From contig JAIEQK010000011.1 of the NCBI GenBank assembly GCA_019747795.1, forward strand, positions 7,737 to 71,736: a DNA stretch of 64,000 nucleotides. The letters are read 5' to 3'. The stretch is from Gammaproteobacteria bacterium (GTDB lineage: Bacteria; Pseudomonadota; Gammaproteobacteria; Ga0077536). A program made the translations under genes and the position numbers. This document shows positions 1-64,000 of this stretch, one piece after another. The first letter of the stretch is position 1. Each line of letters begins with the position of its first letter. The notes beneath the pieces are model-generated. The model was given only the letters and a program-made list of their open reading frames with translations. It ran no database searches and was not told where the DNA came from.

Positions 1-3000
1 AGCCTGCTCGGCGGCTTCTGGACCGAGAAGGGCGCCGACGCCTACACGCTGCTGGCGCCGAACGACACGACTGTCGCGCGCGCCGGTCGCCTGTCGCTCG
101 ACGTGGGGCGCCTCGGCGCCGACGGCATCGCGTGGCAGGAGCTCGCCGCGAACGGCTTCATCGGCGCGCTCGAGCTGCGCCTGCGGGATGGAGATCTCAC
201 CATCGCTGCGGATGAACTGCTGCGCGCGGCCGACATTCGCCTGGCGGTGGATCGTGGCCGGCTCGACATCGCCGGCACGCTCGACGCGAACGCGCCGGCG
301 GGGGGACGCATCGCGCTCGCTGCCGGCGGTGACCTCGTGGTCGACGGCAGCCTGCACGCGGCGGCAACGGCACGCGACGAGGACGGCGGCAGCGTCGAAC
401 TCGCCAGTCGCGAGGGACGCATCACTTTCGGCGCCGACGGCGATATCGACGTGCGCGGTCGCCGCGCGGACGGCACGGCGAGCGGCGACGGCCTGGTGCG
501 CATCGTCGCCCCGCGTGGCGCGGACAATGCGAGCGTGGCGGTCGATCCGCTCGCCGGCAGCGTGCTGGGCGCGGGCAGCATCGAAGTGATCGCGAACCGG
601 GTCTACGCAGGCATCGAGCGCATCGATGCGGTCGAGACTGCGGTCGCCACGCAGATCGGTCTCGACACGCTGCGCGCCGACAACGACGTCTTCGCGCTGG
701 CCGAGCCCGGTCTCGTCACCACGCTCGACCCCGACGGCGCGCTGGGCGCGCGGCTGGTGGTGATGCCTGGTATCGAGATCCGCAGCGACGCCGGCCGCGC
801 GCTGGAACTCGCCACCGACTGGTCGCTCACCACCTGGCGCGCCGGTTCGGCGCCCGGCCTGCTGACGCTCCGCGCCGGCGGCGACCTGCTGCTGAACGGC
901 GGGCTCAGCGACGGCCTCACGCAGCGCGACAACCTGCAGGCGCTGACCAACTTCTCGCTCGACCCAGCCGACTTCGGCAAGGTCGACATGCTGCTGGACG
1001 GTGCGTCGTGGAGCTATCGCCTGGTGGCCGGCGCGGATCTCGACAGCGCCACGAGCGGCGGGGCGCCGGCGGTGGCAGCGGCCGACGCGCTGGCCGTGCG
1101 TGACGACGGCGAAGGCGACCTGCGGCTCGCCAACGACCGCCGCGTGCGCACCGGCACCGGCAGCATCGAGATAGCGGCGGCGGGCGACGTGCGCTACCTC
1201 GGCAACGGCGCGGCCATCTACACCATGGGTCGCAACGCGGGCTACGGCAACATCGCCTTCGACCCGGCAGAGCTCGACGCGCTCGGCACTTTCATTGGTG
1301 ATTTCCTCGACCTGCAGATCGCTTTCGGTTTCGACTACGGCGGCGTGCTCGATGGTCGCGAGGACATCGCCTTCGCGCCGTACTTCTTCGACCGCTACCT
1401 GCCCGGCGCAGTGTTCGGCGAGCAGGGCGGCGACATTCGCATCGAGGCGGGGGGCGACATCGTCGGACCTGGCAGCACGCAGCTCATGACCCAGTGGCTG
1501 GTGGTGATGGGCGGCGAGAGCGGCGACGTGCGCCTGACCTTGGGCGGCCTCGAGCTGCCGACGATGTGGGCCATCCGTCCGGAACTGTTCCGCCAGAACC
1601 TCGGCACGCTCGGCGGCGGCGACATCGCGATCACCGCCGGCGGCGAGGTGAGCAACCTGTCCGTGGTGCTGCCGACCAGCGGTCGTCCCGACGGCGCGGG
1701 CTTCACCTACCTGCCGTTCACGGGCGCCTTCGGCAACGCTGGCGTCAACGCGGTCACCGAACTCGGCGGTGGCAATCTCACCCTGCGCGCCGGTGGCGAT
1801 GTGCTCGCGCCGCGCGTGATGGTCGGGCGTGGCAGCGCGCAGATCCGCAGTGGCGGGCGCATCGGCGCGCCCGAGGGCGCCTCGGTCGACGCGCTGTTCG
1901 CGCTCGGTCACGGCAACTTCGACGTGGTGGCCGCCGAGGGCGTAGCGGTCGAGGCGATGTTCAATTTCTCGATGATGCGTCGACCGCTCATCGCCGCGCC
2001 GGGCGGCGGCAGCCTGGATGCCGACACGCGCTCGTACTTCTTCACCTATGGCGAAGGCAGCGCGCTCGCGGTCGACAGCCTGGCCGGCGACGTGCTGCTG
2101 GAGAATCGCACGCGCTCGACCGATCCGATCTTCGCAAGCATCCTCGGCAACGCCGGCGTGACCAGCGCGGACGAGTCCGCGCTGCGCATCTATCCCGGCA
2201 GCGTGCGCGTGCGCGCGTTCGGCGGCGACGTGCAGCTCGCCCGCGGCTTCCAGCTGTTCCCGGACGCCGACGGCACGCTCGAAATGCTGTCCGCGGGCAG
2301 CATCACCGATCTCGGCTTCGAGGTCGGTCGGCAGCGCGTGACCGTGGTGCAGTCCGACGCCGACGTGCGTCGTCTGCCGAGCGTCAGTAATCCCGCGGCG
2401 GGCAGCCCAGGCATCGGCTCGACCTTCCTGCCGGCCAAGCAGCGCCCCGTGTCCGACGATCAGCGCGCGTGGCACGCGACCGTGCCCGTGCATCTGCAAG
2501 ACGACGATCCCAGCCTTCTGATCGCGCTCGGCGGCAACATCGGCCAGGCCCGTCTCGAAGCGCGCGGCTTCCGCCTGTTCCTCGCCGAGCCGGGCCGCAT
2601 CATCGCCGGCCGCGACATCCTGAATCTCGATTTCGAGATCCAGCACGTGGCGGCCGAGCAGACGAGCGTCGTGCGCGCGGGCCGGGATTTCATCTACACG
2701 CCGAACCGCGACCTCGCCGGCAACCTGGCGCAGAGCCAGCAGGAACGTTTCCAGGGCGCGCTGTTCAGCGGTCCCGGGCGCGGGTTCGTGCTGGCCGGGC
2801 GCAACATCGATCTCGGCACCTCGGACGGCATCGTCTCGGTCGGCAACCTGCGCAACTTCGCGCTGCCCGACAGCGGCGCGAGCCTGCACGTGTTCGCCGG
2901 CGCGGGGGAGGGACCGGACCTCGCGCGCTTCTACGCGCGCTACCTGCGCGACCTGCCGCGTACCAGCGCCGACGCCGTGCCCTACCTGCAGGCACTGGTG

Positions 3001-3993
3001 GGCAAGGAGCTCTCGGCCGAGGAAGCGGCATCGATGTTCAAGGACCTGGAGACCGCGCGGCGCGCGCTGGCCGAGGCCGGTGTGGCGCCAGGCGCGCGGG
3101 ACGTGGATCTCGACCTCGGCTCGGCGGTGAGCGAGCGCCTCCTCGCGCTCTTCTTCGGCGAGATCGAGCGCGCCGGCGTGGGCGCCACCACCACCGGCTC
3201 CGATGACTATTCGCGCGGCTTCGCCGCCATCGAGACGCTGTTCCCCGGCAAGGGGCGCGAAGGCGCGCTCAGCCTGCTGCTGAGCCGCATCCACACCGAG
3301 GACGGTGGCGACATCAACCTCTACGTACCGGGTGGCAGCGCCAACACCGGCGCCGCCGCCACCGCCAGCGTCACCAAGTCGGAGAACGAGCTCGGCGTGG
3401 TGGTGCAGGGCAAGGGCGACGTGCGGGGCTTCGTGCGCGACGACTTCCTGGTCAACGCCTCGCGTGTGTTCGCGCTGCAGGGCGGCGACATCCTGCTGTG
3501 GGCGAGCGAGGGCGACATCGACGCCGGCCGCGGCGCCAAGTCGGCGCTCGCCGCACCGCCGCCGCAGGTGGTGTTCGACCCGGCCTCGGGGCAGTTCGTC
3601 ACCGTGTTCCCGCCGGAGGTCGCCGGCAGCGGTATCCGCAACTTCGCGCCACCCGGCACGGTGCCCGGCAACGTCTTCCTGTTCGCGCCCAAGGGTGTGA
3701 TCAGCGCCGGCGACGCCGGCATCGCTTCGGCCGGCAACATCACCATCGGTGCGCGCGAAGTCATAGGCGCCGACAACATCGACGTCGGCGGCACGGCGGT
3801 TGGCGTTCCGCAGGCCGACATCGGCGTCGCGGCGGGCCTGAGCGGCGTGTCGAACGTGGCCAACGCCGCGGCCCGCGGCGCGCAGGACTCGGCGGCGGAG
3901 AACGCCAAGGAAGCCGCGGCCATGGCGGCCAACGGGCTCGAGCAGCCGACGGTGTCGATCATCTCGGTGGAGGTGCTCGGCTTCGGCGGTTGA
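1..3993 (+). CDS. Filamentous haemagglutinin-like TpsA adhesin/exoprotein, C-terminal part. Partial: open at the window start.
   Basis: The reading frame is open from nt 1 with no stop before the track ORF 103-3993. The protein is long and Gly/Asp/Ala-rich, with reiterated 'AGGD(L/V)..L/I..G' beta-helical repeat units typical of FHA/TpsA proteins (LRAGGDLLLNGGLSDGL, ITAGGEVSNLSVVLP, LRAGGDVLAP). A TpsB transporter is encoded at 24529-26154. Confidence 0.6.
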   Translation, partial: SLLGGFWTEKGADAYTLLAPNDTTVARAGRLSLDVGRLGADGIAWQELAANGFIGALELRLRDGDLTIAADELLRAADIRLAVDRGRLDIAGTLDANAPAGGRIALAAGGDLVVDGSLHAAATARDEDGGSVELASREGRITFGADGDIDVRGRRADGTASGDGLVRIVAPRGADNASVAVDPLAGSVLGAGSIEVIANRVYAGIERIDAVETAVATQIGLDTLRADNDVFALAEPGLVTTLDPDGALGARLVVMPGIEIRSDAGRALELATDWSLTTWRAGSAPGLLTLRAGGDLLLNGGLSDGLTQRDNLQALTNFSLDPADFGKVDMLLDGASWSYRLVAGADLDSATSGGAPAVAAADALAVRDDGEGDLRLANDRRVRTGTGSIEIAAAGDVRYLGNGAAIYTMGRNAGYGNIAFDPAELDALGTFIGDFLDLQIAFGFDYGGVLDGREDIAFAPYFFDRYLPGAVFGEQGGDIRIEAGGDIVGPGSTQLMTQWLVVMGGESGDVRLTLGGLELPTMWAIRPELFRQNLGTLGGGDIAITAGGEVSNLSVVLPTSGRPDGAGFTYLPFTGAFGNAGVNAVTELGGGNLTLRAGGDVLAPRVMVGRGSAQIRSGGRIGAPEGASVDALFALGHGNFDVVAAEGVAVEAMFNFSMMRRPLIAAPGGGSLDADTRSYFFTYGEGSALAVDSLAGDVLLENRTRSTDPIFASILGNAGVTSADESALRIYPGSVRVRAFGGDVQLARGFQLFPDADGTLEMLSAGSITDLGFEVGRQRVTVVQSDADVRRLPSVSNPAAGSPGIGSTFLPAKQRPVSDDQRAWHATVPVHLQDDDPSLLIALGGNIGQARLEARGFRLFLAEPGRIIAGRDILNLDFEIQHVAAEQTSVVRAGRDFIYTPNRDLAGNLAQSQQERFQGALFSGPGRGFVLAGRNIDLGTSDGIVSVGNLRNFALPDSGASLHVFAGAGEGPDLARFYARYLRDLPRTSADAVPYLQALVGKELSAEEAASMFKDLETARRALAEAGVAPGARDVDLDLGSAVSERLLALFFGEIERAGVGATTTGSDDYSRGFAAIETLFPGKGREGALSLLLSRIHTEDGGDINLYVPGGSANTGAAATASVTKSENELGVVVQGKGDVRGFVRDDFLVNASRVFALQGGDILLWASEGDIDAGRGAKSALAAPPPQVVFDPASGQFVTVFPPEVAGSGIRNFAPPGTVPGNVFLFAPKGVISAGDAGIASAGNITIGAREVIGADNIDVGGTAVGVPQADIGVAAGLSGVSNVANAAARGAQDSAAENAKEAAAMAANGLEQPTVSIISVEVLGFGG

Positions 3994-4039
3994 AGCCGCG
4001 GCGGGTGGCGCGCGCGAGAATCTCGCGCCCCTTGCGGCG

Positions 4040-4450
4040 ATGGGTGAGAATCGGCCCATCCCCGCAGCCCTCGTCGCGCGCATGCCATCGCCCAAGTCGC
4101 AGAAGGAGCCCGCCCAGGCCGCCACGGTCAAGGCCTCGCGCCAATGGTTGTCACGCCACGCGGCCGCGGTGCCGGCGATGGCGGACTTCTACCGCCTGCT
4201 CGCCAATCCCACCCGGCTGCGCATCCTGCTGACCCTCGGTCGCGTGGAGCGCCTGTGCGTGGGTGACCTCGCCGCGGTGGTGGGACTCAGCGTCGCGGCC
4301 ACCTCGCAGCAGTTGAAGATGCTGAAGGGCGAAGGCTGGCTGCGCGCCGAGGGCCGTGGCAAGCAGGTCTACTACTCCATCACCAGCACCGCCCTGCGCG
4401 ACGCCCTGGAGGGCGATCTCGAACTCCTGCGCAAGAAGCCGCGCGGCTGA
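4040..4450 (+). CDS. ArsR/SmtB-family HTH transcriptional regulator. The true start is possibly the internal Met at ~4082.
   Basis: Winged-helix core 'LANPTRLRILLTLGRVERLCVGDLAAVVGLSVAATSQQLKMLKGEGWL'. It has only one Cys in the ELCV(C)DL position, so it is probably not a metalloid sensor itself. Confidence 0.7.
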   Translation: MGENRPIPAALVARMPSPKSQKEPAQAATVKASRQWLSRHAAAVPAMADFYRLLANPTRLRILLTLGRVERLCVGDLAAVVGLSVAATSQQLKMLKGEGWLRAEGRGKQVYYSITSTALRDALEGDLELLRKKPRG

Positions 4451-4494
4451 GCCCAGGCGGGCTTCAAGTCGCTTCGGTCTTGGTGCTAACATTT

Positions 4495-4521
4495 TCAAAT
4501 TGTCGAAAATGATTGAGCATC
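4495..4521 (+). promoter_or_regulatory. Candidate operator/promoter element 'TCGAAAATGATTGAGCATC' ending 2 nt before the SMR start codon. Related copies lie at ~32420-32441 and 53152-53164.
   Basis: Exact 13-mer ATGATTGAGCATC is shared with 53152-53164. 18/20 match with the palindromic site upstream of manC. Inner inverted repeat TTTTC-N8-GAAAA. Confidence 0.25.
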
Positions 4522-4522
4522 G

Positions 4523-4894
4523 ATGAGCACCTGCGCACAGCACGACAGTCGCGGCGAGACGCGTGCATGGGGCCTGCTGGCACTGGCCGTGACGGGCGAA
4601 ATAGCCGGCGTGCTGGCGCTGCGCGCCAGCGACGGCTTCGCGCGCCTCCTGCCCTCGCTCGCGGCGGTGCTGGCCTTCGGCGTGGCGCTGGTGGTGGTGA
4701 GCCGGGTGATGAAGGTGCTGCCGGTCAGCGTCGCCTACCCGGTGTGGGCCGGTGGCGGCACGGCCGGCGTGGCGCTGCTCGGCATGGGCGTGCTCGGCGA
4801 GACACCGAGCGTCGCGCGGGCGGTGGGCGTCGCGCTGATCGTGCTCGGCGTGGTGCTGATCAATCGCGACCGCGTCGCCGCGGGCGGGTGCTGA
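4523..4894 (+). CDS. Small multidrug resistance (SMR/EmrE-family) protein, subunit A of a probable heterodimeric pair.
   Basis: ~120 aa with four TM helices. Conserved membrane Glu in TM1 (VTGEIAGVLALRASDGF) and the 'VAYPVWAGGGTAG' motif. Confidence 0.8.
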   Translation: MSTCAQHDSRGETRAWGLLALAVTGEIAGVLALRASDGFARLLPSLAAVLAFGVALVVVSRVMKVLPVSVAYPVWAGGGTAGVALLGMGVLGETPSVARAVGVALIVLGVVLINRDRVAAGGC

Positions 4895-4901
4895 GCCGCG
4901 C

Positions 4902-5234
4902 ATGGCCCTGCACGCGGCCTGGGGATGGGTGCTTGGCGCCATCGTCGCGGAAACGATCGCCGCGCTCGCGCTCCGCGCGAGCGATGGTTTTACCCGTCCG
5001 CTGCCGGCGCTGTTGGCGACGGCGAGTTTCGCCTGCGCCTTCTATCTCACCAGCCTGGCGCTGGTGGTCCTGCCGGTCAGCCTGGTCTACCCGGTGTGGG
5101 CGGGCGGCGGCACGGCGGGCGCCGCGACCGCGGCGCTGTGGCTCTACGGCGAGCGTGCCGGCGCGCAAAAGATGCTGGGCGTCGCCGCCGTCGTGGCCGG
5201 CATCGTGGTGCTGAACATCGCCGCGCCCGCGTGA
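4902..5234 (+). CDS. SMR-family protein, subunit B of the paired SMR transporter.
   Basis: Paralogous to the preceding ORF (VAETIAALALRASDGF..., LVYPVWAGGGTAG) and separated from it by 7 nt. This arrangement is typical of heterodimeric SMR pumps. Confidence 0.8.
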   Translation: MALHAAWGWVLGAIVAETIAALALRASDGFTRPLPALLATASFACAFYLTSLALVVLPVSLVYPVWAGGGTAGAATAALWLYGERAGAQKMLGVAAVVAGIVVLNIAAPA

Positions 5235-5251
5235 GCGGGAGAGGAGAGCAG

Positions 5252-6379
5252 ATGGGCGTCTACCTCCGCTACTTCGGTACCCACCTGCTGCTGCTGGTGA
5301 CCGCCGTAGGCTTCCTCCTCGGCGGCGCCGCTCACTGGCTCGGTCTCGCCAGCGGCGTGGTGGTGTGGATCGGCGCAGACGCGCTCAGCCCGCGCGTGGG
5401 CGCCGCGCCCGCCTATCGCCATCGCGCGCTGCTGGACGTCGCGCTCTACAGTCTGTTCCCGCCGCTCGCGGCGCTGACGGCGATTTTCGCCTGGAGCCTG
5501 TCGAGGACCGATGTCCTCGGCTTCGGCGCCTGGCTGCACTCGGCCTTCGGCTACGACGCCCTCGCGGCGCGCGCGGCGACCGCCGGCTGGGACCTGGTGG
5601 GTGGGGCCTGGTCCTTCGCCCTCGCCATCGCGCTCGGCGGCATCCTGGTCGCGCACGAACTCGTGCATCGCACCCGCGATCCACTCGCGCTGGCGGTTGG
5701 GCGCTGGATGCTCGCCATCGCCTTCAACGCCACGCTCGAAGTGGCCCACGTGTTCGGTCATCACCGCGACGTCGGCACGCCGGCGGATCCGACCACCGCG
5801 CGCCGCGGCGAGAGCGTCTATCACTTCTACCTGCGCTCGACCTTCGGGCAGGTAGCCCAGGCCTGGCAGATCGAGCGTGAGCGCCTGGCGGGTGCCTCCG
5901 CGTGGCAACGCTGGTGGAGCAACCGTGTGCTGCGCGGCTTCCTGCGTTCGTGGAGCGTGGCCGGCGTGTTCTTTGCCGTTGGCGGCTGGCGCGCGCTCGG
6001 CGTGTTCCTGCTCGCCGCCGCCTACAACAAGCTGCTGCTCGAAGCGCTCAACTACATGGAGCACTACGGCCTGGTGCGCGTGCCCGGCACGCCGATAGAG
6101 CCACGCCACTCCTGGAATTCCGTGAGCGCCTTCAGCCATGCCGTGCTGTTCAACCTGCCCTGGCACGCCGATCACCATGCGCGCAGCCAGGTTCAGTACC
6201 CGGAACTGCACGCGACCGAGACCGCGCCCGTGCTCGGCCAGGGCTACCTTGCCACGTTGCCGCTGGTGCTCGTGCCGCCCCTGTGGCGCAGGCTGATCGC
6301 CCCCCGCCTGGCCGCCTGGGATCGCGAGCGCGCGAGCGCGGCGGAACGTTGCCTGGTGGGAGGGGACGGCGGTGGGTGA
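5252..6379 (+). CDS. Integral-membrane di-iron hydroxylase/desaturase of the AlkB/fatty-acid-desaturase family.
   Basis: Three histidine boxes: HELVHR, HVFGHHRD and HADHHAR. Multiple TM helices. RBS GAGGAGAG lies 4 nt upstream of the ATG. Confidence 0.7.
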   Translation: MGVYLRYFGTHLLLLVTAVGFLLGGAAHWLGLASGVVVWIGADALSPRVGAAPAYRHRALLDVALYSLFPPLAALTAIFAWSLSRTDVLGFGAWLHSAFGYDALAARAATAGWDLVGGAWSFALAIALGGILVAHELVHRTRDPLALAVGRWMLAIAFNATLEVAHVFGHHRDVGTPADPTTARRGESVYHFYLRSTFGQVAQAWQIERERLAGASAWQRWWSNRVLRGFLRSWSVAGVFFAVGGWRALGVFLLAAAYNKLLLEALNYMEHYGLVRVPGTPIEPRHSWNSVSAFSHAVLFNLPWHADHHARSQVQYPELHATETAPVLGQGYLATLPLVLVPPLWRRLIAPRLAAWDRERASAAERCLVGGDGGG

Positions 6380-6429
6380 GCGCCCATGTTGCTTTGACAC
6401 GAGGGCATGAGGCGCGGTGGCGTCGTCGG

Positions 6430-7650
6430 TCAGGGGGCAGGCAGCGGAGCGCGTACCGGCAGGCAGAGCGTGAGTGCGAAACAGAGTACGAGCATGAGGC
6501 TGCTGCCGAGCAGGCAGGCGCTCATGCCGCCCACTGCGGTAAGCGTGCCGGACAGCAGCACGCCGCACAGACGCCCACCGGCGTTGGCCGCGTAGTAGAA
6601 GCCGACGTCCTCGGCTGCCTTCTCCGAGCCCGCGTAGGCGAGGATGAGGTAGGAGTGCAGCGAGGACATCACCGCGAACGCGCCGCCGAACGCGCACAGT
6701 CCCGCGGTGACGATCAGCGTTGCGTGCCGCGGGTCGCTGGTGGTCAGCAGCAGCGCGATCGCGAGCGGCAGGCTCACCAGTAGCGCGCTCCACAGGCGAG
6801 CTTCCGGGACTTCGCGGGAGAGACCGTCAGGGCTGCGGCGCACGAGGCGCGGCGCGAGTGCCTGCACCAGGCCGTAACCGATGGTCCACAGCGCGAGGAA
6901 GCCGGCCACTTCCATGTAGCGCCAGCCGTGCGCGTAGAGAAACACCGGCAGGCCGACCACGAACCACACGTCACGCGCGCCGAACAGGCACAGGCGCGCG
7001 GCGGCCATCAGGTTGACGGCGCGCGACTTGGCGAAAAGCTCGCGGATGGAGCGCGAGGCCTTGGCCTGGCCGAGCGCGCGGGGCAGGGCGAGCGCCGTGA
7101 GGATCAATACGCTCACCAGGGCGGCGGCCATCACCGCCAGCGCGCCGCGAAACCCCAGGGCCTCGAGCAACACGCCGCCGAGGAAGAAGCCGATGCCCTT
7201 CATGGTGTTCTTCGAGCCGGTGAACCAGGCCACCCAGCGGAACAGGCGACCGTGCTCGCCGGCCGAAGTCGCCTTTAGCGCGGACTTCGCCGCGGTCTTG
7301 GTGAGGTCCTTGGCCACCCCGGCGACGCCCTGCGCGAGGACGACACAAGCGACCGACAGCGGCGCCTGCCAGCCGGGGTCGAGCGCCGCCAAGGCGCCGA
7401 TGCCGAGCAACTGCAGGACCATGCCGGTCATCAGCATCCGCGGGATGCCGTAACGGGTCGCGAGCCAGCCACCGACCAGGTTCGCGACCACGCCCGCGCC
7501 CTCGTACAGCACGAACAAGCTCGCGAGCTGCACGGGCGTGAAGCCCACGCGGTTGAAGTGGAGCAGGATGAGCGTGCGCAGCGCGCCGTCGGTGAGGGTG
7601 AATACCCAGTAGGCACCGGTCACCACCGCGTAGCTGCGCACGGCGGACAT
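6430..7650 (-). CDS. arsJ: MFS transporter ArsJ-like (organoarsenical 1-arseno-3-phosphoglycerate efflux permease), gene partner of GAPDH.
   Basis: 12-TM MFS protein starting [17 protein letters not shown]. Its start codon overlaps the gapdh stop by 1 nt (TGATG). The gapdh-arsJ pairing is characteristic of ars operons. Confidence 0.75.
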   Translation of the reverse strand: MSAVRSYAVVTGAYWVFTLTDGALRTLILLHFNRVGFTPVQLASLFVLYEGAGVVANLVGGWLATRYGIPRMLMTGMVLQLLGIGALAALDPGWQAPLSVACVVLAQGVAGVAKDLTKTAAKSALKATSAGEHGRLFRWVAWFTGSKNTMKGIGFFLGGVLLEALGFRGALAVMAAALVSVLILTALALPRALGQAKASRSIRELFAKSRAVNLMAAARLCLFGARDVWFVVGLPVFLYAHGWRYMEVAGFLALWTIGYGLVQALAPRLVRRSPDGLSREVPEARLWSALLVSLPLAIALLLTTSDPRHATLIVTAGLCAFGGAFAVMSSLHSYLILAYAGSEKAAEDVGFYYAANAGGRLCGVLLSGTLTAVGGMSACLLGSSLMLVLCFALTLCLPVRAPLPAP

Positions 7651-8693
7651 CAGGCGTCCCGCGCCGCCACGATGCTCGCCAGATCGATCATGCGACACGC
7701 GTAGCCGGCCTCGTTGTCGTACCAGGCATAGACCTTGAGCAGGGTGTCGTCGGTCACCAGCGTGCTCGGACCGTCGATGATGGCGCTGCGCGTGTCGTTG
7801 GCGTAGTCGGCGGAGACCAGCGGGCGCGACTCGAAGCCGAGGATGCCGGCCAGCGGGCCGGCGGCGGCGGTCGCGAACAGCTGGTTGATTTCTTCCGCGG
7901 TGACCGCGCGCCGCATTTCGAACACGCAGTCGGTGAGGCTCGCGTTCAGCACCGGCACGCGTACCGCGTGGCCGTTCAGCTTGCCGGCCAGCTCCGGGTA
8001 GATGAGGCCGATGGCCGTCGCGCTGCCGGTGGTGGTCGGCGCGAGCGACAGCAGCGCCGAGCGCGCGCGGCGCAGATCCGCGTGGGGCGCGTCGACCACC
8101 ACGTTGGTGTTGGTCGGGTCGTGCAGCGTGGTGATCTGTCCATGGCGAATGCCGATGGCTTCGTGCAGCACCTTGACCACCGGCGCGAGGCAGTTGGTGG
8201 TGCAGGACGCGGCGGTCAGCAGCCGATGTTCGGTGGGGCGGTAGAGATGATCGTTCACGCCGACCACCACGTTCAGCGCGCTGCCGTCCTTGACCGGCGC
8301 CGCGACGATGACACGCTTCACGCCCTGCCGAAAATAGCCTTCGAGGGTTGCCTGAGTGAGGAAGCGTCCGGTGCATTCCAGCACCAGATCGCAGCCGAGT
8401 GCGCCCCAGGGCACGTCGCCAGGGTTCGGCAGGGCGCTGAAGCCGATGCGTGTACCGGCGACGCTCAGCGCCCCGGGTCCGTCCACCGCTATTTCCGTGC
8501 GCCAGCGGCCGTGCACGCTGTCGAATTCCAACAGGTGCGCGGTGGCCGCCGCGCCGCCCTTGATCTCGTTCACGTGGACGATCTCCAGCCGCTGCGCGCG
8601 GCGGGGATCGTCCACCGGGCGCGGCAGGCCGCCGAGCGCCGCGCGTGCGACCAGGCGCCCGATGCGCCCCATGCCGTTGATGCCGACTCGCAT
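7650..8693 (-). CDS. gapdh: Glyceraldehyde-3-phosphate dehydrogenase, ars-operon associated.
   Basis: [13 protein letters not shown] Rossmann N-terminus. Catalytic '[10 protein letters not shown]' motif. C-terminal WYDNEAGY signature. Confidence 0.9.
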
Positions 8694-8706
8694 TCCTGGT
8701 GCTCCT

Positions 8707-9246
8707 TCAGCTGGTGAGTTCATCGTCGCCGTCAACGGCGCGCGGCAAGCGGCCGATGTCGTCGAGCTTGCGTTGCAAGGTGAGCGAGTCCAGCGCCGCC
8801 AGGGGCAGGCTCAAGAAGAGTTCGATGCGCCGCTTGATCTGCAGCGTCGCCTGCTCGAACGCGCGCCGTCGGCTCTCCGGCGAGCCGCCCCTCAGTCCAG
8901 GATCGTCGATGCCCCAGTGCGCGGTCACGGGCTGCCCCGGCCATTGCGGGCAGGTCTCGCCGGCGGCGGCGTCGCACAGGGTGAAGATGAAATCGAGGCG
9001 CGGCGCCGCGGGGCGGGTGAATTCGTCCCAGGACTTGCTGCGCATGTTCTCGGTCGGCAGGTGCATCTCTTCGATCATGGCCCGCGCGAGCGGATGCACG
9101 AAACCCGACGGGTGGCTGCCGGCGGAATAGGCGCGAAAACGTCCGCCGCCCAGGTGTGCGAGCAGCGCTTCAGCGATCAGCGAGCGCGAGGAATTGGCCG
9201 TGCACAGGAAGAGCACCGCGTAGCAGATGTCGGGCGTTGCGGTCAT
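8707..9246 (-). CDS. arsC: Arsenate reductase ArsC, low-molecular-weight phosphatase family (thioredoxin-coupled type).
   Basis: CX5R P-loop 'LCTANSSRS' at the N-terminus, plus downstream Cys pair ([15 protein letters not shown]). ~179 aa. Confidence 0.85.
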
Positions 9247-9329
9247 GCCGCGGGTCTCGGCGTCGAGGGTGGGCGTCGAAGGTAGAAGGGCATTGTTACC
9301 AATAGGTGACGCGTGGCGAAGGCGTGTTA

Positions 9330-9350
9330 TTTAGTTGTCATTGACAACCG
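9330..9350. promoter_or_regulatory. Perfect palindrome TTGTCATTGACAA in the arsC/marR divergent intergenic region. Candidate operator.
   Basis: TTGTCA-T-TGACAA inverted repeat seen directly in the sequence, 50-60 nt upstream of the MarR start. A second GGTT-N10-AACC dyad follows. Confidence 0.3.
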
Positions 9351-9398
9351 AATGCGCGGCAACTACCTTGCGATCATGGTTTCCACTAGCAACCAATC

Positions 9399-9881
9399 AT
9401 GACAGACACATCCACTGCCGGCGCGCTGCTGCGCGAGATCGCCCGCAGGTATTCCCGCGCGCAACGGGTGGTCGCCGACTGTTGCCGGGCGACAGGCACC
9501 CAGTGCCATCTGCTGACCGAGCTGGATGGTGCGGGACCGCTCTCACTGATCGATCTCGGCGCCCGCCTGTGCCTGGAGAAGAGCTGGGTGTCCCGCGCGG
9601 TCGATGCCATGGTCCAGCGCGGCCTGGTCACCAAGGAGCCCAACCCCGCGGACGCGCGCAGCTGGCTGGTCACCTTGACCCCGGCCGGCGCGCAGACCGC
9701 CGCCGAACTCAACCGCAGCCTGGACAACCACGCCGAGCAGCTTCTGGCCGGGCTCAATGCCCGCCAGCGCGCGAGCGTCGAAGCCAGCCTGCACCTCCTG
9801 ATGGAGGCCCTCAAACAGGACGGCGCGGCCAACTGCTGCCTGCCCGCCACCACGAAGAAAGGAGCGAACGCATGCTGCTGA
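9399..9881 (+). CDS. MarR-family transcriptional regulator with vicinal-cysteine pairs at both termini.
   Basis: wHTH core 'LTELDGAGPLSLIDLGARLCLEKSWVSRAVDAMVQRGLV'. N-terminal 'ADCCRATGTQC'. C-terminal tail 'ANCCLPATTKKGANACC*'. Confidence 0.75.
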   Translation: MTDTSTAGALLREIARRYSRAQRVVADCCRATGTQCHLLTELDGAGPLSLIDLGARLCLEKSWVSRAVDAMVQRGLVTKEPNPADARSWLVTLTPAGAQTAAELNRSLDNHAEQLLAGLNARQRASVEASLHLLMEALKQDGAANCCLPATTKKGANACC

Positions 9882-11749
9882 ACGAATCCCTGCGTCTGCG
9901 GCCCGCCACGCCGGCCGACTGGCCGATGATCGCGAGCTTGCTGGAATGCGAGCAGCTGCCCCTGGCCGGCGCGCGCGAACACCTGGCCACCTTCGTGGTG
10001 GCGGTCCTGGACGACCGCGTGGTGGGCGTGGCCGGCGCCGAAGTCCATGGCGATGTGGCCCTGCTGCGTTCGGTGGCGGTGGAGAAGGGGATGCAAGGTC
10101 GCGGCATCGGCCGGCGCATGGTCGAGCTGATGCTGAGTGAGGCCGCGCGCCGCGACATCGTCGAGGTGTATCTCCTCACCACTGGCGCCGCCGAGTACTT
10201 TCCGCGCTTCGGTTTCAGCCCGCGCGAGCGCGCGAGCGCGCCCGCCGCGCTGGCGGCCTCCGCGGAGTTCCAGGGCGCCTGCCCGGACTCGGCGGCGCTG
10301 CTCGGTCTGCGCCTGCGCGATCGAGTGATGCCGAGCGGCGAGCTGCCGGTTGCCGTAATCGGCGCCGGGCCGGTGGGGCTGGCCGCGGTGGCGCGCCTGC
10401 TCGAACGCGGCATCGAGCCCCTGGTGTTCGAAGCGGGCGCCACCGTGGCCGCGAGCTACGTCGACTTCGGTCACGTGCGTCTGTTCTCGCCCTGGCGCGC
10501 GAACATCGACCCGTGCATGGCCGCGATGCTCGAGGCCCGCGGCTGGACGCCGCCGCCCAGTGAAGATCTGCCGCTCGCGAGCGAGGTCGTGAGCGGCGTG
10601 CTGGAACCCTTTGCCGCGCTGCCGGAAGTGGCGCGCAGCCTGCACCTGCAAAGCAAGGTGGTGGCCATTACGCGCGAGGGCCATGACAAGGTGCAGAGCG
10701 CAGGCCGCGAGGCCGCGCCCTTCGTCCTGCGCGTCGAGCGCGACGGTGTCGTGCAGGAGTTTCGCGCACGCGCCGTGATCGACGCGAGCGGCACCTGGCA
10801 GTCGCCGAATCCGCTGGGCGGGAACGGCCTGCCGGCGCTGGGCGAAGAGCAGCTGGCGACTTTCATCCACTACGGCATTCCGGACGTGCTCGGCAGCGCG
10901 CGAGCGCGCTATGCCGGCAAGCGCACGCTGGTGGTCGGCGCCGGTCACTCCGCGGCGAACAGCCTGCTCGCCCTGGCCGAACTGGCGCGCGAAGCGCCGG
11001 GCACGCGTTTCGTGTGGGCGGTGCGCTCCGAGTCGCTCGCCCGCGTGTTCGGCGGCGGCGCGGCCGATGGCCTGCCGGCGCGCGGCCAGCTTGGCCAGGC
11101 GCTGAAGGCGCTTCGCGACTCGGGCCAGATGGAGTTCGTGAGCGGCGTACGTATCGACGCCATGGAACGCGACGGCAAGGCCTTGCGCGTGCGCGGCCGA
11201 CGGGTCCGTGGCGAGACGGTGGACATCGCGGGCATCGACGAGATCATCTGCGCCACCGGTCAGCGACCCGATCTCGGCATGACGCGCGAACTGCGCCTGG
11301 CGCTCGACCCCTGGCTGGAATCGGTCCAGGCCCTCGGGCCGCTGATCGATCCCAACCTGCACAGCTGCGGCTCGGTGCGCCCCCACGGGCACCGCGAGCT
11401 GTCGCACCCGGAAGCGGGCTTCTACACCGTCGGCGTGAAGAGCTACGGCCGCGCGCCGACCTTCCTGATGATGACCGGCTTCGAACAGGTGCGCTCGGTG
11501 GTGGCGGCCTTGGCGGGCGACCTCGCGGCCGCCGACCGGCTGGAGCTCGAACTCCCCGAGACCGGCGTGTGCTCGGTCAGCGCCGATCTCGACCTGGGTG
11601 CGGGCAGCGCCTGTTGTGGGACGAGCGAGGTCGAGATCCCGGCGCCCTCGGCCAGCGCCTGCTGCGCGGCGCCCTCGGCATCGATGCCAGCGGCCGAGAG
11701 CGCCTGCTGCGCGAAGCCGGTCGCCAAGCCTGCGGCCTGCTGCGGCTGA
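9872..11749 (+). CDS. Fusion protein: N-terminal GNAT acetyltransferase (ArsN-like) plus FAD/NAD(P)-binding flavin monooxygenase/oxidoreductase (ArsO/CzcO-like) plus a C-terminal tail of four Cys-Cys pairs.
   Basis: GNAT motif 'VAVEKGMQGRGIGRRMVE'. Two Rossmann dinucleotide motifs: 'VAVIGAGPVGLAAVARLLERG' and 'TLVVGAGHSAANSLLAL'. Tail 'SACCGTSEVEIPAPSASACCAAPSASMPAAESACCAKPVAKPAACCG*'. The start overlaps the marR end by 10 nt. Confidence 0.7.
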   Translation: MLLNESLRLRPATPADWPMIASLLECEQLPLAGAREHLATFVVAVLDDRVVGVAGAEVHGDVALLRSVAVEKGMQGRGIGRRMVELMLSEAARRDIVEVYLLTTGAAEYFPRFGFSPRERASAPAALAASAEFQGACPDSAALLGLRLRDRVMPSGELPVAVIGAGPVGLAAVARLLERGIEPLVFEAGATVAASYVDFGHVRLFSPWRANIDPCMAAMLEARGWTPPPSEDLPLASEVVSGVLEPFAALPEVARSLHLQSKVVAITREGHDKVQSAGREAAPFVLRVERDGVVQEFRARAVIDASGTWQSPNPLGGNGLPALGEEQLATFIHYGIPDVLGSARARYAGKRTLVVGAGHSAANSLLALAELAREAPGTRFVWAVRSESLARVFGGGAADGLPARGQLGQALKALRDSGQMEFVSGVRIDAMERDGKALRVRGRRVRGETVDIAGIDEIICATGQRPDLGMTRELRLALDPWLESVQALGPLIDPNLHSCGSVRPHGHRELSHPEAGFYTVGVKSYGRAPTFLMMTGFEQVRSVVAALAGDLAAADRLELELPETGVCSVSADLDLGAGSACCGTSEVEIPAPSASACCAAPSASMPAAESACCAKPVAKPAACCG

Positions 11750-11758
11750 GACGCGTCG

Positions 11759-12946
11759 ATGTCGCGCACCGCGACCGTGGTCGTGCTCGGCATCGGCCAG
11801 ACGCTGGGTTGGGGCTCGACCTACTACCTGCCCGCGGTGCTGGCCGCGCCGATGGCCCAGGAACTGGGCGTGCCGACCGCGATGGTCTACGCGGCGTTCT
11901 CCGCGTCGCTGGTTCTGTCCGCCCTGGTCGGTCCGCTGGCCGGGCGTCTCATCGACGCCCACGGCGGACGCGGACTGCTGATGGCGACCAACGTAGTCTT
12001 CGCGCTGGGCCTCGCCGCGCTCGGCGCCGCGCAGGGCGTGCTCTCGCTGTTCGCGGCCTGGGCGGTGCTCGGCATCGGCATGGGCAGTGGGCTCTACGAG
12101 GCGGCGTTCGCCACCGTGGTCAGGCTGTGGCGCTACGAATCGCGCAACGCCATCACCGGCATCACGCTCATCGCGGGCTTCGCCAGCACCGTGGCCTGGC
12201 CGCTCAGCGCCTGGCTGAACGCGGAGTTCGGTTGGCGCATCGCGTGTCTCGCCTGGGCGGGGCTGCATCTCGGCGTCGCCTTGCCCTTGCACATGCGCGT
12301 GCCGCGTCCTTCGGCGGACGAGGCGCCAGCCGAGCAGAGCGCCGCGTCGACGCCGACGTCGGAGCACCGCTCCACACCTGAACTGCTGCCCGCCAATCCC
12401 ACCGTCACCGCGGCCGTGCTCGGCTACGTGTTCGCCGTCACCTGGTTCATCGCCACCGCGATGGCGGCCCATCTGCCGCGCATGCTCGAGGCGGCCGGCG
12501 CGAGCGTGACGCTGGCGGTGGCGGCGGGCGCCTTGATCGGCCCGGCCCAGGTGGGCGCGCGATTGCTGGAGTTCAGCCTGCTGCGCCACATCTCCCCGCT
12601 GTTCTCCGCCAGGCTCGCGGCCCTGGCCCATCCGCTCGGCGCGCTGGTGCTGCTGTTCGGCGGAGGCGCCTACGCCGCCGCGTTCACGGTGCTGCACGGC
12701 GCGGGTAACGGCATCCTGACCATCGCCAAGGGCACCTTGCCGCTGGTGTTCTTCGGCCCGGATGGCTACGGCGCCCGCCAGGGCTGGCTGATGCTGCCGG
12801 CGCGGGTCGCGCAGGCCGTCGCGCCACTTGCCTTCAGCCTGGCCCTGGACGGACTGGGTGGCCAGGTGGCCTGGTTGTCCGGTGGACTCGCGACCAGTGC
12901 GCTGCTGGCGCTGCTGGTGCTCAGACCGCCCGTGCGGCGCCTATGA
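11759..12946 (+). CDS. MFS transporter. Possible metalloid/organoarsenical efflux permease.
   Basis: 12 predicted TM helices. MFS signature region 'GPLAGRLIDAHGGRG'. Lies 10 nt downstream of the GNAT-FMO gene. Confidence 0.7.
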   Translation: MSRTATVVVLGIGQTLGWGSTYYLPAVLAAPMAQELGVPTAMVYAAFSASLVLSALVGPLAGRLIDAHGGRGLLMATNVVFALGLAALGAAQGVLSLFAAWAVLGIGMGSGLYEAAFATVVRLWRYESRNAITGITLIAGFASTVAWPLSAWLNAEFGWRIACLAWAGLHLGVALPLHMRVPRPSADEAPAEQSAASTPTSEHRSTPELLPANPTVTAAVLGYVFAVTWFIATAMAAHLPRMLEAAGASVTLAVAAGALIGPAQVGARLLEFSLLRHISPLFSARLAALAHPLGALVLLFGGGAYAAAFTVLHGAGNGILTIAKGTLPLVFFGPDGYGARQGWLMLPARVAQAVAPLAFSLALDGLGGQVAWLSGGLATSALLALLVLRPPVRRL

Positions 12947-13060
12947 ATACGTCGAGTGACCCATGCGCGTCTCGCGCCGTCCACGGCAGCGCGGAACCCC
13001 ACACGGGCTGTCTCCCACAACCATCACCATCACCCTGAACCTTCAACCGAGGATAGACAC

Positions 13061-13339
13061 ATGAGCACTCTCTCCATGCGCGATCGCGAACTCGTGGCGC
13101 TGGGCGCCGCGCTGGCCAGCAACTGCATCCCCTGCATCGAGTTCCACGTGCCCGCCGCCCGCAAGGCCGGCCTGAGCGACGCCGACATCGCCGAAGCCAT
13201 CGCGCTGGCCGACAAGATCCGCAAGGTCCCGGCGGACAAGGCGCTCGATGCCGCGCACGCGCAGCTGGGCGCGGCGCCGGCCGTGGCTGGCAGCGCCTGT
13301 TGCGCGCCCTCGGCAGAGCCGGGCAAGGCGTGTTGTTGA
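13061..13339 (+). CDS. Carboxymuconolactone-decarboxylase/AhpD-like small redox protein with a C-terminal di-Cys-pair tail.
   Basis: AhpD-core CxxC motif 'ASNCIPCIEFH'. Tail 'SACCAPSAEPGKACC*'. 92 aa. Confidence 0.65.
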   Translation: MSTLSMRDRELVALGAALASNCIPCIEFHVPAARKAGLSDADIAEAIALADKIRKVPADKALDAAHAQLGAAPAVAGSACCAPSAEPGKACC

Positions 13340-13391
13340 GCGCGCGGCCCGGCCGTCCGCGGGGCGGCCGGGCCCATGGAGGACCGCGTCC

Positions 13392-14030
13392 ATGAACGAT
13401 TCGCCGAGCATCGAACTCGACTTCGATGTCATCGCGCGCGAGCAGTCTCCCGCGCTGCTGCGCTATCTGCGCCGACGTGTCGGGGACCACGCCGACGCCG
13501 CCGATCTCTTGCAGGAGACGCTGATCAAGGCGAGCCGTGGTCTCGGCAGCTTCGCCGGCCGCGCGTCGCTGCAGACCTGGCTGTTGGCCATCGCCCGCAA
13601 TGTCGCCAACGATTTCCTGCGCAGACCCGAGCGCCGTCACTCGTTCGTTGCGGTGGAGGAGGCCATCGAGGTGGAGGACGGCGCACTCGGCGTCGAGCAG
13701 CGCATGGAAGCCGACGAGACGAATCTTTGCGTGCGCGAAGTCATCGACAGCCTGACGCCGGACTACCGCGCGGCGCTCATCCTCCACGACCTGGAAGGTC
13801 TGGATTGCGAGCAGACCGCCGAAGTCGTGGGTGGCAGCGTGGGCGCGGTCAAGGTGCGCCTCCACCGCGCGCGCCTGCGTCTCAAGTCCGTGCTCGAGCG
13901 CAGGTGCGGCTTCTATCGAGACAGCGACAGCGTGCTGCGCTGTGAGCGACGGGACGTGTCGTCGATCCCCGCGGGTGGAGCAGCCGACCGGTCGCCAACG
14001 CCTCCGCGCGCGTTGGGCGTATTTCTGTAA
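13392..14030 (+). CDS. ECF-type RNA polymerase sigma-70 factor with a ~50-aa Cys-containing C-terminal extension.
   Basis: Region 2 'LLRYLRRRVGDHADAADLLQETLIKA'. Region 4 'YRAALILHDLEGLDCEQTAEVVGGSVGAVKVRLHRAR'. Extension '...RRCGFYRDSDSVLRCERRD...'. Confidence 0.8.
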   Translation: MNDSPSIELDFDVIAREQSPALLRYLRRRVGDHADAADLLQETLIKASRGLGSFAGRASLQTWLLAIARNVANDFLRRPERRHSFVAVEEAIEVEDGALGVEQRMEADETNLCVREVIDSLTPDYRAALILHDLEGLDCEQTAEVVGGSVGAVKVRLHRARLRLKSVLERRCGFYRDSDSVLRCERRDVSSIPAGGAADRSPTPPRALGVFL

Positions 14031-14287
14031 CTCCTGTGGCGTTGCTCGCGTCTATCTGTCCAGGGCGCTCGATCGCGATCAACGAGGTCGAGCATGACGG
14101 AGGCAGAGAAGATGAGGGCCATTCGAATGGAATACGTTATGAGAATTCGTCGCCGCGTACTTGGCTTGCTTGCACGGGCGCGAGCGCGCATCGCTCACCT
14201 GTGCGGAAGGATGTCGGCCTGCTGCGCGGGCCGGGGTTGCATCTCGACCGCCGCGCACGGTGATACCCCGACCGGGAGCACGCGCAC

Positions 14288-14440
14288 ATGAGCGCCGAGC
14301 TCGAGAAACGCCGAGACGAGGCGCTGGTCAGCGTCGCCTGGCTGGCGGACAACCTCGATCGACCGGGCCAGCGCATCGTCGACATGCGCAAGGGCGATGG
14401 CTATGACGCTGCCCACATACCCGGGGCCGTCAGCCGATGA
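14288..14440 (+). pseudogene. Truncated rhodanese/sulfurtransferase N-terminal fragment (50 codons).
   Basis: Translation 'MSAELEKRRDEALVSVAWLADNLDRPGQRIVDMRKGDGYDAAHIPGAVSR*' matches the start of a rhodanese domain through the AHIPGA motif, then hits a stop. Neither continuing frame extends the domain. ATGA overlap with the next ORF. Confidence 0.35.
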
Positions 14441-15216
14441 CTACCCGTGTAATCCTGTCCGGGCGTGACGCCGAACTGGTCGCTCAGGTTCGTAGGCGCC
14501 TGGCGGCAGCGTGTGACGGTCGAGGGGGCATGACGATTGAGGTGGCATCCGCCGCCGGCGCATCCTGCGATCTCTGGATCGCGTTGGACCCCGGCGCGGA
14601 CGGCCCGCCGGCGCCGCCGCTGCGGCCACGCTACGTCGATTGGTCGTTGCTTGGTGGCTGGTGGGCGAGCAACCGACAGGCGCATGCCGATCCCAGCGCC
14701 GCGTACGCCGCGCTGGACGCGCTGCTGCAGCCGCGTATCGCCGTGCTGCTTGCGCTGCTGCCGGTGCCGGGCGGACCCGCCGCCGCGGAATTCCACGCCA
14801 GCCTGCGCGTGCAGGACCTGCCGCGCAGCGTGGCCTTCTACGCCTGGCTGCTCGACACCTGGCCGCGGGAGTGGACACACCGCTATGCGACCTTCATCCG
14901 GCCGGATCTCGCGCTCAACTTCGTGCTGATGGTCGCCGACGGCAACGCGCTTCACCACGACACGCTGTATCACCTCGGGATCGCGCTGCCGGATCGGGCC
15001 GCGGTCATCGATGCCTATCACCGCGCGCGCGCTTTCGGCGCCTGCATCTCGAAGCCGCCGCGCACGACCTGGCGGGGAACGCCACTGCACGAACTGTGGC
15101 TGGAGGATCCCGACGGTACGCTGATCGAGATCTATGCGCGCCTGACGCCCGCGGAACTGGCCGACATGCCGGCGGACCAGGCGCCGGTGTTCCTGGTGCC
15201 CGGCACGGCGCCGTGA
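14437..15216 (+). CDS. VOC-superfamily (glyoxalase/bleomycin-resistance/dioxygenase fold) protein with an uncharacterised ~110-aa N-terminal region.
   Basis: C-terminal half 'FHASLRVQDLPRSVAFYAWLLDT...HLGIALPDRAAVIDAYHRARAFG...HELWLEDPDGTLIEIYAR' is typical of glyoxalase-I-like beta-alpha-beta-beta-beta modules. It has no vicinal Cys, so it is not an ArsI-type C-As lyase. Confidence 0.6.
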   Translation: MTTRVILSGRDAELVAQVRRRLAAACDGRGGMTIEVASAAGASCDLWIALDPGADGPPAPPLRPRYVDWSLLGGWWASNRQAHADPSAAYAALDALLQPRIAVLLALLPVPGGPAAAEFHASLRVQDLPRSVAFYAWLLDTWPREWTHRYATFIRPDLALNFVLMVADGNALHHDTLYHLGIALPDRAAVIDAYHRARAFGACISKPPRTTWRGTPLHELWLEDPDGTLIEIYARLTPAELADMPADQAPVFLVPGTAP

Positions 15217-15222
15217 GCGCGA

Positions 15223-15245
15223 GGGGCGCCCGTCGTCGGGCGCCC
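15223..15245. terminator. GC-rich hairpin between the convergent VOC and acr3 genes. Candidate bidirectional terminator.
   Basis: GGGGCGCCCG-tcgt-CGGGCGCCC inverted repeat read directly in the sequence. Confidence 0.35.
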
Positions 15246-15253
15246 AGGTGAGA

Positions 15254-16306
15254 TCAGGCCGTCCGCAAGCCGCGCTCGTACCACTGCTTGGAGCGATTCA
15301 CGACGCGCACCACCAGCAGCATCACCGGGACTTCGATCAGCACGCCCACCACGGTCGCGAGCGCCGCGCCGGACTCGAAGCCGAACAGGCTGATGGCGGC
15401 CGCGACCGCCAGTTCGAAGAAGTTCGATGCGCCGATCAGGGCCGATGGACAGGCCACGTCATGGGACTCGCCCAACGCGCGGTTCAGCCCATAGGCCAGC
15501 GCCGAGTTGAACAGCACCTGCAACAGTATCGGTACCGCGAGCAGGGCGATCACCAGCGGCTGATCGAGGATGGCCTTGCCCTGGAAAGCGAACAGCAGCA
15601 CCAGCGTCGCGAGCAGCGCGGTGATCGACCAGGGACCGATGCGTTCCATCGCGGCGTCGAAGGCCGCCTGGCCGCCGGCCAGCAGGCGTCGGCGCCACGC
15701 TTGCGCCAGCAGCACCGGGATGACGATGTACAGCACGACCGACGTGAGCAAGGTCGCCCATGGCACGGTGATGGACGAGATGCCGAGCAGGAGCGCGACG
15801 ATGGGCGCGAAGGCGAACACCATGACGGTGTCGTTCAAGGCCACCTGCGAAAGCGTGAACAGCGGATGGCCATTGGTGAGACGGCTCCACACGAACACCA
15901 TCGCCGTGCAGGGCGCGGCCGCCAGCAGGATGAGGCCGGCGATGTAGCTGTCCAACTGCTCTGCCGGCAGCCAGGGCGCGAACAGGCCGCGAATGAACAC
16001 CCAGCCGAGCAGCGCCATCGAGAACGGCTTCACCAGCCAGTTCACGAACAGCGTCACGCCTATGCCTTTCATGTGTCGGCGCACTTCGTGCAGCGCGCCG
16101 AAGTCCACCTTCACCAGCATCGGGATGATCATCACCCAGATGAGCAGGCCCACTGGCAGGTTGACCTGCGCGAACTCGAGCCGGCCGATGGCCTGGAACA
16201 GGCTGGGCAGCGCCTGGCCGGCGCCGATGCCGACCAGGATGCAGAGAAACACCCACAGCGTCAGGTAGCGCTCGAAGATGCTCATGGGTGCGGGGGCAGT
16301 GCTCAC
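15254..16306 (-). CDS. acr3: Arsenite efflux permease, ACR3 family.
   Basis: 'FERYLTLWVFLCILVGIGAG' N-terminus and conserved 'AAAPCTAMVFVWS' Cys motif. ~345 aa with 10 TM helices. Last gene of the arsRDA-acr3 operon. Confidence 0.9.
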   Translation of the reverse strand: MSTAPAPMSIFERYLTLWVFLCILVGIGAGQALPSLFQAIGRLEFAQVNLPVGLLIWVMIIPMLVKVDFGALHEVRRHMKGIGVTLFVNWLVKPFSMALLGWVFIRGLFAPWLPAEQLDSYIAGLILLAAAPCTAMVFVWSRLTNGHPLFTLSQVALNDTVMVFAFAPIVALLLGISSITVPWATLLTSVVLYIVIPVLLAQAWRRRLLAGGQAAFDAAMERIGPWSITALLATLVLLFAFQGKAILDQPLVIALLAVPILLQVLFNSALAYGLNRALGESHDVACPSALIGASNFFELAVAAAISLFGFESGAALATVVGVLIEVPVMLLVVRVVNRSKQWYERGLRTA

Positions 16307-16340
16307 GAGGGGGACTCCATTGGTGCGTGTGGTCGAATGA

Positions 16341-18113
16341 CTATGGCGCGTCCGCGCCGTGGGTGGCCAGCCGTCGCAGGCGTTCGACGCCCACCGGCTC
16401 TTCGGTCAACAGCGGTACAACGGCGTGACGCCTGGCGTGTCGGGTGCGTACCAGGTCGATCTCGCGCAGCTCGTTGGCGGCGCGCTGGCGGAGCAGGGGC
16501 GCTTCGGGATGGCTGGCGGCGACGCAGTTGTTGATGACCCAGGCCCAGGGCTCGATGCCGGCCCGGCGCAGATCCTGCTGCAGGCTCGCGGCTTCCAGCA
16601 CCGGGGTGGTCTCCGCCAGCGTCACCAGCAGGACCTTGGTGCGGTCAGGATCCTGCAGCTGCAGCATCGGCGTGTGATAGCGCACCGACGAGCCGCTCAG
16701 CTGGCGGACGATTTCGCGGTGATAAGCGCCGGTAGCGTCGAGCAGCAGCAGTGTGTGACCCGTGGGCGCCGTGTCCATGACCACGAACTTCCTGGCCGCT
16801 TCGCGGATCACTCGCGAGAAGGCCTGGAATACCGCGATCTCCTCCGTGCAGGGCGAGCGCAGGTCTTCCTCGAGCAACGCGCGACCGTGCGCGTCGAGCT
16901 TGGCGCCCTTGGTGTCCATGACGTGCTGACGATAGCGCACGGTCTCCGCCTGTGGATCGATGCGGTCGACGGTCAGATGGGGCAACGCGCCGTCCAGCGT
17001 GTCGGCGAGGTGCGCGGCCGGGTCGGAGGTGGTCAGGTGCACGTCGTGCCCGCGCAGCGCGAGTTCGACGGCGACCGCGGCGGCGAGCGTGGTCTTGCCG
17101 ACCCCGCCCTTGCCCATCAGCATCACGAGCCCATGACCGCTCACGGCGATGTCGTCGACGAGCGAGGCCAGGCTCGGCGCCTGCAGTGGCGGCAGGGCCG
17201 GCAGCTGGGCGTCGGTCGCATCCATGGTCTCGCGCAGCAGCTGCCGCAGTGCGTCCACGCCGACGAGATTGAAGGGCTTGAGCGCGACTTCATCGCGCGG
17301 CAGTGCCTGCAGCGCTTCGGGCAGGGCGGCGAGTTCCTGTTGCTCCCGTCGGCACACGGCCTGGGCCAGAGGGTCGTCGCCTGCGCCGTCGCGCGGGTAG
17401 ACGCCGTTCACGACCAGGAACTGCTGGTCGATCCCCAGCTCGGCGAGCTCATCGTGGGTGCGGGCGGCTTCACGCAGGGTCGAGCGCTGAGCGCGGGCGA
17501 CCAGCACCATGCGCGTGCGCGTCGAGTCGGCCAGCGCCGCCACGGCAGCGCGATACTGATCGCGCTGTTTCTCCAGGCCGGCCAGCGGGCCGAGACAGGA
17601 GGCGTCGCCCTTGCCGGCGTCGAGAAAGCCGCTCCAGGCGCCCGGTAGCTGCAACAGGCGAATGGTGTGGCCGGTGGGCGCCGTGTCGAACACGATGTGC
17701 GCGTAGCGCTGCGCGAGATCGGCGCTGGTCAGCAGGCCCGTGAATTCGTCGAAGGCGGCGATCTCGGTGGTGCACGCGCCGGACAACTGCTCTTCGATGC
17801 TGCGCACGACACTTTCCGGCAGCACGCCGCGTACCGGGCCGACGATGCGATCGCGGTAGGCCTGGGCGGCGGCCTGGGGATCGATCTCGAGCGCGCTCAG
17901 GTTCGGTACCGCGGCGATGGGCGTCACGCGATTGCCGATCGCGATGTCGAACACCTGGCCGACGTTCGAGGCCGGATCGGTGCTGACCAGCAGCACCGCC
18001 TTGCCGCGACCGGCGAGTTCCACCGCCGTCGCGCACGCCAGGGAGGTCTTGCCGACGCCGCCCTTGCCGGTGAAGAAGAGGAAGATCGGCGGCGACTGCA
18101 GAAAGCGGAACAT
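16341..18113 (-). CDS. arsA: Arsenite-transporting ATPase ArsA (two homologous halves).
   Basis: Two Walker A motifs (FTGKGGVGKTS and LMGKGGVGKTT). Two signal-transduction DTAPTGHT motifs. 590 aa. Start MFRFLQSPP computed from the track by frame arithmetic. Confidence 0.9.
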   Translation of the reverse strand: MFRFLQSPPIFLFFTGKGGVGKTSLACATAVELAGRGKAVLLVSTDPASNVGQVFDIAIGNRVTPIAAVPNLSALEIDPQAAAQAYRDRIVGPVRGVLPESVVRSIEEQLSGACTTEIAAFDEFTGLLTSADLAQRYAHIVFDTAPTGHTIRLLQLPGAWSGFLDAGKGDASCLGPLAGLEKQRDQYRAAVAALADSTRTRMVLVARAQRSTLREAARTHDELAELGIDQQFLVVNGVYPRDGAGDDPLAQAVCRREQQELAALPEALQALPRDEVALKPFNLVGVDALRQLLRETMDATDAQLPALPPLQAPSLASLVDDIAVSGHGLVMLMGKGGVGKTTLAAAVAVELALRGHDVHLTTSDPAAHLADTLDGALPHLTVDRIDPQAETVRYRQHVMDTKGAKLDAHGRALLEEDLRSPCTEEIAVFQAFSRVIREAARKFVVMDTAPTGHTLLLLDATGAYHREIVRQLSGSSVRYHTPMLQLQDPDRTKVLLVTLAETTPVLEAASLQQDLRRAGIEPWAWVINNCVAASHPEAPLLRQRAANELREIDLVRTRHARRHAVVPLLTEEPVGVERLRRLATHGADAP

Positions 18114-18127
18114 GGCTCGCGCGCGTT

Positions 18128-18493
18128 TCAGCAGCACTGCTCGCCGCTGCAGCACGCGCCGGCGCCGGGCGCGGACGGCGCATCGCCCTGACGAGCCCAG
18201 CGCGCGAGCTCGGTGCGGCTCGGATAACGACCGTTCAAAACCGCCTCGCCATCCACGAGGACGAGCGGCAGGCCGGCCTCGCCACTGGCATGCAGAAAGG
18301 CGCTGACGACCGGGTTGTTCGCGAAATCGAGCGGCGCCTGGGCGAGATTGTGGCGTTGGACATCGACGCCCTGGCTGCGCGCCCATTCGAGGTCGGCAGC
18401 GAAATAGAGCAGGGCTTCGTCGACGTCGACGCCGCATACACCGCTCGCACAGCACAGGGCCGGGTCGTAGATGTCGATGACAGGCACGGTCAC
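18128..18493 (-). CDS. arsD: Arsenical-resistance metallochaperone/repressor ArsD.
   Basis: 'MTVPVIDIYDPALCCASGVCG' (Cys12-Cys13-Cys18 As(III) site). C-terminal 'GACCSGEQCC'. Closely parallels canonical ArsD. Confidence 0.9.
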   Translation of the reverse strand: MTVPVIDIYDPALCCASGVCGVDVDEALLYFAADLEWARSQGVDVQRHNLAQAPLDFANNPVVSAFLHASGEAGLPLVLVDGEAVLNGRYPSRTELARWARQGDAPSAPGAGACCSGEQCC

Positions 18494-18570
18494 TCCTCTC
18501 GTTCAGGTCTCGCCCCATCGGGCGGTGCAGTGGGACAACATGCGTCCTGCGCGGAACGGCGCGGACCTCG

Positions 18571-18936
18571 TCACTTCGCTGCCACGCGGGGCCGCGCGGT
18601 CTTTGCTGGCCGGCAGGACACCGACGCAAGGGCGTCGACGCACTGCTCGGGATGGCCCTGGCAACACTCGTCGGTGAGGAAGGCCACCAGCGCCTGCACC
18701 GCCGGCAGCAGCGCCCGGTAGCGTTGGAAGCGCCCCTCGGAGGTCACGGCGACCAGGCCCGCATGGGTCAGGGTCTTGAGATGGAAGGAGAGGTTGGCCG
18801 GCGTGACGCCGAGCGCGGTGGCGATTTCGCCGGCCACCAGGCCCGTGGGCTCGTGGCGCACCAGGAGGCGGAAAGTCTCCAGGCGCACAGCGGAGGACAG
18901 GGCCTCGAAGACCTTGCTGGCATCGGCAGAGCGCAT
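18571..18936 (-). CDS. arsR: ArsR-family As(III)-responsive repressor with a C-terminal Cys-Cys-x-Cys sensing site (atypical/AfArsR-like type).
   Basis: wHTH 'VRLETFRLLVRHEPTGLVAGEIATALGVTPANLSFHLKTL'. No Cys in the DNA-binding helix, but C-terminal 'DECCQGHPEQC'. First gene of arsR-arsD-arsA-acr3. Confidence 0.8.
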   Translation of the reverse strand: MRSADASKVFEALSSAVRLETFRLLVRHEPTGLVAGEIATALGVTPANLSFHLKTLTHAGLVAVTSEGRFQRYRALLPAVQALVAFLTDECCQGHPEQCVDALASVSCRPAKTARPRVAAK

Positions 18937-19061
18937 GTCGATTGATTCAATGCTTAAAGAGACATTAAAACGTCGTGGCGCCTGCGTCGTCAACCGACGC
19001 TGGGCATGCACGGGCGTTCAGGGTGCCGCTCACGACCCGGCGCGAACGCCGCGCCGGCCGG

Positions 19062-19745
19062 TCACTCGCTTCGCGGGGCTTGGGCCGGCGGCGCGAGCCG
19101 CTGGTCTTCGTTGCGATGCCGCAGGTCCTGCTCGAGGTTCTCGATCTCGACCTGCTTCAATCCCAGTGCCGGCTCGCTCTGCAGGAAGCTGGTCCAGGAG
19201 GTCTTGGACTTGAAGTGCTCGAGGATCTCGGCATTGATGCCGTAGAGCTCGTGGTTGCGCTTGCGCGCCGCGGTGAGATCGGCACGAGTGGCGGTGAGCT
19301 GGGTCTCGAGTTCGCCCTTGGCGGCCAGCGTCGCGCGATGTTCGGCCGCGAGCTCGCGGCACTTGGCGACCGTGTCACGGAGGCGTTGTTCGGTCTGCGC
19401 GAGGCGTTCGCCGCTGCCGGCGAGCTTCTTGTCCAGTGATTCGGACTTCCGTGCGGCGAGCTCGAGATCGGTCGCGAGTTCGTCTCGCGCGTGCTTTTCA
19501 CGCGCGAGATCGCGCTCGAGGCCTGCGATCTTCACCTGCGCGGCGGCGTTGTCCGCCTCCAGGCGCGTGCGCTGCTCGGCGAGCTGTCGCAGGAGTCCCT
19601 GGGCGCGATTCAAGGCCTGTTGCAGGGCGGCGGGATCGGCGGCGGCCTGTTGCGCCTGCGGCGCTGCGACGTGCGCCACGAGCAGCGCCGCGGTGAGCAG
19701 GCGCAGGCGCCAGCGGCCCGCGGCCCGGCGCTCAGAAGTTCGCAT
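19062..19745 (-). CDS. Secreted/periplasmic coiled-coil protein (DUF3450-like) associated with the TonB cluster.
   Basis: Signal peptide 'RLRLLTAALLVAHVAAPQA' followed by ~200 aa of heptad-rich Ala/Glu/Arg/Leu sequence. Overlaps the upstream porin gene by 14 nt. Confidence 0.5.
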   Translation of the reverse strand: MRTSERRAAGRWRLRLLTAALLVAHVAAPQAQQAAADPAALQQALNRAQGLLRQLAEQRTRLEADNAAAQVKIAGLERDLAREKHARDELATDLELAARKSESLDKKLAGSGERLAQTEQRLRDTVAKCRELAAEHRATLAAKGELETQLTATRADLTAARKRNHELYGINAEILEHFKSKTSWTSFLQSEPALGLKQVEIENLEQDLRHRNEDQRLAPPAQAPRSE

Positions 19746-21441
19746 TTACGTCGACCTGCAGGACATCCATGCTGAACGGCACGCCGTCGATTTCGTCGCT
19801 CGACATCCAGCGCGTGCGCAGCCAGGTGCCGCGCGTCAGGCCGTAGTCGGCGCCGATTACGTAGCCTTGCGTGTTGGTGCCGCCGAGATTGAAGTTCGAG
19901 TCGGTGAAGGCGTCCAGCATGGAGTCGCGCTGCAGGTAGCGGTAGTAGCTGTAGAGCGTCCACTCGCCGGCGCGGTCGACGCAGTGACTCAAGGCCTGGA
20001 CCGTATCGCAGGCATTGCCGACCTGCATGCCGAGATGCCAGGCCAGCGATCTCTCGGGCACGCGCAAGCCGGTGCGACCGGCGATCTCGCCCTCGTCATA
20101 ACCGATGTTCTTGACCAGCTCGCCGGTCAGCCACACGTCCGCCGCATCGAAGCCCGAGTAACGGTACTGCATCGAGAGATTGATGAGCGTGAAGTCAGCG
20201 GCCAGGCCGAACAGCTCGGAGGTCAGGTCGAGATCGTTGCGCAGGTCGTACAAGGTGTTGCCCTTGACCACGTTGCGCGGCGCGGTCCAGTCGCGCAGCA
20301 CGCTGTTGAACTGGTTCCGCTGACCCGGGATGTTGATGTAGTCGTGAAACGCGAAGGCGACGGTCGCCGCCTGGGTCGTGGTGAAGGCGAAGTCGATGCC
20401 GGCCTGACCGCCCCACAGCCACTTGTCGTTTGACTTGTCGTCGGCGACCGGCAGCTCGTTCTCCAGCAGCGGATAGGCGCCGACGGTCAGGAACACCTGG
20501 CGCTTCGGGCTCGCGGGGCCCGACACGGGATCGAGGAACCACAACGGCTGATGCACGCTGACGGCGAAGCCTTCGAATGCCAGGTCGTTGTCCCACAGCA
20601 CGTCGGAGGGCGTGAAGTAGGGATTGGGGATGCGGCCACCGCGAGCGAACACGCGCGAGAAGCCATCCGCGTCGCGCTGGTTCCAGCCTATCCACAGGCG
20701 GTCTACGTTGAACTCTATCGGGTCGCCCTGCCGGCCGAGCGACTCGTTCATGGAGATCGGGTTGTCCAGGCGGCCGGTCACGAAGCGCAGGCCGACATCG
20801 ACATTGTCGGCGACCGTGGCGTCCAGCGACAGGCGCGCGCGCACGCGCGTGCGGTGGCGGTCCTCGGTGGAATTCAGGAACGCGTTCTGGCCGGCGCGGG
20901 TGATGCCGCCCGCCTCGTTGATGGCCTGGAAGTTGGGCAGAGAGGCCGGCTGATTGCTGCTCGCGAAGTAATCGCCCTGGTAGCGCAGGCGCGCATCGCC
21001 GCTCCAGCGGAGCGCGGTGACCCAGGCCGGCAACGCGTCCTTCAGACCCCAGCGCTCTTCCTTGGCCTTGGCGACCACGTCCGCGGTGACGTCCTTGCGC
21101 AACTCGGCGCGCACCTGCTCGCGAATCTCGTCCTTCACGAAGTTCGGGACATAGGGCACGCGCACCACCTTGCCGGCGGCGGCGGTCTTGTCCGCGGCCT
21201 GGTCGGCGGGCGCCGTCTCCACCACGGTCTCGCGCGCCGCATCGGCGCGCGCGCGCGCCGCCGCCTCGTTCTTCAGCGCCTGGGCCTTGGCCTCCGTCAG
21301 GATGCCCTGTTCCACCAGCGCATCGACCAGGTTCAGGATGGTGTTCTTCATTTCGAGCAGATCGGTGCGCTCGTCCGCCCAGGCGGTGGCCATGGGCAGG
21401 GCGAGCAACAGCGCCGCGGCGGGGCGACTCAGGACTTTCAT
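19732..21441 (-). CDS. Putative outer-membrane porin / beta-barrel protein with an N-terminal coiled-coil segment.
   Basis: Signal peptide 'MKVLSRPAAALLLALPMATAWA'. Alternating amphipathic beta-strands throughout. C-terminal '...VLQVDVNANF' aromatic terminus typical of OM barrels. Confidence 0.5.
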   Translation of the reverse strand: MKVLSRPAAALLLALPMATAWADERTDLLEMKNTILNLVDALVEQGILTEAKAQALKNEAAARARADAARETVVETAPADQAADKTAAAGKVVRVPYVPNFVKDEIREQVRAELRKDVTADVVAKAKEERWGLKDALPAWVTALRWSGDARLRYQGDYFASSNQPASLPNFQAINEAGGITRAGQNAFLNSTEDRHRTRVRARLSLDATVADNVDVGLRFVTGRLDNPISMNESLGRQGDPIEFNVDRLWIGWNQRDADGFSRVFARGGRIPNPYFTPSDVLWDNDLAFEGFAVSVHQPLWFLDPVSGPASPKRQVFLTVGAYPLLENELPVADDKSNDKWLWGGQAGIDFAFTTTQAATVAFAFHDYINIPGQRNQFNSVLRDWTAPRNVVKGNTLYDLRNDLDLTSELFGLAADFTLINLSMQYRYSGFDAADVWLTGELVKNIGYDEGEIAGRTGLRVPERSLAWHLGMQVGNACDTVQALSHCVDRAGEWTLYSYYRYLQRDSMLDAFTDSNFNLGGTNTQGYVIGADYGLTRGTWLRTRWMSSDEIDGVPFSMDVLQVDVNANF

Positions 21442-21482
21442 CGGATGGAGCGGAACTCGAGGCTTGAGGTTCGTGGACGGCA

Positions 21483-22166
21483 TCAACTGCGCGAGGAGAT
21501 GCGGATTCGGATCGGCTGCGGCAGGTCCTCGGGCGGCGCATGCGACAGGCGCAGACCACCGGCCAGCGCACGCCGCACGGCCTCATCGACGGCCCGGTCG
21601 CCGGTACCGCGCATGACCTCGGCCTGCTGCAGACGGCCTTCGCCGTCGATCCAGATGCGCACGACCACCGCGTAGCGGCCCTTGTGCATCTCCGAGATGT
21701 CGGCGAGCAGGGCCTGCAGTTCGGTCTGAATGACGCCGGCGTACCACTTCTTGCTGTCACCGCCGCCGATGAGCGCGCGCCCGCCCTTCTTGGCCTTGAG
21801 ACCAAAGCCGTCCGCGCCCGCGACGCCGTCGGCGTCGAGGCCGAGATCGTCACCCGGCGGCGCTTCGTCACTGGGCTGCTCGGCCACCGGCTCCGGCTCG
21901 GGTTCGGGGACATCCACTTCCTGCACTTCCGGCGGCGGTTCTTCCACCTGCGGTGGCGGCGGTGGCGGGGGAGGTGGCGGCTGCACTATGGAGATCTGCT
22001 GGATCTCGGGCGCCTTGGGTGCGTCCGCGCCGCCCATGCTGCCAAAGAAGACATACAGGCCTGCGCCGATCACGAGGACGACCAGTCCGGCGGTGATCTG
22101 CGCGCCGTAGCGGCGCCAGAAGCCGTCTTCACTGTCGTCGTCGGCGTCGAATCTTGGTTCCATCAT
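21483..22166 (-). CDS. tonB: Energy transducer TonB.
   Basis: N-terminal TM anchor. Proline-rich spacer 'PPPPPPPPPPQVEEPPPEVQEV...PEPEPEP'. C-terminal TonB domain 'YAVVVRIWIDGEGRL'. Confidence 0.75.
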   Translation of the reverse strand: MMEPRFDADDDSEDGFWRRYGAQITAGLVVLVIGAGLYVFFGSMGGADAPKAPEIQQISIVQPPPPPPPPPPQVEEPPPEVQEVDVPEPEPEPVAEQPSDEAPPGDDLGLDADGVAGADGFGLKAKKGGRALIGGGDSKKWYAGVIQTELQALLADISEMHKGRYAVVVRIWIDGEGRLQQAEVMRGTGDRAVDEAVRRALAGGLRLSHAPPEDLPQPIRIRISSRS

Positions 22167-22573
22167 TTGACGAGCTTCTGTGTGACGAGTCCGATTTGCG
22201 TGATGCCTATGCGGCCGCACATGTCCAGCACGTCGACCACCAGTTGGTACTGCACGGTCGAGTCGCCCTTGATGATCACCGGCAGGCCGGGATCGGCGGC
22301 GTGCAGGCTGCCGAGGCGCGACTCCAGTTCCTGGATGGTCACGGGATAGGTGTCCAGGTAGATGGTGCCGTCGGCGGAAATGGTCACCGCCTTGGTTTTG
22401 GGCGTTTCCAGCGGCGGCGCGCTGCTCGCCTGCGGCAGGTTGACCTGTATGCCCTGCACCGCGGCGGTGGTCATGATGATGAAGATGATCAGCAGCACGA
22501 AGGTGAGGTCCACCATCGGCGTGATGTTGATGTCGTCGTAGGGTTCGTTGTCGCCCTTGAGTTCCGCGGCCAT
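22163..22573 (-). CDS. exbD: Biopolymer transport protein ExbD/TolR.
   Basis: 'INITPMVDLTFVLLIIFII' TM segment and periplasmic ExbD fold. 136 aa. 4-nt overlap with tonB. Confidence 0.85.
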   Translation of the reverse strand: MAAELKGDNEPYDDINITPMVDLTFVLLIIFIIMTTAAVQGIQVNLPQASSAPPLETPKTKAVTISADGTIYLDTYPVTIQELESRLGSLHAADPGLPVIIKGDSTVQYQLVVDVLDMCGRIGITQIGLVTQKLVK

Positions 22574-22593
22574 GGCTAGGATCCCTGCCGCGC

Positions 22594-24414
22594 TCAGCGA
22601 CCGTAGTACTCGTTGACGCGCGCCATGAACTCGTCGGCGAACACGTGCATGTCGGCCGAGATGTCCTTGACCCGCGCGCCGAGGTAGTTGTAGCCGAACA
22701 GCGACGGTATCGCGACGCCGAGGCCGGCCACGGTGGCGAGCAGCGCGGCGGCCATGCCGGGCGCGATGGCGGCGATGTTCACGTCGCCCGTCGCGGCAAT
22801 CGCGGCGAAGGTCACCATCACGCCGACCACCGTGCCGAGCAGACCGATGAAGGGCCCGCCGGAGATCGCGATGGTGAGCAGTACGAGCTGGCTGTTGAGC
22901 TTCTGGCCTTCACGCACCATGACGGCATCGAGCACCGCGCGGAGCGACATCATGGCCTTGTCGTCAAGCCCCACGGGCGCGGCGCCCACCGCCGGTGAGA
23001 AACGCGAGCGGACCTCGTCCAGGCCGCGTCGGTACACGCGGAACAGCGGCGAGTCCTTGAAGGCGCGAGCGCGATCGTAGAGTGAGGTGAAGCCCTGGTT
23101 GGGGTCGTCGACGGTCGGCGCGAGCGCTTCGTAGGCGGTCAGGAACTGCGCGGTCGCCTTGCGCGCGCGACCGAGGGAGATACCCTTCAGCACCATGACC
23201 AGCGCCGCGATGATCATCATCACGCCGCACACGCCGATCACGAGCTGTTCGACCAGCGCGTCCTTGTTGCCGAACACGCTCTGGAAAATGATGGTGAAGT
23301 GCCCGACGGCGTGGGCTTCGCCCTCGCCACCGGCGGCGCTGTCGGCGGACTCGTCCGCTGCGTAGGTGATGACGCGGTCGTTCTGCGTGCCCTGCACGGT
23401 GCTGGCGAGTGCCAGGTATTCGGCACTGCGCGCGACCGTGCTCACTTCGACTTCGTCGAGCGCGACGGCCACGCGCGCGCTGCCGTCGCCGACGCCGCCT
23501 AGAGTGATGGGGCCGTCGAGGTCAGCCAGGGTCACCGCCGCGCTGCCGGCCAGGCGACCATCGACGAACAGGCGCAGTTCGCCGCCGCCCGCGCTGACCG
23601 CGATGTGCTGCCAGGTGGCGGCGACCAGCGGCGTGGTGCTCACCACGCGTTGGCCCGCGTACTCGACCGAGAGTTCAGCGCCATTCACGGACACCGCGAG
23701 CCGCTGTCCTGCGCCGCTGCGCTCGACCAGGCGTGCGGCGCCGCTCGGCAGGCTGTCGAAGCGCGTCCACATCGCGATCGTGAAGCCCTTGTCGGCGGTG
23801 AAGCGCAGTTGCGGCGCGTCGGCCACGGTCAGCACGTTGCTGCCGTCGAGCAGCGCGCCCTGGCCGATCAAGGACGCCGGGTTGGGTACCGCGGTGCCGC
23901 TGACCTGGGTCTGGTAGGCGGTGCTGTCGGCGAGCAGCGTGGGGCCTGCGAAGTGCAGAGCGAGCGCGGTGTCCGCGTCGAAGCTCGCGCCTGGGTCGGC
24001 GGCATCGACCGCTTGCGCGTTGCCGAAATACATGAACAGGCGGTTGTCCGGCGTCTGCGGATTGACCACCGGCAGCTTGACCCACACCAGGGCCATCTGC
24101 GCGGCCGCGTCGAACTTCTCGACGTGGTACTTGAGCGGCGTCTGGTCGTCGCCCGCGACGAAGCGCAGATCGAGCCCGCCCTCGCGCACGTTCAGAAACT
24201 GCGGGAAGTTGCCCGCATGCAGGCGCAGGAGCAGCGGCGCATCGTTCACCGCCGCGGCGAGATTCGCGCCGGTGGTGCCGGTATCGACGGCCAGCGGTTT
24301 GCGTTGGGTCCATTCCTTCGCCCACCACGCGCTGGCGGACTGGGTGAAGGCGAGGGCGAGGGCGCAGAGCGCGCAGCGCAGGTAGGTGGAGCGTCGAAGC
24401 GTGGCTAGGCTCAT
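22594..24414 (-). CDS. MotA/TolQ/ExbB-family proton channel with a ~400-aa N-terminal periplasmic extension (TtpC/DUF2341-like long ExbB).
   Basis: Signal peptide. Large Ala/Gly/Thr-rich periplasmic domain. C-terminal three-TM channel module 'LTIAISGGPFIGLLGTVVGVMVTFAAIA'. Confidence 0.75.
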   Translation of the reverse strand: MSLATLRRSTYLRCALCALALAFTQSASAWWAKEWTQRKPLAVDTGTTGANLAAAVNDAPLLLRLHAGNFPQFLNVREGGLDLRFVAGDDQTPLKYHVEKFDAAAQMALVWVKLPVVNPQTPDNRLFMYFGNAQAVDAADPGASFDADTALALHFAGPTLLADSTAYQTQVSGTAVPNPASLIGQGALLDGSNVLTVADAPQLRFTADKGFTIAMWTRFDSLPSGAARLVERSGAGQRLAVSVNGAELSVEYAGQRVVSTTPLVAATWQHIAVSAGGGELRLFVDGRLAGSAAVTLADLDGPITLGGVGDGSARVAVALDEVEVSTVARSAEYLALASTVQGTQNDRVITYAADESADSAAGGEGEAHAVGHFTIIFQSVFGNKDALVEQLVIGVCGVMMIIAALVMVLKGISLGRARKATAQFLTAYEALAPTVDDPNQGFTSLYDRARAFKDSPLFRVYRRGLDEVRSRFSPAVGAAPVGLDDKAMMSLRAVLDAVMVREGQKLNSQLVLLTIAISGGPFIGLLGTVVGVMVTFAAIAATGDVNIAAIAPGMAAALLATVAGLGVAIPSLFGYNYLGARVKDISADMHVFADEFMARVNEYYGR

Positions 24415-24528
24415 GGCGTCAGCTTTATATGATGTTCTCGTTACGCTCTCGTGACAGTTGCGCTGCGCGGTCAGGACCCACGGTCGCCACCCTAGTCGAG
24501 CAGCGAGTCATGCGTGTGACGTGCGCGT

Positions 24529-26154
24529 TCAGAAGCCGTACTCGAGACGAAAATGCACGCGCGAGTCGCCGCTCGCGATGGTTCCGGAGTCCTTGAAGGG
24601 CGTGGCCCAGTCGAGTTCGGCCTGGAGCGCTTCGTAGGCGCGCAGACGGAAGCCGAGACCCGCGCTCCACAGCGTTGCTGTCGCGTCCTGGGCGGGCAGC
24701 GCGTCCTGGGTGCGACCGCTGGCGCCCTCCACGAAACCGTGCACGCGCGCGCTCGATAGCGCGGTCCACAGCCGCTTGGCGAAGTCGGGCGAGCGCAGTT
24801 CGAGCGAGGCGCGCAGGCCGTCGTCAAAGAACTGCTGGGATTCGAGGTAACCGCGGATGCTCTGTACGCCGCCGACGCCGAACTGCTCGTTGCTGATCAG
24901 CGGCGCGGCGGCGACCTGGCCGTCGAGCGCGCCGAACATCTCCGCGCCGCCCGGGAGGGGCTGCAGGTGCGAGAGCCGCGCATTGAGATAGATGAAGTTC
25001 GGCTTGGCGCGAAAGCGCTTGTCGGCGAATTCGCTGGTGCGATTGCCCATGCCGCGCAGCGCGAAGTTGAGCCCCGCGCTGAACTCGGTCTCGCTCGAGC
25101 CGCCGAGATACACGCCGCTGTAGAGCGCGCTCAGCACGTGGTAGCTGATGGGCGTGTTGAGCGTGTCGGCGCCGAGCAGCTGGATGGACTCACCGAAGTC
25201 CTTGTAGTCTCCGCCGAGCGTCAGGCTCTGGAAGAAGCTGCCGCGCGCCGGCAGCGGCAGGGTCGCGCGCACCCCGCCGATGATGCCGTTGCCCACCACG
25301 CCGAGCGTGCCGACCGCGGCTACGTCGCTCGTGGTCTTGACGCCGTAGAGCGTGAAGACCTTGTCCGAGTCCGGCAGCCGGAAGCTGTAGGTCGAGGAGA
25401 ACACCTCGACGTTGTCGCGGTTCTCGGGCGCCACCTGGTAGGCGGCCGAGATCGCGTGTTCGCGCTGCCACAGGTTGCCGTAGCGCACTTCGGCGTTCAG
25501 CCGCAGCCTCTCGGTGTTCTGCGTGAAGCGGTCGTTCAGTTCGAGGCTCGCGTGCACGGGCAGCTTGTCCTCGACCCTCAGCTCCACTTCGAGCGTGCCG
25601 GGCGTCGAGCCCGGGCGCAGCACCGGGGTCACGCTGCGGTCCGGGCTCGCCTGGTTCAGGCGCTGGAGTTCCTTCTGCACGGCCGGTAGATGCGGCACAC
25701 CGCCCTCGGCCAGGGCCGGCACCTGGGCGCGAATGCGACCGAGGGAGAAGTATCGCGAGCCGGTGACCTTGAGCCGCTGCACGCGCCCTTCGACCACGCG
25801 CAGTCGCACGATGCCGGCGTCCACGTCCTGCTCGGGGATGTCGATCAGCACGGTGCCGTAGCCGCGTTCCTTGTAGACCTTCTCGAGCGCGCCGCGCGCG
25901 GCCTCGACCGTGTCGATGGTCTTGTCCGGTCCGAGATGGGGGTAGACCGCGCGCTCGATGAGCTCCGCGTCGATGAGCGTGTTGCCCTCGACTTGGTATT
26001 CCCACACGTCGAAAGTCGCGTCGTCTTCCTCGGCGGACGGTTCCGAAGCGGGTGCTTCCTGGGTCGGCGCTTCCTGTGCGGCAAGGTCGACGGTCGTCAA
26101 CAGACCGGCTATGCAGACGGCACCGATGGCAGCCCGCGCCAGGACTCCGGTCAT
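24529..26154 (-). CDS. Two-partner-secretion outer-membrane transporter (TpsB; ShlB/FhaC/HecB family).
   Basis: Signal peptide 'MTGVLARAAIGAVCIAGLLTTVDLAAQEAP'. POTRA-containing N-terminus (FDVWEYQVEGNTLIDAELIERAV). C-terminal 16-strand barrel ending '...RVHFRLEYGF'. Confidence 0.8.
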   Translation of the reverse strand: MTGVLARAAIGAVCIAGLLTTVDLAAQEAPTQEAPASEPSAEEDDATFDVWEYQVEGNTLIDAELIERAVYPHLGPDKTIDTVEAARGALEKVYKERGYGTVLIDIPEQDVDAGIVRLRVVEGRVQRLKVTGSRYFSLGRIRAQVPALAEGGVPHLPAVQKELQRLNQASPDRSVTPVLRPGSTPGTLEVELRVEDKLPVHASLELNDRFTQNTERLRLNAEVRYGNLWQREHAISAAYQVAPENRDNVEVFSSTYSFRLPDSDKVFTLYGVKTTSDVAAVGTLGVVGNGIIGGVRATLPLPARGSFFQSLTLGGDYKDFGESIQLLGADTLNTPISYHVLSALYSGVYLGGSSETEFSAGLNFALRGMGNRTSEFADKRFRAKPNFIYLNARLSHLQPLPGGAEMFGALDGQVAAAPLISNEQFGVGGVQSIRGYLESQQFFDDGLRASLELRSPDFAKRLWTALSSARVHGFVEGASGRTQDALPAQDATATLWSAGLGFRLRAYEALQAELDWATPFKDSGTIASGDSRVHFRLEYGF

Positions 26155-26319
26155 CACAGGTCGCTCAGCGACCGGGCTCGAGGCGCGCGAGGAGAGTAAC
26201 GGGACGCCATCGAGGGTGCGGAGCAACATAAGCCGCGCATCATGGCGACGATTTATGACCAATGCGTGACGTTTATGTCGGTTGTTGGTGTGATGGCAGA
26301 GGGCGCTTACATGCATGGG

Positions 26320-26900
26320 CTCCGCCGAGCGCCGATGGACCCTCGCTTTCGCGAGGGTGACGGAGAAGTGAAAACTCGACGTGCTCCGTCATTCCTGCGA
26401 AAGCAGGCATCCATGGGCTTCGCCAACCGCAGATGGACCCCTGCTTTCGCAGGGGTGACGGAGACGCCATGCTGACGCCCAAAGTGACGTGGTCGCCGAG
26501 GCCTCCAATCCGTCATGCCTGCGAAAGCAGGCATCCAAGGGCTTCGCCAGCCGCAGATGGACCCCTGCTTTCGCAGGGGTGACGGAGAAGTGAAAACTCG
26601 ACGTGCTCCGTCATTCCTGCGAAAGCAGGAATCCAAGGGCTTCGCCGATCGCAGATGGCCCCCTGCTTTCGCAGGGGTGACGGGAAAGGAGACGTCAGGG
26701 TCGTCACGTCGAGCCTGCGTAATCAAGCATCCATTGGCTTCGCCCGGCGCCGATGGACCCCTGCTTTCGCAGGGGTGACGGAGAAGTGAGAACTCGAAGA
26801 GCTCCGTCATTCCTCCGAAAGCAGGAATCCAAGGGCGTCACTGACCGCAGATGGATCCCTGCTCGCGCGGGAGCGCCGGCGGAGCCTCGGCGCGTCGCCG
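26320..26900. repeat. Tandem array of ~6 copies of a ~100-120 bp imperfect-palindromic repeat (REP/MITE-like).
   Basis: Core 'CCGTCAYYCCTGCGAAAGCAGG' and its reverse complement 'CCTGCTTTCGCAGGGGTGACGG' recur at ~26344, 26441, 26561, 26663, 26761 and 26870, with conserved inter-arm sequence. This generates spurious ORFs with reiterated PAFAGMTE/SFLRKQ peptides. Confidence 0.7.
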
Positions 26901-26911
26901 CTTCTCCTTAC

Positions 26912-28888
26912 TCAGCGCTGCTGCTTCAACTGCTTGCGCAGTCGCGTGATCTCCTTGTTGCGGGCCGCGATGATGTTGTCGCGGTCCTTGATCTGCCTCG
27001 CGCGCCGGGTCAGCAGGCTGTTCTTGCTCGTGATGGTCGCCTGTGCGGAGGTCAGCTGGGTCTGCAGCGCGGCCGCGCTGGCCTGGGCCTCGGCCAACTG
27101 GTCGAGCAGGTCGCTGGCGCCGGAGCCCGTCGCGTCGACGTTCTTGCGCTTCAGGTTGACCGGGTCGAACACCACCGGCGCCGAGCAGCTCTCGCCGCGA
27201 TAGGTCCAGGTGTTGATCGGCAGCGGGTCGTCCGGGTTCATGAGACCGGCCGCGGTGAGCGGTGCGTCGGGCAGAGCGCCACCGGTGGAGGCGAGGGGGG
27301 CAGACAGCCAGCCGCCCATGCCCCAGGGGTGCAGGAAGTTCTGGTTGGTGTCGAACACGTCCACCGGGCCCGCCACGCACACCGAGTCGAAGATCGCGCG
27401 CAGTTCGGACGGCACCGCGTTCGGATCGATCGCGGAGTTGTCCTTGCGCATCTGGCAGGTGCCTTCGTAGTGATCGAAGTAGTCGCCGAGCCACACGTTC
27501 TCGATGGTCGGCGCCAGCTCGTCGATCTTGGCGAAGCGGTACTTCTGCGCGAGGTCGGGATTCTTCTCCGTGCTCTGCACGCCGATCGCCCAGCCGTAAC
27601 GCGGACCGAGCGGGCCGGCGCCGCCGAACAGCGTGCTGGTGTTGGTGTTGCCGTTCTCGAGGTCGTTCAGACAGCGGTCGACGTCGCTCGAGCCGCGGTT
27701 CGAGCACACCACCGACTGGCTGGAGTAGCTGCAGGTGCTCGGCCCGGGATTCAGCGGCTGCTCGGCGGTCATCTCGCCGTTGACGTTCATGCACGGGCGG
27801 TCGAGGAAGAAGGCGTTGAACTGCGCCTGGGTGCCCGAGCCGTCATTGCGCCGGCAGACGTGCACGCGCTGGTTGTCGAGCGTCGGCACCGCGCTGGTGG
27901 TGGGCACCGGCAGACCGGCCGCGGTCGCGGCTTCTACCAGGGTCACGCCGTCACGGTGCACCTGGCTCCACTTGGTGATGCGACCGGTCAGGATGCCGGC
28001 CACTTCCGCGCGGGTCAGGTTCGGCATGCAGGCCTCGCTGTCGGCCACCGTGGCGCGGCCCAGGGAGGGCGAGACGTCGGCCGTCGCGTTCTTGGTGCCG
28101 GCGGGGATGCGCGCGACGTCCAAGGCTTCCGGCAGGCCGTCGCCGTTGGTGTCGGCCGAGGTAGGCAGCAGCGTGCCCCACGCGGCGTTGGACGGATGGC
28201 AGGCGCTGGCGGTCGGGAACTGCAGCGCCTGCAGGGCGTTGCGCAGGCCGAGCGTCATCGGCACGCCGAAGCCCAGGCCGGCGAGCGGCTTCACGTCGAT
28301 CAGCGCAGAGTCACTGGCGGTGAAGGCGATGCCGGTGGACGGCGTGTTGACGTCGAAGAACAGCTTGGGCTCGACGTCCGAGGTGCCGATGTCGCCGCCA
28401 TTCAAAGGCTGGTTCGGAATGTTGCAGTTGTTGTACAGGCGGAAGCTGGTGCCGGCACCGGTCTGGGTGGTGACCGCGGCTGCACAGGCCGTTGCCGGGT
28501 TGAAGGCCGGCGTGGGTATCGGGTACTGCAGCGCGCTCTCGCTCGGGCGTGAGATGGGGGTGGTGCCGTCGCCCGAGCCGCCGCCCTGCTTGATGGCGCG
28601 TACCGTGCTGCCGCCGACGGCGCCCTTCAGATCGCAGATCACGACAAAGTCATCGGCGTCCTTCTGGTAGACGGTGATGTCCTTGCCGGACAGGCCACCG
28701 TTCGGATCGCAGGCATTGTCGATCAGGCTGTTGCGCACGAACTGCGCGGAGGCCGTGGCGCCGGAGAAGTACACCGTGTAGTCGATGGACGCGTCAATCG
28801 GCTCGAAGTCGATGGCCTGAGCGTGGACGCCCGCGAGCGCGAGCGCGGTCGCGCAGGCGAGACGCAAGGGAGATCTGTGCATGTGCAT
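26912..28888 (-). CDS. Secreted enlarged PstS-like (periplasmic phosphate-binding-protein fold) protein with a C-terminal coiled-coil tail, paralogue 1.
   Basis: Signal peptide MHMHRSPLRLACATALALAGVHAQA. 'TVYFSGATASAQF' and 'VCRRNDGSGTQAQFNAFFL' parallel the PstS GAGATFPAPVY / RRADGSGTSFVFTSYL motifs. ~80% identical to the next gene. Tail 'LTRRARQIKDRDNIIAARNKEITRLRKQLKQQR'. Confidence 0.5.
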   Translation of the reverse strand: MHMHRSPLRLACATALALAGVHAQAIDFEPIDASIDYTVYFSGATASAQFVRNSLIDNACDPNGGLSGKDITVYQKDADDFVVICDLKGAVGGSTVRAIKQGGGSGDGTTPISRPSESALQYPIPTPAFNPATACAAAVTTQTGAGTSFRLYNNCNIPNQPLNGGDIGTSDVEPKLFFDVNTPSTGIAFTASDSALIDVKPLAGLGFGVPMTLGLRNALQALQFPTASACHPSNAAWGTLLPTSADTNGDGLPEALDVARIPAGTKNATADVSPSLGRATVADSEACMPNLTRAEVAGILTGRITKWSQVHRDGVTLVEAATAAGLPVPTTSAVPTLDNQRVHVCRRNDGSGTQAQFNAFFLDRPCMNVNGEMTAEQPLNPGPSTCSYSSQSVVCSNRGSSDVDRCLNDLENGNTNTSTLFGGAGPLGPRYGWAIGVQSTEKNPDLAQKYRFAKIDELAPTIENVWLGDYFDHYEGTCQMRKDNSAIDPNAVPSELRAIFDSVCVAGPVDVFDTNQNFLHPWGMGGWLSAPLASTGGALPDAPLTAAGLMNPDDPLPINTWTYRGESCSAPVVFDPVNLKRKNVDATGSGASDLLDQLAEAQASAAALQTQLTSAQATITSKNSLLTRRARQIKDRDNIIAARNKEITRLRKQLKQQR

Positions 28889-29170
28889 GTTCCTCGAAAG
28901 CACGTGGTCGAAGCTGTGGGGCCGAGGACGCCAGGTGCAGGGGGGCATGGTGCGCGCGCTGCGGCAAGCGGTCGGGCTGGGCTGCCAGCGGCCGCGACTA
29001 TGTCACCGTCCGGTGACATATCCGTGACAATGTTGCAATGAAATGTAAGGAAGCAGGCGGGGCGGGCAGCGCGCGGAACGGCGCGGACCAGGGAGGGACC
29101 AGACCAGCCCGCGAGCGGGCTGGCATGGCGTCGGCACGGGCGACCCAGCGGGCCGCCCGTGCCCAGGCGA

Positions 29171-30922
29171 TTACAGGTCGCCTTCGCGGGTCGCGTTCAC
29201 CGGATCGAACACCACCGGGGCCGAGCAGCTCTCGCCGCGATAGGTCCAGGTGCTCACCGGCTTGGGATCGTTCGGATCCATCAGGCCGGCCGCGGTCAGC
29301 GGCGCATCCGGGGTCGCGCCACCCGTCGCCGCGAGCGGCACCGACAGCCAACCGCCCACGCCCCAGGGGTGCAGGAAGTTGAGGTTGGTGTCGAACACGT
29401 CAGCCGGTCCGGCGGCGCAGGCATTGTTGAAGATCGCCCGCAGCTCCGACGGCACCACGTTCGGATCGATCGACGAGTTGTCCTTGCGAATCTGGCAAGT
29501 GCCCTCGTAATGATCCGTGTAGTCGGCCAGGTAGACGTTCTTGATGCTGGGCGCGAGACCGTCGATCTTGGCGAACCGGTAACGGAAGCCGAGGTTCGGG
29601 TTCTTCTCCGTGCTCTGCACACCGATGGCCCAGGCGAAGCGCGGACCCAGGGGGCCGGTGCCGCCGAACAGGCCGCTGGTGTTGGTGTTGCCGGCGTCCA
29701 GGTCGTTCAGGCAGCGATCGACCTCGCTCGAACCACGGTTCGAGCACACCAGCGACTGACCCGTGTAGGAGCAGGTGTTGGCGCCCGGGTTGAGCGGGGC
29801 TTCGGCGGTGATGGTGTCGCCCACCTTCATGCACGGCCGCTTCAGGAAGAACGCGCTCAGCTGCGCCTGGGTGCCCGAACCGTTGTTGCGACGGCAGATG
29901 GCGATGCGCTGGTTGTTCAGCGCGGGCACCGCGTTGGCGGCAGGCACGGGCAGGCCCGCGGCCGTCGCGGCCTGGACCAGGTTGGTGCCGTTGCGCTGGA
30001 TCTGGGTCCAGCGGGTCAGGCGCCCGGTCAGCATGCCGGCCACTTCAGCACTGGTCAGATTGGGCATGCACTGCTCGCTGTCCGCGACGCGTGCGGTGCC
30101 GAGCGAAGGCGACACGTCCGCGACCGGGTTCTTGGTGCCGCTTGCCACGCGCGCCACGTCGACCAGTTCGGCCACACCGTCGCCGTTGATGTCGACGTTG
30201 GTCGGCAGCAGGGTGTTCCATGACGCGTTGTTCGGATGGCAGGGGCTGCTCACCGGGAACTGCATCGCCTGCAGGGCATTGCGCAGGCCCGTGGTCATCG
30301 AGATGCCGAAGCCGAGGCCGGCCAGCGGCTTGACGTCGAGCACGGCCGAGTCGGCTGCCGTGAAGGCGATGCCGGTGGAGGGCGTGTTGACGTCGAAGAA
30401 GAGCTTGGGCTCGACGTCCGAGGTGCCGATGTCACCACCGGACAGCGGCTGGTTGGGGATATTGCAGTTGTTGTACAGGCGGAAGCTAGTGCCGGCGCCG
30501 GTCTGGGTGGTGACCGCGGCGTTGCAGGCGGTGCCAGGATTGAAGGCCGCGGTCGGGATCGGGTACTGCAGCGGGCTGGCGGCCGGCTGCGAGATCGGCG
30601 TGGTGCCGTCACCCGAGCCGCCGCCCTGCTTGATGGCGCGCACGGTGCTGGCGCCGACGGCGCCCTTCAGATCGCAGATCACGACGAAGTCGTCGGCGTC
30701 CTTCTGGTAGACGGTGATGTCCTTGCCGGACAGGCCGCCGTTCGGATCGCAGACGTTGTCGATGAGGCTGTTGCGCACGAACTGCGCGGACGCGGTCGCA
30801 CCGGCGAAGTACACGGTGTAGTCGATCGACGGGTCGATGGGCGCGAAGTCCACCGCCTGCGCGCCGAGCGCCGCGGCGCCGAGTGCGGCGCTGACGGCGA
30901 AATTGAGAAGCTTGCGTTTCAT
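29171..30922 (-). CDS. Secreted enlarged PstS-like protein, paralogue 2.
   Basis: Signal peptide MKRKLLNFAVSAALGAAALGAQA. Same motifs (ICRRNNGSGTQAQLSAFFL). Collinear with paralogue 1 except for the C-terminal tail. Confidence 0.5.
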   Translation of the reverse strand: MKRKLLNFAVSAALGAAALGAQAVDFAPIDPSIDYTVYFAGATASAQFVRNSLIDNVCDPNGGLSGKDITVYQKDADDFVVICDLKGAVGASTVRAIKQGGGSGDGTTPISQPAASPLQYPIPTAAFNPGTACNAAVTTQTGAGTSFRLYNNCNIPNQPLSGGDIGTSDVEPKLFFDVNTPSTGIAFTAADSAVLDVKPLAGLGFGISMTTGLRNALQAMQFPVSSPCHPNNASWNTLLPTNVDINGDGVAELVDVARVASGTKNPVADVSPSLGTARVADSEQCMPNLTSAEVAGMLTGRLTRWTQIQRNGTNLVQAATAAGLPVPAANAVPALNNQRIAICRRNNGSGTQAQLSAFFLKRPCMKVGDTITAEAPLNPGANTCSYTGQSLVCSNRGSSEVDRCLNDLDAGNTNTSGLFGGTGPLGPRFAWAIGVQSTEKNPNLGFRYRFAKIDGLAPSIKNVYLADYTDHYEGTCQIRKDNSSIDPNVVPSELRAIFNNACAAGPADVFDTNLNFLHPWGVGGWLSVPLAATGGATPDAPLTAAGLMDPNDPKPVSTWTYRGESCSAPVVFDPVNATREGDL

Positions 30923-30956
30923 GTCGTTTCCTCTATGGAGCTGTCAGGAGGGCGGC

Positions 30957-31859
30957 TCAGGCCGCGGTGCGGCGACGGCCGGCGAGGCCGACCAGCGCGG
31001 AGCCGAGCAGCCACACGGCGCCGGGCACCGGAATGGGCGCCGCGGTCGGCGCGAAGCTCAGCGTGCCGTTGGTCGCCAGCGTCCACTTGCCGAGCGCCGC
31101 GGGGGCCGGTGCACCGGTGAAGTTGTTGGTCTCGAGGAAGTAGAAGTCGACGGCGTTGCCAATCGTGCCCTCGGTGTTGAAGCCGAAGGTGCTGGAGCCG
31201 CCGAAGTTGTTGTCGTGGTAACCGAACTGGCCGGGTGCGAACACGCCGGAGAGGTTCAGCGCGGCGGTGCCGGCGGCCGAGCCGTCGGTCTTGATGTTCA
31301 CGCCTTGCACGAACGACACGAAGGCCGCCTCGGCGCTCGAGTACTCAGAGAGCAGGCCGGGCTTCTTGGCCGCGACAGCGGCCGCGCTCTCACCGGCGGT
31401 GCTCAAGTAGCCGAGGTCGATGGCCTCGAAGGTGTTCGGGTCGAAGCCCGAGACGTTGTGCACGGCGGTCAGGTTGAAGCTGATGTCCTTGCCGGCATGG
31501 GTGGACAGGAAACTGGTCAGGTTGGCGTCCGGCGCGATGCTGAACGACAGCGAGCCCAGGGTGCCGGCGTTCAGCGCCTGCACGAAGGTGCGGGAGGTGA
31601 TGCCGAGATCGCGGACGTAGGAGCGGTTGCTGCCCGGATCGGACGGGCTGCGCGCTACGATCGAGACGAACAGTTCGCCCACGCCGCCGATGCTGTTGTT
31701 GCTGCCGCCGAGATCCGGCGCGCCGAAGTCCAGGCCGGCCAGCGTGTTGTTGCCGAGGCCCGGCAGGCCGTCGAGGCTGATGGCAGCCTGCGCGGGTGCC
31801 GTGGCGCACAGCGCCGCGGTCACGGCCGCTGCCGCTGTGAGGTTGTGCAGTGTCTTCAT
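30957..31859 (-). CDS. PEP-CTERM-type exosortase substrate (secreted Gly/Ser/Asn/Thr-rich protein) with a variant sorting signal.
   Basis: Signal peptide MKTLHNLTAAAAVTAALCATAPAQA. C-terminus '...PIPVPGAVWLLGSALVGLAGRRRTAA*' (Pro motif, hydrophobic helix, Arg cluster). GGAG RBS 7 nt upstream of the ATG. Confidence 0.55.
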   Translation of the reverse strand: MKTLHNLTAAAAVTAALCATAPAQAAISLDGLPGLGNNTLAGLDFGAPDLGGSNNSIGGVGELFVSIVARSPSDPGSNRSYVRDLGITSRTFVQALNAGTLGSLSFSIAPDANLTSFLSTHAGKDISFNLTAVHNVSGFDPNTFEAIDLGYLSTAGESAAAVAAKKPGLLSEYSSAEAAFVSFVQGVNIKTDGSAAGTAALNLSGVFAPGQFGYHDNNFGGSSTFGFNTEGTIGNAVDFYFLETNNFTGAPAPAALGKWTLATNGTLSFAPTAAPIPVPGAVWLLGSALVGLAGRRRTAA

Positions 31860-32412
31860 CGAAGTCTCCATAAAGGTCATCCCAGGGGTGATCCGCAAAG
31901 CCATCCTTGGTCTTTGTGTCACGCCGACCGCCGCGGATCGCGAGGGCCGGCGCGTCGCCCGCTCGGTACCGGCGCCGAGCGCGCATTGCGATTGCCGTTT
32001 CGTTGCTGACCTCATCCGGCGTCGTGGACAGTCAGCGGGGGGCAATGTGGCAGCGCTTGGCGACACCTTCGCGGCAGGTTCGTGACAATCGTGTCTCAGC
32101 GTGTCATTCAGGATGGAAGAGAGCGGGCCGCAATGCCGCGCGGCGGACCATGAGGGTCGCGCTGGGTTGGGGGCGGAGTGCCCGGAAGGCAGTGCAGCGT
32201 GCGGCCGTCACGTAGCCGCAACCACGGACGGTTACCCTGCGCAGCCCCGCGCTGGAGTGAAGACTGCCATGGCCCGGTCGCTAGATGAAGAAGGACCGGT
32301 CAGGGCACGCGTGTGAAAGGTGGAGAATTCTTGCGCTGCCGCATTTGGTGACCGCGTACATATAAATGTCGCGCGCGGGGCTGCTACTATTCGTCGGGTG
32401 GATACCAGTTAC

Positions 32413-32441
32413 GCTCAAGTTCTCGAAAATGCTTGAGCCTC
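32413..32441 (+). promoter_or_regulatory. Palindromic element GCTCAAG-N12-CTTGAGC containing the shared 'TCGAAAATGCTTGAGCCTC' motif, ~35 nt upstream of manC.
   Basis: Inverted repeat read directly. 18/20 identity to the element upstream of the SMR operon (4495-4521). Confidence 0.3.
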
Positions 32442-32470
32442 GTTGCCTATCAGGTTGAAAGCGATCTAGC

Positions 32471-33934
32471 GTGATGTCGACCAACGCAGTACCGGCCACT
32501 GTATTGCCCGTGATCCTCGCCGGGGGCGGGGGCACGCGGCTGTGGCCCCTGTCGCGCGGCCACTATCCCAAGCAATTCCTCGCGCTGGGTGGTGAGGAAT
32601 CGCTTCTGCAACAGACGCTTACGAGAGTCGCCGCGCATCCTTCGCTGACCGTCGCCGCGCCGCTCGTGGTGTGCAACGAGGAGCATCGCTTCCTGGTGGC
32701 CGAGCAGGCCCGCCTCGCCGGCGTGGCCTTGGACACGATTCTGCTCGAGCCGGTGGGCCGCAATACCGCCCCGGCGCTGTCCGCCGCCGCGCGCCTCGCG
32801 GTCCGCACCGGTGACGATCCCCTGATCCTGATGATGCCCTCCGACCACCTGATCGCCGACCGCGACGCCTTTCAGCGTGCCGTGTCGGTGGGCGCCACCC
32901 TCGCCGCGCGCGGCGACGTGGTGACCTTCGGCATCGTGCCCACCCGGGCCGAAACCGGCTACGGCTACATCGAACTCGGCGACGAGGAGGCCGGCGAGCA
33001 TCGCCCGGCGGCCTTCGTGGTGCGCGCCTTCAAGGAAAAGCCCGACCAGGACACCGCGCGCCGCTACGTGGATGGCGGCGGCTACCTGTGGAACGCCGGC
33101 ATCTTCATGATGCGCGCCTCCACCTGGCTCGCCCACGCGGAACGCCTCTGCCCCGAGATCACCTCGGCCGCAACCGCTGCCGTGAACGGCGGACGCCAGG
33201 ACGGCGACTTTTTCCGCCTCGACGTCGCGGCCTTCGAGGCCTCGCCGAGCGATTCCATCGACTACGCGGTGATGGAGCCCCTGGGCGCGATCGGCCAGGT
33301 GCGGGTCGTGTCGCTGGATGCCGGCTGGTCCGACGTCGGCTCGTGGGGCAGCCTGTGGGAAGTCTCCCGCCAGGACGGCGACGGCAACGTCACCCGCGGC
33401 GACGTATGCGCGCTCGACTCCCGCGGCAACCTGCTGTTCGCCGAGCATCGCCTGCTCGCGACGCTTGGCTGCGAAGATCTCGTGGTGGTGGAGACCGCCG
33501 ATGCCGTGCTGGTGGCCGACAAGGGCCGCACCCAGGATGTGAAGGCCGTCGTGGACTGGCTCACCCGCCAGAATCGCGACGAACGCCTCGCCCATCGTCG
33601 CGTCTATCGACCGTGGGGCACCTACGAAGGTGTCGATGGCGGCGACCGCTTCCAGGTCAAGCGCATCGTGGTCAAGCCCGGCGCCTCGCTGTCGCTGCAG
33701 ATGCATCACCACCGGGCAGAACACTGGATTGTGGTCAAGGGCACAGCGCGGGTGACGCGGAACGAGGAAGTATTCCTCCTGAGCGAGAACCAGAGCACCT
33801 ACATTCCCCTTGGCGCCACCCATCGCCTGGAGAATCCCGGCGCCATCCCGCTCGAGATCATCGAAGTGCAGTCCGGCCCCTACCTCGGCGAGGACGACAT
33901 CGTGCGGTTCGAGGACAAGTACCGCCGGGCATGA
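32471..33934 (+). CDS. manC: Bifunctional mannose-1-phosphate guanylyltransferase / mannose-6-phosphate isomerase (GDP-mannose pyrophosphorylase).
   Basis: N-terminal nucleotidyltransferase motif 'LPVILAGGGGTRLWPLSRGHYPKQFL'. C-terminal cupin 'VVKPGASLSLQMHHHRAEHWIVVKGTA'. Confidence 0.85.
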   Translation: MMSTNAVPATVLPVILAGGGGTRLWPLSRGHYPKQFLALGGEESLLQQTLTRVAAHPSLTVAAPLVVCNEEHRFLVAEQARLAGVALDTILLEPVGRNTAPALSAAARLAVRTGDDPLILMMPSDHLIADRDAFQRAVSVGATLAARGDVVTFGIVPTRAETGYGYIELGDEEAGEHRPAAFVVRAFKEKPDQDTARRYVDGGGYLWNAGIFMMRASTWLAHAERLCPEITSAATAAVNGGRQDGDFFRLDVAAFEASPSDSIDYAVMEPLGAIGQVRVVSLDAGWSDVGSWGSLWEVSRQDGDGNVTRGDVCALDSRGNLLFAEHRLLATLGCEDLVVVETADAVLVADKGRTQDVKAVVDWLTRQNRDERLAHRRVYRPWGTYEGVDGGDRFQVKRIVVKPGASLSLQMHHHRAEHWIVVKGTARVTRNEEVFLLSENQSTYIPLGATHRLENPGAIPLEIIEVQSGPYLGEDDIVRFEDKYRRA

Positions 33935-34018
33935 GACAGGCTCGCGCCCCTCAATCGGCACGCGCCGCGCTCACCGCGCCCAGAACGCCATAACGACAAT
34001 CACATTCGGGAGAGAGTC

Positions 34019-34597
34019 ATGAACAAGCATTCGCGCCGAGGCCTGCTGGCCCGCACCCTGTTGCTGCTGAGCCTGGTCGCCCCCTGGGTGACGACGTTCG
34101 CCCAGGAAACCAGCGCCGACTACCCGATCAAGCCCGGCGACACCCTCATCGTCAATGTCTGGAAGGAACAGGACCTGACCATGGAAGTGCTGGTGCGCCC
34201 GGACGGCAAGTTCAGCTTCCCGCTCGCCGGCGACATACAGGCCGCGGGCCGTTCCGTCGAGCAGGTGCGCCAGGACGTGGTGGCGAAGATCTCCTCCTAT
34301 ATCCCAGACGTGGTCGCGACCGTGATGGTCAAGATGATCGACGGCAACCGCGCCTACGTGGTTGGCAAGGTCTTGAAACCCGGCCCCATCCTCATGCTCT
34401 CCCAGACCAACGTCATGCAGGCCCTGTCCATGGCCGGCGGCACGGTGCAGTTCGCCGGGCTCAAGAACATCAAGATCCTGCGCGGCCAGGGTGGCGCCCA
34501 GACCGCCATCCCGTTCAACTACGATGAAGTGGAGGACGGGGAGAACCTTGAGCAGAACGTGGTGCTGGAGCCGGGGGATGTGGTGGTGGTGCCGTAA
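34019..34597 (+). CDS. Polysaccharide export protein (Wza/GumB-like Poly_export + SLBB, PEP-CTERM-locus type).
   Basis: Signal peptide. 'PGDTLIVNVWKEQDL...VRPDGKFSFPLAGDIQAAG' export motif. 192 aa. Confidence 0.75.
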   Translation: MNKHSRRGLLARTLLLLSLVAPWVTTFAQETSADYPIKPGDTLIVNVWKEQDLTMEVLVRPDGKFSFPLAGDIQAAGRSVEQVRQDVVAKISSYIPDVVATVMVKMIDGNRAYVVGKVLKPGPILMLSQTNVMQALSMAGGTVQFAGLKNIKILRGQGGAQTAIPFNYDEVEDGENLEQNVVLEPGDVVVVP

Positions 34598-34629
34598 GGC
34601 GCGGCCGCGTGTGGGGGGACGTTTCAACC

Positions 34630-35865
34630 ATGGCTAAACGCTGCATAGTCGCGGGACTGGGGATGGTCGCGCTGTGTGGGCAGGGGGCTCAAGCGGTGGA
34701 CCTTTCATGGGCGCCGCAGCTTAGGGTAGGGACTCGGGCGACGGATAACATCCAATGGACGACCACTGGAAAGGAAGCTGCCCTTGGCTTCGATACTGGA
34801 GGCGGTCTAGCACTCAAAGCCGTCGCTCAGGCGTGGAACTCCGCGGTAAATCCGTCATTTAACTTTCGTAGATTTCTCATTGGTGAGGACATCGACGCAG
34901 ACGAGTACGGGGTAAGGAGCCAGCACCAGTACAAAGTGACAGAACGTGTGCAGACTTCATTGCAGGCCGATTACGTGCGCGATTCGACACTGAGCTCAGA
35001 GCTTACCGACGCCGGGCGGAGGAACGACGTGGCAAACCGCGATACGCTAACTATCGCGCCAGGGGTGAATTACCTCGTCACCGACAGCACGGTCGTGAAC
35101 GCAAGCTACATGTATTCAGACGTTGGATTTGATGCTTCGCTCGATCAGGGATTCGTTGATTACACGTTCCAGCAATGGTCGGCGGGCACCACGCATTTCG
35201 TATCCGGGCGACTGCAGGTTTCTGCGAATTTCTTCGTCACCGATTTCGAAGTTGCCAGCACAAGCAGCGAGACTTGGACCTATGGCGGAATGGTGGGAGC
35301 CACTTACAGTTGGTCTGACAGCTTGTCCACCACGGGGAGCGTGGGTTATCAAACCGCCAGCACAGACTTCGTCGAACAGATTCTGACCGTAGTACCGGGA
35401 ACCAATCCGCCCCAGATTGTGGTCGTGGAGCAGCCCGCCAACTCGAAGTCGAGTGGCCCGATTGCCAACTTCGGTATCAGGAAGCGCTTCGCGAACATGC
35501 GGGCAGAGTTCAACTATGCGCGGCGCGTGAGCCCCAGTGCTCGCGGCGCTCAGACGCTAGAGGACGACATCATGTTGAATATCGACTATGACGTCTCTGA
35601 GCGCTGGGGTCTCGGGTTTCGCGGGGGCTATAACCTGCGTAGTGCCCAGGCCGAAGAACTCGGAGGCGCAATTCGAGACCTGAACAGAAATCAGGGTTCT
35701 CTGGGCGGATCCGTGACATATAAGGCGAGCGAAGAGATTTCGTTTCGCGGCGAGTATCGCTTTACGCGCCAGACGCTTGCCGAGACTGATGAGCGGGTCT
35801 ATGTCCACGCGATGTTCGTCTCGATGATTTTCAATGGCGCACCTCATTTCCACAATGTCTTTTAG
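34630..35865 (+). CDS. Putative outer-membrane beta-barrel protein associated with the exosortase EPS locus.
   Basis: Signal peptide MAKRCIVAGLGMVALCGQGAQA. Alternating-hydrophobicity strands rich in Tyr/Thr/Ser/Asn. C-terminal aromatic 'HNVF'. Markedly lower GC than neighbouring genes. Confidence 0.45.
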   Translation: MAKRCIVAGLGMVALCGQGAQAVDLSWAPQLRVGTRATDNIQWTTTGKEAALGFDTGGGLALKAVAQAWNSAVNPSFNFRRFLIGEDIDADEYGVRSQHQYKVTERVQTSLQADYVRDSTLSSELTDAGRRNDVANRDTLTIAPGVNYLVTDSTVVNASYMYSDVGFDASLDQGFVDYTFQQWSAGTTHFVSGRLQVSANFFVTDFEVASTSSETWTYGGMVGATYSWSDSLSTTGSVGYQTASTDFVEQILTVVPGTNPPQIVVVEQPANSKSSGPIANFGIRKRFANMRAEFNYARRVSPSARGAQTLEDDIMLNIDYDVSERWGLGFRGGYNLRSAQAEELGGAIRDLNRNQGSLGGSVTYKASEEISFRGEYRFTRQTLAETDERVYVHAMFVSMIFNGAPHFHNVF

Positions 35866-36110
35866 ATATTCCATGGACGGGCGTGAAAACGGTAGGAAAC
35901 GATGGAGAAAGAAATCAAGTTCGCTCTGTACTGTGGACCGGCGAGCATGCGCCAAACGTGTCTTGTGAGAGATTCATCTTGCGGCCCGAGTTGACGTGCG
36001 TTGATCCGCCTTTTGTCGACTTAGCCACAAATCTTGTGGTGTCTGCGGCGCTTCAATAACAAAGGTTCCCCAAAACCAATTCCCTATGGAACTTCTCAAT
36101 AGGTCCAAAC

Positions 36111-37856
36111 ATGGATGAAACGTCATCGTTCAACCTCAACGTGACGGAAGTGCTGAAGCGGCGACTTCCTATCGCATCGGTCGTGCTCGCCACACTGCTT
36201 TTCCTGACAATCGCCGCCGCGCTTGGTCTTCCATCGGTCTATACCTCCCGTGCCGTTATCCTAATTGAACAGCAGGAGATCCCCCAGGACCTTGTGCGTT
36301 CAATGGTCACTAGCTTCGCTGACCAGCGCATTCAGGTCATTTCTCAGCGTGTGCTAACGAATTCGAACCTTAGTTCGATCATCGAGAAATACGATCTATA
36401 CACTAATGACCGCGGTTCCAAGCCTCTCGAGACAGTGATAGAGACTATGCGCGAGGACATCGCGGTGACGCCGATAAGTGCGGACGTGGTCGATCCTAAG
36501 CAGGGACGCGCAGTTCAGGCCACCATCGCATTTGATCTTTCCTATCAGAGCGAGCGAGCGGAGACCGCGCAAAGGGTGGCAAACGAACTGGTCAGCCTGT
36601 TTCTAAACGAGAATCTCCGGCAGCGTCAGGAAACTTCCACGCAAACGGTGAATTTCCTGGCAGAGGAGAGCGAGAAACTGGGGCGGCAGGTCTCGGAAGT
36701 GGAGCAGAAGTTGGCGACGTTCAAGGAGCGTAACTATGACCAATTGCCCGAGATGCAGAGCATCAACATTGAGATGCGGAATCGCATGGAGGCTGACGTA
36801 CGCCAACTCGATACGCAAATCTCTTCGCTCGAGCAGCAGAGGGTGTATCTAGAATCGGAGCTCGCACAGCAGCAGCCTAATTCACTGCTGTACTCTGCGT
36901 CTGGCGAACGAGTCCTGAGCGCTGCGGATCGACTTAAGGTTGCTGAATCTGATTTCGCCCAACTGAGTGCCCGTTACGGCCCCAATCACCCGGACGTAGT
37001 GGCCCGTCGCAAGGAAATTGAAGCGCTGCGCAGCGAGGTGGCTGGCAGCGGTGACGGCTCTGAACTCGCGATTCGGCTTAAGGATGCTCGCGCCTCGCTG
37101 GCCGCAGCCCGTGAGAAGTATTCGGCCGACCACCCAGACATCAAGCGAATCGCACGCGAGATTTCGAACCTGGAGGAGCAACTGGCGAGAGCCAACACGG
37201 CAGCCCCGGCTCCGGTGCTCAATGTACTGCCTGACAATCCTGCGTATATCCAACTCAAGGCGCGTTTAGAGGCCACAGATTCAGATATTCGGTCCTGGCG
37301 AGCCCAGCGCGCTGACCTGCGCGCGAGGATTAGTGGACTAGAGGCAGGGCAGTCACGTGCTCCTGAAGTCGAGAGAGAGTACAGAAAACTCATGCGCGAT
37401 TACGAGGTGGCGCAGAGTAAGTATCAAGAGGTACTCGCTAAGCGACAGGAAGCCGAACTCTCTAGCAATCTTGAGAGCGAAAAGCAGGGCGAGCGCTTCA
37501 CGCTTATCGAGCCACCCGTGGTGCCGCAGAAACCGTCTAAACCCAACCGTGTGGCTATCGGTGCCCTTGGCAGTGTCCTAGCTTTCGTAGGTGGTATCGG
37601 CTCGGGGGCGCTCGTGGAGATGCTCGACCACCGAATCTACGGGCGTGCCGCAATTCAGCGCTTGTTGGGCGTGCCGCCTCTGGCGGTTGTCCCGAACATC
37701 AAGTCCGATGCCTCCCTTCGCAAGCGCAGACTCAACTGGATGCTTGCAATAGCGGGTGCCATTTTGCTGCTTGCGGTGGCCGCAATCTGCGTCCATCTCT
37801 TTTTTACACCATTGGACGTGCTGTTTTTCGTACTCACCCGCAAGCTTGGCTTCTGA
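36111..37856 (+). CDS. Polysaccharide chain-length determinant (Wzz/GumC-like PCP, EpsF type).
   Basis: N-terminal TM (VVLATLLFLTIAAALGL). Long periplasmic coiled-coil region. Second TM near the C-terminus (LAIAGAILLLAVAAICV). Confidence 0.7.
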   Translation: MDETSSFNLNVTEVLKRRLPIASVVLATLLFLTIAAALGLPSVYTSRAVILIEQQEIPQDLVRSMVTSFADQRIQVISQRVLTNSNLSSIIEKYDLYTNDRGSKPLETVIETMREDIAVTPISADVVDPKQGRAVQATIAFDLSYQSERAETAQRVANELVSLFLNENLRQRQETSTQTVNFLAEESEKLGRQVSEVEQKLATFKERNYDQLPEMQSINIEMRNRMEADVRQLDTQISSLEQQRVYLESELAQQQPNSLLYSASGERVLSAADRLKVAESDFAQLSARYGPNHPDVVARRKEIEALRSEVAGSGDGSELAIRLKDARASLAAAREKYSADHPDIKRIAREISNLEEQLARANTAAPAPVLNVLPDNPAYIQLKARLEATDSDIRSWRAQRADLRARISGLEAGQSRAPEVEREYRKLMRDYEVAQSKYQEVLAKRQEAELSSNLESEKQGERFTLIEPPVVPQKPSKPNRVAIGALGSVLAFVGGIGSGALVEMLDHRIYGRAAIQRLLGVPPLAVVPNIKSDASLRKRRLNWMLAIAGAILLLAVAAICVHLFFTPLDVLFFVLTRKLGF

Positions 37857-37885
37857 GCCTCTTTCGAATCAATGGGATTTTTGCA

Positions 37886-38689
37886 ATGGAAAGAATCAAG
37901 CAGGCTCTAGACAAGGCGCGTCTCGAACGCACCAATGAGGTCTCACCGCCACGAGTTGCTTCTGTAGGGGGGGCGCAGGCGTCAGTTACTGCGATTCAGT
38001 ACTCTGAAACACAGGTGCAAATGCTGAATCCGGACGTACTGCGGGAGCACCGCGTGATTTGCGGCTCAGACGATGCCGGTGGCCTTACCGCGTACAAGAT
38101 GCTTCGAACGCAGGTCATGCAGCGCATGGCGGCGAAGGGTTTGAACGCCATTGCGATCACTAGTCCAGCGCCAGGAGACGGCAAGACACTGACTGCGATT
38201 AACCTCGCTATCAATCTCGCTCGAGAAGTTCATCAAACGGTGTTGCTGGTGGACATGGACCTGCGTAATCCATCTATCCATCGTTATTTCGGTCTCAAGG
38301 TTTCAAAGGGCATAGGTGACCTGCTGCTTCACGGCGCGCCGATGGGCGAGGTGCTAATCAATCCCGGCATAGAACGACTCGTAGTGTTGCCAGGCAGCGG
38401 ACCAGTTTCCAATTCGTCGGAACTGCTTTCGTCGCCGGCGGTAGGCGCCATGGTGCACGAACTTAAGGCGCGCTATCCCTCGCGCATTGTGGTGTTCGAT
38501 TTGCCACCCTTGCTTGCGGGAGACGACGCGTTGGCCTTCGCTCCCTATGTGGACACTTTCCTGATCGTCTTGCGGGAAGGGAAGACCACACGAGACGAAA
38601 TCCAGCACTCGTTCGAAATGCTCAAAGACGCCGATATTCTTGGGACCGTGTTGAATGCTTCTGAAGACAGAGTAGCCACTTATTACTGA
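37886..38689 (+). CDS. Chain-length-determinant-associated tyrosine-kinase-like P-loop ATPase (BY-kinase/EpsG type).
   Basis: Walker A 'ITSPAPGDGKTLTAINLAINLA'. Walker A' 'VLLVDMDLRNP'. Walker B 'IVVFDLPP'. Confidence 0.7.
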   Translation: MERIKQALDKARLERTNEVSPPRVASVGGAQASVTAIQYSETQVQMLNPDVLREHRVICGSDDAGGLTAYKMLRTQVMQRMAAKGLNAIAITSPAPGDGKTLTAINLAINLAREVHQTVLLVDMDLRNPSIHRYFGLKVSKGIGDLLLHGAPMGEVLINPGIERLVVLPGSGPVSNSSELLSSPAVGAMVHELKARYPSRIVVFDLPPLLAGDDALAFAPYVDTFLIVLREGKTTRDEIQHSFEMLKDADILGTVLNASEDRVATYY

Positions 38690-38697
38690 GTAGCATC

Positions 38698-39546
38698 ATG
38701 TACGAACGGCATTTCGGGTTTCGTGAACAACCCTTCTCGCTCACGCCCGACCCAGGCTATCTGTACCGTAGCAACAAGCACGCCTTGGCATACGCAATGC
38801 TCGAGTATGGAATTAACGGCAATTTTCCGTTGATACTCATTACGGGAGGAATCGGCACCGGCAAGACGACACTCATACGGCATCTGATCGACAACCTTCA
38901 GCATGAGGCGACGATAGGTCTCGTCACGCAGACGCATGGTGGATTCGGTGTTCTTCAGCAGTGGGTTAACTGGGCGTTCGGTCTCGAGCATGACCGACTG
39001 GACAAGGTCTCGCTATATCGCCATTTCGTCGATTTTATTGTGAGCGAATTTCGATCGGGGCGTCGAACCATTCTAGTCGTGGACGAAGCTCAGAATATGG
39101 ACGCACAGACTCTTGAAGAATTGCGACTGCTGACCAACATCAATGCTGACAAGAATCTGGTGTTGCAGATTGTTCTCGTGGGTCAATCAGAGCTCAGAGA
39201 AGTGCTAACGCGGCCCGGATTGGAACAGTTCGTCCAGCGCATTGGTTCAGACTTCCATTTGGACGCTCTTTCCAGAGACGAGACCTGCGCTTTCATCCGG
39301 CACCGCGTGGCGGTGGCCGGCGCGACGCGCAATCCTTTCGCGAGCGACGCGATGCTCGCGATTCACCACCATGCCGGCGGCGTGCCGCGCATGATTAATG
39401 GTATCTGCGACGCGTCTTTGGTGTACGGTTACGCTGAGGGACGCAGGCGCATCCGCGCCGAACTGGTGGAGCGGATGCTCGACGACCGGCGACGGCGTGG
39501 GCTGTTCGGTGCCGGCCGCGACACCACGCCGATCCCGGCGGCATAA
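38698..39546 (+). CDS. ExeA-like AAA ATPase of PEP-CTERM/exosortase loci.
   Basis: 'FGFREQPFSLTPDPGYLY' N-terminus. Walker A 'ITGGIGTGKTTLIRHL'. Walker B 'ILVVDEAQNM'. Confidence 0.7.
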   Translation: MYERHFGFREQPFSLTPDPGYLYRSNKHALAYAMLEYGINGNFPLILITGGIGTGKTTLIRHLIDNLQHEATIGLVTQTHGGFGVLQQWVNWAFGLEHDRLDKVSLYRHFVDFIVSEFRSGRRTILVVDEAQNMDAQTLEELRLLTNINADKNLVLQIVLVGQSELREVLTRPGLEQFVQRIGSDFHLDALSRDETCAFIRHRVAVAGATRNPFASDAMLAIHHHAGGVPRMINGICDASLVYGYAEGRRRIRAELVERMLDDRRRRGLFGAGRDTTPIPAA

Positions 39547-39572
39547 CGTGTCTTGAATATCGGATAATCAGC

Positions 39573-40700
39573 ATGTCACCCAAGCGCATTCATCTCTGCA
39601 TCGTCGCCGGCGCCCGTCCCAATTTCATGAAGATCGCGCCCATCATCCGCGCAGTCGAGCGCCAAGCCGAGGTCTTCGACTACCGCCTGGTACACACTGG
39701 ACAGCACTACGATCGCGATATGAGCGACGTGTTCTTCGAAGAACTCGAGATCCCCAAGCCTCATTATCACCTGGACGTCGGCAGCGGCAGCCACGCGGTA
39801 CAGACCGCTAAGATCATGATGCGCTTCGAGGAGGTTTGTCTTGAGGCGCGCCCCGACGTGGTGCTGGTGGTGGGCGATGTGAATTCGACGCTGGCCTGTT
39901 CGATCGTCGCCAAGAAACTCGGCATCGCCGTGGCGCATGTCGAGGCAGGGCTGCGTAGTGGTGACATGGCAATGCCGGAGGAGGTCAACCGCATGGTGAC
40001 CGACGCGATCTCCGATTTCTTTTTCGTCACTGAGCAGAGCGGGGTGAGCAACCTCGAGCGCGAGGGCCATGCCGCAGCTAGCATCCACTTCGTCGGCCAC
40101 GTCATGATCGACAATCTGTTCCATCAGCTCGACAAGCTCGCGCACATGGACACGGGCGCCTTTCCGACCGCGGACTTCAAGCGTCGGCATGTGCGTTACG
40201 GCGTCGTGACCCTGCATCGGCCATCGAACGTCGATGACCCGGCCGCCCTCGCCGGCATCGTCGCGGGGCTGACCGCCATCGCGGCGGAGCTGCCCCTGAT
40301 CTTCCCAATACACCCGCGCACCCAGGCGCGCATTCGCGAGTTCGGTCTTGAGCTTCCGGCCGCCGTGGAGATGGTCACGCCGCTGCCGTTCATGGAGTTC
40401 CTCAATCTATGGAAGGACGCGAGTTGCGTACTCACCGACAGCGGCGGTCTGCAGGAAGAGACCACTGCGGTCGGCGTGCCCTGCCTGACGCTGCGTGCCA
40501 ACACCGAGCGGCCGGTGACTCTGGACGAAGGCAGCAACCAGTTGGTAGGCAACGATCCGGCGCGCATGATCGCCGCCGCCCGGGCAGCGCTGGCGAGCGG
40601 TCGCTCCGACAGCTTCCGGCGTCCCGCTCTGTGGGACGGTCAGGCGGCCGAACGCATCGTCTCGATCCTAGAGCGCGAACTGACTAAGGGCGGCGTCTGA
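39573..40700 (+). CDS. wecB: UDP-N-acetylglucosamine 2-epimerase (non-hydrolysing).
   Basis: 'IHLCIVAGARPNFMKIAPIIRAV', 'DSGGLQEETTAVGVPCLTLRANTERP'. 375 aa. Confidence 0.85.
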   Translation: MSPKRIHLCIVAGARPNFMKIAPIIRAVERQAEVFDYRLVHTGQHYDRDMSDVFFEELEIPKPHYHLDVGSGSHAVQTAKIMMRFEEVCLEARPDVVLVVGDVNSTLACSIVAKKLGIAVAHVEAGLRSGDMAMPEEVNRMVTDAISDFFFVTEQSGVSNLEREGHAAASIHFVGHVMIDNLFHQLDKLAHMDTGAFPTADFKRRHVRYGVVTLHRPSNVDDPAALAGIVAGLTAIAAELPLIFPIHPRTQARIREFGLELPAAVEMVTPLPFMEFLNLWKDASCVLTDSGGLQEETTAVGVPCLTLRANTERPVTLDEGSNQLVGNDPARMIAAARAALASGRSDSFRRPALWDGQAAERIVSILERELTKGGV

Positions 40701-40713
40701 CCCGTCGCCTTCC

Positions 40714-42150
40714 ATGCACTTCGATCTGCTCAACATTGCGCTCGCCGTCCTGCTACTAGGCGGGCTGGTCGCGATTTTCACCCGGCCAGCCAACGCCATC
40801 TACGCTTACCTTATTGTGTTGTTTTTTTTTCCGAACGTGAGCTGGGGCGTGGCGGCGGGTGTCGAAGCGATGAATCTCTATCATCGCGGCACGGGATATT
40901 TCTATTTCTCCATCGTTAATCTCTATCTGTACGGACTGGTCGTCCTCGGCATCTACCTGTGGGGGCGGCATAACCCCGCGGTGGACGCCTGCAACATCCG
41001 CAAGTATTTTCTGTTCCTGCTGATGCTGTTCATGGTGCAGGTTCTGATCGGAACGATGGAAAACGTGCCGATAACGAAGATCCTTTCGGTGCGCGGCACG
41101 ATCAACACCGTGAATCTGGGTCTGTTCACCATGGTGCTCATCCGCGCCATCAACAGCCCTCGAGAAGTTCAGCGCCTCGCCTCGCTTATCCTGATGTGCG
41201 CCACGGTGCGCGGCATCTTCGGCATGGGCCGCTACCTGTTCTTTGGCGGCGACATCGCCAACGTCTACGACAATGTGCAGAAGCTCGGCATCAAGCTGAC
41301 CTTCTTCGATATCAACGACGGCCTGGTCGCCTGTCTGGCCGCGTTCATCGCCGCATGGCGTCTGTTCGACAAAGCCGTGTCGGCGTCGCGTAAGCCCTTG
41401 TACCTGGCGCTCGTGCTGCTCGAGATCGCGATCGTCGCGCTGTCCTATCGCCGCACGGGTTGGGGTGGCCTGGCGCTGGCGGCGGTGCTGTTCTGCTTCA
41501 TGCAGCCTGTGCGATTGCGGATTGCGCTGCTCGCCGGCGGCGTGGGCCTCGGCGGTCTCGGCCTCACTGCACTGATTGCAAGGCGGTTTGCCAAGCTGAG
41601 CCACGGCAAGGACGTCGGCGGCATGCTTTTCTACGACATAAAGGGCGTGAAGGACGGTCGCTTTGCCGAGCTCTACCAGGCTTTCCAAACGGTCGCCGAG
41701 CACCCGGTGTTCGGCGTAGGTCCCTGGGGTGGTTATGGTCCTGGGCCCGTGCAGCGAGAATTCATGCACAGCGGGTTCCTGCATATGTGGCTGAAGAGCG
41801 GGCTGGTCGGGCTGCTGCCCTTCATACTGATGTTCCTGGCATTCGCCTGGTTCGGCTGGTCCAGGCGGCGAGACGTGCCCTGGAGCCACCGAGACACTTT
41901 CGGCGCCGGAATGGCGGGCATCCTGTTCATGGTTCCGACGCTGTTCACTGGCACGCCGATCATTGAGTACCGCACCATGCAGATCATGGCGCTGTGCATG
42001 GCGCTGCCCTACCTGACCTACGGCGTTTTTCGCGGCGCCGCCACCACGGCGCAGGTGCAGCGTCTACCCTCCGCTTTTGAAGTCGCGCGACAGAAGCTTA
42101 TAGACGCCGAGCGGGGGCACGGCACTGGTCTCGCGACGAGACCGCTATGA
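40714..42150 (+). CDS. O-antigen-ligase/Wzy-like polymerase family membrane protein (exosortase-associated).
   Basis: ~11 TM helices with a large periplasmic loop (GPWGGYGPGPVQREFMHSGFLHMWLKSG). 478 aa. Confidence 0.6.
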   Translation: MHFDLLNIALAVLLLGGLVAIFTRPANAIYAYLIVLFFFPNVSWGVAAGVEAMNLYHRGTGYFYFSIVNLYLYGLVVLGIYLWGRHNPAVDACNIRKYFLFLLMLFMVQVLIGTMENVPITKILSVRGTINTVNLGLFTMVLIRAINSPREVQRLASLILMCATVRGIFGMGRYLFFGGDIANVYDNVQKLGIKLTFFDINDGLVACLAAFIAAWRLFDKAVSASRKPLYLALVLLEIAIVALSYRRTGWGGLALAAVLFCFMQPVRLRIALLAGGVGLGGLGLTALIARRFAKLSHGKDVGGMLFYDIKGVKDGRFAELYQAFQTVAEHPVFGVGPWGGYGPGPVQREFMHSGFLHMWLKSGLVGLLPFILMFLAFAWFGWSRRRDVPWSHRDTFGAGMAGILFMVPTLFTGTPIIEYRTMQIMALCMALPYLTYGVFRGAATTAQVQRLPSAFEVARQKLIDAERGHGTGLATRPL

Positions 42151-43664
42151 GCCGCGGCCTGCTTCGCAATTCGCTGAGCAATTTCGTCGGCGGCCTGATC
42201 CCCGCTCTTGCGACCCTGGTCACCGTGCCGGTGGTGATCGGTCACCTCGGTGCCGTTCAGTACGGCATCTTTGTTCTCCTGACCTCGGTGGTGGGCTACT
42301 TCTCCATGCTGGACATCAACGTGTCCGCGGGCTCGACCAAGTACCTGAGCGAATACCATGCGCGGGGCGAGCATCAGCGTGCTTCCGAGGTGGTGAGCTG
42401 CGGGGCGCTGATTTACCTGGCTATCGGTCTGGTCGGATGCATATGCCTATTCTTCGGCGCGGCTTGGGTGCTGCGCCGTTTCTTCGACCTGCCTGGGGAG
42501 TTCCGCGCGACCACCGTAACGGCGCTGGAGATCGGTGGAGTCGCCTTCCTGTTCGGACAGCTGCAGGCGTACCTGATCAGCGTGCCGCAGGCCCTGCTGC
42601 GCTATGACATCTCAGCGCGATACGAATCACTGTTCGGCGTTCTGGTCTCCGTCGTTACGATGGGCGTGGCCATCGCTGGTGGCGGGCTGGTGGCCATCAT
42701 GCTGGCGCGTACCGCGCTAAGCCTGCTCAACTGCGTGCTGCTCTTAGCCGCCGTGCGTTCGCTTATGCCGTTGCTGTCCTGGCGCCTGCCGCCTCGCGGA
42801 ATGGTATCGGCCATCTTGTCCTTCAGCGGCTTCGCCTACCTGAGCCGCATCGCGGCGGTGACCTACCAGAACGCCGACAAGCTCATAATCGGGGCGCTCG
42901 CCGATATGCGCTCCGTCGCGCTCTTCTCGGTGCCGTTCATGCTGGCCAATCGTGTGTTTGGCATGGTGTATCGCCTCGGGCACGCGCTTTTCCCTCTGAC
43001 CAGCGCGCTCGCGTCGCAGGGAAGGCAGGACGAACTGCGTGCCACCTACCTGGTCGCGACGCGCTACATGGTGTACCTGAACGCATGCCTGTGCGTATTG
43101 CTCTGCCTTTTCGCGCGGGAAGTACTCCATTACTGGGCCGGTCACGAGTTCGGCGTGTCATCGGCGCGCATCCTGACCCTCGTTGCGCTCGCGGTGTTCA
43201 TCGATTCCCTGACCAATCTGCCCTCGCTCGTCAACGATGGCCTCGGCCGACCGCGTAATACCGGGTTGTTCGCGGTGGCGCGCGCCGCGCTGGCGGTAGT
43301 CGCTGTATATGCGCTGGTGCTGGCTTACGGCGTCGAAGGCGCGGCGGTCGGGCAGCTCGCGACGTCCTTCCTGATGGCGAGCGGCTTCCTACTCTACGTG
43401 CACGAGCGCACCGTGCCGGTCTCGCTGTGGGCCACCGTGCGGGAAGCCTACGGACCTGCCTTCACGGTGTTGGCGGTTTTCATGCCGCTGGCGCTCGGCC
43501 GCGTCGGCGGGCCGCCCGCTGGTCCGGTCACCAGCGCCGCGCTGATCCTCGGCACCGGCCTGGTCCTGCTCGCAGTGGGGTGGCTGTGGGTGCTGAACGA
43601 GCACGGCCGCCGCCTGGTGCTGGCGCGCCTGCGCGCGGTCTATGGCCAGGCCGTGGTCGAGTGA
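42147..43664 (+). CDS. Wzx-type polysaccharide flippase (MOP superfamily).
   Basis: 505 aa with ~14 TM helices. 4-nt overlap with the upstream gene. Confidence 0.65.
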   Translation: MSRGLLRNSLSNFVGGLIPALATLVTVPVVIGHLGAVQYGIFVLLTSVVGYFSMLDINVSAGSTKYLSEYHARGEHQRASEVVSCGALIYLAIGLVGCICLFFGAAWVLRRFFDLPGEFRATTVTALEIGGVAFLFGQLQAYLISVPQALLRYDISARYESLFGVLVSVVTMGVAIAGGGLVAIMLARTALSLLNCVLLLAAVRSLMPLLSWRLPPRGMVSAILSFSGFAYLSRIAAVTYQNADKLIIGALADMRSVALFSVPFMLANRVFGMVYRLGHALFPLTSALASQGRQDELRATYLVATRYMVYLNACLCVLLCLFAREVLHYWAGHEFGVSSARILTLVALAVFIDSLTNLPSLVNDGLGRPRNTGLFAVARAALAVVAVYALVLAYGVEGAAVGQLATSFLMASGFLLYVHERTVPVSLWATVREAYGPAFTVLAVFMPLALGRVGGPPAGPVTSAALILGTGLVLLAVGWLWVLNEHGRRLVLARLRAVYGQAVVE

Positions 43665-43669
43665 GCGCC

Positions 43670-44902
43670 ATGCGAGTCCTGTTCGTGACTGAGGACCTGC
43701 CCACCCGACACGCGGGGGGCGCCGGCAAGCACGCGATGCTGCTCGCGAACGCCCTGCTCGAAGCTGGGCACACGGTGGAACTGCTCGGCCGCAGTGATGT
43801 GCCGGGATACGACGGTTCCTGCGAGTTCCGCGGGCGTGTCCATCGCGCTTTCGATTTCGGGCGCACCGGCTGGAAAGAACGACAGTCCGGTGTCTTCAAC
43901 CCGCTACGCCGCCATCACATGGCGCGCCGCATCCGCGACGCGGTGCGGGCGCTCGGCGGCACCTGGGACGTAGTGCACTACCACGGTCATCTCCCCGAAC
44001 TGGGTGCTCAGCTTGGTCAGGACTTCAATTTCGTCCACACAATCCATGATCGCGGACTCGAGTGCATGACGGCACTGCGCCTCTACGAGAGCCGCCCCTG
44101 CACGGCAATGGAGGCCGCCACCTGCGCGCGTTGCGCGACAGACGCGCCGAACGCGTTGCAGAGGAGGGTGAGTGCGATGAGCGTGGAACTGCGGCGGGGC
44201 GCGGCGCACCGCGTGCTTGCCCGGCACCGCGTGATCTTCGTCTCGCGATTCCTGCAGCAGCGCACGCTCGAGGCGCTAGGCATGGCGGAGGACTGTCAGT
44301 CGACGGTGGTGCACAATTTCATCGATGCCCGCCATATCGAGACGCTGCTGGCGGTGCGACCGCCGGCCCGCGCTGCTGGCGAGCGGCTGCGCGTGTTTAC
44401 CGCCGGCCGCATCGACGAAACCAAGGGCTTCGGCGAGATGCTGGCACAGCTGGACGACGACACCGTGCGGCGGCTCGAAATCCGCGTCGGCGGGCTGGGC
44501 AAGGACCTCGAAGATCTGCGCCGTCGCCACGAGCGCCGCGGCGTCAGATTCCTGGGCTGGCTCGACTATCCGCAGATTGTGCACGAACTTGCGGCCTGCG
44601 ATGTCGCGGTCATGCCGTCTGTGGTGGAGGAGGCGTGCAGCACCTTCACCCTCGAAGGATTGACGGTCGGACGCCCAGTGTATGCGCTGCGACGCGGCGC
44701 GACGCCCGAACTGGCGGTCTACGCCAGCGCGCCCGGGCAGCTCGCGCTGTTCGATGACATGCCGTCGCTGGCCGCGGCGCTGGGGCAGCTGTCAGGCGCG
44801 CAGCCAGCGCGGCCGCTGCACATGCGCGCCGACGTGCTCGCGCGCCTGCCGGAGATCCTGTCCGTATATCAGGCGCGCGAACACGCGGTGCGCTCGCCGT
44901 GA
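43670..44902 (+). CDS. Glycosyltransferase family 4.
   Basis: 'MRVLFVTEDLPTRHAGGAGKHAMLLANALLEAGH' N-terminus. C-terminal GT-B motif 'VMPSVVEEACSTFTLEGLTVGRPV'. Confidence 0.7.
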   Translation: MRVLFVTEDLPTRHAGGAGKHAMLLANALLEAGHTVELLGRSDVPGYDGSCEFRGRVHRAFDFGRTGWKERQSGVFNPLRRHHMARRIRDAVRALGGTWDVVHYHGHLPELGAQLGQDFNFVHTIHDRGLECMTALRLYESRPCTAMEAATCARCATDAPNALQRRVSAMSVELRRGAAHRVLARHRVIFVSRFLQQRTLEALGMAEDCQSTVVHNFIDARHIETLLAVRPPARAAGERLRVFTAGRIDETKGFGEMLAQLDDDTVRRLEIRVGGLGKDLEDLRRRHERRGVRFLGWLDYPQIVHELAACDVAVMPSVVEEACSTFTLEGLTVGRPVYALRRGATPELAVYASAPGQLALFDDMPSLAAALGQLSGAQPARPLHMRADVLARLPEILSVYQAREHAVRSP

Positions 44903-45660
44903 AGTTTTCCGTCATCACCGTCTGCTATAACAGCGCGGCCACGCTGCCGGAGGCCATGCAGTCGTTGGCGGCGCAGCAGATGCAGGATTACGAGTGGGTG
45001 GTTGTCGACGGCGCGTCATCGGACGGCACCCAGGATATTGCGGCGAGTTTCAGCGGTCCGCGCGGTGCTTTTGTCAGCGAGCGCGATGGTGGTATCTACG
45101 CGGCGATGAACAAAGGCGTGAGCCTTGCGCGCGGCGAGTTCTTGTATTTCCTGAATTCCGATGATCGGCTGTCAGACGCGCAGGTGCTGGGAGATGTCGC
45201 GGCCACGCTCGCCGCGCGGCCGGAGCTCGAGCTGCTCTATGGCAACGTGATCTACATCAAGCCGGACGGGCGCGTGTTGCGGCGCTTCGACCATATCGAC
45301 CGCGGAACCCTGCGGTTCGAGGATCTGTGCCACCAGGCGGTATTCGCGCACCGAGAGCTGTTCGAGCGTCTGGGCGGCTTCAACGAACGTTTCCGCACCA
45401 ACGCCGATTACGACTGGCTACTGCGGGTCTTCGCCAGTGGTGCTATGACGGCATGGACCGATCGCACCGTGGGAGAATTCCGCACCGGCGGGGCGCACAT
45501 GCGCGACTTGCCCATGGCCATGGCCGAGCGGCGTGCCGTGCGCCTGCAGTACATGGGGAAAGCCGCGCTGGCCTGGGGTGATTTCCGCCGCCGGGTACGT
45601 CATCGACTTCACATCCTGCGCCACGGCCATCGGCCGGGCCAGGTGCCACTACCTACCTGA
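44899..45660 (+). CDS. Glycosyltransferase family 2.
   Basis: 'FSVITVCYNSAATLPEAMQSLAAQQ...YEWVVVDGASSDGT' and DxD 'LNSDD'. Confidence 0.8.
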   Translation: MKFSVITVCYNSAATLPEAMQSLAAQQMQDYEWVVVDGASSDGTQDIAASFSGPRGAFVSERDGGIYAAMNKGVSLARGEFLYFLNSDDRLSDAQVLGDVAATLAARPELELLYGNVIYIKPDGRVLRRFDHIDRGTLRFEDLCHQAVFAHRELFERLGGFNERFRTNADYDWLLRVFASGAMTAWTDRTVGEFRTGGAHMRDLPMAMAERRAVRLQYMGKAALAWGDFRRRVRHRLHILRHGHRPGQVPLPT

Positions 45661-45671
45661 CAGGCATCGCC

Positions 45672-46937
45672 ATGCACTCTCGCCGCCCTTGCCCTTCCGC
45701 GTGGTTCCTGCCTCGGTACGGGATCCTGTTGCTGATGTGCCTCCTGCCCTGGCTCGCGAGCGCCGACGAATATCTCACGCCGCCCACGGTACCGGTGCCG
45801 ACGACGTATTTCGGCATGCACTTTCATCGCGCGGGCGATCCGACGCGCGTGCCGAAGGAGGGTGTCGGCGCGTGGCGACTGTGGGATGCGCGGGTGGCCT
45901 GGCGCTATCTCGCCGACCATGGACCGGTGCTTGATTTCCGCCAGCTCGATCGCCTCGTGAGCCTGGCGCGCGACCGCCGCATCGAGTTGCTCTATACCTT
46001 TGGCGCCACGCCTGGCTGGGCGAGCGCGCGGCCAGAAGAGAAGGGACCCTACGGGCCAGGATCTGCCGCCGAGCCGCGCGATCCGGCGCAATGGCAGGGC
46101 TTCGTAAAGCGCATCGCGACGCGCTACAAGGGCGCAATTCGAACCTACGAAATATGGAACGAGCCCAACGGCGGGTTCTTCACCGGCGCATTGGACGAGC
46201 TGGTCAATCTCACGTGCAGCACTGCGACACTTCTGAAGTCGATCGATCCGACTATCACCGTGGTGTCGCCCTCGGGTGTCGGCGGCTATCCGCAGCAACT
46301 CGCCTGGCTGGACCAGTTCCTGGCGCATGGCGGTGGTCGTTGCGTAGATGTCATCGGTTATCACATCTACGCCGCGAAGGGCACACCGGAGTCGATGCTG
46401 GCGACGCTGCGCAACGTTCAGGCGCTGATCGCCAAGCACCACCTCGACAGCAAGCCCCTGTGGAACACGGAAACGGGATGGCGTCTTTACCAGGGGCCGA
46501 GCAAGGCGGCAGCCATCGACCCGAGTTGGCCTAAGCTTGATGCGCAGCGCTCCCCCGCTTACGTGGCACGTGCGCTCCTCATCGGCTGGGCTGCTGGGCT
46601 GTCGCGCTACTACTGGTACGCTTGGGATCACGACGACATGGGCTTCCTGACCGCGGACGGCCGCGAGACCGACAGCGCTACCGCCTATCTCGGCATGTCG
46701 CGCTGGATGCGGGGCGCCGTGGTTCGCGATTGTTCGAGCGTCGGCGCGCTGTGGCAGTGCAGGCTCGCGCGCGACGGCACGGACAACTTCGTCTTGTGGA
46801 GCGAGGACGACGAGACGCGGGAGGTGCCCGTGCCCTCGGGCGCCACACACCTCGAAACTCTGGGCGGCGCGCGCAGTGAGCTCGTCGTCGGCGGGCGCGT
46901 GACGGTTGGGCCCCAGCCCATCCTGTTGACGCCCTGA
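45672..46937 (+). CDS. Secreted TIM-barrel glycoside hydrolase (GH5/GH39/PslG-like endoglycanase candidate).
   Basis: Signal peptide. 'YEIWNEPNGGFF' with NEP catalytic-acid signature. 421 aa. Confidence 0.55.
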   Translation: MHSRRPCPSAWFLPRYGILLLMCLLPWLASADEYLTPPTVPVPTTYFGMHFHRAGDPTRVPKEGVGAWRLWDARVAWRYLADHGPVLDFRQLDRLVSLARDRRIELLYTFGATPGWASARPEEKGPYGPGSAAEPRDPAQWQGFVKRIATRYKGAIRTYEIWNEPNGGFFTGALDELVNLTCSTATLLKSIDPTITVVSPSGVGGYPQQLAWLDQFLAHGGGRCVDVIGYHIYAAKGTPESMLATLRNVQALIAKHHLDSKPLWNTETGWRLYQGPSKAAAIDPSWPKLDAQRSPAYVARALLIGWAAGLSRYYWYAWDHDDMGFLTADGRETDSATAYLGMSRWMRGAVVRDCSSVGALWQCRLARDGTDNFVLWSEDDETREVPVPSGATHLETLGGARSELVVGGRVTVGPQPILLTP

Positions 46938-46986
46938 CGCCAGCCGCGTCCGTCCCTTCAACCTCGCGTCGGCGTTTCCAGCCACC

Positions 46987-47988
46987 ATGCGTTTGTTGTA
47001 CGCCGGCAGATTCGACATCCCCGGCATCCTGCGTCAGGTGGCGGTCGGCGAGGCGCCGAGCAATCACCTGCACGGCGTGCCGCTACTGGCGTCATATGGC
47101 TGGCAAGTGTGTGGTCTCGATCTCAGCGCGCAAGAACTCGCCGAGCCGCGTGCCTTCCAGAGGCGGCTGTGGCGTGAACGGGCCAGCTACGATGTCGTGC
47201 TGGCGCACAACTACTACGATGTGCGCTGGCTGGCCATGGCGCGCGCCGCGGGACTGCTGCGCGCGCGGCTTGCGGCCTTCGTACATTCGTTGCGGCCTCG
47301 GCCTTGGGATCGAGTGCTGATGCATGGCTATGATCATCTCTTCACTCTGAGCGAATGCGCAATGGCGGCGGTGCGGCGTGGCGGTGGTCCGGCGGCGCGA
47401 CAGACTTATTTTGCCTATGGCGCGGACCTGCGTTTCTATCGCGAGCAGCCTTGGCCGATCTCGCCGGGCATCGTTCTCAGTGTGGGCGTCAGCGGGCGGG
47501 ATTTCGCTACGCTGATCGGCGCGGCGCGCGACATCGATGCCGAGGTCCACATCGTCGGTCGGGTGGATGCCCGCGACATGCGGGATGCACCGAAGAATGT
47601 CCATTTCCACTCCACCGGCAATTACGACCTGCCGTTCGCGGCGCTGACCGGCCTGTTCGCGCGCGCGGGCTGCGTGGTGGTGACCCACCATGGCAGCGAT
47701 CATCCCTACGGCCTCAACGCGGTGGTGGAGGCCATGGCCTACGGTCGGCCACTCGTGATGAGCGCCGGCCCTGGCATCGACATCGATCCGGTCGCGTTGG
47801 GCCGCGGACTGCGCGTCGCTCCCCACGATACGGCAGCGCTGGCGCGCGCGGTCACCGCCGTGCTGAGCGATGACGTCGCCGCCCGCGCCATGGGCGGCCG
47901 GGCGCGCGCGGCGGTGGCCGGCAAGTTCAATGCCAACGTCATGGCAGCCCAGCTCGACCGCGCACTGCGGGAGCTCTGCGAGACATGA
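46987..47988 (+). CDS. Glycosyltransferase (GT-B fold, GT4-like).
   Basis: Weak GT-B features: C-terminal 'GCVVVTHHGSDHPYGLNAVVEAMAYGRPLVMSAGPG'. Overlaps the next GT by 4 nt. Confidence 0.5.
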   Translation: MRLLYAGRFDIPGILRQVAVGEAPSNHLHGVPLLASYGWQVCGLDLSAQELAEPRAFQRRLWRERASYDVVLAHNYYDVRWLAMARAAGLLRARLAAFVHSLRPRPWDRVLMHGYDHLFTLSECAMAAVRRGGGPAARQTYFAYGADLRFYREQPWPISPGIVLSVGVSGRDFATLIGAARDIDAEVHIVGRVDARDMRDAPKNVHFHSTGNYDLPFAALTGLFARAGCVVVTHHGSDHPYGLNAVVEAMAYGRPLVMSAGPGIDIDPVALGRGLRVAPHDTAALARAVTAVLSDDVAARAMGGRARAAVAGKFNANVMAAQLDRALRELCET

Positions 47989-49172
47989 CAGCCCCTACGC
48001 AAGTCCGGGACGGGCGAGTCGCCGTCCTCCTGATAGACACTCTAAGCGCGACCAACGACTTCGGCGTCGAACTCGCTCTCGCGCTGGCGCAGGAAGTGGA
48101 CCTGACCGTGGTGACGGTCGCCGGAACGCCGCTGCAGAGTGGCCCGAGTATGCGGGTGTTGCCCTTTCTTCCTCGCTACGGTGGAGGGGGGCGTGTGGCC
48201 AAGGCGCTGGCCGCTATCGCCGGCAGTGTGCGCCTGGCGAGTACGCTATGGCGCCATCGCCATGGCGTGGTGCACGTGCAGTTCATGCGCTTTCCGCGCG
48301 TCGAATGGTTCATCTATCACATGTTCAGGCCGTGGCTGCGCTGCCTCGTTATTACCGTGCACAACACGTTGCCACACGAGCGACGCGCCTGGCATCACGC
48401 TTTCTATGGTCGCTGGTATCGACTGGCGGATCGACTGCACGTGCTCAGCGAGAACGTCGGGCGCCAACTGGTCGAGCAATTCGGCCTGCCGGCGGATCGC
48501 CTCGACATGGTGCCGCACGGCAACTATCGCCGCTTCGTGACCCGCAACAGCAGACCCACCCGCATGGCGGAACTGGGCTTGGACGTGCTCGACGATCCGG
48601 CTCGCTTCGTCGTGGGATTCTTCGGCCTGATCCGGCCGTACAAGGGCGTGCTCGATCTGGCCCGCGCGTTTGCCCTGTTGGATGACCTGGAAGTGGACTT
48701 GGTCATCGCGGGTAAGGTCGAACAGAGCGCGCGCGTAGAGATGGGCGAGGTTGACGCGCTGCTCGGCGGCCATCCACGATTTCATCTACTCCCGCGGTTT
48801 CTCAGTGAATCGGAGCTTGCGGCGCTGCTGCGCCGCGCCAACCTCGTGGTGTTTCCGTATACGGACATTTCGCAGAGCGGCGCCTTGATGCTCGCGCTGA
48901 GCCACGACAAGGTGGTGATCGCGAACGACATCGCGGGCTTTCGTGAGTATATCGTGGACGGCGAAAGCGGCGTGTTGTGCCGAACGGACGATGTGGCGGA
49001 GTTTGCACGTACGCTGCGCGCGGTGATTCAGGACGGCGCGCTGCGCGAGCGCATCGCGTGCTCTGTGCGGATATTGATGGCGGGTCGTTACGGGTGGGAT
49101 ACCATCGCGCGCGGCCTGCTGAACTGCTATCAGAGCGGGCTGCAGGGCGTCGACGCGCAACGGCAGTCCTGA
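47985..49172 (+). CDS. Glycosyltransferase family 4.
   Basis: 'LVVFPYTDISQSGALMLALSHDKVVIANDIAGFREYIVDGESGVLC'. Confidence 0.7.
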   Translation: MTAPTQVRDGRVAVLLIDTLSATNDFGVELALALAQEVDLTVVTVAGTPLQSGPSMRVLPFLPRYGGGGRVAKALAAIAGSVRLASTLWRHRHGVVHVQFMRFPRVEWFIYHMFRPWLRCLVITVHNTLPHERRAWHHAFYGRWYRLADRLHVLSENVGRQLVEQFGLPADRLDMVPHGNYRRFVTRNSRPTRMAELGLDVLDDPARFVVGFFGLIRPYKGVLDLARAFALLDDLEVDLVIAGKVEQSARVEMGEVDALLGGHPRFHLLPRFLSESELAALLRRANLVVFPYTDISQSGALMLALSHDKVVIANDIAGFREYIVDGESGVLCRTDDVAEFARTLRAVIQDGALRERIACSVRILMAGRYGWDTIARGLLNCYQSGLQGVDAQRQS

Positions 49173-49230
49173 GAGAGGGCGACGAACGCCATGACGCGCG
49201 GCTCGATGTCAGTCGAACCGCGCGCCGACT

Positions 49231-52200
49231 TCAGCCGGCCGGCGCCTGGCTGAACGAGCAGCCACGCGCGTTCGTGTAGGCCCCTGTCGGGGTGGCGGAG
49301 CACTGGTCCTGGAAGTTCGGCACACCATCGCCGTCGTCATCTACCAGGGTACTGTCACGCGAATAGATGACTTCCGAACTGTGTGGCTGGAGCGTGTAAG
49401 GCCAAGCTATCAGGAGGCCATCGGAGAACTTTACGAACTGTGTGCAGAGCGCCGGGTTGCTGGCCTGATCGGGGCAGTCCACGGCGCTGGGCGCGGCTGT
49501 GGCGTTGACCAGGATGCGCGTCTTCAGCGAAGTCTCGACCGGGTTCAACGGCACCATCTCGAGATTGCCGATAGCCAGCGAGGTGGCCGGCATGACGCGT
49601 TCGAAGTCCACTCGCACGCCGAGGTCGCCCGTTACCGGATCGGCGGCATTGACGGTCTTGGTGGCCTGGAACACAAAGGAGTAACGGGTCCACGCGGTCG
49701 AGCCGGCGAAGCCCAGCGAACTGGGCGCGATGCCCTCATAGCCGTTGGTGCCACCGCCACCGCGCCGCACTATCACCGAGATCGGTTGACCGGTGCTCTG
49801 CGTGCGTGCATCGAAGGAAATCCGATACCATTGGCCCTGCACGGTGCTGAAGTTCGGCGAGGACAGGAGGCTGGCGCTGCCACCGGCGGTCAAGCGTATG
49901 CAATTGCCCTGGGGGCATGACTCTAGCGCAGCCGTGGCGAGCGGCGCCGTTGCGTTCCACCACGTCCAGCCGCGGCGGCCAGCGGCGAGATTACCGTTCG
50001 GTATCAGGTTGCCGCCGGTCGTGCTGAAGGTCGCATAGCCGATACTGCTCACCTGCGAACCGTTCATGTCCTGGCCTCGCACTGACTGCCACCTGGGCAG
50101 GTCGTGCGCGCCGCCGCCGCCGCTCCACAGCTCGTTTGCCACGGTCGGCGAGAGGAGAGTCGAGTAGCGATTGCCCCGGTAGCTGGCGAAGCTGCTAGTG
50201 CTCGCATAGATGGTCTCCTGCTGCACGGGCTGCTGCGGTACGGCCGGGAAGAACAGGTTGTCATTGATCTGGTTTCCGAACACGTCACCCGCGGCGCGCT
50301 GACGATTGCTTGTCTCCTGTGCCCACACCTGGAAACGGCGATTACCGAAGAACGTGTTGCCGGCGATGATGTTCGATGCCGCGTCGTGCAGGTGCACGCC
50401 ATCGTCGGCACCGATCAAGGTGTTGTTGCTTACCGTAACGCCAGCGGCGAGTTCATCGAGATAGATACCGGCGGTGAGCGTGGTCGCCTGGCTCGGCATG
50501 CCATCGGTGTTGCCGATCACGGACTGCACCGTGTTGTGGTCGATCACGCTGCCGTTGTTGGTGCCCGCGGTGTAGATGCCAGCGCAGTCGTTCAGGCTAA
50601 TGCAGGCGTATTCGACGCGGTTGCCGGACGCGAAACTACCGGTGCCGAGCAGGATGCCGATGTAGCCCGCATTGATCACGACATTGTCTTGCACCGTGGC
50701 GCCGCTGCCCGCGCGCAATGCCCCGTAGCTGCGGATTGGCACGTCCAGCGCGCCGAGGCTGGGCCCACGCACGCCGCTGTTTACGATGCGATTGCCCATT
50801 ACCCGCAGCGACCGCGCGCTCTGTCCGTCAGCACCAACAGCCGACAGCGCATCGCGGCGGCTGTTGACGATTGTGTCCGCCGACACTTCGCAGTTCGAAC
50901 AGCGCACGGCGTCCACCGCATTGTTGCCGCTGTTGCTGATGCGCGCGTTACGCAGCACCAGGCCGTTCGCAGTGCGCATGCGCACGCCGGTGACGAAGCC
51001 GTCTACGTCGACGCCGTCTAGGGTGATGAAGCTGCCATTGCTGAAGTCGATGCCGACGTCGCCCACTGCGCTGGCGAGGCGCCCGGCCGGCGCTAGGCCA
51101 TCGGGCATCCACACCGCGAGCGTGCCAGCTGCCGTATCGACGTGCCACTCACCAGGGGAATCGAGCATCCAGCGCGCGCCGGTGAGATAGAAGCCCCAGT
51201 TCGCGTCGAGAGGAAAGGTGGTCGGGCGGTCAAAGTAAATTTTACCGTCGGCGTAGGAAGCCACCGTCAACTCGTCCATCATCCAGCCGTTGGTGCGCAC
51301 GACCACGCCCATGCCGGGCACGATACTCGCCCCCTCAGGCAGGGCCAGATTCGCGGCTGGCTGCAGGTAGGTGCTGCCCGTCCCACCGGCCTGCGCCACG
51401 CGGTCGGCGTTGGCGGCGATGGTCGCGAACATGCCGGCGGGCCGCGCGGGATCGAAGCCACGATTCGGGTGGTGCGCAGGCGCCAGCGTGCTGTCCGCGA
51501 ACATCAATTGTGTGGGCGCGCCGCCGGCATAGCTGGCGCGCACATCGCTGAGGTTGATGACCTGTCCCGCAACGCGCACGACGAAGTCGATGCGCGCGGC
51601 GGTGGTAGTGGCGGTAAAGACAGTGTCGTAGGTGAGTGTTTGCCAGGCACCGGTGCCGACCACCGTGCGGGTCGCGCCGATGGTGTCGTAGGGCGCCGCG
51701 CCGCGACGCGGTATCACATCCACGCTGACGCCGGCCGGAATGCGCAGGCGCGCGCTGATATTGAGCTGGTTGCCGGCCTCGACGCTGAAGTTGCCGCTGA
51801 TCGCGATTGTCGGCGTGGTGCCGCTGGTGAGGGTAATGCACGCGGAGGAGTTGACCACGCAGCTGAGGTCGTTTATCAGCGTCTGATCGTGGAGGCGCGA
51901 CCAGGAACTGAAGCCGAGCAGGTCGCCCGACGAACGCAGCAGGTTCACCGGGAAACGAGCTTGGTAGATATTGCCGCCGATGTTTGTCCAGGCATAGTTC
52001 GGAATGGGCTGGGCCGCGGAGACAAGCGGCTTGGCGGCACAGGGCGTGCCGTACTGGCCGACGGTGATGGGTGCCGAGGAGGTGCCGTTGGCGCGCAGGG
52101 CGAGCCGCTCTCGCCACACGCGATCGCAGCGCAGGAGTACCGTGTCACCGGGATTCAACGTCGCGCTGGAGACGCGGGCTAGGGAGCGCCACGGTCCATT

Positions 52201-52380
52201 GTCGAGATTGGCGGTCGCCGCGGACGTAGTGCCTGCCCATGCGTCGTTGCCGGTGACCGTGTCGACGTAGTAGGTGGCAGCGGACGCTGCCCATGAAAAG
52301 CTTGTCGCGAGCAGGCCTGCCGCCGCGCGCCTTAGTGACTCCTGTCGGGGGAAATGCGAGAGAAATCTGGAAGCGAACAT
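49231..52380 (-). CDS. Large secreted right-handed parallel beta-helix protein with C-terminal thrombospondin-type-3-like Ca-binding repeats. Candidate polysaccharide lyase/depolymerase or surface layer component.
   Basis: Signal peptide 'MFASRFLSHFPRQESLRRAAAGLLATSFSWAASA'. Numerous 'N..VDA..C.N..V..N.I' PbH1-like turns. C-terminus 'DDDGDGVPNFQDQCSATPTGAYTNARGCS'. Confidence 0.6.
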   Translation of the reverse strand: MFASRFLSHFPRQESLRRAAAGLLATSFSWAASAATYYVDTVTGNDAWAGTTSAATANLDNGPWRSLARVSSATLNPGDTVLLRCDRVWRERLALRANGTSSAPITVGQYGTPCAAKPLVSAAQPIPNYAWTNIGGNIYQARFPVNLLRSSGDLLGFSSWSRLHDQTLINDLSCVVNSSACITLTSGTTPTIAISGNFSVEAGNQLNISARLRIPAGVSVDVIPRRGAAPYDTIGATRTVVGTGAWQTLTYDTVFTATTTAARIDFVVRVAGQVINLSDVRASYAGGAPTQLMFADSTLAPAHHPNRGFDPARPAGMFATIAANADRVAQAGGTGSTYLQPAANLALPEGASIVPGMGVVVRTNGWMMDELTVASYADGKIYFDRPTTFPLDANWGFYLTGARWMLDSPGEWHVDTAAGTLAVWMPDGLAPAGRLASAVGDVGIDFSNGSFITLDGVDVDGFVTGVRMRTANGLVLRNARISNSGNNAVDAVRCSNCEVSADTIVNSRRDALSAVGADGQSARSLRVMGNRIVNSGVRGPSLGALDVPIRSYGALRAGSGATVQDNVVINAGYIGILLGTGSFASGNRVEYACISLNDCAGIYTAGTNNGSVIDHNTVQSVIGNTDGMPSQATTLTAGIYLDELAAGVTVSNNTLIGADDGVHLHDAASNIIAGNTFFGNRRFQVWAQETSNRQRAAGDVFGNQINDNLFFPAVPQQPVQQETIYASTSSFASYRGNRYSTLLSPTVANELWSGGGGAHDLPRWQSVRGQDMNGSQVSSIGYATFSTTGGNLIPNGNLAAGRRGWTWWNATAPLATAALESCPQGNCIRLTAGGSASLLSSPNFSTVQGQWYRISFDARTQSTGQPISVIVRRGGGGTNGYEGIAPSSLGFAGSTAWTRYSFVFQATKTVNAADPVTGDLGVRVDFERVMPATSLAIGNLEMVPLNPVETSLKTRILVNATAAPSAVDCPDQASNPALCTQFVKFSDGLLIAWPYTLQPHSSEVIYSRDSTLVDDDGDGVPNFQDQCSATPTGAYTNARGCSFSQAPAG

Positions 52381-53151
52381 GGAATTATCCCACCGAAGTT
52401 GCTGACATCTGGTCGAGGCTGGCGGGCGTCCGTGCCGTGCTTCGACCAATCTGAATGATTCACGGCCATTGACGAACGATGGCCGCGTGTAGGGAAGGGA
52501 ACGGCCTGCTTGTGACTTCTGTGGGCCGCAGGCTCGCGCACTTCGCGCGTAATCAGTCGACTAATATCGACGGAGCAACAATTGCGCTTCAACGGTCATT
52601 CTGTGAAATACCTCGCAATTGCAGCGAATCTTCTGCTTCCACCGACTTGACCCTGCTTTGCATCGAGAGACTTGACAGGTAATGTCCCTGCAACGAATGG
52701 CCTGCAACTTTGGCAGATTGCGCGCAGGCGCTGCACTGCGCGACGTGAGGAGAAAGAATCCGCAAGAGATGACCATCCCAAGTTAGAGCGCCGAATTGCA
52801 TATCGCGTGGCGGCGCGCGGCGACGTTTGGCGCAGCGTAAGCGGCGAGCGCACCCATGATGCTAGCCGTCCGGACCGAAACTTAGCTTGAGATGTAACGA
52901 GCCGACCGCCCAATGTGGCCGGCTTTCTTGCGTTCCGGGCACCCTCAGCGGCGCATCGATGGGCAGGTAACGACTTCTGAGTTTCACCGTCGCGAGTCCT
53001 GACGATGCAGGGCTTCACACCAATTGCCATTGATGCGATATTCCGAGCTGGACGACCCTGGCGCGCGATGCTGGCGTTCCCAATGCGCGTGACTAGATAT
53101 TCCCTCATTCCACAAGAGGTGGCTCACGGGTGCGGATCGGTTTGAACGGCC

Positions 53152-53164
53152 ATGATTGAGCATC
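53152..53164 (+). promoter_or_regulatory. Third copy of the ATGATTGAGCATC motif, ~190 nt upstream of the acyltransferase gene, inside an ~890-bp lower-GC intergenic region.
   Basis: Exact 13-mer identity with 4509-4521. Confidence 0.25.
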
Positions 53165-53342
53165 CTCTCGGCATTCTGATGCTAGCGATGGAAGCCACAA
53201 TTGGGGCTCGTCGCGCCTGCGAAGTTACCGGCTGCCCGATCGGTTCTAGGCACCTGGCCCGGGACTACTGCTGAATGCCGCGCACTGCCGCAGTGTTAAC
53301 GTTGCCGCGCCGCGTGGCAACCGGATCTCGCACGCTTCGCTA

Positions 53343-54362
53343 GTGTTCAACGTCGTCCAATGTCTGCGCGGCCTGGCGGCCCTTCTCGTACTGTTTCACC
53401 ACTCCCGGCTCTACATGCCTGCGGCTCCTGAATGGACCAACTTCGGTGCCCGCGGGGTCGACGTGTTCTTTGTCATTAGTGGCTTTGTCATGGCCCACTC
53501 ATTGTCCCAAAGAGATAGCCGCGGATTGGCCGCTGCCACTGATTTCGCCGTTCGTCGCCTATTGCGGGTTGTGCCGTTGTACTGGGTGGCGACTTTTCTC
53601 TTGATTCGCCATGACCTCCTCGCCGGGCGAGTCCCGGAGTGTTTATGGAAAGACCTGCTCTTCATTGCTCACGAGTCGATCCAGTTTCCGGGTCGCATGT
53701 ACCCGGTGCTCGTTCCAGGATGGACGCTAAACTACGAAATGTTCTTCTACGGGCTTCTCGCGGTGGCGCTCTTGTTCACCCGCAACGCTGCGCGGACGAT
53801 AGGTGCGGTCTTGTTGCTAATGACAGGAATAGGCTGGTGTGTGAAGCCACCGAACTCGTCGGTCGCTGGGTTTTACACGTCACCGTTTCTAGTGCTTTTC
53901 GTCGCCGGGATGATTCTGCATGGGGCGCGGTCGCATTTGCCTCGCCTTGGTGCGGGTCCAGCAGCGAGCATCTTGGTCGCTGCACTAATTGTGATGTGTG
54001 CTCCGCTTCCAGGGCCGCGTCTAGTTGCGGTTGGCATTCCGGCGTTAATTGCCGTAGGCGCCGCCGTGCAATTGTCTTCCGTGAGTACGGCTAGCTTCCG
54101 CCTGCCGATCGCGTTGGGTGACGCGTCCTATTCCATTTACCTATTGCAAGGCTTCGGTATCGGGGCAGGGCGGCGACTTATCGAGTTGCTCGGCTTCGCG
54201 CCCGCGCCAAATGGTGCCGGAGCTTGGTTAGCGGCCTTGGTTCTGTGCGTATTCGGCACCCTATGGGGACTCGCCGTATACCGATGGCTGGAGCGACCAG
54301 TTTATCTTTGGAGTATGCGCTGGTGGCGAGACATCTGGTCGCCACGCAATGGCCCGACGTGA
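53343..54362 (+). CDS. Acyltransferase family 3 (membrane O-acetyltransferase, OatA/WecH-like).
   Basis: 'LRGLAALLVLFHHS' N-terminal motif. 10 TM helices. Confidence 0.75.
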   Translation: MFNVVQCLRGLAALLVLFHHSRLYMPAAPEWTNFGARGVDVFFVISGFVMAHSLSQRDSRGLAAATDFAVRRLLRVVPLYWVATFLLIRHDLLAGRVPECLWKDLLFIAHESIQFPGRMYPVLVPGWTLNYEMFFYGLLAVALLFTRNAARTIGAVLLLMTGIGWCVKPPNSSVAGFYTSPFLVLFVAGMILHGARSHLPRLGAGPAASILVAALIVMCAPLPGPRLVAVGIPALIAVGAAVQLSSVSTASFRLPIALGDASYSIYLLQGFGIGAGRRLIELLGFAPAPNGAGAWLAALVLCVFGTLWGLAVYRWLERPVYLWSMRWWRDIWSPRNGPT

Positions 54363-54411
54363 TTGGATGCCTTGTTGGCACGAGTCCGCGCGGCAATACC
54401 CTGTGAATATC

Positions 54412-55584
54412 TCAAGGGCTGGGGGCTGCCGCATGTTGTGCCTCGAGTGTGCTCACGACGCGCGACACGAATGACTCGAAGGACAGAGGGCCGCGGATTC
54501 GGCTCTCGCCGGCCGCGCCCATGAGCGCCGCGCGTTGCGGATTCTGCAGGACGTCTCGCAGGCGGTCAGCCAGTTCCTGCGGCGAGTCACCGCGGAGCCG
54601 GTAACCGGTCTCGCCGTCAAGCACGAGGTCGTCGGCGCTGCCATCGGCATACCCCGATATCACGGGCAAGCGGTGCGCCATCGCTTCGTTGATCGCGAGG
54701 CCGCCGGTCCCCGGCAAGACGAACAGGTCCGCTGCGTCGAAGAATTCGCCGACGTGGTCGATAACCCTGCCGGCGGATGTCCAGTCTTCTCGCCGCGCGT
54801 GGCGCTGCTTGAGTGTCGGCAGGTAAGGACCATCGCCGACTACCATGAAGTGCACATCCATAAGACGCAGCAGATCCAGCGCCGCGAAGATCCGGTCAAG
54901 ATTCTTTTCCTCGAGGATGGCGCCGACGTAGAGGACGATGCGCTTACCTTCGAGCTGCGGCCAGCGGGCGATGAGGCTGCGGCGCGCCGCCTGCCGGTCG
55001 CCCGGCACGATGGCGGTCTCATCGATGGTGTTGTGCATCACCAGCGACTGGTGCGGCGCGGCGCCGAAAGTATGCACGTATTCGCGGGCGTTGCTGTGAT
55101 AGCACAGGTGGAAGTCGAACAAGGGAATGAACCGCCGCAACACCGCGAACTTGAGCCGGCCGGGGTTGTATTCGTAGCCACACTGCCAGGCGATCCGCGC
55201 GCGGCCGCGGCTGCGTGCCCAGTGCAGCAGCAACCATTCCGACAGCGTCCCCGAGTGACACATGGTCATCACCACGCGCGGGTTGACGCGCGAAAGGATG
55301 TCGCGCAGCCCGTGCTGATAGCGAAATGTGAAATTGCGGACGGGGATCTCGGTAAGCCGGAATCGCAGGTGTTCAGATACGACCCGGTCGCGCACCGCGA
55401 CCCTTCCGGTCGTGCCGGGCGCTTCGTGCGCCGAGGCGATGATGAAGCGAATGCCGCGTGCCGCAAGCCGCGCCTCGACGGCGCGCATCGTGGGCACGTG
55501 GTAGTGCATGATGCGGTCGGCGACGAACAGGACGCCGTTGGGGGAGGGTGTAGTGGCGACCGCCGCGGGATTGTGTGAGTTCAT
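54412..55584 (-). CDS. Glycosyltransferase family 4.
   Basis: 'FVLPGTGGLAINEAMAHRLPVISGYADGSADDLVLDGETGY'. Confidence 0.7.
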   Translation of the reverse strand: MNSHNPAAVATTPSPNGVLFVADRIMHYHVPTMRAVEARLAARGIRFIIASAHEAPGTTGRVAVRDRVVSEHLRFRLTEIPVRNFTFRYQHGLRDILSRVNPRVVMTMCHSGTLSEWLLLHWARSRGRARIAWQCGYEYNPGRLKFAVLRRFIPLFDFHLCYHSNAREYVHTFGAAPHQSLVMHNTIDETAIVPGDRQAARRSLIARWPQLEGKRIVLYVGAILEEKNLDRIFAALDLLRLMDVHFMVVGDGPYLPTLKQRHARREDWTSAGRVIDHVGEFFDAADLFVLPGTGGLAINEAMAHRLPVISGYADGSADDLVLDGETGYRLRGDSPQELADRLRDVLQNPQRAALMGAAGESRIRGPLSFESFVSRVVSTLEAQHAAAPSP

Positions 55585-55875
55585 GAATTCGGGCCGATCA
55601 GGGCGTGAAACGACGCGGCTAATGCCGGATTAGAGATTAACATAGGGTAATTGGATGAACTGTGACGTGGTTGTGGCGATGCCGCCGCCGACGCATGCCG
55701 CCGGCGGCGGCTCGGGCGTGTGCGCGTCACAGGAGGCTGCCCGTGCACGCGGTTGCAGGGTGGAACGATGACGCCGAACAGCGCTGTCGAGCGGCGCGAC
55801 TCAGCCCCGGACATGGTGATAGCACGAGGAAACCGCGTGGCTCCGCAGCCTGGTGAACGCGACCGCGAACTTGTA

Positions 55876-56628
55876 ATGAGCAGCTGGATCGACGTCGTCG
55901 ATTGGGAGCAAGCCACGAGTCGCATCCTGGCGTGGGCGGAGGCGCGCGAGCAGCGCACCGTCTGTCTGTGCAATGTCCATTCGGTGGTCACCGCGGATGC
56001 CGACCCGGCGCTGCGCGACGCGATCAACTCGGCCGATCTCGCGGCGCCCGACGGACATCCCGTGGCCTGGCTGCTGGGACGGCGGCGACGACGTCCGCAG
56101 CCGCGCGTCAACGGGCCGGACCTCACCGTGAAACTATGCCAGCTGGCCGCCGCGCGCGACCTGCCCATCGCCTTCTACGGCAGCACCGAGGACAGCCTCG
56201 CGCGGTTGCGTGAGGCCCTCGCCAGCCAATTCCCGCGGCTGCGGGTGGTTGCGACCATCTCGCCGCCGTTTCGGGCATTAAGCGCGTCGGAACTGGACGC
56301 ATACGGCGCGCAGCTGGCGGGCTCTGGCGCCGCCCTCGTGTTCATCGGACTTGGCTGCCCCAAGCAGGAGATCTGGATGGCGGCCAATCGCGCCAAGGTC
56401 GGGGCTGTGCTGCTCGGCGTCGGCGCGGCCTTCGAGTTCCTGGCGGGCACGGTACGCCGGCCGCCGGTGTGGATGCGGCGTCTCGGTCTTGAGTGGTTGG
56501 GACGACTACTTGCCGAACCGCGGCGACTGTGGCGTAGGTACTTGGTCACAAACACGCTGTATATTGCCTATCTCGCTCGCGAATTCCTCTTCAAGAAGCG
56601 GCCGCACGGCCCCAATCGGGATGTTTGA
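55876..56628 (+). CDS. WecB/TagA/CpsF-family glycosyltransferase (GT26).
   Basis: 'LCNVHSVVTADADPALRDAINSADLAAPDGHPV...VFIGLGCPKQEIWMAAN'. Confidence 0.75.
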   Translation: MSSWIDVVDWEQATSRILAWAEAREQRTVCLCNVHSVVTADADPALRDAINSADLAAPDGHPVAWLLGRRRRRPQPRVNGPDLTVKLCQLAAARDLPIAFYGSTEDSLARLREALASQFPRLRVVATISPPFRALSASELDAYGAQLAGSGAALVFIGLGCPKQEIWMAANRAKVGAVLLGVGAAFEFLAGTVRRPPVWMRRLGLEWLGRLLAEPRRLWRRYLVTNTLYIAYLAREFLFKKRPHGPNRDV

Positions 56629-56631
56629 CGG

Positions 56632-58236
56632 ATGGACCAGGCAATGGCCGGCACACTTTCGCCTGATGAGGCACCCGCCGAACGCTGGCATTTCGGCATG
56701 CGCGCCCTACTGGCGGCCGCGCTCGCGCTAGGCCTGCTCGGCTTTTTGTTCCGCGACGGCATCGCGGAGCTCCTGCACCTTTGGGAAACCAAGGAGGAAT
56801 ACAGCCACGCCTATCTCCTGCCGGCCCTCAGCCTGTTCCTGTTCTGGCAGAAAAAGAACGAGCTGCTCGCCCGGCCGTGGCGCGGGTCTTGGGCGGCGGT
56901 GGGCTTGTGTGCGGCCGGTCTGCTGGTGTTCTTCGTCGGCCAACTGAGCGCGATCTTCGCCGTCATTCACTATGCGCTGTTTATCACTGCCGCCGGCGTT
57001 GTGCTGGCGTACGCAGGTACGCGCAACCTGCGTTACCTGTGGGCCGGACTGGTGCTGCTGCTGTTCACCGTGCCGTTTCCGCAGTTCCTCTACCAGGCGA
57101 TGTCGACCAAGCTGCAGCTGCTGTCCTCGGAACTCGGCGTGGCGGTCATTCGGGCGCTCGGGGTCAGCGTCTACCTCGAAGGCAATGTCATCGATCTCGG
57201 CAGCTTCAAGCTGCAGGTGATCGAAGCCTGTAACGGCCTGCGCTATCTCTTCCCCCTGGCGAGTTTCGGCTTCCTCTGTGCATACCTGTATCGTGGCCCG
57301 TTCTGGCACAAGGTGGTGATCTTCGTCTCGGTGGCACCCATCACGGTGTTCATGAACAGCCTGCGCATCGGCATCATCGGCATCACCGTCGAACGCTGGG
57401 GACAGGCCATGGCGGAAGGCTTCCTGCATGATTTCGAGGGCTGGGCCATCTTCATGGCCTGCCTAGCTGTGCTGTTCGCCGAAATCGCGATCCTTTCGCG
57501 CCTGCAGCGTCCACCGGCCAGTTTCAGCGACTCCTTCTTCGTAGAAATTCCAGCACCCACTCCGCCGGGCGCGCGTGCCCACGACCAGCCGCTGCCGGCG
57601 TCGTTCCTCGCCTGCCTGGTGCTGGTGTCGGTGTCCTGCGTGGTTTCGCTCGTGGTCGGAAACCGGCCGGAGATCACCCCACCGCGCAGCGACTTCGAGG
57701 AATTCCCACTGCAGGTGGGCGAGTGGGTCGGCAAGCGCGAAATGCTGGACAAGATCTATATCGACGCGCTCAAGTTCACCGACTATGCGCTGATCAATTT
57801 TCGCCGCGACGACAATGCGGCGCCGGTCAATTTCTACGTGGCCTATTACGGCTCACAGCGTGCCGGCGAGTCGGCGCACTCCCCGCGGTCCTGCATTCCG
57901 GGCGGTGGCTGGAAGATCGAGGGCCTGGACACGCTCGAAGTCCCGCTCAGCGCGGCGGGTGTGCCACTGCGCGTCAACCGGGTGGAAATCGGCATGGGTG
58001 ACAATCGGCAGCTAGTCTATTACTGGTTCCAGCAGCGCGGGCGGGTGATCACCAATGAATACCTGGTCAAGTGGTATCTGCTGTGGGACGCCCTCACGCG
58101 CGACCGCTCGGATGGTGCGCTGGTGCGCTTGACTACCATGGTGCCCGCCGGCGCCGAATTCAGTGTTGGTGACAAGATCCTGCAGGATTTCATCGCCTCC
58201 CTCGGCGACAAACTCGATGCTTTCGTTCCCCGCTGA
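56632..58236 (+). CDS. xrtA: Exosortase A (XrtA/EpsH) fused to an EpsI-like C-terminal periplasmic domain.
   Basis: 8-TM exosortase core with catalytic 'VIEACNGLRYLFPL', 'FMNSLRIGIIGI' and the His region 'GFLHDFEGWAIF'. ~200-aa C-terminal extension '...NFYVAYYGSQRAGESAHSPRSCIPGGGWKIEG...'. Confidence 0.8.
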   Translation: MDQAMAGTLSPDEAPAERWHFGMRALLAAALALGLLGFLFRDGIAELLHLWETKEEYSHAYLLPALSLFLFWQKKNELLARPWRGSWAAVGLCAAGLLVFFVGQLSAIFAVIHYALFITAAGVVLAYAGTRNLRYLWAGLVLLLFTVPFPQFLYQAMSTKLQLLSSELGVAVIRALGVSVYLEGNVIDLGSFKLQVIEACNGLRYLFPLASFGFLCAYLYRGPFWHKVVIFVSVAPITVFMNSLRIGIIGITVERWGQAMAEGFLHDFEGWAIFMACLAVLFAEIAILSRLQRPPASFSDSFFVEIPAPTPPGARAHDQPLPASFLACLVLVSVSCVVSLVVGNRPEITPPRSDFEEFPLQVGEWVGKREMLDKIYIDALKFTDYALINFRRDDNAAPVNFYVAYYGSQRAGESAHSPRSCIPGGGWKIEGLDTLEVPLSAAGVPLRVNRVEIGMGDNRQLVYYWFQQRGRVITNEYLVKWYLLWDALTRDRSDGALVRLTTMVPAGAEFSVGDKILQDFIASLGDKLDAFVPR

Positions 58237-58260
58237 CATCTGGCCTGTGTCGTCTCGTCT

Positions 58261-59886
58261 GTGAATACCACCCTCTTCCTGCTGCTTACCATCGCGGTGC
58301 CGACGAGCATGCTCGTCATTCCGCTGGCCTGGCGACTCGCGCCGATGTTGAACATGGTCGACGAGCCAGACGACAGCCGCAAGGTGCACTCGATCCCGAT
58401 ACCGCGCATTGGCGGCTGGGGAATCGTGGCCGGCAGCCTGCTGCCGATAGTGCTGATGTGGCACTTCGACGACGTGACCCGCGCTTACGTGCTGGGCAGC
58501 ATCGTGCTGTTCTTGTTCGGCGCCTGGGACGATGCGCGACAGCTGAGTCACTGGGTGAAGTTCGTGGGCCAGGCGCTCGCGGCCGGCGCGGTGGTGTTCC
58601 TCGGCGGGCTGTACGTCTCTCACTGGCCGTTCGTGGACGATGCCATGCCCGAGCCGCTGGCGAAGGGACTGACGGTGGTGGCGCTCATGGGTACTATCAA
58701 CGCGATCAACCATTCGGACGGACTCGACGGGCTAGCGGGCGGCGAGACGATCCTAAGCCTCATCGCCTTTGCCTATCTCGGCTACCTTAGTGGCGATGAC
58801 GTGACCGTGGGCCTAGCGATGGCCACCATGGGCGGCATTCTCGGGTTCCTGCGCTATAACACCCATCCTGCGCGCGTCTTCATGGGAGATGGCGGCAGTC
58901 AGTTCCTGGGCTTCACGCTCGGCTTCCTCGCCATCCAGTTGACCCAGGTCGGCATGCCGACGCTGTCTACAGCCTCACCGCTGTTGCTGCTCGGCTTGCC
59001 GATCTCGGACATCCTAGTCGTGCTGTACAAGCGCGCCACGGGCGGCATGAACTGGTTCAAGGCCACGCGCAACCATGTCCATCATCGCCTGCTCGACCTG
59101 GGGCTCGATCACTACGAAACGGTCGTGCTCATCTACTCCGTGCAGGCACTGTTGGTGACGCTAGCGGTCTTGCTGCGGTTCGAATCCGATTTCCTCGTTG
59201 CCGGCAGCTACCTATTTTTGATTAGTGGGCTGTTCCTCGGACTGGGCACCGCAGAGGCGCGCGGCTGGCGTAGGCGATCACTAGGACCCTCGCTGATCGC
59301 GCGCGAGATTTCGCGCCTGCGCTCGGACGGACGACTCCGCGGCGTGCCCTACAAAGCCATCACTGCCTTGTTGCCATTGTGTATGATCGGCGGCGCCACG
59401 CTCGCCGGGACGGTGCCGCGCGATTTCGGCGTAGTGGCCGGCGTACTCGCGCTGATCATGGTTGCCCACCTCGGATTCACCCGCTCCACCGATTCCGTGA
59501 TCATTCGTCTCGTAGTGTACGTCGCGGCGATTTTTTCGAGCTACCTGTTTGTGCGGTTTCAGCCCGGAGGTGACATCACCGGCGCGGCGGCGGTAGGTGT
59601 CGTGCTGGTGCTGGCCTGCGCCGTGGCGATTTTTATCCGCTACACGTCTGACGTCCGGTTCGGCGCCACGCCGACCGACTACCTGCTCGTGTTCGGCGTT
59701 ATGGCCCTGGTGATATTTGGCGGCATCGACATACGGGCGCGTGGCACAGTGCAGACGGTCATGTTCGCCATCGTCATGCTCTACGCCTGCGAGGCGGTGC
59801 TGGGTGTGGCCAATGCACGCTGGAATACCATTAACGTTTCCACCACGGTGTGTATGTTGATCCTGGCCCTGCGTGGCCTGGCGTAA
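58261..59886 (+). CDS. Polyprenyl-phosphate N-acetylhexosamine-1-phosphate transferase (MraY/WecA/WbpL family) with a C-terminal membrane extension. Probable initiating enzyme.
   Basis: 'INAINHSDGLDGLAGG' and 'VFMGDGGSQFLGF' motifs. 541 aa. Confidence 0.7.
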   Translation: MNTTLFLLLTIAVPTSMLVIPLAWRLAPMLNMVDEPDDSRKVHSIPIPRIGGWGIVAGSLLPIVLMWHFDDVTRAYVLGSIVLFLFGAWDDARQLSHWVKFVGQALAAGAVVFLGGLYVSHWPFVDDAMPEPLAKGLTVVALMGTINAINHSDGLDGLAGGETILSLIAFAYLGYLSGDDVTVGLAMATMGGILGFLRYNTHPARVFMGDGGSQFLGFTLGFLAIQLTQVGMPTLSTASPLLLLGLPISDILVVLYKRATGGMNWFKATRNHVHHRLLDLGLDHYETVVLIYSVQALLVTLAVLLRFESDFLVAGSYLFLISGLFLGLGTAEARGWRRRSLGPSLIAREISRLRSDGRLRGVPYKAITALLPLCMIGGATLAGTVPRDFGVVAGVLALIMVAHLGFTRSTDSVIIRLVVYVAAIFSSYLFVRFQPGGDITGAAAVGVVLVLACAVAIFIRYTSDVRFGATPTDYLLVFGVMALVIFGGIDIRARGTVQTVMFAIVMLYACEAVLGVANARWNTINVSTTVCMLILALRGLA

Positions 59887-59917
59887 CGAATCTCTCATCT
59901 ATTGAGTCGACATTGCT

Positions 59918-61009
59918 ATGAGTAAGAAAATCGCGCTGATCACGGGTGTGACCGGGCAGGATGGAGCCTATCTCACCGAGTTCCTGCTCAAGAAGGGCTA
60001 CGAGGTGCATGGGCTGAAGCGGCGCGCGTCCAGCTTCAATACCGGTCGCGTCGATCACCTGTACCAGGATCCGCACGTGGAGCGGCGTAACTTCATTCTG
60101 CACTATGGCGATCTCACCGATTCGACCAACCTCATCCGAATCGTGCAGCAAGTACAGCCGGACGAGATCTACAACCTGGCAGCGCAGAGCCACGTAGCTG
60201 TGTCGTTCGAGACGCCAGAATACACGGCCAACGCGGATGCCGTAGGCACCCTGCGCTTGCTTGAGGCGATTCGAATCCTCGGACTGGAGAAGAAGACACG
60301 CTTCTACCAAGCGTCGACCAGTGAGATGTTCGGCAAGGTGCAGGAGATTCCGCAGCGTGAGACTACGCCGTTTTACCCTCGTAGCCCCTATGGCGCGGCT
60401 AAGGTTTACGCCTATTGGATTTGCGTGAACTATCGAGAGGCCTATGGCATGTTCTGTTGCAATGGCATCCTCTTCAATCATGAATCGCCGATACGTGGCG
60501 AGACATTCGTGACGCGCAAAATCAGCCGGGCGGTGGCGCGTATCAGTCTGGGTCTTCAGGCTTGCCTTTACCTCGGAAATCTCGATGCGCTCCGTGACTG
60601 GGGCCACGCGCGTGACTACGTGCAGGCAATGTGGCTGATGCTGCAACAGGATGAGCCGGATGACTTCGTTGTTGCTACTGGTCGGCAGATTTCTGTGCGG
60701 GAGTTCGTAACGCTCGCGTTCGCCGAAGTTGGGGTCAGTATCGATTGGACAGGCAGCGGACTTAACGAGCAAGGCGTTGAACGGGGCAGTGGGCGCGTTC
60801 TGGTTGCGGTTGATCCGAGGTATTTCCGCCCGACCGAAGTCGAAACCTTGCTTGGAGATCCTAGCAAGGCGCGCAGCAAACTAGGCTGGGAGGCGACAAC
60901 GTCCATCGAGGAACTCGTGAGGGAGATGGTGCGCGAGGATCGTCGAGACGCCGAGAAGGACGAGTTGTGCAAACGTGAAGGTTATCGGGTATTCGACTAT
61001 TTCGAATGA
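59918..61009 (+). CDS. gmd: GDP-mannose 4,6-dehydratase.
   Basis: '[29 protein letters not shown]', '[22 protein letters not shown]'. Confidence 0.9.
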
Positions 61010-61040
61010 GCCGCAATTCGAAAGCGTTGGAAGACATGAA

Positions 61041-61982
61041 ATGAACACATCGGCCAAAGTATTTGTGGCGGGTGCCCGCGGTATGGTGGGCTCGGCGATC
61101 GTTCGTGCCCTTGAGCGGCATGGCTACACGCACATCCTTACACCCTCGCGCGAGCAAGTAGACCTAAAGAATCAGAGCGCTCTGGACGCGTTCTACGCGG
61201 CGGAGAAACCTGACTTAGTCTTTGTCGCAGCGGCCAAAGTTGGTGGCATCCTCGCGAACAGCAGTTTCCCTGCGGATTTTCTCTACGACAACCTGATCAT
61301 GGAGTGCAATCTCATCCATGGTGCCTATCGCCACGGTGTCAAGAAGTTGCTCTTCCTGGGTAGCACCTGCATCTACCCGAAGCTGGCCGCACAGCCACTC
61401 AAGGAGGAGTATCTGCTGTCCGGACCGCTGGAACCGACCAATGAATGGTACGCGGTGGCCAAGATTGCTGGGATCAAGCTCTGCGAGGCCTATCGGCGGC
61501 AGTTTGGCGCCAATTTCATTTCTGGCATGCCCACGAATCTTTATGGCCCCAACGACAATTTCGATTTGTCGTCCTCACATGTGCTGCCTGCCTTGATTCG
61601 GAAGTTTGACAGCGCGCTTAGGCAGGACGCCGATGAAGTCGTGGTATGGGGGTCCGGCACTCCGTTGCGGGAGTTTCTCCACGTCGACGATTGCGCAGAT
61701 GCGTGTTTGTACTTGATGGACCATTACGACGAAGCAGAGCACGTCAATATCGGGGTGGGGGAGGACCTGACCATTCGGGAACTCGCCGAGTTGGTGGGCC
61801 GGGTGGTTGGTTTTGTCGGTCGAATTGTGTTCGACCCGTCGAAACCCGACGGGACCCCGCGCAAGCTGGTCGATACTACCCGAATCAATTCGTTGGGTTG
61901 GCGCCCGAGAATCGCTTTGGAAGAGGGTATCCGCTCCACCTACGCTTGGTACCTGGCAAACGTGCCCCGTCACGATGACTAG
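61041..61982 (+). CDS. fcl: GDP-L-fucose synthase (GDP-4-keto-6-deoxymannose 3,5-epimerase/4-reductase).
   Basis: 'KVFVAGARGMVGSAIVRAL', 'YAVAKIAGIKLCEAYRRQFG'. Confidence 0.9.
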   Translation: MNTSAKVFVAGARGMVGSAIVRALERHGYTHILTPSREQVDLKNQSALDAFYAAEKPDLVFVAAAKVGGILANSSFPADFLYDNLIMECNLIHGAYRHGVKKLLFLGSTCIYPKLAAQPLKEEYLLSGPLEPTNEWYAVAKIAGIKLCEAYRRQFGANFISGMPTNLYGPNDNFDLSSSHVLPALIRKFDSALRQDADEVVVWGSGTPLREFLHVDDCADACLYLMDHYDEAEHVNIGVGEDLTIRELAELVGRVVGFVGRIVFDPSKPDGTPRKLVDTTRINSLGWRPRIALEEGIRSTYAWYLANVPRHDD

Positions 61983-62540
61983 CCGCCTACCGCGGGCATA
62001 GGGCCGCAGCCGTTTCCCCAGCAGCGCGATGCCGTCGCCGCTGTAGGGACGGTTCCGCGGTCAGTCGGTGCGTGAAAAAGCAAAGGTGTCTCTTCCAGGC
62101 GACACGTTTGACGACTGACCCGACGAGCTACGCCCGATGGCGCACGGCGAGCGTGCGCTATCGGCTGATCTGGTGGCACGTCAACGGCCAGGAGTTAGAG
62201 GGGTTGTTGATGACCGCAGACATAGATCGTAACGAATTGTGAACGCCGGGCGCTCACGATAGTAGAGCCGACCGGGGTGCCTTTGCGAATCAATCTGTTG
62301 GATCCAGGCTCCCGGCTTGCGCGGCAGCTCCGAACAAAACTTGAATTTCTTTCCCCACCCGTTTTGGCTACTAGGTCTCAAATCCTCTTCTTGTCGCCGA
62401 TTGTTGCTAAACAGAATGGCCCGGCCATTGCTATATTCCTGCCAGGCAAGACGGGTGCTGCAGTGCACACGTTTAGCTGAACCGCGGACCAGGACGAGCC
62501 CGCGCTGTGTTTTGGCAGAGACGATGGTAAGGAAGAAGAT

Positions 62541-62996
62541 ATGAAGCTCTTGAAAAACTACTCGATGATCAGTGCGCTGCTCGTGCTGCTGACCCTCAGC
62601 GTGGCCTCCCAGGCTCAGGTTGTGGACAGCGGCTTCAGGGCTGGTAGCTGGGCGGACTTCGGCGAAATCACGCTGGCCGCTGGCGACTATACCCTCGAGC
62701 TGTCGGCGATTGGCTCGGGTGTGCCGCTGTTGTTCGGCCTCATCGGTCAGGACGTGGCGGAAGCCTACCAGGTGGTCCTCGGTGATCTGCCAGGTACGGT
62801 TTCCAAAACGTTTACCACCGTTGGTGGCACGTTCGACTGGCTGGTTGGCGGTCCTGGCCCGTTCACCGTGTTCACCGCTTCGGTGAACAAGGTCGAGCCG
62901 ATCCCGCTGCCCTCTTCGGTCATCATGCTGGGCTCGGCGCTTGCCGCCATGGTCAGCATCGGCCGTCGTGGCATGAGCCGTCGCGCCCGCGCGTAA
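62541..62996 (+). CDS. Small PEP-CTERM-type exosortase substrate.
   Basis: Signal peptide MKLLKNYSMISALLVLLTLSVASQA. C-terminus 'VEPIPLPSSVIMLGSALAAMVSIGRRGMSRRARA*'. Confidence 0.55.
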   Translation: MKLLKNYSMISALLVLLTLSVASQAQVVDSGFRAGSWADFGEITLAAGDYTLELSAIGSGVPLLFGLIGQDVAEAYQVVLGDLPGTVSKTFTTVGGTFDWLVGGPGPFTVFTASVNKVEPIPLPSSVIMLGSALAAMVSIGRRGMSRRARA

Positions 62997-63021
62997 GCGT
63001 TGGGTTGACGTCTTGATTCGG

Positions 63022-63047
63022 TGCCGGCCGCCTTACGGCGGTCGGCA
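63022..63047 (+). terminator. GC-rich imperfect hairpin downstream of the PEP-CTERM gene. Weak terminator candidate, with no U-tract.
   Basis: GCCGGCCGCC-ttac-GGCGGTCGGC, with one mismatch. Confidence 0.2.
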
Positions 63048-63107
63048 TCGGGTCTCCCGGAGGGCCGCAACGGCGCTCCTTCCCGCACTCTCCCCCCTCA
63101 AGCTCCC

Positions 63108-64000
63108 TCAGATCTCCGACAGTAATCGCGTCAGGACGCCGTCCTTGGGACGCAATGCGCTGGCGACGATGGCATCGGCACGCGCCTGGCTGTCCGCGAC
63201 CGCATAGATACGTAGTTCGTCGGCGTTGCCGGACGGCCGCACGTGGGCGACGTCGTGATTGGCGAAGCCGAGCCGGGTGCCGTCGGTGCCATTCACCGAG
63301 ACCACGGCTGGGAAGCCATCCTCTGGGGTGAAGTACCGGGCGACGCGGCCGGCGAACTCGGCCTGCGGCTCGCCGTCGCGGGGCAGCAGGGCGGCGGCGG
63401 CGGCGAGCCCGGCGCTGCGGGGGCAGGGCCGCAGCAGGCTGGCGCGGCTGTAGCGGCGGGGCAGGGCATCGAACAGTGCGTCCACCGGGCAGCGTCGCGC
63501 CAGCGCTTCGCGCAGCACGGTGATGATGGGCAGGAAGGCGTCGCGCGTCGGAAGCGCGGGCAGCACGTGGCCGTCGCGCTCGATGTCGGAGCCGGTGAGA
63601 AAGCCGCCGTTGGCCTCCCAGCCGCACACGCGGCGCGCGCCCCGCGCGCGGGCCGCCAGCATGCCGGCGATGACGTAGGGCGAGCCGATGCGGGTCTTGG
63701 GTTCGAGCAGGGTCGCGAGCGGCCCGCGGTCGATGGCGTCGTTGCAGCTCACCGGCACCACCACCCGATCGGCGCCGAGTGCCGCGGCGACCACCATGCC
63801 GACCAGGTCACCACCGTGGAAGCGCGCCGTTGGGCGCCCACTGTCGTCGTAACGAAGGCCAAGGATCAGGGGACGATCGGAGTCGCCGTCGGTCGAGACC
63901 AGGGCGTCGAAGCGTGCGCTACCGCCGCTGGCGGCGATGGCGAGTGCGGTGAGCTCGTCCAGGGTCGAGTCGTCCAGCGCCTCGGTGTCGATGGGCACGA
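63108..64000 (-). CDS. Phosphomannomutase/phosphoglucomutase, C-terminal ~295 aa. The N-terminus lies beyond the window end.
   Basis: 'GWEANGGFLTGSDIERDG' and phosphoserine-loop-like 'STDGDSDRP'. Frame open to nt 64000. Confidence 0.7.
   Translation of the reverse strand, partial: VPIDTEALDDSTLDELTALAIAASGGSARFDALVSTDGDSDRPLILGLRYDDSGRPTARFHGGDLVGMVVAAALGADRVVVPVSCNDAIDRGPLATLLEPKTRIGSPYVIAGMLAARARGARRVCGWEANGGFLTGSDIERDGHVLPALPTRDAFLPIITVLREALARRCPVDALFDALPRRYSRASLLRPCPRSAGLAAAAALLPRDGEPQAEFAGRVARYFTPEDGFPAVVSVNGTDGTRLGFANHDVAHVRPSGNADELRIYAVADSQARADAIVASALRPKDGVLTRLLSEI

Follow-up and report, generated by a model that had tools for sequence, protein, structure and literature searches.

The gene marR, at 9399–9881 (+) of the window, that is, of the whole stretch of 64,000 nucleotides analysed here, would encode a thiol-based metalloid sensor of the MarR_ars type, acting as a two-box autorepressor which is released by trivalent metalloids and controls the genes marR-arsN2::flavoprotein-MFS; we give this reading a probability of about 0.8. 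It draws on the fold of the 160-aa product, on the conservation of its Cys residues, on the arsenic gene context, on its membership of a group of orthologues and on a two-box architecture conserved in the promoters of its relatives. The first-pass annotation had proposed a candidate thiol-based metalloid sensor and had presented it as a new sensor class, on the premise that the arsenic-responsive regulators described so far are all of the ArsR/SmtB type. The MarR fold, the invariant Cys, the arsenic context and the conserved box all speak for a candidate sensor of this kind; the novelty of the class, instead, does not stand. In fact, the premise was wrong, as MarR_ars was published in 2021, with knockout, RT-qPCR, EMSA and Cys-to-Ser reporters already at hand (Yu et al. 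2021, bioRxiv 10.1101/2021.08.12.456183). Judged from its sequence, the window protein is an additional member of this known subfamily and not a new sensor class.

MarR-type metalloid sensors are real and have been little characterised, with a single experimental study published on them. The window, together with the 80 loci encoding relatives of 51–97% identity which were collected by scanning one genome per species (81 loci with the window), offers a sharply defined candidate operator, GTTGCTATTGACAAC, occurring twice at a spacing of 45–47 bp, as well as a five-Cys signature which exceeds the published triad, and a predicted conserved regulon. Operator, Cys signature and regulon could be of help in the design of biosensors and in the annotation of arsenic islands.

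Fold, cysteines and family of the regulator

The assignment of the 160-aa ORF is based on Pfam, AF2, Foldseek and orthology. The product matched Pfam PF01047 (MarR) with an E value of 3e-14 and 53 bits, against a cut-off of 24.6, and PF12802 (MarR_2) with 47.3 bits, against a cut-off of 27, while the NCBIfam scan of the protein gave no curated equivalog at its cut-off. No ArsR-type HTH (PF01022/HTH_5, NF033788/HTH_metalloreg) was detected in it at E ≤ 0.01; the same models do match the true ArsR proteins of the island (4040–4450 and 18571–19011). The AF2 model, built for the monomer, had a mean pLDDT of 83.6 and the canonical layout of six helices (α1–α6) and a β-hairpin wing, with helices at residues 7–28, 33–45, 50–57 and 61–73, strands at 77–93, and further helices at 95–116 and 121–140. 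The top Foldseek matches were all MarR proteins, with a TM-score of 0.74–0.85 to E. coli MarR, and they also included Rv0880 and, for OhrR and MexR, the entries 1z91, 1lnw and 3mex. Foldseek and the profile searches returned ordinary MarR structures only, and no solved structure from the MarR_ars subfamily was among them. By its profile matches and its predicted structure, the protein is a MarR-fold regulator.

Eight Cys can be read in the ORF, at positions 28 and 29 (ADCC), 36 (TQC), 58, 146 and 147 (ANCC), and 159 and 160 (the terminal ACC), and the CC pairs that had been noticed at both ends of the protein are indeed present. In the AF2 model, C28 is the last residue of α1, C29 is in the α1–α2 loop and C36 belongs to the first turn of α2; C146/147 come directly after α6, at the start of a disordered, low-confidence tail. 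The homologue search gave 547 cluster representatives at E ≤ 1e-5, and the best 120 of the 547 are 64–98% identical to the window protein. Across 25 aligned homologues (64–76% identity), C28, C29, C36, C146 and C147 are invariant, C58 is variable, and the terminal CC is mostly, not always, retained. The closest cluster representatives, that is, the best 120 of 547, contain DCC-x6-C in 117 cases, CCLP in 118 and a Cys among the last four residues in 111. When the representatives of clusters at 50% identity were searched exhaustively, 342 clusters were obtained (E ≤ 1e-10), with 123 informative distant members: an N-terminal CC is present in 74 of them and CC-x(5-8)-C in 69, whereas the tail carries a Cys in 73 and a CC in 28. 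Moreover, seven of the eight long (~300 aa) representatives tested are MarR-ArsN2 fusion proteins, and these fusions are, on sequence grounds, an independent functional link to arsenic genes. New here, as deduced from the alignments, is a five-Cys signature (CC-x6-C + CCLP), compared with the three Cys published for MarR_ars. The first-pass annotation had also considered the case of close homologues which share this Cys pattern and control other, unrelated pathways; no such set turned up in the 80 loci, and therefore an arsenic role is favoured.

In 2-Cys OhrR, one Cys is located at the end of α1 and the other after α6. The window protein has Cys in the same geometry, and its fold is common to OhrR and MexR. 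A sensor of redox or thiol stress similar to 2-Cys OhrR/MexR, which oxidants or arsenic-induced oxidative stress would release from DNA through N-/C-terminal disulfides, would also agree with an operon containing a gene of the AhpD-like peroxidase family and a flavoprotein of the disulphide-oxidoreductase type. We consider such a sensor decidedly improbable: the gene context is arsenic-specific in nearly all of the 80 loci, and ArsN2 fusions exist; at E ≤ 0.01, none of the OhrR equivalog models matched the protein; soft metalloids are typically bound by vicinal CC pairs; and the founder of the subfamily was released in vitro by As(III)/Sb(III) in a DTT-containing buffer (bioRxiv 10.1101/2021.08.12.456183).

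It has been reported that the MarR_ars subfamily consists of As(III)/Sb(III)-released repressors having a CC pair and a C-terminal Cys, and that its founder, AdMarR_ars of Achromobacter deleyi As-55 (QVQ28260.1, 163 aa), acts as a repressor of arsV and of itself (Yu et al. 2021, bioRxiv 10.1101/2021.08.12.456183). In that study, the deletion of marR made arsV constitutive, as observed in the knockout by RT-qPCR; in EMSA, AdMarR_ars bound the marR and arsV promoters, and the binding was relieved by As(III) as well as by Sb(III); and the response in reporter assays was lost in C36S, C37S and C157S, Cys157 being 6 residues from the end. The same work connected MarR_ars with the resistance to antibiotics that contain arsenic, and its abstract mentions a response to MAs(III). 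The marR_ars loci included by the authors comprise Roseateles aquatilis NZ_NIOF01000003.1 and Rhizobacter sp. Root404 NZ_LMDS01000005.1 (bioRxiv 10.1101/2021.08.12.456183), which correspond to our loci L048 and L077; the encoded proteins share 63% and 69% identity, respectively, with the window MarR and lie inside arsenic gene clusters with the gene order of the window. Assuming that these genes are those drawn in the figure of Yu et al., the window protein is a MarR_ars member because it is orthologous to the L048 and L077 proteins. The context of the window marR is that of MarR_ars as well, the gene being part of an ars island and coupled to an ArsN2 which passes the equivalog cut-off.

The link to the characterised founder appears, from sequence comparison, looser than that to L048 and L077. 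The mutagenic primers used for AdMarR_ars encode …RDRDRI-C36-C37-YDVSV… and …VAST-C157-AADP… (bioRxiv 10.1101/2021.08.12.456183), and the surroundings of its Cys (RICCYDVSV, VAST-C-AADP) differ from those in the window protein (ADCCRATGTQC, ANCCLP). In addition, the founder has a single tail Cys, whereas the window protein has both C146/147 and C159/160 in its tail. In the comparison with these primer-derived fragments, C28/C29 would be equivalent to C36/C37 of the founder by position only, and, likewise by position only, the tail Cys (146/147 or 159/160) would be equivalent to C157.

The boxes of the marR promoter

The 13-bp perfect dyad that had been pointed out in the shared intergenic region is the 13-mer TTGTCATTGACAA at 9335–9347, which occurs once in the window; enlarged by one base on each side, it becomes a perfect 15-bp dyad, GTTGTCATTGACAAC, at 9334–9348. 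This box 1, read from the sequence and from its conservation, is the predicted main operator. It is located inside the 152-bp gap between arsC (8707–9246, −) and marR, at a distance of 88 nt upstream from the arsC ATG. Box 1 contains the hexamer TTGACA (9341–9346, +), a candidate −35 of the marR promoter which matches the consensus at 6/6 positions and is kept in the clade consensus; 17 nt after it, TACCTT (9364–9369, +) is the candidate −10, with 3/6 consensus positions. At the same 17-nt spacing, the orthologous promoters show hexamers of the TAnCnT type, e.g., TATCGT, TAGCAT and TAAGGT. A sigma-70 promoter scan of 9200–9450 gave no call on either strand, so that no arsC promoter was identified in this region, and it gave no marR promoter because the −10 has only 3/6 of the consensus; the 6/6 match of the −35 and its conserved distance of 17 nt to the −10 would nonetheless place the marR promoter here. 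A degenerate second box, GTTTCCACTAGCAAC, was found at 9379–9393 (box 2), with one mismatch to GTTG-N7-CAAC. It follows box 1 at an offset of 45 bp and ends 5 nt ahead of the marR ATG; box 2 is identical in L001, the locus of a 97%-identical relative, though the adjoining spacer differs.

We rejected palindromy as evidence in its own right. In the window (66% G+C) there are 13 perfect 7+1+7 dyads, compared with a mean of 9.8 and a range of 5–16 in Markov-1 simulations, and such dyads are therefore at chance frequency. Box 1 is the sole A+T-rich one (0.2 expected), and it is significant because it is conserved in orthologous promoters, not because it is palindromic. One-mismatch versions of GTTG-N7-CAAC in the window are also no more frequent than by chance (19, with 19.8 expected). 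An extra box at 13007–13021, between the MFS and the AhpD-like genes, was discarded, the match being too weak to count.

When the exact dyad TTGTCAnTGACAA, or the shorter GTCAnTGAC, was sought in the related loci, none was found; the left arm of the clade consensus is GCTA, not GTCA, and the conserved core is GTTG-N7-CAAC. The genera named among the 80 loci are Burkholderiales (Roseateles, Pelomonas, Aquabacterium, Rubrivivax, Ideonella, Acidovorax and Rhizobacter, among others). Of the 81 loci, window included, 77 have a strict GTTG-N7-CAAC no more than 250 nt upstream of marR, and the remaining four have one-mismatch versions upstream of marR; as background, the other 1.25 Mb of these loci contain 7 such sites, i.e., 0.006 sites per kb. 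In the clade consensus of box 1, TAGTTGCTATTGACAAC, the columns, those of the GTTG left arm included, are ≥90% conserved, and the flanks are poorly conserved. The ungapped stack of 72 promoters reads TAGTTGCTATTGACAAC, 17 nt (from TTGACA), TAnCnT, ATAGTTGCTATnCACAnC, 3–4 nt and ATG, with 70–99% conservation in the box columns and 30–60% in the flanks. The second box, ATAGTTGCTATnCACAnC, comes 45–47 bp after box 1 in the relatives; it is strict in 21 loci, and its columns are 70–88% conserved across the 72 loci.

The box accompanies marR irrespective of the upstream gene, and for this reason we discarded the reading of the dyad as an operator of ArsR. In L024, another consensus box closely precedes the ribosome-binding site of a gene for an ArsO-like flavin monooxygenase, and this parallels the published binding of AdMarR_ars at both the marR and the arsV promoters. 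These data also bear on the idea that the dyad is a strong −35 region, palindromic by accident, and that MarR binds elsewhere or not at its own promoter. TTGACA does cover 6 of the 15 dyad positions, and the chance frequency of perfect 7+1+7 dyads in the window would fit an accident; however, the GTTG left arm is outside the −35 and yet ≥90% conserved, the second box is without TTGACA (…CACAAC) and keeps its fixed offset of 45–47 bp, and the same box stands ahead of another arsenic-type gene in L024, which makes this idea very hard to credit.

As judged by promoter comparison, box 1 is a conserved operator-like box in the marR promoter, and the two boxes are likely MarR binding sites. Winged-helix MarR dimers contact successive major grooves, and the GTTG and CAAC arms, ~11 bp apart, would fit such a dimer. 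The two-box layout, as far as it can be read from the DNA, is the classic arrangement of a MarR autorepressor. The operator consensus and the two-box architecture for the Burkholderiales clade are new here and, as predictions, well supported by the aligned promoters.

The operon under predicted control, the arsenic island and a proposed model of regulation

The earlier description of marR as divergent from arsC-gapdh-arsJ and heading the accessory operon agrees with the coordinates and with the overlap with arsN2. The marR stop overlaps the ATG (9872) of the next gene by 10 nt (…GCATGCTGCTGA…). This first gene after marR (9872–11749, +) is a single 625-aa ORF combining an ArsN2 acetyltransferase, a flavoprotein and a Cys-rich tail: the ArsN2 domain matched NCBIfam NF040501 with 139.9 bits, against a cut-off of 125, Pfam gave GNAT and Pyr_redox_2/3 (flavoprotein of the pyridine-nucleotide-disulphide-oxidoreductase type), and the tail has four CC pairs. 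The ArsN2 and flavoprotein domains form one ORF in 50 of the 50 loci where they are adjacent, and this constant fusion with a CC-rich tail, predicted from sequence as the first regulated gene, is new here. The third operon gene (11759–12946, +) begins 10 nt after the stop of arsN2::flavoprotein and encodes an ArsK-like MFS transporter (NCBIfam MFS_ArsK, 236.7 bits, below the cut-off of 400). After a gap of 114 nt there is a gene for an AhpD/CMD-like protein with an ACC...ACC tail (13061–13339, +; Pfam CMD, E 5e-14), which is found in L001 and L006, is not generally conserved, and is possibly the last gene of the marR operon.

The divergent arsC-gapdh-arsJ operon (6430–9246, −), which shares the intergenic region with marR, is composed of an arsC of the LMW-phosphatase type (8707–9246, −; Pfam LMWPc), an ArsJ-associated GAPDH (7650–8735, −; NCBIfam NF033735, G3PDH_Arsen, 528 bits, cut-off 450) and, as third gene, arsJ (6430–7650, −), with no arsR within it. 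The island also contains a canonical arsR-arsD-arsA-acr3 unit (15254–19011, −), whose arsR is at 18571–19011, an ArsI-like gene (14437–15216), and a second ArsR-family gene (4040–4450) beside an SMR transporter pair (4040–5234 in all). In nearly all of the 80 related loci the MarR is tied to arsenic genes, and most of them retain marR, arsN2, flavoprotein and MFS in this order. Upstream of marR the relatives normally have one or two arsC on the same strand, and often acr3. Among the 81 loci, a divergent arsC is present only in the window, L001, L028 and L068, and in L028 and L068 the divergent operon begins with its own arsR. From this comparison of gene orders, the divergent-promoter layout of the window is unusual for the clade; MarR may control the divergent arsC-gapdh-arsJ operon too.

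In the mechanism that we propose, in the absence of ligand a MarR homodimer would sit on box 1, occluding the −35 of its own promoter, and probably also on the weaker box 2, over the 5' leader before the start codon. In this off state marR, the translationally coupled arsN2::flavoprotein, the ArsK-like MFS gene and perhaps the AhpD-like gene would be silent. Cysteine thiolates would capture trivalent metalloids, among them As(III), Sb(III) and, probably, methylarsenite; the candidates for this role are Cys28-Cys29 (end of α1), Cys36 (first turn of α2) and Cys146-Cys147 (after α6), in a site which could extend across subunits, as in 2-Cys OhrR. The binding of the metalloid would distort the dimer and alter the spacing of the recognition helices, with a misfit to the dyad and release from DNA; marR and the coupled arsN2::flavoprotein-MFS would then be transcribed. 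Here, the As(III)/Sb(III)-dependent DNA release and its dependence on Cys are taken by analogy from a distant member of the subfamily, and the liganding Cys and the ligand specificity are predictions. Among the observations that run against the model are the weak −10, the degenerate box 2 of the window, the chance frequency of perfect dyads of this size, and the single tail Cys and differing Cys surroundings of the founder.

Since the island has an arsR-arsD-arsA-acr3 operon, As(III) sensing by MarR could be redundant, and the true ligand may be an organoarsenical. The protein would then be a selective sensor of MAs(III), Rox(III) or an arsenic-containing antibiotic, with inorganic arsenite left to the ArsR of the island; this is a variant of the main model, not an exclusive alternative to it, and we regard it as rather unlikely, though well worth keeping in mind. 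The genes under the predicted control are of an accessory, organoarsenical type (ArsN2 acetyltransferase, flavoprotein oxidoreductase, ArsK-like MFS), an ArsI-like gene is near, the separate arsR-arsD-arsA-acr3 unit covers inorganic As(III), and Yu et al. tie MarR_ars to arsenic-containing antibiotics and MAs(III) (bioRxiv 10.1101/2021.08.12.456183). On the other hand, inorganic As(III) and Sb(III) elicited a response of AdMarR_ars, in vivo as well as in EMSA (bioRxiv 10.1101/2021.08.12.456183), and, with three or more conserved thiols, an S3 site for As(III) is no worse a fit than an S2 site for MAs(III). A bolder scheme, to which we attach little probability, would have a two-site sensor, with CC-x6-C at the N-terminus and CCLP plus the terminal CC at the C-terminus, discriminating inorganic As(III)/Sb(III) from organoarsenicals; one dyad in the shared 152-bp region would switch both its own operon and arsC-gapdh-arsJ, and the matching CC-rich tails of the regulator, the flavoenzyme and the AhpD-like protein would serve to pass the metalloid directly from thiol to thiol among the enzymes and MarR.

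Comparison with known systems

The MarR_ars-type autorepressor that we favour would share with the ArsR/SmtB repressors (R773 ArsR, AfArsR, CgArsR) the homodimeric winged helix and, as proposed here, the logic of release by As(III)/Sb(III) on thiolates. By contrast, the window protein belongs to another family, with six helices, a predicted α1/α5/α6 dimer interface and other Cys positions. The view of thiol-rich winged-helix repressors as As(III) sensors is left unchanged. One ArsR/SmtB repressor (18571–19011, −) is located in the same island as the window marR. The 2-Cys OhrR and MexR regulators are alike in the fold, and their regulatory Cys, like the candidate ones here, are within the N-terminal helix and close to the C-terminal one; they differ in their signal, which is peroxide or disulfide stress, in being without vicinal CC pairs and in their non-arsenic regulons.

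At marO, E. coli MarR is an autorepressor binding two pseudo-palindromic sites, in the −35/−10 region and in the leader/ribosome-binding region. The two-site layout at its own promoter that we predict for the window protein is similar, and E. coli MarR is also the closest fold (TM-score as given above); unlike are the sequence of the boxes, the ligands of E. coli MarR (phenolics, Cu(II)-driven oxidation) and its being without Cys-rich motifs. AdcR and ZitR are MarR-family proteins as well, with direct binding of a metal, Zn(II); however, their sites are made of His/Glu, Zn(II) acts as a co-repressor promoting DNA binding, and the genes controlled are for uptake. A major 2024 Chem Rev review on how bacteria sense metals called the Zn(II) sensors the only characterised MarR metalloregulators, and therefore MarR_ars seems to be little known outside the arsenic field.

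The MarR_ars proteins of Yu et al. are those with which the window protein has in common the MarR fold and, as judged by position only, a pair of vicinal Cys close to the α1/α2 junction and a Cys in the tail, as well as the location in an ars island beside an arsN or flavoenzyme gene and, as predicted for the window protein, autoregulation. It differs in that its clade has five invariant Cys plus, usually, a terminal Cys or CC, against three Cys reported there, and in that its gene heads an arsN2::flavoprotein-MFS operon, divergent from arsC-gapdh-arsJ. Moreover, whereas Yu et al. define no operator, a two-box operator is predicted here.

The intergenic region and the divergent operon

An 8-codon mini-ORF (ATG GTT TCC ACT AGC AAC CAA TCA TGA) can be read in the window on the plus strand at 9376-9402, running across box 2, the degenerate copy of the predicted operator at 9379-9393, and ending in a stop codon that shares bases with the ATG of marR (ATGA). 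In two of the related loci, L028 and L068, the ATG corresponding to the start of the mini-ORF is in frame with marR; thus lineages may differ in the true start codon of marR, or in a leaderless transcript.

The same two loci differ from the window in the divergent operon. In the window, the arsC-gapdh-arsJ operon (6430-9246, minus strand) is without a regulator gene of its own, whereas in L028 and L068 the first gene of the operon divergent from marR is arsR. The arsC-proximal part of the intergenic region contains, at 9259-9283, a tandem direct repeat (GGCGTCGAGGGT / GGCGTCGAAGGT) that may be a portion of the arsC promoter or leader. Next to it, the block 9266-9299 is identical in L001, the 97%-identical relative, with flanks that diverge between the two.

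A further copy of the predicted operator was observed in the related locus L024, where an ArsO-like flavin monooxygenase gene (gene and extra box at 6003-7208 of L024; its NF040505 score of 276 bits falls short of the cut-off) is positioned directly upstream of marR. The additional consensus box, ATAGTTGCTATTCACAAC, lies immediately 5' of the ribosome-binding site of this gene, and is probably a second promoter under the control of the same MarR regulator.

Other genes of the arsenic island

In the region 4040-6379, on the plus strand throughout, a second gene of the ArsR/SmtB family (4040-4450) precedes two paired SMR transporter genes (4523-4894; 4902-5234), after which comes a long ORF. Within the arsenic island, an ECF-type sigma factor gene (13392-14030, +; Sigma70_r2/r4) is flanked by a gene for an AhpD/CMD-like protein (13061-13339, +; Pfam CMD, E 5e-14) and by an ArsI-like glyoxalase-fold gene (14437-15216, +), whose product has an N-terminal extension of about 115 aa.

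The C-terminal tail of the AhpD/CMD-like protein is Cys-rich as well (…GSACCAPSAEPGKACC), so that three proteins of the marR gene row, namely MarR, the flavoprotein fusion and the AhpD/CMD-like protein, have terminal CC motifs in common.

ArsN2 fusions and the CC tail

The distant representatives P0128, P0136, P0145, P0161, P0187, P0144 and P0192 show that MarR and ArsN2 are naturally joined in proteins some 300 aa long; in two longer fusions, of 540-574 aa, a spacer separates the two domains. It is unusual that a regulator is joined to the enzyme otherwise under its control.

In the window, ArsN2 acetyltransferase and a pyridine-nucleotide-disulphide-oxidoreductase-type flavoprotein are encoded by one ORF (9872-11749, +), as in all the related loci in which the domains are adjacent (50/50; L001-L077 comparison). 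In the window and related loci this ORF ends in a low-complexity tail of 35-130 aa, in which a CC pair has the surroundings G/S/A-CC-G, the last residues being, nearly without exception, CCG or CCR. Mercuric reductase MerA carries a vicinal Cys pair at its C-terminus; by its likeness to this pair, the CC tail may serve in metalloid capture for the flavin active site.

Follow-up and report, generated by a model that had tools for sequence, protein, structure and literature searches.

The operon described here lies on the plus strand of the window, i.e., the whole stretch of 64,000 nucleotides that was analysed, and reads in the order marR_ars, arsN2::arsV-like, arsK-like MFS, ahpD-like and ECF sigma. 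Its first gene (9399..9881) codes for a MarR_ars-type repressor of 160 aa (Pfam MarR, 53 bits), whose last codons and stop are overlapped by the ATG of the second gene (gcATGCTGCTGA). The latter (9872-11749) codes for a fusion of an ArsN2 N-acetyltransferase domain (9872..10306; NCBIfam NF040501, 139.9 bits, cut-off 125) with an ArsV-like NAD(P)/FAD flavoprotein domain (10307..11575; Pfam Pyr_redox_3 and NAD_binding_8), followed by a C-terminal tail of 57 aa rich in A, P and S (11576..11746). Downstream are genes for an ArsK-related MFS transporter without a Cys tail (11759..12946; NCBIfam ArsK at 236.7 bits, short of the 400 required), an AhpD/CMD-like small thiol protein of 92 aa (13061..13339; Pfam CMD, 53 bits) and an ECF sigma factor (13392..14030) in which Cys113, Cys172 and Cys184 are conserved. 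For the AhpD-like gene, a start at 12956 was rejected in favor of the ATG at 13061, which gives the 92 aa seen in homologues. On the minus strand, and as described earlier, are ArsD (18128..18502), whose C-terminal GACCSGEQCC is a known type of vicinal-Cys tail, and a stop-to-stop ORF with arsR (18571..19017), whose C-terminal DECCQGHPEQC is a known type of As(III) site.

Three of the operon's proteins end in vicinal Cys pairs, exactly as quoted in the preliminary description. MarR ends in ANCCLPATTKKGANACC (Cys146/147 and Cys159/160, CC-x11-CC, 9834..9878), the fusion in SACCGTSEVEIPAPSASACCAAPSASMPAAESACCAKPVAKPAACCG (four CC pairs at 11612-11617, 11660-11665, 11705-11710 and 11738-11743, with a final -CCG), and the AhpD-like protein in SACCAPSAEPGKACC (CC pairs at 13298-13303 and 13331-13336, the latter forming CC-COOH). 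The measured spacers between pairs are 9-14 residues, and the cores are indeed unrelated: a MarR wHTH, an ArsN2 GNAT domain with a two-dinucleotide-binding flavoprotein, and a CMD/AhpD domain. The three genes had been called adjacent, which is not strictly so, since the MFS gene lies between the fusion and the AhpD-like gene. Similarly, the nucleotide unit AGCGCCTGYTGY, said to be reiterated in each tail, is present three times in the fusion and once in the AhpD-like gene, but is absent from marR. Its four occurrences (0.17 expected) are found in these tails only, and it simply represents the preferred codons for S-A-C-C. The six frames of the window contain 378 stop-to-stop ORFs of 80 aa or more, only five of which have at least two CC pairs in their last 50 residues; MarR, the fusion, the AhpD-like protein and ArsD are four of these, so the tails are not due to chance.

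For MarR, 547 homologues were found, of which the 120 best were aligned with the window protein. Cys28, Cys29, Cys36, Cys146 and Cys147 are present in 120-121 of the 121 sequences, Cys159 in 112 and Cys160 in 62; thus the first tail pair (ANCCLP) is almost invariant, whereas the final Cys or CC varies. The invariant N-terminal Cys28-Cys29-x6-Cys36 (ADCCRATGTQC, 9480..9506) had been overlooked previously. Gene context and cysteine pattern place the protein in the published MarR_ars subfamily, which represses arsV and responds to As(III)/Sb(III), a response that requires three conserved cysteines. As(III) and Sb(III) release AdMarR_ars of Achromobacter deleyi As-55 from DNA, and a GFP reporter responds less strongly to As(III) when the repressor carries C36S, C37S or C157S (Yu et al., bioRxiv 10.1101/2021.08.12.456183). 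Sensing through conserved cysteines, a C-terminal one included, has therefore been shown experimentally for this family. Like the window gene, MarR_ars genes are located directly upstream of arsV or arsN in an ars island, and both proteins have a conserved N-terminal Cys-Cys and C-terminal cysteine(s). In pattern, Cys28-Cys29 ... Cys36 resembles Cys36/Cys37 of AdMarR_ars, although the residue-to-residue mapping is putative. Compared to the published triad, the window MarR and its 120 nearest relatives have the additional Cys36 and a second C-terminal pair, giving the tail pattern ANCCLP-x9-SCC, while the MarR_ars paper describes no vicinal-pair tail as such. In the arsC-marR intergenic region, the palindrome GTTGTCATTGACAAC (9334..9348) overlaps a TTGACA -35 box, occurs once in the window (0 expected) and is a candidate MarR_ars operator; related TAGTTGCTATTGACAACC elements are present upstream of marR in loci L173, L174 and L086.

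The flavoprotein is very probably ArsV-like, judging from synteny and from its 51% identity to an Ensifer adhaerens plasmid FAD oxidoreductase encoded between arsR and arsK, which we infer to be ArsV. Its core contains DPNLHSCG (Cys499, 11366-11368) and ends with LPETGVC (Cys567, 11570-11572); DPxxHxC is found in 147/149 homologues from genomes and metagenomes, PETGVC in 139/149 and a CC-containing tail in 142/149. At least one CC follows PETGVC in 77/80 genome copies and 65/69 metagenome copies, from Proteobacteria, Actinobacteria, Firmicutes, Chloroflexi, Bacteroidota and others. The cysteine content is 10-13% in the tails versus 0.4-0.5% in the cores, and the tail of the window protein is predicted to be disordered (AlphaFold2 pLDDT about 33). 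At least one ars gene from a limited query set lies within 10 kb in 52 of the 80 genome loci, and an MFS homologue directly downstream in 34. Resistance to MAs(III) and Rox(III) is provided by ArsV (bioRxiv 10.1101/2021.08.12.456183), and ArsV homologues have been reported to be monooxygenases that oxidise MAs(III). In the operons of ArsV (Ensifer adhaerens ST2, Paracoccus sp. SY and Achromobacter As-55, with ArsK/ArsW as efflux partner), and likewise in the window, an NAD(P)H/FAD flavoprotein gene is followed by an MFS exporter gene and preceded by that of ArsR or MarR_ars. The gene between arsR and arsK in Ensifer adhaerens also codes for a Cys tail, CCGGPAPVEADACCVADATAKSEGKSGCGC; the window enzyme differs in being fused to an ArsN2 acetyltransferase and in having a tail of the (S/A)ACC-repeat type that ends in -CCG. 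Neither Pfam nor NCBIfam holds a curated model for the ArsV-like family or its tail.

The AhpD-like protein has its CxxC at Cys22/Cys25 (13124-13135). Of 251 homologues found, 120 were listed, and 106 of these end in CC or CCx; the CxxC is invariant. AlphaFold2 gives a pLDDT of 87-97 for the core (residues 1-70) and of 42-49 for the tail, which is accordingly predicted to be disordered. The closest structure is the CMD-domain protein RclX (7y4r). With RclX and the AhpD-domain selenoproteins (GSU3128 family, MduS, ArsM/AhpD fusion), it shares a four-helix CMD core and the canonical CxxC, but it is minimal, with a core of ~70 aa plus a CC-x9-12-CC-COOH tail, and its type is recurrently paired with an ECF sigma factor. 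The latter, with its three conserved cysteines, is usually encoded downstream of the AhpD-like gene, as in the window, L001, L086, L091, L092, L176 and L177. NCBIfam lists the ArsM/AhpD-domain fusion family, so a link between AhpD and arsenic has already been noted at the curation level.

The tails had been proposed to be a shared, appended and modular tag. Instead, each has long belonged to its own family, is strongly conserved there although the spacers vary, and was not added within this island. Pfam and NCBIfam have no models covering the tails, and the best-defined tail motif matches only flavoprotein tails in PLSDB. These results, together with the absence of AGCGCCTGYTGY from MarR, argue against a transferable module; the similarity among the three tails is probably convergent and due to the same chemistry. 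The same tail type is found on other ars-locus proteins, namely ArsR, ArsD, a VOC/ArsI-like protein ending in DSTCCAPAAEPAAAGGCC and an ArsM-like protein ending in GGACC. The expected association with metalloid resistance is borne out by a strong tie to arsenic loci, plus one mercury locus, but it is not exclusive: out of 10 AhpD-like contexts examined, 7 are arsenic-related, one lies directly after hgcA-hgcB, and two have no obvious metal genes. Such tails had also been considered new to these families, which does not apply to MarR, whose MarR_ars subfamily is published; for the ArsV-like and AhpD-like families, no description of a Cys-pair tail was found in the literature within reach of the search, which did not extend to the primary ArsV papers.

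As(III) or MAs(III) is bound by vicinal cysteines in ArsD, AfArsR, ArsI and SpArsR, and in MerA C-terminal CC pairs hand over Hg(II). We consider it somewhat more probable than all else (about 55%) that the tails are flexible thiolate arms by which trivalent (organo)arsenicals are captured, to be either sensed or handed on. Adjacent tail thiols would bind trivalent metalloids, a CC pair sufficing for R-As(III) and three thiols for As(III) or Sb(III). In MarR, the tail cysteines and Cys28/29(/36) would form the inducer site, and binding of As(III)/Sb(III) would take the repressor off the DNA, as shown for its homologue. The arm behind PETGVC may catch MAs(III), Rox(III) or Sb(III) and carry it to the flavin site, where oxidation to the pentavalent form would abolish thiol affinity and free the product, which the neighbouring MFS transporter would then export. 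The AhpD-like protein, through its CxxC and CC-COOH tail, may be a small carrier or buffer of the same species or a thiol partner of the enzyme, a role suggested by its fusion to the flavoprotein and its As/Hg contexts. Metalloid binding and hand-off by these last two tails remain inferential.

A distinctly less probable reading, and the main rival, treats the tails as mobile vicinal dithiol/disulfide centres with redox activity, comparable to the GCUG/GCCG end of high-Mr thioredoxin reductase. Electrons would pass from NADPH via FAD and the flavoprotein CC tail to the AhpD-like CxxC/CC protein and on to a substrate, which could be a pentavalent arsenical, an oxidised ars protein or a peroxide formed when flavin turnover is uncoupled. 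The best fold matches of the flavoprotein include the bacillithiol disulfide reductase YpdA/Bdr and TrxR-like FNR proteins, besides class B monooxygenases; its family termini are nearly always -CCG, -CCA or -CC; and the invariant AhpD CxxC has relatives in CxxU selenoproteins. These features (a thiol-disulfide reductase as best structural neighbour, an end that mimics TrxR, a redox motif in AhpD) count against the capture reading, as do the two AhpD-like contexts without metal genes. Moreover, ArsN2-flavoprotein-AhpD fusions (P0244, P0256) resemble reductase-substrate fusions, and in Geobacter the AhpD-like gene adjoins those for thioredoxin and CcdA/DsbD_TM. However, inspection of the flavoprotein core sequence revealed no CxxC or CxxxxC disulfide to move electrons from FAD to the tail, which argues against a classical disulfide-reductase mechanism, and the monooxygenase activity reported for ArsV homologues points the same way. 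The flavoprotein termini showed no Cys-Sec (CU) read-through variants, CC number (1-5) and tail length (8-106 aa) vary more widely than expected for a precise redox centre, and the MarR tail lacks a plausible redox partner in a family that responds to As(III)/Sb(III).

This variability of pairs and spacers, the low-complexity A/G/S/P linkers and the many unrelated ars proteins with the same tail type would also suit metallothionein-like tails that sequester As(III), Sb(III) or Hg(II) close to sensitive proteins, or shield their own protein, without delivery. The chaperone function of E. coli ArsD does not depend on its C-terminal vicinal pairs; conserved CC tails therefore need not be essential, which also counts against the capture reading. 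We nevertheless regard such a passive role as improbable: one to few sites on low-abundance regulators and enzymes provide negligible buffering capacity, the conserved anchors (ANCCLP in MarR; PETGVC and a later CCG in the flavoprotein) point to a defined geometry, and MarR_ars cysteine mutants lose signalling, which goes beyond mere protection. A Zn(II) or Fe-S site stabilising oligomers is more doubtful still. Zn is often bound by Cys-rich C-termini, and some tails have GCGC, CxxC-like or GCGTSSCG motifs, but cysteine spacing is not conserved, AlphaFold2 predicts disordered tails, vicinal CC pairs are poor Fe-S/Zn ligand sets, and the tails occur in close association with As/Hg loci. As for a non-functional GC-rich extension, read-through or frame error, the high GC content of the genome (about 70%) and the likeness of the SACC codons to common GC-rich repeats speak for it, but the conservation data refute it. 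The CC positions are kept in hundreds of independently assembled homologues of 40-99% identity, low-GC Firmicutes included, tail GC3 (0.77-0.88) is typical for coding sequence here, and the AGCGCCTGYTGY motif is confined to these tails.

The principle of a vicinal-Cys tail is already known from ArsD, ArsR, MerA, HgcB and SaoC. High-Mr thioredoxin reductase is likewise a two-dinucleotide-domain flavoprotein with a flexible tail ending in -Cys-Cys-Gly, but the window flavoprotein lacks the N-terminal CVNVGC-type disulfide, and ArsV-like tails are of variable length, with multiple CC pairs and no Sec variants seen. MerA, HgcB (CC-COOH) and SaoC ('CysCys-COOH') resemble the window proteins in that a flavoenzyme or small carrier for thiophilic metals has a flexible vicinal Cys pair at or near its carboxyl end; in MerA, however, Hg(II) goes on to a CxxxxC redox disulfide, which the window flavoprotein lacks, and these are mercury rather than arsenic systems without sequence homology to the window proteins. 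The transfer site of ArsD is N-terminal. ArsD and the C-terminal-site ArsR (AfArsR type), both present in this island and in related loci, bind As(III)/Sb(III) through vicinal cysteine pairs or triads close to the C-terminus; their folds differ, and the window tails are carried by an enzyme and a CMD-fold protein. HgcB and SaoC have been described by Haft and Gwadz as C-terminal vicinal-Cys proteins with conserved CC pairs.

The arsenic island extends over about 6.4-19.0 kb of the window, in a region of about 70% G+C. On the minus strand are arsJ (6430-7620), the gene for an ArsJ-associated GAPDH (7650-8735) and an arsC of the LMW-phosphatase type (8707-9246). A close-packed run of plus-strand genes follows, namely marR (9399-9881), a gene joining an ArsN2 acetyltransferase to an ArsV-like NAD(P)/FAD flavoprotein (the fusion, 9872-11749), an ArsK-related MFS gene (11759-12946), a gene for a 92-aa AhpD/CMD-like protein (13061-13339), an ECF sigma factor gene (13392-14030) and a VOC/ArsI-like gene (14437-15216), downstream of which acr3, arsA, arsD and arsR lie on the minus strand. 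ArsC, ArsJ, Acr3, ArsA, ArsD and ArsR are all encoded within 10 kb of marR. The MFS protein scores 236.7 bits on the NCBIfam ArsK model NF033733, below its cut-off of 400, and is therefore a relative of ArsK rather than an equivalog. The VOC-fold protein is extended by 120 aa at its N-terminus and matches ArsI/CadI only weakly (46.6 bits vs a cut-off of 116), and a similar glyoxalase gene comes after an AhpD-ECF-rhodanese series in one comparison locus (L176). Elsewhere in the window, just past GDP-mannose and polysaccharide-export genes (32459-34597), G+C falls from about 0.68 to 0.53-0.59 at 34000-40000, which is probably a horizontally acquired surface-polysaccharide cluster.

The preliminary description held that MarR, the fusion and the AhpD-like protein are adjacent and end in tails of vicinal cysteine pairs (CC), each built from one reiterated nucleotide unit. 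The three C-termini it quoted are all exact in the window translation: in MarR the pairs are Cys146/147 and Cys159/160, the fusion bears four of them and terminates in -ACCG, and the AhpD-like protein carries Cys80/81 and the terminal Cys91/92, with 9-14 residues between pairs. A six-frame scan of the window for ORFs of 80 aa or longer gave 378, of which five carry at least two CC pairs in their last 50 residues; four of the five are MarR, the fusion, the AhpD-like protein and ArsD. The nucleotide unit AGCGCCTGYTGY occurs four times against 0.17 expected, but its copies are in the fusion (three) and the AhpD-like gene (one) with none in marR, and it is simply the favoured codons for Ser-Ala-Cys-Cys. 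Since the MFS gene intervenes, the three genes are not strictly adjacent either.

MarR has a winged helix-turn-helix fold (Pfam MarR, 53 bits; MarR_2, 47.3 bits). When the best 120 of 547 homologues were aligned with the window protein, Cys28, Cys29, Cys36, Cys146 and Cys147 were kept in 120-121 of the 121 sequences, Cys159 in 112 and Cys160 in 62, and the tail consensus was ..AANCCLPxPERKExKSCC. An N-terminal segment, ADCCRATGTQC, had been overlooked at first, and the pattern of an N-terminal Cys-Cys with a C-terminal Cys extends to remote homologues in Firmicutes, Xanthomonadales and Vicinamibacterales. In Achromobacter, AdMarR_ars (CP074375.1), a member of the As(III)/Sb(III)-responsive MarR_ars subfamily, adjoins and represses arsV, comes off DNA in response to As(III) or Sb(III), and needs three conserved cysteines, C36, C37 and C157 (bioRxiv 10.1101/2021.08.12.456183). 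The same preprint lists marR upstream of arsV or arsN in Paenibacillus, Roseateles, Tahibacter, Luteitalea and others (bioRxiv 10.1101/2021.08.12.456183). Like MarR_ars, the window MarR keeps the Cys triad, matched to C36/C37/C157 by pattern rather than by residue alignment, and its gene lies directly upstream of an arsN2::arsV-like gene within an ars island. The marR - arsN2::flavoprotein arrangement is likewise present in three comparison loci (L173, L174 and L086). In Paenibacillus, Tahibacter and a Vicinamibacterales MAG, a marR encoding the N-terminal CC and C-terminal Cys is upstream of the flavoprotein gene, directly so in Paenibacillus and with a gap in the other two, in agreement with the loci listed in the preprint. 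Judged by sequence, the window MarR fits the MarR_ars subfamily, and the regulator part of the system is already established.

marR and the fusion gene share 9872-9881, where the stop of the one overlaps the start of the other (gcATGCTGCTGA), and the codons of the final two Cys of MarR are shared with the start of arsN2::arsV. This overlap suggests translational coupling and a limit on the evolution of the last CC pair of MarR. About 50 bp upstream of marR, at 9334-9348, there is a perfect palindrome, GTTGTCATTGACAAC, found once in the window; it overlaps a TTGACA -35 box and is a candidate operator for MarR_ars. Related but non-identical TAGTTGCTATTGACAACC elements were spotted by eye upstream of marR in L173, L174 and L086; an exact search of 174 loci for the candidate operator sequence gave no match.

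The ArsN2 domain of the fusion (residues 16-145) scores 139.9 bits on NCBIfam NF040501, above the cut-off of 125. The flavoprotein part is of the NAD(P)H/FAD two-dinucleotide-domain type (Pfam Pyr_redox_3, Pyr_redox_2 and NAD_binding_8), with an invariant GAGPVG motif. No curated family in NCBIfam or Pfam covers it, the matches to ArsO and YpdA being weak; no close solved structure was found, and Foldseek matches its model to YpdA/Bdr, TrxR-like FNRs and class B monooxygenases. An assignment as ArsO was rejected, since the score on NCBIfam NF040505 (31.4 bits) is far under the cut-off of 425 and a separate ArsO gene lies beside a homologue on a Streptomyces FR-008 plasmid. On this plasmid (pSSFR1, L089 5980-8633), the gene for an ArsV-like flavoprotein (end ..GGCCGS) and an MFS gene sit, previously unnoticed, beside the classical arsRBOCT genes, with another NAD(P)/FAD oxidoreductase and a second ArsR close by. 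The Ensifer adhaerens E-60 plasmid encodes an 'FAD-dependent oxidoreductase' that is 51% identical to the window flavoprotein and has the tail CCGGPAPVEADACCVADATAKSEGKSGCGC; its gene is flanked by arsR and a true arsK (513 bits on the NCBIfam ArsK model), next to aio genes. ArsV is said to have been described from E. adhaerens. Because of this arsR-arsK neighbourhood at 51% identity and the MarR_ars synteny, the flavoprotein family is very probably ArsV.

We also compared 80 species-level genome loci (45-63% identity to the flavoprotein) spanning Proteobacteria, Actinobacteria, Firmicutes, Chloroflexi, Bacteroidota, Verrucomicrobia, Gemmatimonadetes and Acidobacteria. An MFS gene is next after the flavoprotein gene in 34 of them, and 52 have one or more ars genes inside 10 kb, as counted with a query set that omitted ArsB, ArsH, ArsM and Grx-type ArsC. 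The isolates Piscinibacter HJYY11 and Ideonella YS5 have the order arsR, VOC, arsC, (aqp or acr3), marR, arsN2::flavoprotein, MFS.

The CC tail is nearly universal in this family. Every one of the nearest 120 homologues (from more than 8,000 matches) bears one CC or more, and in 106 the chain finishes with CC or CCx, irrespective of ArsN2 fusion. In a search of 50%-identity representatives, which gave 3,692 relatives, 50 of the best 150 have a PETGVC-type motif and 43 of these 50 a CC tail, while a minority of more distant relatives lack both the motif and the Cys. Across the 80 genome loci, PETGVC is present in 78, at least one CC in 77 and at least two in 46; the tails have a median length of 48 aa (range 8-106) and are rich in A, G, S, C, T and P. 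An independent metagenome set was gathered by a scan seeded with ten tail-less representatives; it nevertheless consists almost only of tail-bearing genes (one CC or more in 65 of 69 complete copies) and gave no meaningful tail-less set for a contrast of contexts. With conservation on this scale, an artefact is very unlikely. Cys makes up 10-13% of the tails vs 0.4-0.5% of the cores, where the conserved Cys motifs are DPxxHSC (147/149 homologues) and PETGVC (139/149). The tail (domain residues 419-480) is predicted to be disordered (AlphaFold2 pLDDT about 33); as pLDDT is below 50 both there and at residues 320-366, the model is no trustworthy guide to where Cys499, Cys567 and the tail stand with respect to the flavin. 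A 30-aa tail variant, CCGGPAxxxxxACCxxDxxAKxxGxxGCGC, is common to many alpha-proteobacterial and other ArsV-like proteins, e.g., that of an Ensifer adhaerens plasmid (L088 8013-9428); 'GCGC' occurs in 40 of 149 flavoprotein tails, and none of the profile libraries covers this variant.

The AhpD-like protein represents a minimal form of the CMD fold, with a canonical CxxC (Pfam CMD, 53 bits; TIGR00778, 41.9 bits, above the cut-off of 27.8). Its Cys22 and Cys25 are invariant in 46 aligned sequences and align with the CxxC of the nearest structure, RclX (7y4r). AlphaFold2 gives a confident four-helix core and a tail predicted to be disordered (residues 71-92, pLDDT 42-49). Among the best 120 of 251 homologues, 109 have at least one tail CC and 106 end in CC or CCx. 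NCBIfam ties the protein to the AhpD domains of the selenoproteins MduS, GSU3128 and an ArsM/AhpD fusion, in which Sec replaces a CxxC Cys. Of ten gene contexts examined, five are ars islands (the window, L001, L091, L176 and L177); L086 has a marR_ars, arsN2, MFS, ahpD, ECF module, and in L084, from Geobacter, the gene occurs with those for Acr3, a molybdoenzyme, an ArsR-like protein, MarR, thioredoxin and CcdA. In L090 (5040-7306) the order is MarR, HgcA (NVWCAAGK), HgcB (end GGNCCS), AhpD-like; as it directly follows hgcA-hgcB there, the gene is also found with mercury-methylation genes. No obvious metal genes surround it in the other two contexts (L092 and L175). The L090 MarR has SCCDECCGEQ near its N-terminus and ends in ..DACCK, and the L090 AhpD-like protein carries the same ACC..SCC tail. 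In the Geobacter MAG, the AhpD-like gene is followed by a thioredoxin gene (with a signal-peptide-like N-terminus) and then one for a CcdA/DsbD_TM protein (L084 8001-9481), and this group is near genes for Acr3 and for a molybdopterin oxidoreductase with cytochrome c7. L091 (3183-7522) encodes an ArsR::ArsC fusion, Acr3, the AhpD-like protein, an ECF sigma factor and an ArsM-like methyltransferase ending in ..APGGACC.

An ECF sigma factor gene is immediately 3' of the AhpD-like gene in seven of the ten contexts (L001 12312-12917, L086 8351-8941, L091 5636-6301, L092 7326-7901, L176 6342-6929, L177 6294-6851 and, on the plus strand of the window, 13392-14030). A four-sequence alignment shows three invariant Cys, namely Cys113 (linker motif NxCVRE) plus Cys172 and Cys184 (C-terminal motif C..YRD.D..RC), and no obvious anti-sigma gene lies beside the pair. 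The sigma factor may be thiol- or metalloid-responsive. Two homologous proteins, P0244 (L001 10001-12298) and P0256, are triple fusions of ArsN2, ArsV-like flavoprotein and AhpD-like domains (731-765 aa), in which the AhpD domain and its tail are placed behind the first CC of the flavoprotein. The triple fusion is within an arsR-arsD-arsA operon, again with an ECF sigma gene next.

The preliminary description suggested that the three tails are a shared, appended and modular As(III)/Sb(III)-capture or hand-off tag. There is no evidence of common origin: the S-A-C-C codons are the only DNA likeness, which rejects recently duplicated DNA; no Pfam or NCBIfam model covers the tails even at E = 10; and a tblastn search of PLSDB matched the CCGGPA..ACC..GCGC motif in flavoprotein tails only. 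Local appendage is contradicted by the homologues of MarR, the AhpD-like protein and the flavoprotein, in which the tails are family features. A like tail style occurs on other ars-island proteins of the comparison loci, including ArsR (..ECCxG..CC), ArsD (..GKSCC), small Cys-rich ORFs and an ArsM-like methyltransferase (..GGACC). The tail pattern is therefore best read as convergent gain of a thiolate arm by proteins that handle thiophilic metalloids. In Streptomyces, the gene next after that of the flavoprotein encodes a VOC/ArsI-like protein (L078 11396-11905; L081 11410-11916) whose end, DSTCCAPAAEPAAAGGCC, nearly matches the tail pattern of the window AhpD-like protein on a fourth unrelated fold.

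We give a probability of roughly 55% to the reading that the vicinal thiols, held on a flexible arm, bind trivalent species. In MarR, the tail Cys and the N-terminal CC would form the inducer site, as shown in the homologue AdMarR_ars. In the ArsV-like oxidase, the tail would be a capture-and-deliver arm: R-As(III) takes two thiolates, and one CC pair provides both. Oxidation to As(V) abolishes thiol affinity, and the product would therefore be freed for export by the adjoining MFS protein. The AhpD-like protein may act as a carrier or partner, because it is fused to the enzyme in P0244 and P0256 and has As and Hg neighbourhoods. The main rival, a TrxR-like redox relay, was part of the preliminary proposal as well; it agrees with the YpdA-like fold and -CCG end of the flavoprotein, the redox-type CxxC of the AhpD-like protein and the thioredoxin/CcdA neighbours in L084. 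However, the only Cys of the flavoprotein core are C215, C460, C499 and C567, with no CxxC or CxxxxC, monooxygenase chemistry is reported for ArsV, the CC pairs vary in number and spacing, and the MarR case also stands against it; overall, a relay is rated unlikely. As in high-Mr TrxR and MerA, the flavoprotein has a vicinal pair within 2-3 residues of its C-terminus (-ACCG), but the flavin-side CxxxxC disulfide of these enzymes is absent from it, and no Cys-Sec read-through was found at the flavoprotein termini. Less likely again are roles for the thiols as a passive sink or as a structural Zn or Fe-S site. A more far-reaching reading is improbable in our judgement, namely that the AhpD-like protein (CxxC/CC-COOH) and the three-Cys ECF sigma factor are an undescribed thiol sensor pair, with the former serving as an anti-sigma or as a partner sensitive to As(III)/soft metals or to redox state, and that the CC tails of MarR_ars, ArsV-like and AhpD-like proteins relay trivalent (organo)arsenicals from sensor/carrier to oxidase to exporter.

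If the tails are substrate-capture arms, they would account for the ability of a cytosolic flavin monooxygenase to find scarce thiol-bound MAs(III), roxarsone(III) or Sb(III), and ArsV-like enzymes and the small AhpD-like protein would join the vicinal-thiol arsenic handlers. They would also provide an annotation signature for unnamed ars/hgc families, i.e., PETGVC plus a CC-rich tail, and a CMD core plus CC-COOH. In the literature reached, we found no description of the near-universal PETGVC-plus-CC tail of the ArsV-like family, of an AhpD-like CC-COOH protein as a recurrent ars/hgc component, or of its pairing with a three-Cys ECF sigma factor. The idea of a di-thiol tail new to these families is supported in part, its novelty being overstated as MarR_ars is already published. 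Vicinal Cys bind As(III)/MAs(III) in ArsD, ArsR variants, ArsI and ArsM, and MerA employs a C-terminal Cys pair. HgcB and SaoC end in Cys-Cys-COOH (Haft and Gwadz). The vicinal-thiol principle is already established, and the advance here is incremental, adding two more families along with a recurrent gene pair of AhpD-like protein and ECF sigma factor.

What the first reader, a model, noticed from the sequence alone, without database searches (positions are those of the whole stretch)
9872..11749. GNAT acetyltransferase fused to a flavin monooxygenase (ArsN-like::ArsO-like) in one polypeptide
The N-terminal ~150 aa carry a GNAT fold (VAVEKGMQGRGIGRRMVE). The next ~430 aa carry two Rossmann motifs typical of CzcO/ArsO-type FAD/NADPH monooxygenases. 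GNAT (ArsN) and flavin monooxygenase (ArsO) genes are separately known as accessory ars genes. A covalent fusion of the two, plus a poly-CC tail, implies a coupled oxidation/acetylation of an organo-arsenical or amino-acid-like arsenical (for example an arsinothricin-type compound). It may alternatively reflect a novel detoxification chemistry. It is followed directly by an MFS exporter.
Basis: partly seen in the sequence, partly recalled or inferred. Interest (0 to 1): 0.65.

Follow-up and report, generated by a model that had tools for sequence, protein, structure and literature searches.

The report
ArsN2 acetyltransferase fused to ArsV-type flavoenzyme
One real 625-residue gene in an arsenic-resistance island joins an ArsN2-type acetyltransferase, whose function is untested, to an ArsV-type arsenic-oxidising flavoenzyme with a cysteine-rich tail. 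The fusion is common in Burkholderiales and already in databases, but I found no paper that describes it, and it hints at what ArsN2 does.

Summary
Bases 9872-11749 (+) form one uninterrupted 625-codon gene.

- **N-terminal domain (aa 1-148):** it passes NCBI's ArsN2 equivalog cut-off (139.9 bits against 125).
- **Flavoprotein domain (aa 158-567):** it has two Rossmann motifs (GAGPVG, GAGHSA).
- **Tail (last 58 residues):** it is predicted to be disordered and carries four CC pairs.
- **Neighbours:** an ArsK-like MFS gene follows 10 nt downstream.

The interpretation needs one correction. The flavoprotein is not ArsO (31 bits against a cut-off of 425). In Streptomyces FR-008, true ArsO and a homologue of this domain are separate genes. 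[quoted passage not shown] Their cited Roseateles aquatilis "marR-arsV" locus holds the frameshifted orthologue of this fusion.

The gene sits in a tight MarR_ars - fusion - MFS - AhpD-like operon with a conserved operator-like box.

The fusion is not rare. At least 120 full-length clusters exist, and NCBI labels them only "ArsN2". It recurs in at least three lineages, and some proteins also fuse the AhpD-like domain.

The GNAT domain is closest to N-acetylglutamate synthases. Coupled oxidation and N-acetylation of a glutamate-like arsenical is therefore plausible but untested.

Verdict: a real, undescribed variant of known ars families, of moderate interest.

The parts
9329..9353 (.). Operator-like inverted repeat ATTTAGTTGTCA-T-TGACAACCGAAT in the arsC-marR intergenic region. 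It overlaps a TTGACA -35-like hexamer.
   Evidence: The inverted repeat was found. A box matching GTTGCTATTGACAAC (up to 3 mismatches) occurs within 160 nt upstream of marR in all 19 related loci that have the MarR gene, 23-106 nt upstream and mostly 63-90. Many loci have a second copy just before the start codon. A role as the MarR_ars operator is inferred.
9399..9881 (+). marR_ars: a MarR-family repressor of 160 aa, with a CC pair at aa 28-29 and C-terminal CC pairs at aa 146-147 and 159-160.
   Evidence: Pfam MarR scores 53 bits. It is 63% identical to the MarR of Roseateles aquatilis NZ_NIOF01000003.1, which Yu et al. list as MarR_ars.
9872..11749 (+). Fusion gene of 625 aa plus stop, encoding ArsN2 GNAT :: ArsV-type flavoprotein :: Cys-rich tail.
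9872..10315 (+). ArsN2 GNAT domain (aa 1-148). The acetyl-CoA motif QGRGIG is at 10094-10111. Cys137 is invariant, within the conserved segment EFQGACP.
   Evidence: NF040501 scores 139.9 bits against a cut-off of 125. Pfam GNAT models match. A profile of the domain best matches N-acetylglutamate synthase acetyltransferase domains: 2r8v at 5.7e-15 and 5yge at 1.4e-14. AlphaFold pLDDT is about 86-94 here.
10316..10342 (+). Short linker (aa 149-157), variable in sequence among orthologues.
   Evidence: Alignment A1.
10343..11572 (+). Flavoprotein domain (aa 158-567). Motifs:
- FAD motif GAGPVG at 10361-10378
- NAD(P)H motif GAGHSA at 10937-10954
- CATGQ at 11249-11263
- invariant HSCG at 11360-11371
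- PHGH at 11381-11392
- TGVC at 11561-11572
   Evidence: Pyr_redox_3 and Pyr_redox_2 match. The family has 762 clusters at 50% identity with E<1e-30, mostly stand-alone proteins of about 410-480 aa. The fold is nearest to YpdA/Bdr, N-hydroxylases and FMOs.
11573..11746 (+). Cys-rich tail predicted to be disordered (aa 568-625), with four (S/A)ACC(G/A) units.
   Evidence: One search gives the sequence. pLDDT is below 50 for 562-625. Of 85 homologues, 84 carry at least one CC in their last 70 aa, and 65 end in CC within two residues of the C-terminus.
11759..12946 (+). MFS transporter related to ArsK, a putative exporter of the operon.
   Evidence: MFS_1 scores 68 bits. ArsK NF033733 scores 236.7 bits, below its cut-off of 400. 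An MFS gene follows the flavoprotein gene in most of the 85 related loci.
12956..13339 (+). Small CMD/AhpD-like protein with a CxxC (aa 57-60) and a C-terminal CC...CC tail. The start may instead be the ATG at 13061.
   Evidence: CMD scores 52.5 bits and the AhpD core domain matches. The same domain is fused to the C-terminus of ArsN2::flavoprotein in P0006, P0010 and L007.
8707..9246 (-). Divergently transcribed LMW-PTP-type arsenate reductase ArsC. It is followed on the minus strand by the ArsJ-associated GAPDH (7650-8735) and an ArsJ-like MFS gene (about 6430-7650).
   Evidence: GAPDH model NF033735 scores 528 bits against a cut-off of 450.

Best explanation
This is a genuine bifunctional enzyme of organoarsenical or antimony detoxification. 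It is the second gene of a four-gene operon: marR_ars, arsN2::arsV-type fusion, arsK-like MFS, AhpD-like gene.

**Shown**
- One reading frame encodes an ArsN2-family GNAT, a two-dinucleotide-binding flavoprotein and a tail with four vicinal-cysteine pairs.
- The operon genes overlap or lie 10 nt apart.
- The module is syntenic in many Burkholderiales.

**Inferred from the literature on MarR_ars and ArsV**
- Trivalent metalloids bind the cysteines of MarR_ars and release it from the conserved box that overlaps the -35 hexamer, which switches the operon on.

**My inference**
- The flexible CC tail, together with invariant Cys499 and Cys567, captures the trivalent substrate as a thiolate complex and hands it to the flavin site. 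The C-terminal Cys pair of MerA and the vicinal pairs of ArsD work this way.
- The MFS exports the product.
- The AhpD-like CxxC protein keeps these thiols reduced or passes on substrate.

**Speculative**
- The ArsN2 half, which is closest to N-acetylglutamate synthases, N-acetylates the alpha-amino group of a glutamate-like arsenical such as arsinothricin, hydroxyarsinothricin or their trivalent forms.
- On one polypeptide, oxidation would remove the thiol toxicity and acetylation would remove the toxicity of a glutamine-synthetase inhibitor.
For: **Single gene, conserved full length:**

**ArsN2 membership:** 139.9 bits against a cut-off of 125.

**GNAT nearest to N-acetylglutamate synthases:** E about 1e-14 to 1e-15, against 9e-4 for phosphinothricin acetyltransferase.

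**Flavoprotein equals the 'ArsV' of the literature (indirect)**
- Yu et al. cite Roseateles aquatilis NZ_NIOF01000003.1 as having marR upstream of arsV.
- That contig is locus L033. The only gene between marR and the MFS gene is the orthologue of this fusion.
- The copy is frameshifted near aa 35 of the GNAT. RefSeq therefore calls only a 481-aa 'NAD(P)-binding domain-containing protein' there, while orthologues in the same 90%-identity cluster are intact 624-aa proteins named ArsN2.
- No other flavoprotein lies nearby.

**Stand-alone homologues sit in ars operons**
- ArsR-flavoprotein-ArsK in Ensifer adhaerens.
- ArsR-flavoprotein-MFS in Shinella.
- ArsR-flavoprotein followed two genes on by ArsN1 in Bacillus cereus.

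**Conserved module:** MarR-(ArsN2:)flavoprotein-MFS recurs across the 85 loci, with a conserved operator-like box.

**Repeated fusion supports a functional link**
- Fusions occur in a Burkholderiales clade, in Pseudoduganella and in an actinobacterial-type protein, P0127.
- Triple fusions with the AhpD-like domain also exist.

**Cys tail is family-wide:**

**Fold:** class-B monooxygenase / TrxR-like.
Against: - I could not retrieve any experimentally characterised ArsV sequence (E. adhaerens ST2, Paracoccus sp. SY, Achromobacter As-55). The ArsV assignment rests on one cited locus and on operon context.
- No paper I could search tests the function or substrate of ArsN2.
- Closely related operons carry the flavoprotein without any GNAT (L038, L049, L050). 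The flavoprotein therefore does not need the GNAT, and the two activities may be independent.
- The best structural match is a disulfide reductase (YpdA/Bdr), not a monooxygenase.
- The structure model is only moderate (pLDDT 72, pTM 0.62). It says nothing reliable about contacts between the domains, and the conserved segment 464-509 is unmodelled.
Confidence: 0.6

Rival explanations
1. The two enzymes are independent and merely co-translated. The fusion only guarantees co-expression of an ArsV-type oxidase and an ArsN2 acetyltransferase that act on different substrates, for example MAs(III)/Sb(III) and an unrelated amine. There is no channelling or chemical coupling.
For: Fused and unfused flavoproteins are interleaved in the tree and are 60-75% identical to each other. 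MarR-flavoprotein-MFS operons without a GNAT exist in close relatives (L038, L049, L050, L043). The linker is short and variable. Both ArsN1 and ArsN2 genes occur near the flavoprotein in different taxa, as expected if they simply share an ars regulon.
Against: The same two families fused in at least three separate lineages, and a third partner (AhpD-like) fused as well. That is more than co-regulation usually produces. ArsN genes are also reported fused to arsC and arsD, which points to work on arsenic species themselves.
Confidence: 0.25
2. The flavoprotein half is a reductase rather than a monooxygenase. It would be an NADPH-dependent thiol/disulfide or As-S reductase in the style of YpdA/Bdr, TrxR or MerA. 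It would use the CC tail and conserved cysteines to recycle arsenical-thiol adducts or to reduce pentavalent arsenicals, with the AhpD-like CxxC protein as redox partner.
For: The top Foldseek hits are bacillithiol disulfide reductase YpdA/Bdr (7a76), with a TM-score of 0.71-0.74 normalised to the target. TrxR-like ferredoxin reductases also match. NCBIfam YpdA gives weak hits. The protein has a Cys-rich C-terminal tail, as MerA does, and the AhpD-like CxxC partner can be fused to it.
Against: YpdA model TIGR04018 scores 28 bits against a cut-off of 340. The first Rossmann motif is GAGPVG, so it lacks the cysteine that, as I recall, YpdA needs in that motif. There is no CxxC or CxxxxC in the FAD domain. 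According to Yu et al., ArsV-family members confer resistance by oxidising MAs(III).
Confidence: 0.1
3. The protein is an N-hydroxylase plus N-acetyltransferase pair of the hydroxamate (siderophore) type. The flavoprotein would N-hydroxylate an amine and the GNAT would acetylate the N-hydroxy group, perhaps on an amino-arsenical.
For: Foldseek matches ornithine, putrescine and cadaverine N-hydroxylases (KtzI, SidA, DesB, PvdA, DfoA) at E about 1e-14 to 1e-16. From general knowledge, N-hydroxylase plus acyltransferase is a common pairing.
Against: TM-scores to N-hydroxylases (about 0.5-0.57 normalised to the target) are lower than to YpdA. Pfam Lys_Orn_oxgnase scores 17.5 bits, below its cut-off of 21.3. 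The GNAT is of the N-acetylglutamate synthase type. Every neighbour is an ars gene, and no siderophore genes are present.
Confidence: 0.03
4. The fusion is an artefact. A frameshift, assembly error or missed stop codon has joined two adjacent genes.
For: One orthologue, in Roseateles aquatilis CCUG 48205, does carry a frameshift inside the GNAT part.
Against: The frame is uninterrupted and GC3 is uniform. More than 120 independent full-length clusters from isolates and metagenomes are collinear across the junction. About 33 species-representative genomes hold the fused gene.
Confidence: 0.01

Closest known systems
[quoted passage not shown] Sources: Ensifer adhaerens ST2, Paracoccus sp. SY, Achromobacter sp. 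As-55 (Zhang et al. 2022; Chen et al. 2021; Yu et al. bioRxiv 10.1101/2021.08.12.456183).
   Same: It has the same operon logic: a metalloid-sensing repressor (MarR_ars or ArsR), then the flavoprotein, then an MFS efflux gene. The R. aquatilis gene that Yu et al. draw as arsV is the orthologue of this gene. Stand-alone homologues in E. adhaerens sit in an ArsR-flavoprotein-ArsK arrangement.
   Different: Here the flavoprotein carries a covalently attached N-terminal ArsN2 domain. The papers I could read do not mention this. I could not compare it directly with the characterised ArsV sequences.
ArsN2, clade 2 of the ars-operon GNATs (Nadar et al. 2019, PMC6465285; NCBIfam NF040501).
   Same: It scores above the equivalog cut-off. 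It is closer to N-acetylglutamate synthases than to phosphinothricin/ArsN1 acetyltransferases, which is how the clade is defined. It lies in an ars operon.
   Different: Canonical ArsN2 is a stand-alone protein of about 150 aa. Here it is the N-terminal quarter of a 625-aa enzyme. I found no paper that tests its substrate.
ArsO, a putative flavin-binding monooxygenase of the Streptomyces FR-008 arsRBOCT cluster (NCBIfam NF040505).
   Same: It is a distantly related two-Rossmann flavoprotein found in ars clusters. The N-terminal FAD halves show weak similarity (31-54 bits).
   Different: It scores far below the family cut-off of 425 bits. ArsO is about 350 aa and has no Cys tail. In FR-008, ArsO and the homologue of this domain are two different genes 1.7 kb apart.
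ArsN1 / phosphinothricin N-acetyltransferase (arsinothricin resistance).
   Same: It is an acetyl-CoA-dependent GNAT in ars operons that inactivates a glutamate-analogue arsenical. ArsN1-type genes also neighbour stand-alone homologues of the flavoprotein.
   Different: It belongs to a different GNAT clade. The ArsN1 models do not hit the window protein, and the PDB phosphinothricin acetyltransferase matches only at E = 9e-4.
MerA C-terminal Cys pair and ArsD vicinal Cys pairs (textbook knowledge, not tested here).
   Same: Flexible vicinal-cysteine motifs bind a soft metal(loid) and pass it to a catalytic site or a partner. The CC tail here is flexible, conserved as a feature across the family, and repeated on MarR and on the AhpD-like protein of the same operon.
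   Different: There is no sequence homology. The hand-off role is an analogy only.
YpdA/Bdr bacillithiol disulfide reductase (PDB 7a76).
   Same: It is the best structural match of the flavoprotein core, with a TM-score of 0.71-0.74 normalised to the target.
   Different: Sequence identity is 15-18%. TIGR04018 scores 28 bits against a cut-off of 340. This protein has about 100 extra residues, including the conserved HSCG...PHG segment and the Cys tail.

Membership tests
ArsN2 (NCBIfam NF040501) | Whole-protein score at or above the curated equivalog cut-off | tested here: met
   139.9 bits against a cut-off of 125, covering aa 16-145 and model positions 1-131 of 133.
ArsN2 (NCBIfam NF040501) | GNAT fold with the acetyl-CoA motif Q/R-x-x-G-x-G/A | tested here: met
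   Pfam Acetyltransf_1, _7 and _10 score above their cut-offs. QGRGIG lies at aa 75-80, and G78 and G80 are invariant.
ArsN2 (NCBIfam NF040501) | Closer to N-acetylglutamate synthases than to phosphinothricin/ArsN1 acetyltransferases (the clade definition of Nadar et al. 2019) | tested here: met
   Profile search against PDB: N-acetylglutamate synthases 2r8v at 5.7e-15 and 5yge at 1.4e-14; phosphinothricin acetyltransferase 9igk at 8.8e-4. No ArsN1 model hit. The definition is read.
ArsN2 (NCBIfam NF040501) | Acetyltransferase activity that confers arsenic or arsenical resistance | not testable with these tools
   No biochemical data exist for this protein. I found no paper that tests the ArsN2 substrate.
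ArsV (flavin monooxygenase oxidising MAs(III), Rox(III), Sb(III)) | Homology to an experimentally characterised ArsV | tested here: inconclusive
   The reference sequences could not be retrieved. There is an indirect link: the gene downstream of marR on R. aquatilis NZ_NIOF01000003.1, which Yu et al. call arsV, is the orthologue of this gene, 65% identical over the flavoprotein domain.
ArsV (flavin monooxygenase oxidising MAs(III), Rox(III), Sb(III)) | FAD and NAD(P)H binding in a two-dinucleotide-binding fold | tested here: met
   GAGPVG and GAGHSA motifs are present, and Pyr_redox_2 and Pyr_redox_3 score above their cut-offs. The fold matches class-B monooxygenases and TrxR-like enzymes.
ArsV (flavin monooxygenase oxidising MAs(III), Rox(III), Sb(III)) | Location in an ars operon under a metalloid-sensing repressor (MarR_ars or ArsR) | tested here: met
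   MarR_ars lies immediately upstream with overlapping codons. The same arrangement is seen in 18 or more related loci.
ArsV (flavin monooxygenase oxidising MAs(III), Rox(III), Sb(III)) | NADPH- and O2-dependent oxidation of trivalent arsenicals or antimonite | not testable with these tools
   This needs an enzyme assay.
ArsO (NCBIfam NF040505) | Score at or above the curated cut-off | tested here: not met
   31.4 bits against a cut-off of 425, matching model positions 3-186 only. In Streptomyces FR-008 pSSFR1, ArsO and this family are separate genes.
YpdA/Bdr bacillithiol disulfide reductase (TIGR04018) | Score at or above the curated cut-off | tested here: not met
   28.1 bits against a cut-off of 339.9. 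There is structural resemblance only.
Class-B flavoprotein monooxygenases (FMO / N-hydroxylase Pfam families) | Pfam FMO-like or Lys_Orn_oxgnase score at or above the gathering cut-off | tested here: not met
   FMO-like scores 14.9 bits (cut-off 22) and Lys_Orn_oxgnase 17.5 bits (cut-off 21.3). Fold-level similarity exists.
MarR_ars (for the upstream regulator) | MarR fold, an N-terminal Cys-Cys pair, a C-terminal Cys, and a position upstream of arsV or arsN | tested here: met
   Pfam MarR matches. Cysteines lie at aa 28/29, 146/147 and 159/160. The protein is 63% identical to the R. aquatilis MarR named in Yu et al..
ArsK (NCBIfam NF033733, for the downstream MFS) | Score at or above the curated cut-off | tested here: not met
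   236.7 bits against a cut-off of 400. It is a relative of ArsK, not an equivalog, and is 31% identical to the E. adhaerens ArsK.

The most novel reading that the evidence does not exclude
The repeated fusion of ArsN2 to the ArsV-type oxidase, sometimes with an AhpD-like thiol protein as well, reveals the unknown job of ArsN2. The enzyme would be a two-step machine that inactivates amino-acid-type organoarsenicals: trivalent or pentavalent arsinothricin, hydroxyarsinothricin or related natural products. The cysteine tail would capture the trivalent compound, the flavin would oxidise it, and the N-acetylglutamate-synthase-like domain would N-acetylate it before MFS export. This would be a second, mechanistically distinct route of arsinothricin-class resistance, widespread in soil and freshwater Burkholderiales.
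Probability: 0.2. Interest if true: 0.7.

Novelty: new variant of a known kind. Interest (0 to 1): 0.45.

Why it matters
ArsN was found in 2009 and ArsN2 was named in 2019. The papers I could read give it no function, and NCBI annotation now names thousands of proteins "arsenic resistance N-acetyltransferase ArsN2".

This analysis shows that a large share of them in Burkholderiales are 600-aa-plus bifunctional proteins. About 430 of their residues form an ArsV-type flavoprotein that the name ignores.

The recurrent fusion (at least three lineages, plus triple fusions with an AhpD-like protein) works as a Rosetta stone. It predicts that ArsN2 acts on, or right next to, the substrate or product of an oxidase of trivalent arsenicals. 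The similarity to N-acetylglutamate synthases narrows the candidates to glutamate-like arsenicals.

That gives a short, concrete list of experiments. It also flags the family-wide vicinal-cysteine tail as a likely substrate-capture device. If the coupling is real, it adds a new resistance route to arsenic-containing antibiotics. If it is not, the finding is still a useful correction to annotation.

Tried and rejected
**Dead ends**
1. I tried to read the two primary ArsV papers (PMC8865377, PMC8862597). Neither is held, so I could make no direct sequence comparison with characterised ArsV.
2. I tried to reach the Achromobacter As-55 arsV with a second homologue search, seeded with a stand-alone flavoprotein from an Alcaligenaceae MAG. 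The top 120 hits contained no Achromobacter protein.
3. I looked for accessions or primers in Yu et al. and in a 2026 preprint. Their tables are images and no supplements are held.
4. I searched the literature for any description of an ArsN-flavoprotein fusion. I found none; only arsN-arsC and arsN-arsD fusions are mentioned.

**Identities considered and rejected**
5. ArsO is rejected.
6. YpdA/Bdr and thioredoxin-reductase membership are rejected on score.
7. The siderophore-type N-hydroxylase plus acetyltransferase reading is rejected on context and scores.
8. A frameshift or two-gene artefact is rejected for the window. One orthologue is frameshifted.

**Limits of the methods**
9. The structure model is too weak in 464-509 and in the tail, and the tool returns no coordinates. 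I could not examine the geometry of the cysteines relative to the flavin.
10. The simple promoter and terminator scan gave nothing useful inside the operon.

Full report
**1. The observation**

Window bases 9872-11749 (+) translate into 625 codons with a single terminal stop. Third-position GC is flat at 0.87-0.92 in all five segments of the gene, so nothing suggests a change of frame at the domain junction.

The ATG at 9872 lies 7 nt after a GGAG and overlaps the last codons of the upstream gene: GCATGCTGCTGA reads A-C-C-stop in one frame and M-L-L-N in the other.

The listed ORF reaches back to 9335, and a 1103-aa antisense ORF covers the region. Both are expected in 72% GC DNA and carry no weight.

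The reading is not a chance ORF. A search of the 5.8-billion-protein collection returned at least 120 clusters at 60-94% identity that are collinear over the full length. A 30-sequence alignment is continuous through the junction. The exact protein is GenBank MBX9604788.1, [quoted passage not shown].

**2. The N-terminal domain**

- Residues 16-145 match NCBIfam NF040501 (ArsN2, equivalog) at 139.9 bits against a curated cut-off of 125.
- Pfam GNAT models match at about 1e-10, and the acetyl-CoA motif QGRGIG is present.
- A profile of 16 such domains, including two stand-alone ArsN2 genes, matches best in the PDB to the acetyltransferase domains of N-acetylglutamate synthases: Neisseria 2r8v at 5.7e-15 and Mycobacterium 5yge at 1.4e-14.
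- A phosphinothricin acetyltransferase reaches only 9e-4.

[quoted passage not shown] They named it without studying it further. A 2018 review says the function of ArsN is unresolved, and a 2026 paper still only speculates about ArsN2.

**3. The flavoprotein domain is not ArsO**

Residues 158-567 carry GAGPVG and GAGHSA, and Pyr_redox_3 and Pyr_redox_2 score above their cut-offs.

The ArsO model scores 31 bits against a cut-off of 425 and matches only the FAD half.

On Streptomyces sp. FR-008 plasmid pSSFR1, the true ArsO is a 356-aa protein in the arsR-arsB-arsO arrangement. A 467-aa homologue of the window domain, followed by an MFS gene, lies 1.7 kb away.

An exhaustive HMMER search shows a sizeable family: 762 clusters at 50% identity with E<1e-30. 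Most members are stand-alone proteins of 410-480 aa.

On plasmids these stand-alone genes sit in ars operons:
- ArsR-flavoprotein-MFS in Shinella
- ArsN1-like GNAT, ArsR, flavoprotein, ArsK in Ensifer adhaerens
- ArsR-flavoprotein, with ArsN1 three genes further on, in Bacillus cereus

**4. Link to ArsV**

Yu et al. (bioRxiv 10.1101/2021.08.12.456183; co-authors include J. Chen and B. Rosen, who described ArsV) define MarR_ars. It is a repressor that responds to As(III) and Sb(III), has three conserved cysteines, and sits upstream of arsV or arsN. [quoted passage not shown] They list Roseateles aquatilis NZ_NIOF01000003.1 among the loci with marR upstream of arsV.

My scan of species-representative genomes returned that very contig as L033.
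- The gene order is ArsC, ArsC, ACR3, MarR, then the ArsN2 domain and flavoprotein in one gene, then MFS.
- No other flavoprotein lies nearby.
- The R. aquatilis copy has a frameshift near residue 35 of the GNAT part.
- RefSeq therefore annotates only a 481-aa "NAD(P)-binding domain-containing protein" there. Members of the same 90%-identity cluster in Mitsuaria and Roseateles are intact 624-aa proteins named ArsN2.

So the gene drawn as arsV in that paper is the orthologue of the window gene.

I could not obtain the characterised ArsV sequences themselves. The assignment is therefore indirect. I put it at about 0.85.

**5. Fold**

An AlphaFold2 model built from the 30-sequence alignment has mean pLDDT 72 and pTM 0.62.
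- The GNAT and both nucleotide-binding domains are confident.
- Residues 464-509 and 562-625 are below 50.

Foldseek against the PDB gives, in order:
- bacillithiol disulfide reductase YpdA/Bdr (TM-score 0.71-0.74 normalised to the target);
- flavin N-hydroxylases (KtzI, SidA, DesB), TrxR-like ferredoxin reductases and FMOs.

No family-level sequence model for any of these is satisfied.

The low-confidence segment 464-509 is nevertheless one of the most conserved parts of the family. It holds the invariant HSCG and PHG, and ETGVC follows further on. Its role is unexplained. It could be a metalloid or metal site, or a dimer interface.

**6. The cysteine tail**

The last 58 residues hold four (S/A)ACC(G/A) units. 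The tail is a hallmark of the whole flavoprotein family, not of the fusion:
- 84 of 85 homologues examined have at least one CC in their last 70 residues;
- 65 of 85 end in CC within two residues of the C-terminus;
- many share the sub-motif CCGGPA..ACC..D..K..G..GCGCG.

In the window, MarR (…NCCLPATTKKGANACC) and the small AhpD-like protein (…SACCAPSAEPGKACC) end in the same way. From textbook knowledge, vicinal cysteines are the As(III)-binding motif of ArsD, and a flexible C-terminal Cys pair feeds Hg(II) to the active site of MerA. A substrate capture and hand-off role is my inference.

**7. Operon and regulation**

- marR overlaps the fusion gene by 10 nt.
- The MFS gene starts 10 nt after the fusion stop.
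- The AhpD-like ORF starts 10 nt after the MFS stop.
- A 10-bp GC hairpin follows.

The MFS is related to ArsK but scores below its cut-off (237 bits against 400).

The arsC-marR intergenic region contains the inverted repeat ATTTAGTTGTCA-T-TGACAACCGAAT, which overlaps a TTGACA hexamer. A matching box (consensus TAGTTGCTATTGACAAC) occurs upstream of marR in all 19 related loci that carry the MarR gene. Many have a second copy just before the start codon. It is a good candidate for the MarR_ars operator.

The closest species representative is a MAG, JBFWYG010000008.1. Its fusion protein is 86% identical, and it keeps the whole gene order from GAPDH to ACR3.

**8. How common the fusion is, and how often it arose**

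- Of the 80 best genome loci, about 33 hold the fused gene. The genera include Roseateles, Mitsuaria, Ideonella, Piscinibacter, Azohydromonas, Variovorax, Pelomonas, Pseudoduganella and a Silanimonas MAG.
- The rest hold the stand-alone form, several with the same MarR and MFS neighbours. Two of them have a separate ArsN2 gene nearby (L037, L062).
- A stand-alone flavoprotein is 74-80% identical to the flavoprotein half of fused proteins.
- A neighbour-joining tree, which is crude, interleaves fused and unfused forms within the main Burkholderiales clade. It places the Pseudoduganella fusions inside an otherwise unfused Massilia clade, and the fusion P0127 in an actinobacterial-type clade.
- P0127 has a GNAT that also passes the ArsN2 cut-off (133.9 bits), a long Cys-rich linker and an N-terminal CC-rich extension.
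- Other architectures exist: ArsR::flavoprotein (P0126), CC-rich N-terminus::flavoprotein (P0124), and the triple fusion ArsN2::flavoprotein::AhpD-like (P0006, P0010, L007). The third domain of the triple fusion is the homologue of the separate window gene at 12956-13339.

Repeated fusion of the same partners argues for a functional link. The frequent unfused state shows that the flavoprotein does not depend on the GNAT.

**9. Mechanism proposed**

*Shown:*
- the domain composition;
- the conservation;
- the operon structure;
- the ars context.

*Inferred from the literature:*
- MarR_ars derepression by trivalent metalloids;
- NADPH/FAD/O2-dependent oxidation of MAs(III), Rox(III) and Sb(III) by the flavoprotein half.

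*My inference:*
- the CC tail and Cys499/Cys567 capture the thiophilic trivalent substrate;
- the MFS exports the product;
- the AhpD-like CxxC protein services the thiols.

*Speculative:*
- The ArsN2 half is closest to N-acetylglutamate synthases. It would acetylate the alpha-amino group of a glutamate-like arsenical of the arsinothricin or hydroxyarsinothricin class, so that one polypeptide removes both the As(III) thiol toxicity and the antimetabolite toxicity.

*Rivals:*
- independent activities that are merely co-expressed (0.25);
- a reductase rather than an oxidase (0.1);
- hydroxamate-type chemistry (0.03);
- an artefact (0.01).

**10. Verdict**

The finding is real and the description is largely accurate. 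The flavoprotein should be called ArsV-type, not ArsO-like. The architecture is abundant and already deposited, but it is named only for its smaller domain.

I found no paper that describes an ArsN2-ArsV fusion; only arsN-arsC and arsN-arsD fusions are mentioned.

I rate it a new variant of a known kind, with interest 0.45. Its main value is as a concrete lead to the function of ArsN2 and to the role of the family-wide cysteine tail.

Noticed in passing
window 9399-9881, 11573-11746, 13280-13339: Three proteins of the same operon (MarR, the fusion, the AhpD-like protein) all end in vicinal-cysteine (CC...CC) tails. This suggests a shared way of binding trivalent metalloids, or a hand-off chain between them.
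   Followed up: partly
window 12956-13339; also P0006, P0010, L007:8001-10200: The window encodes a small CMD/AhpD-like protein with a CxxC motif. In some relatives the same domain is fused to the C-terminus of ArsN2::flavoprotein, giving a triple fusion. AhpD domains are also fused to ArsM in NCBIfam NF041537, so AhpD-arsenic links recur.
   Followed up: partly
window 9329-9353 and about 9377-9395; loci L006-L050 upstream of marR: A conserved box (consensus TAGTTGCTATTGACAAC) overlaps a -35-like TTGACA upstream of marR in all 19 loci that have the MarR gene. Many loci have a second, similar box just before the start codon. It is a candidate MarR_ars operator.
   Followed up: partly
window 11261-11398 (aa 464-509 of the fusion): This segment is highly conserved (QRPD...DPNLHSCG.VRPHGH) yet AlphaFold models it with pLDDT below 50. 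It is absent from the closest solved folds. It could be a metal or metalloid site, or an interface.
   Followed up: no
L033:8001-9873 (Roseateles aquatilis CCUG 48205, NZ_NIOF01000003.1): The orthologue in this type strain has a frameshift near codon 35 of the GNAT part. RefSeq therefore annotates only a 481-aa flavoprotein. This probably explains why the locus was drawn as 'arsV' rather than as a fusion.
   Followed up: yes
window 13389-14030 and 14437-15216: An ECF-type sigma-70 factor lies inside the ars island. So does an ArsI/CadI-like VOC protein with an extra N-terminal region of about 115 residues, which scores below the ArsI cut-off (46.6 bits against 116).
   Followed up: no
window 4902-6379: An SMR-family small multidrug transporter gene and a membrane gene of the fatty-acid-desaturase/AlkB type lie directly beside the ArsJ-like MFS / GAPDH / ArsC arm of the island. 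This is unusual company for ars genes.
   Followed up: no
window 34000-43700: GC content drops from about 0.68-0.72 to 0.56-0.62 over a polysaccharide export and synthesis cluster (Poly_export, GNVR chain-length regulator, UDP-GlcNAc 2-epimerase, Wzy_C, flippase). This is ordinary and probably horizontally acquired.
   Followed up: partly
window 13346-13374: A perfect 10-bp GC-rich inverted repeat (GGCCCGGCCG ... CGGCCGGGCC) follows directly after the AhpD-like gene stop. It has no T-run. It may mark the end of the operon.
   Followed up: no
P0124, P0126, P0127 (family representatives): The flavoprotein family has other N-terminal fusions: an ArsR HTH domain (P0126), and CC-rich N-terminal extensions either alone (P0124) or ahead of an ArsN2 domain (P0127).
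   Followed up: partly
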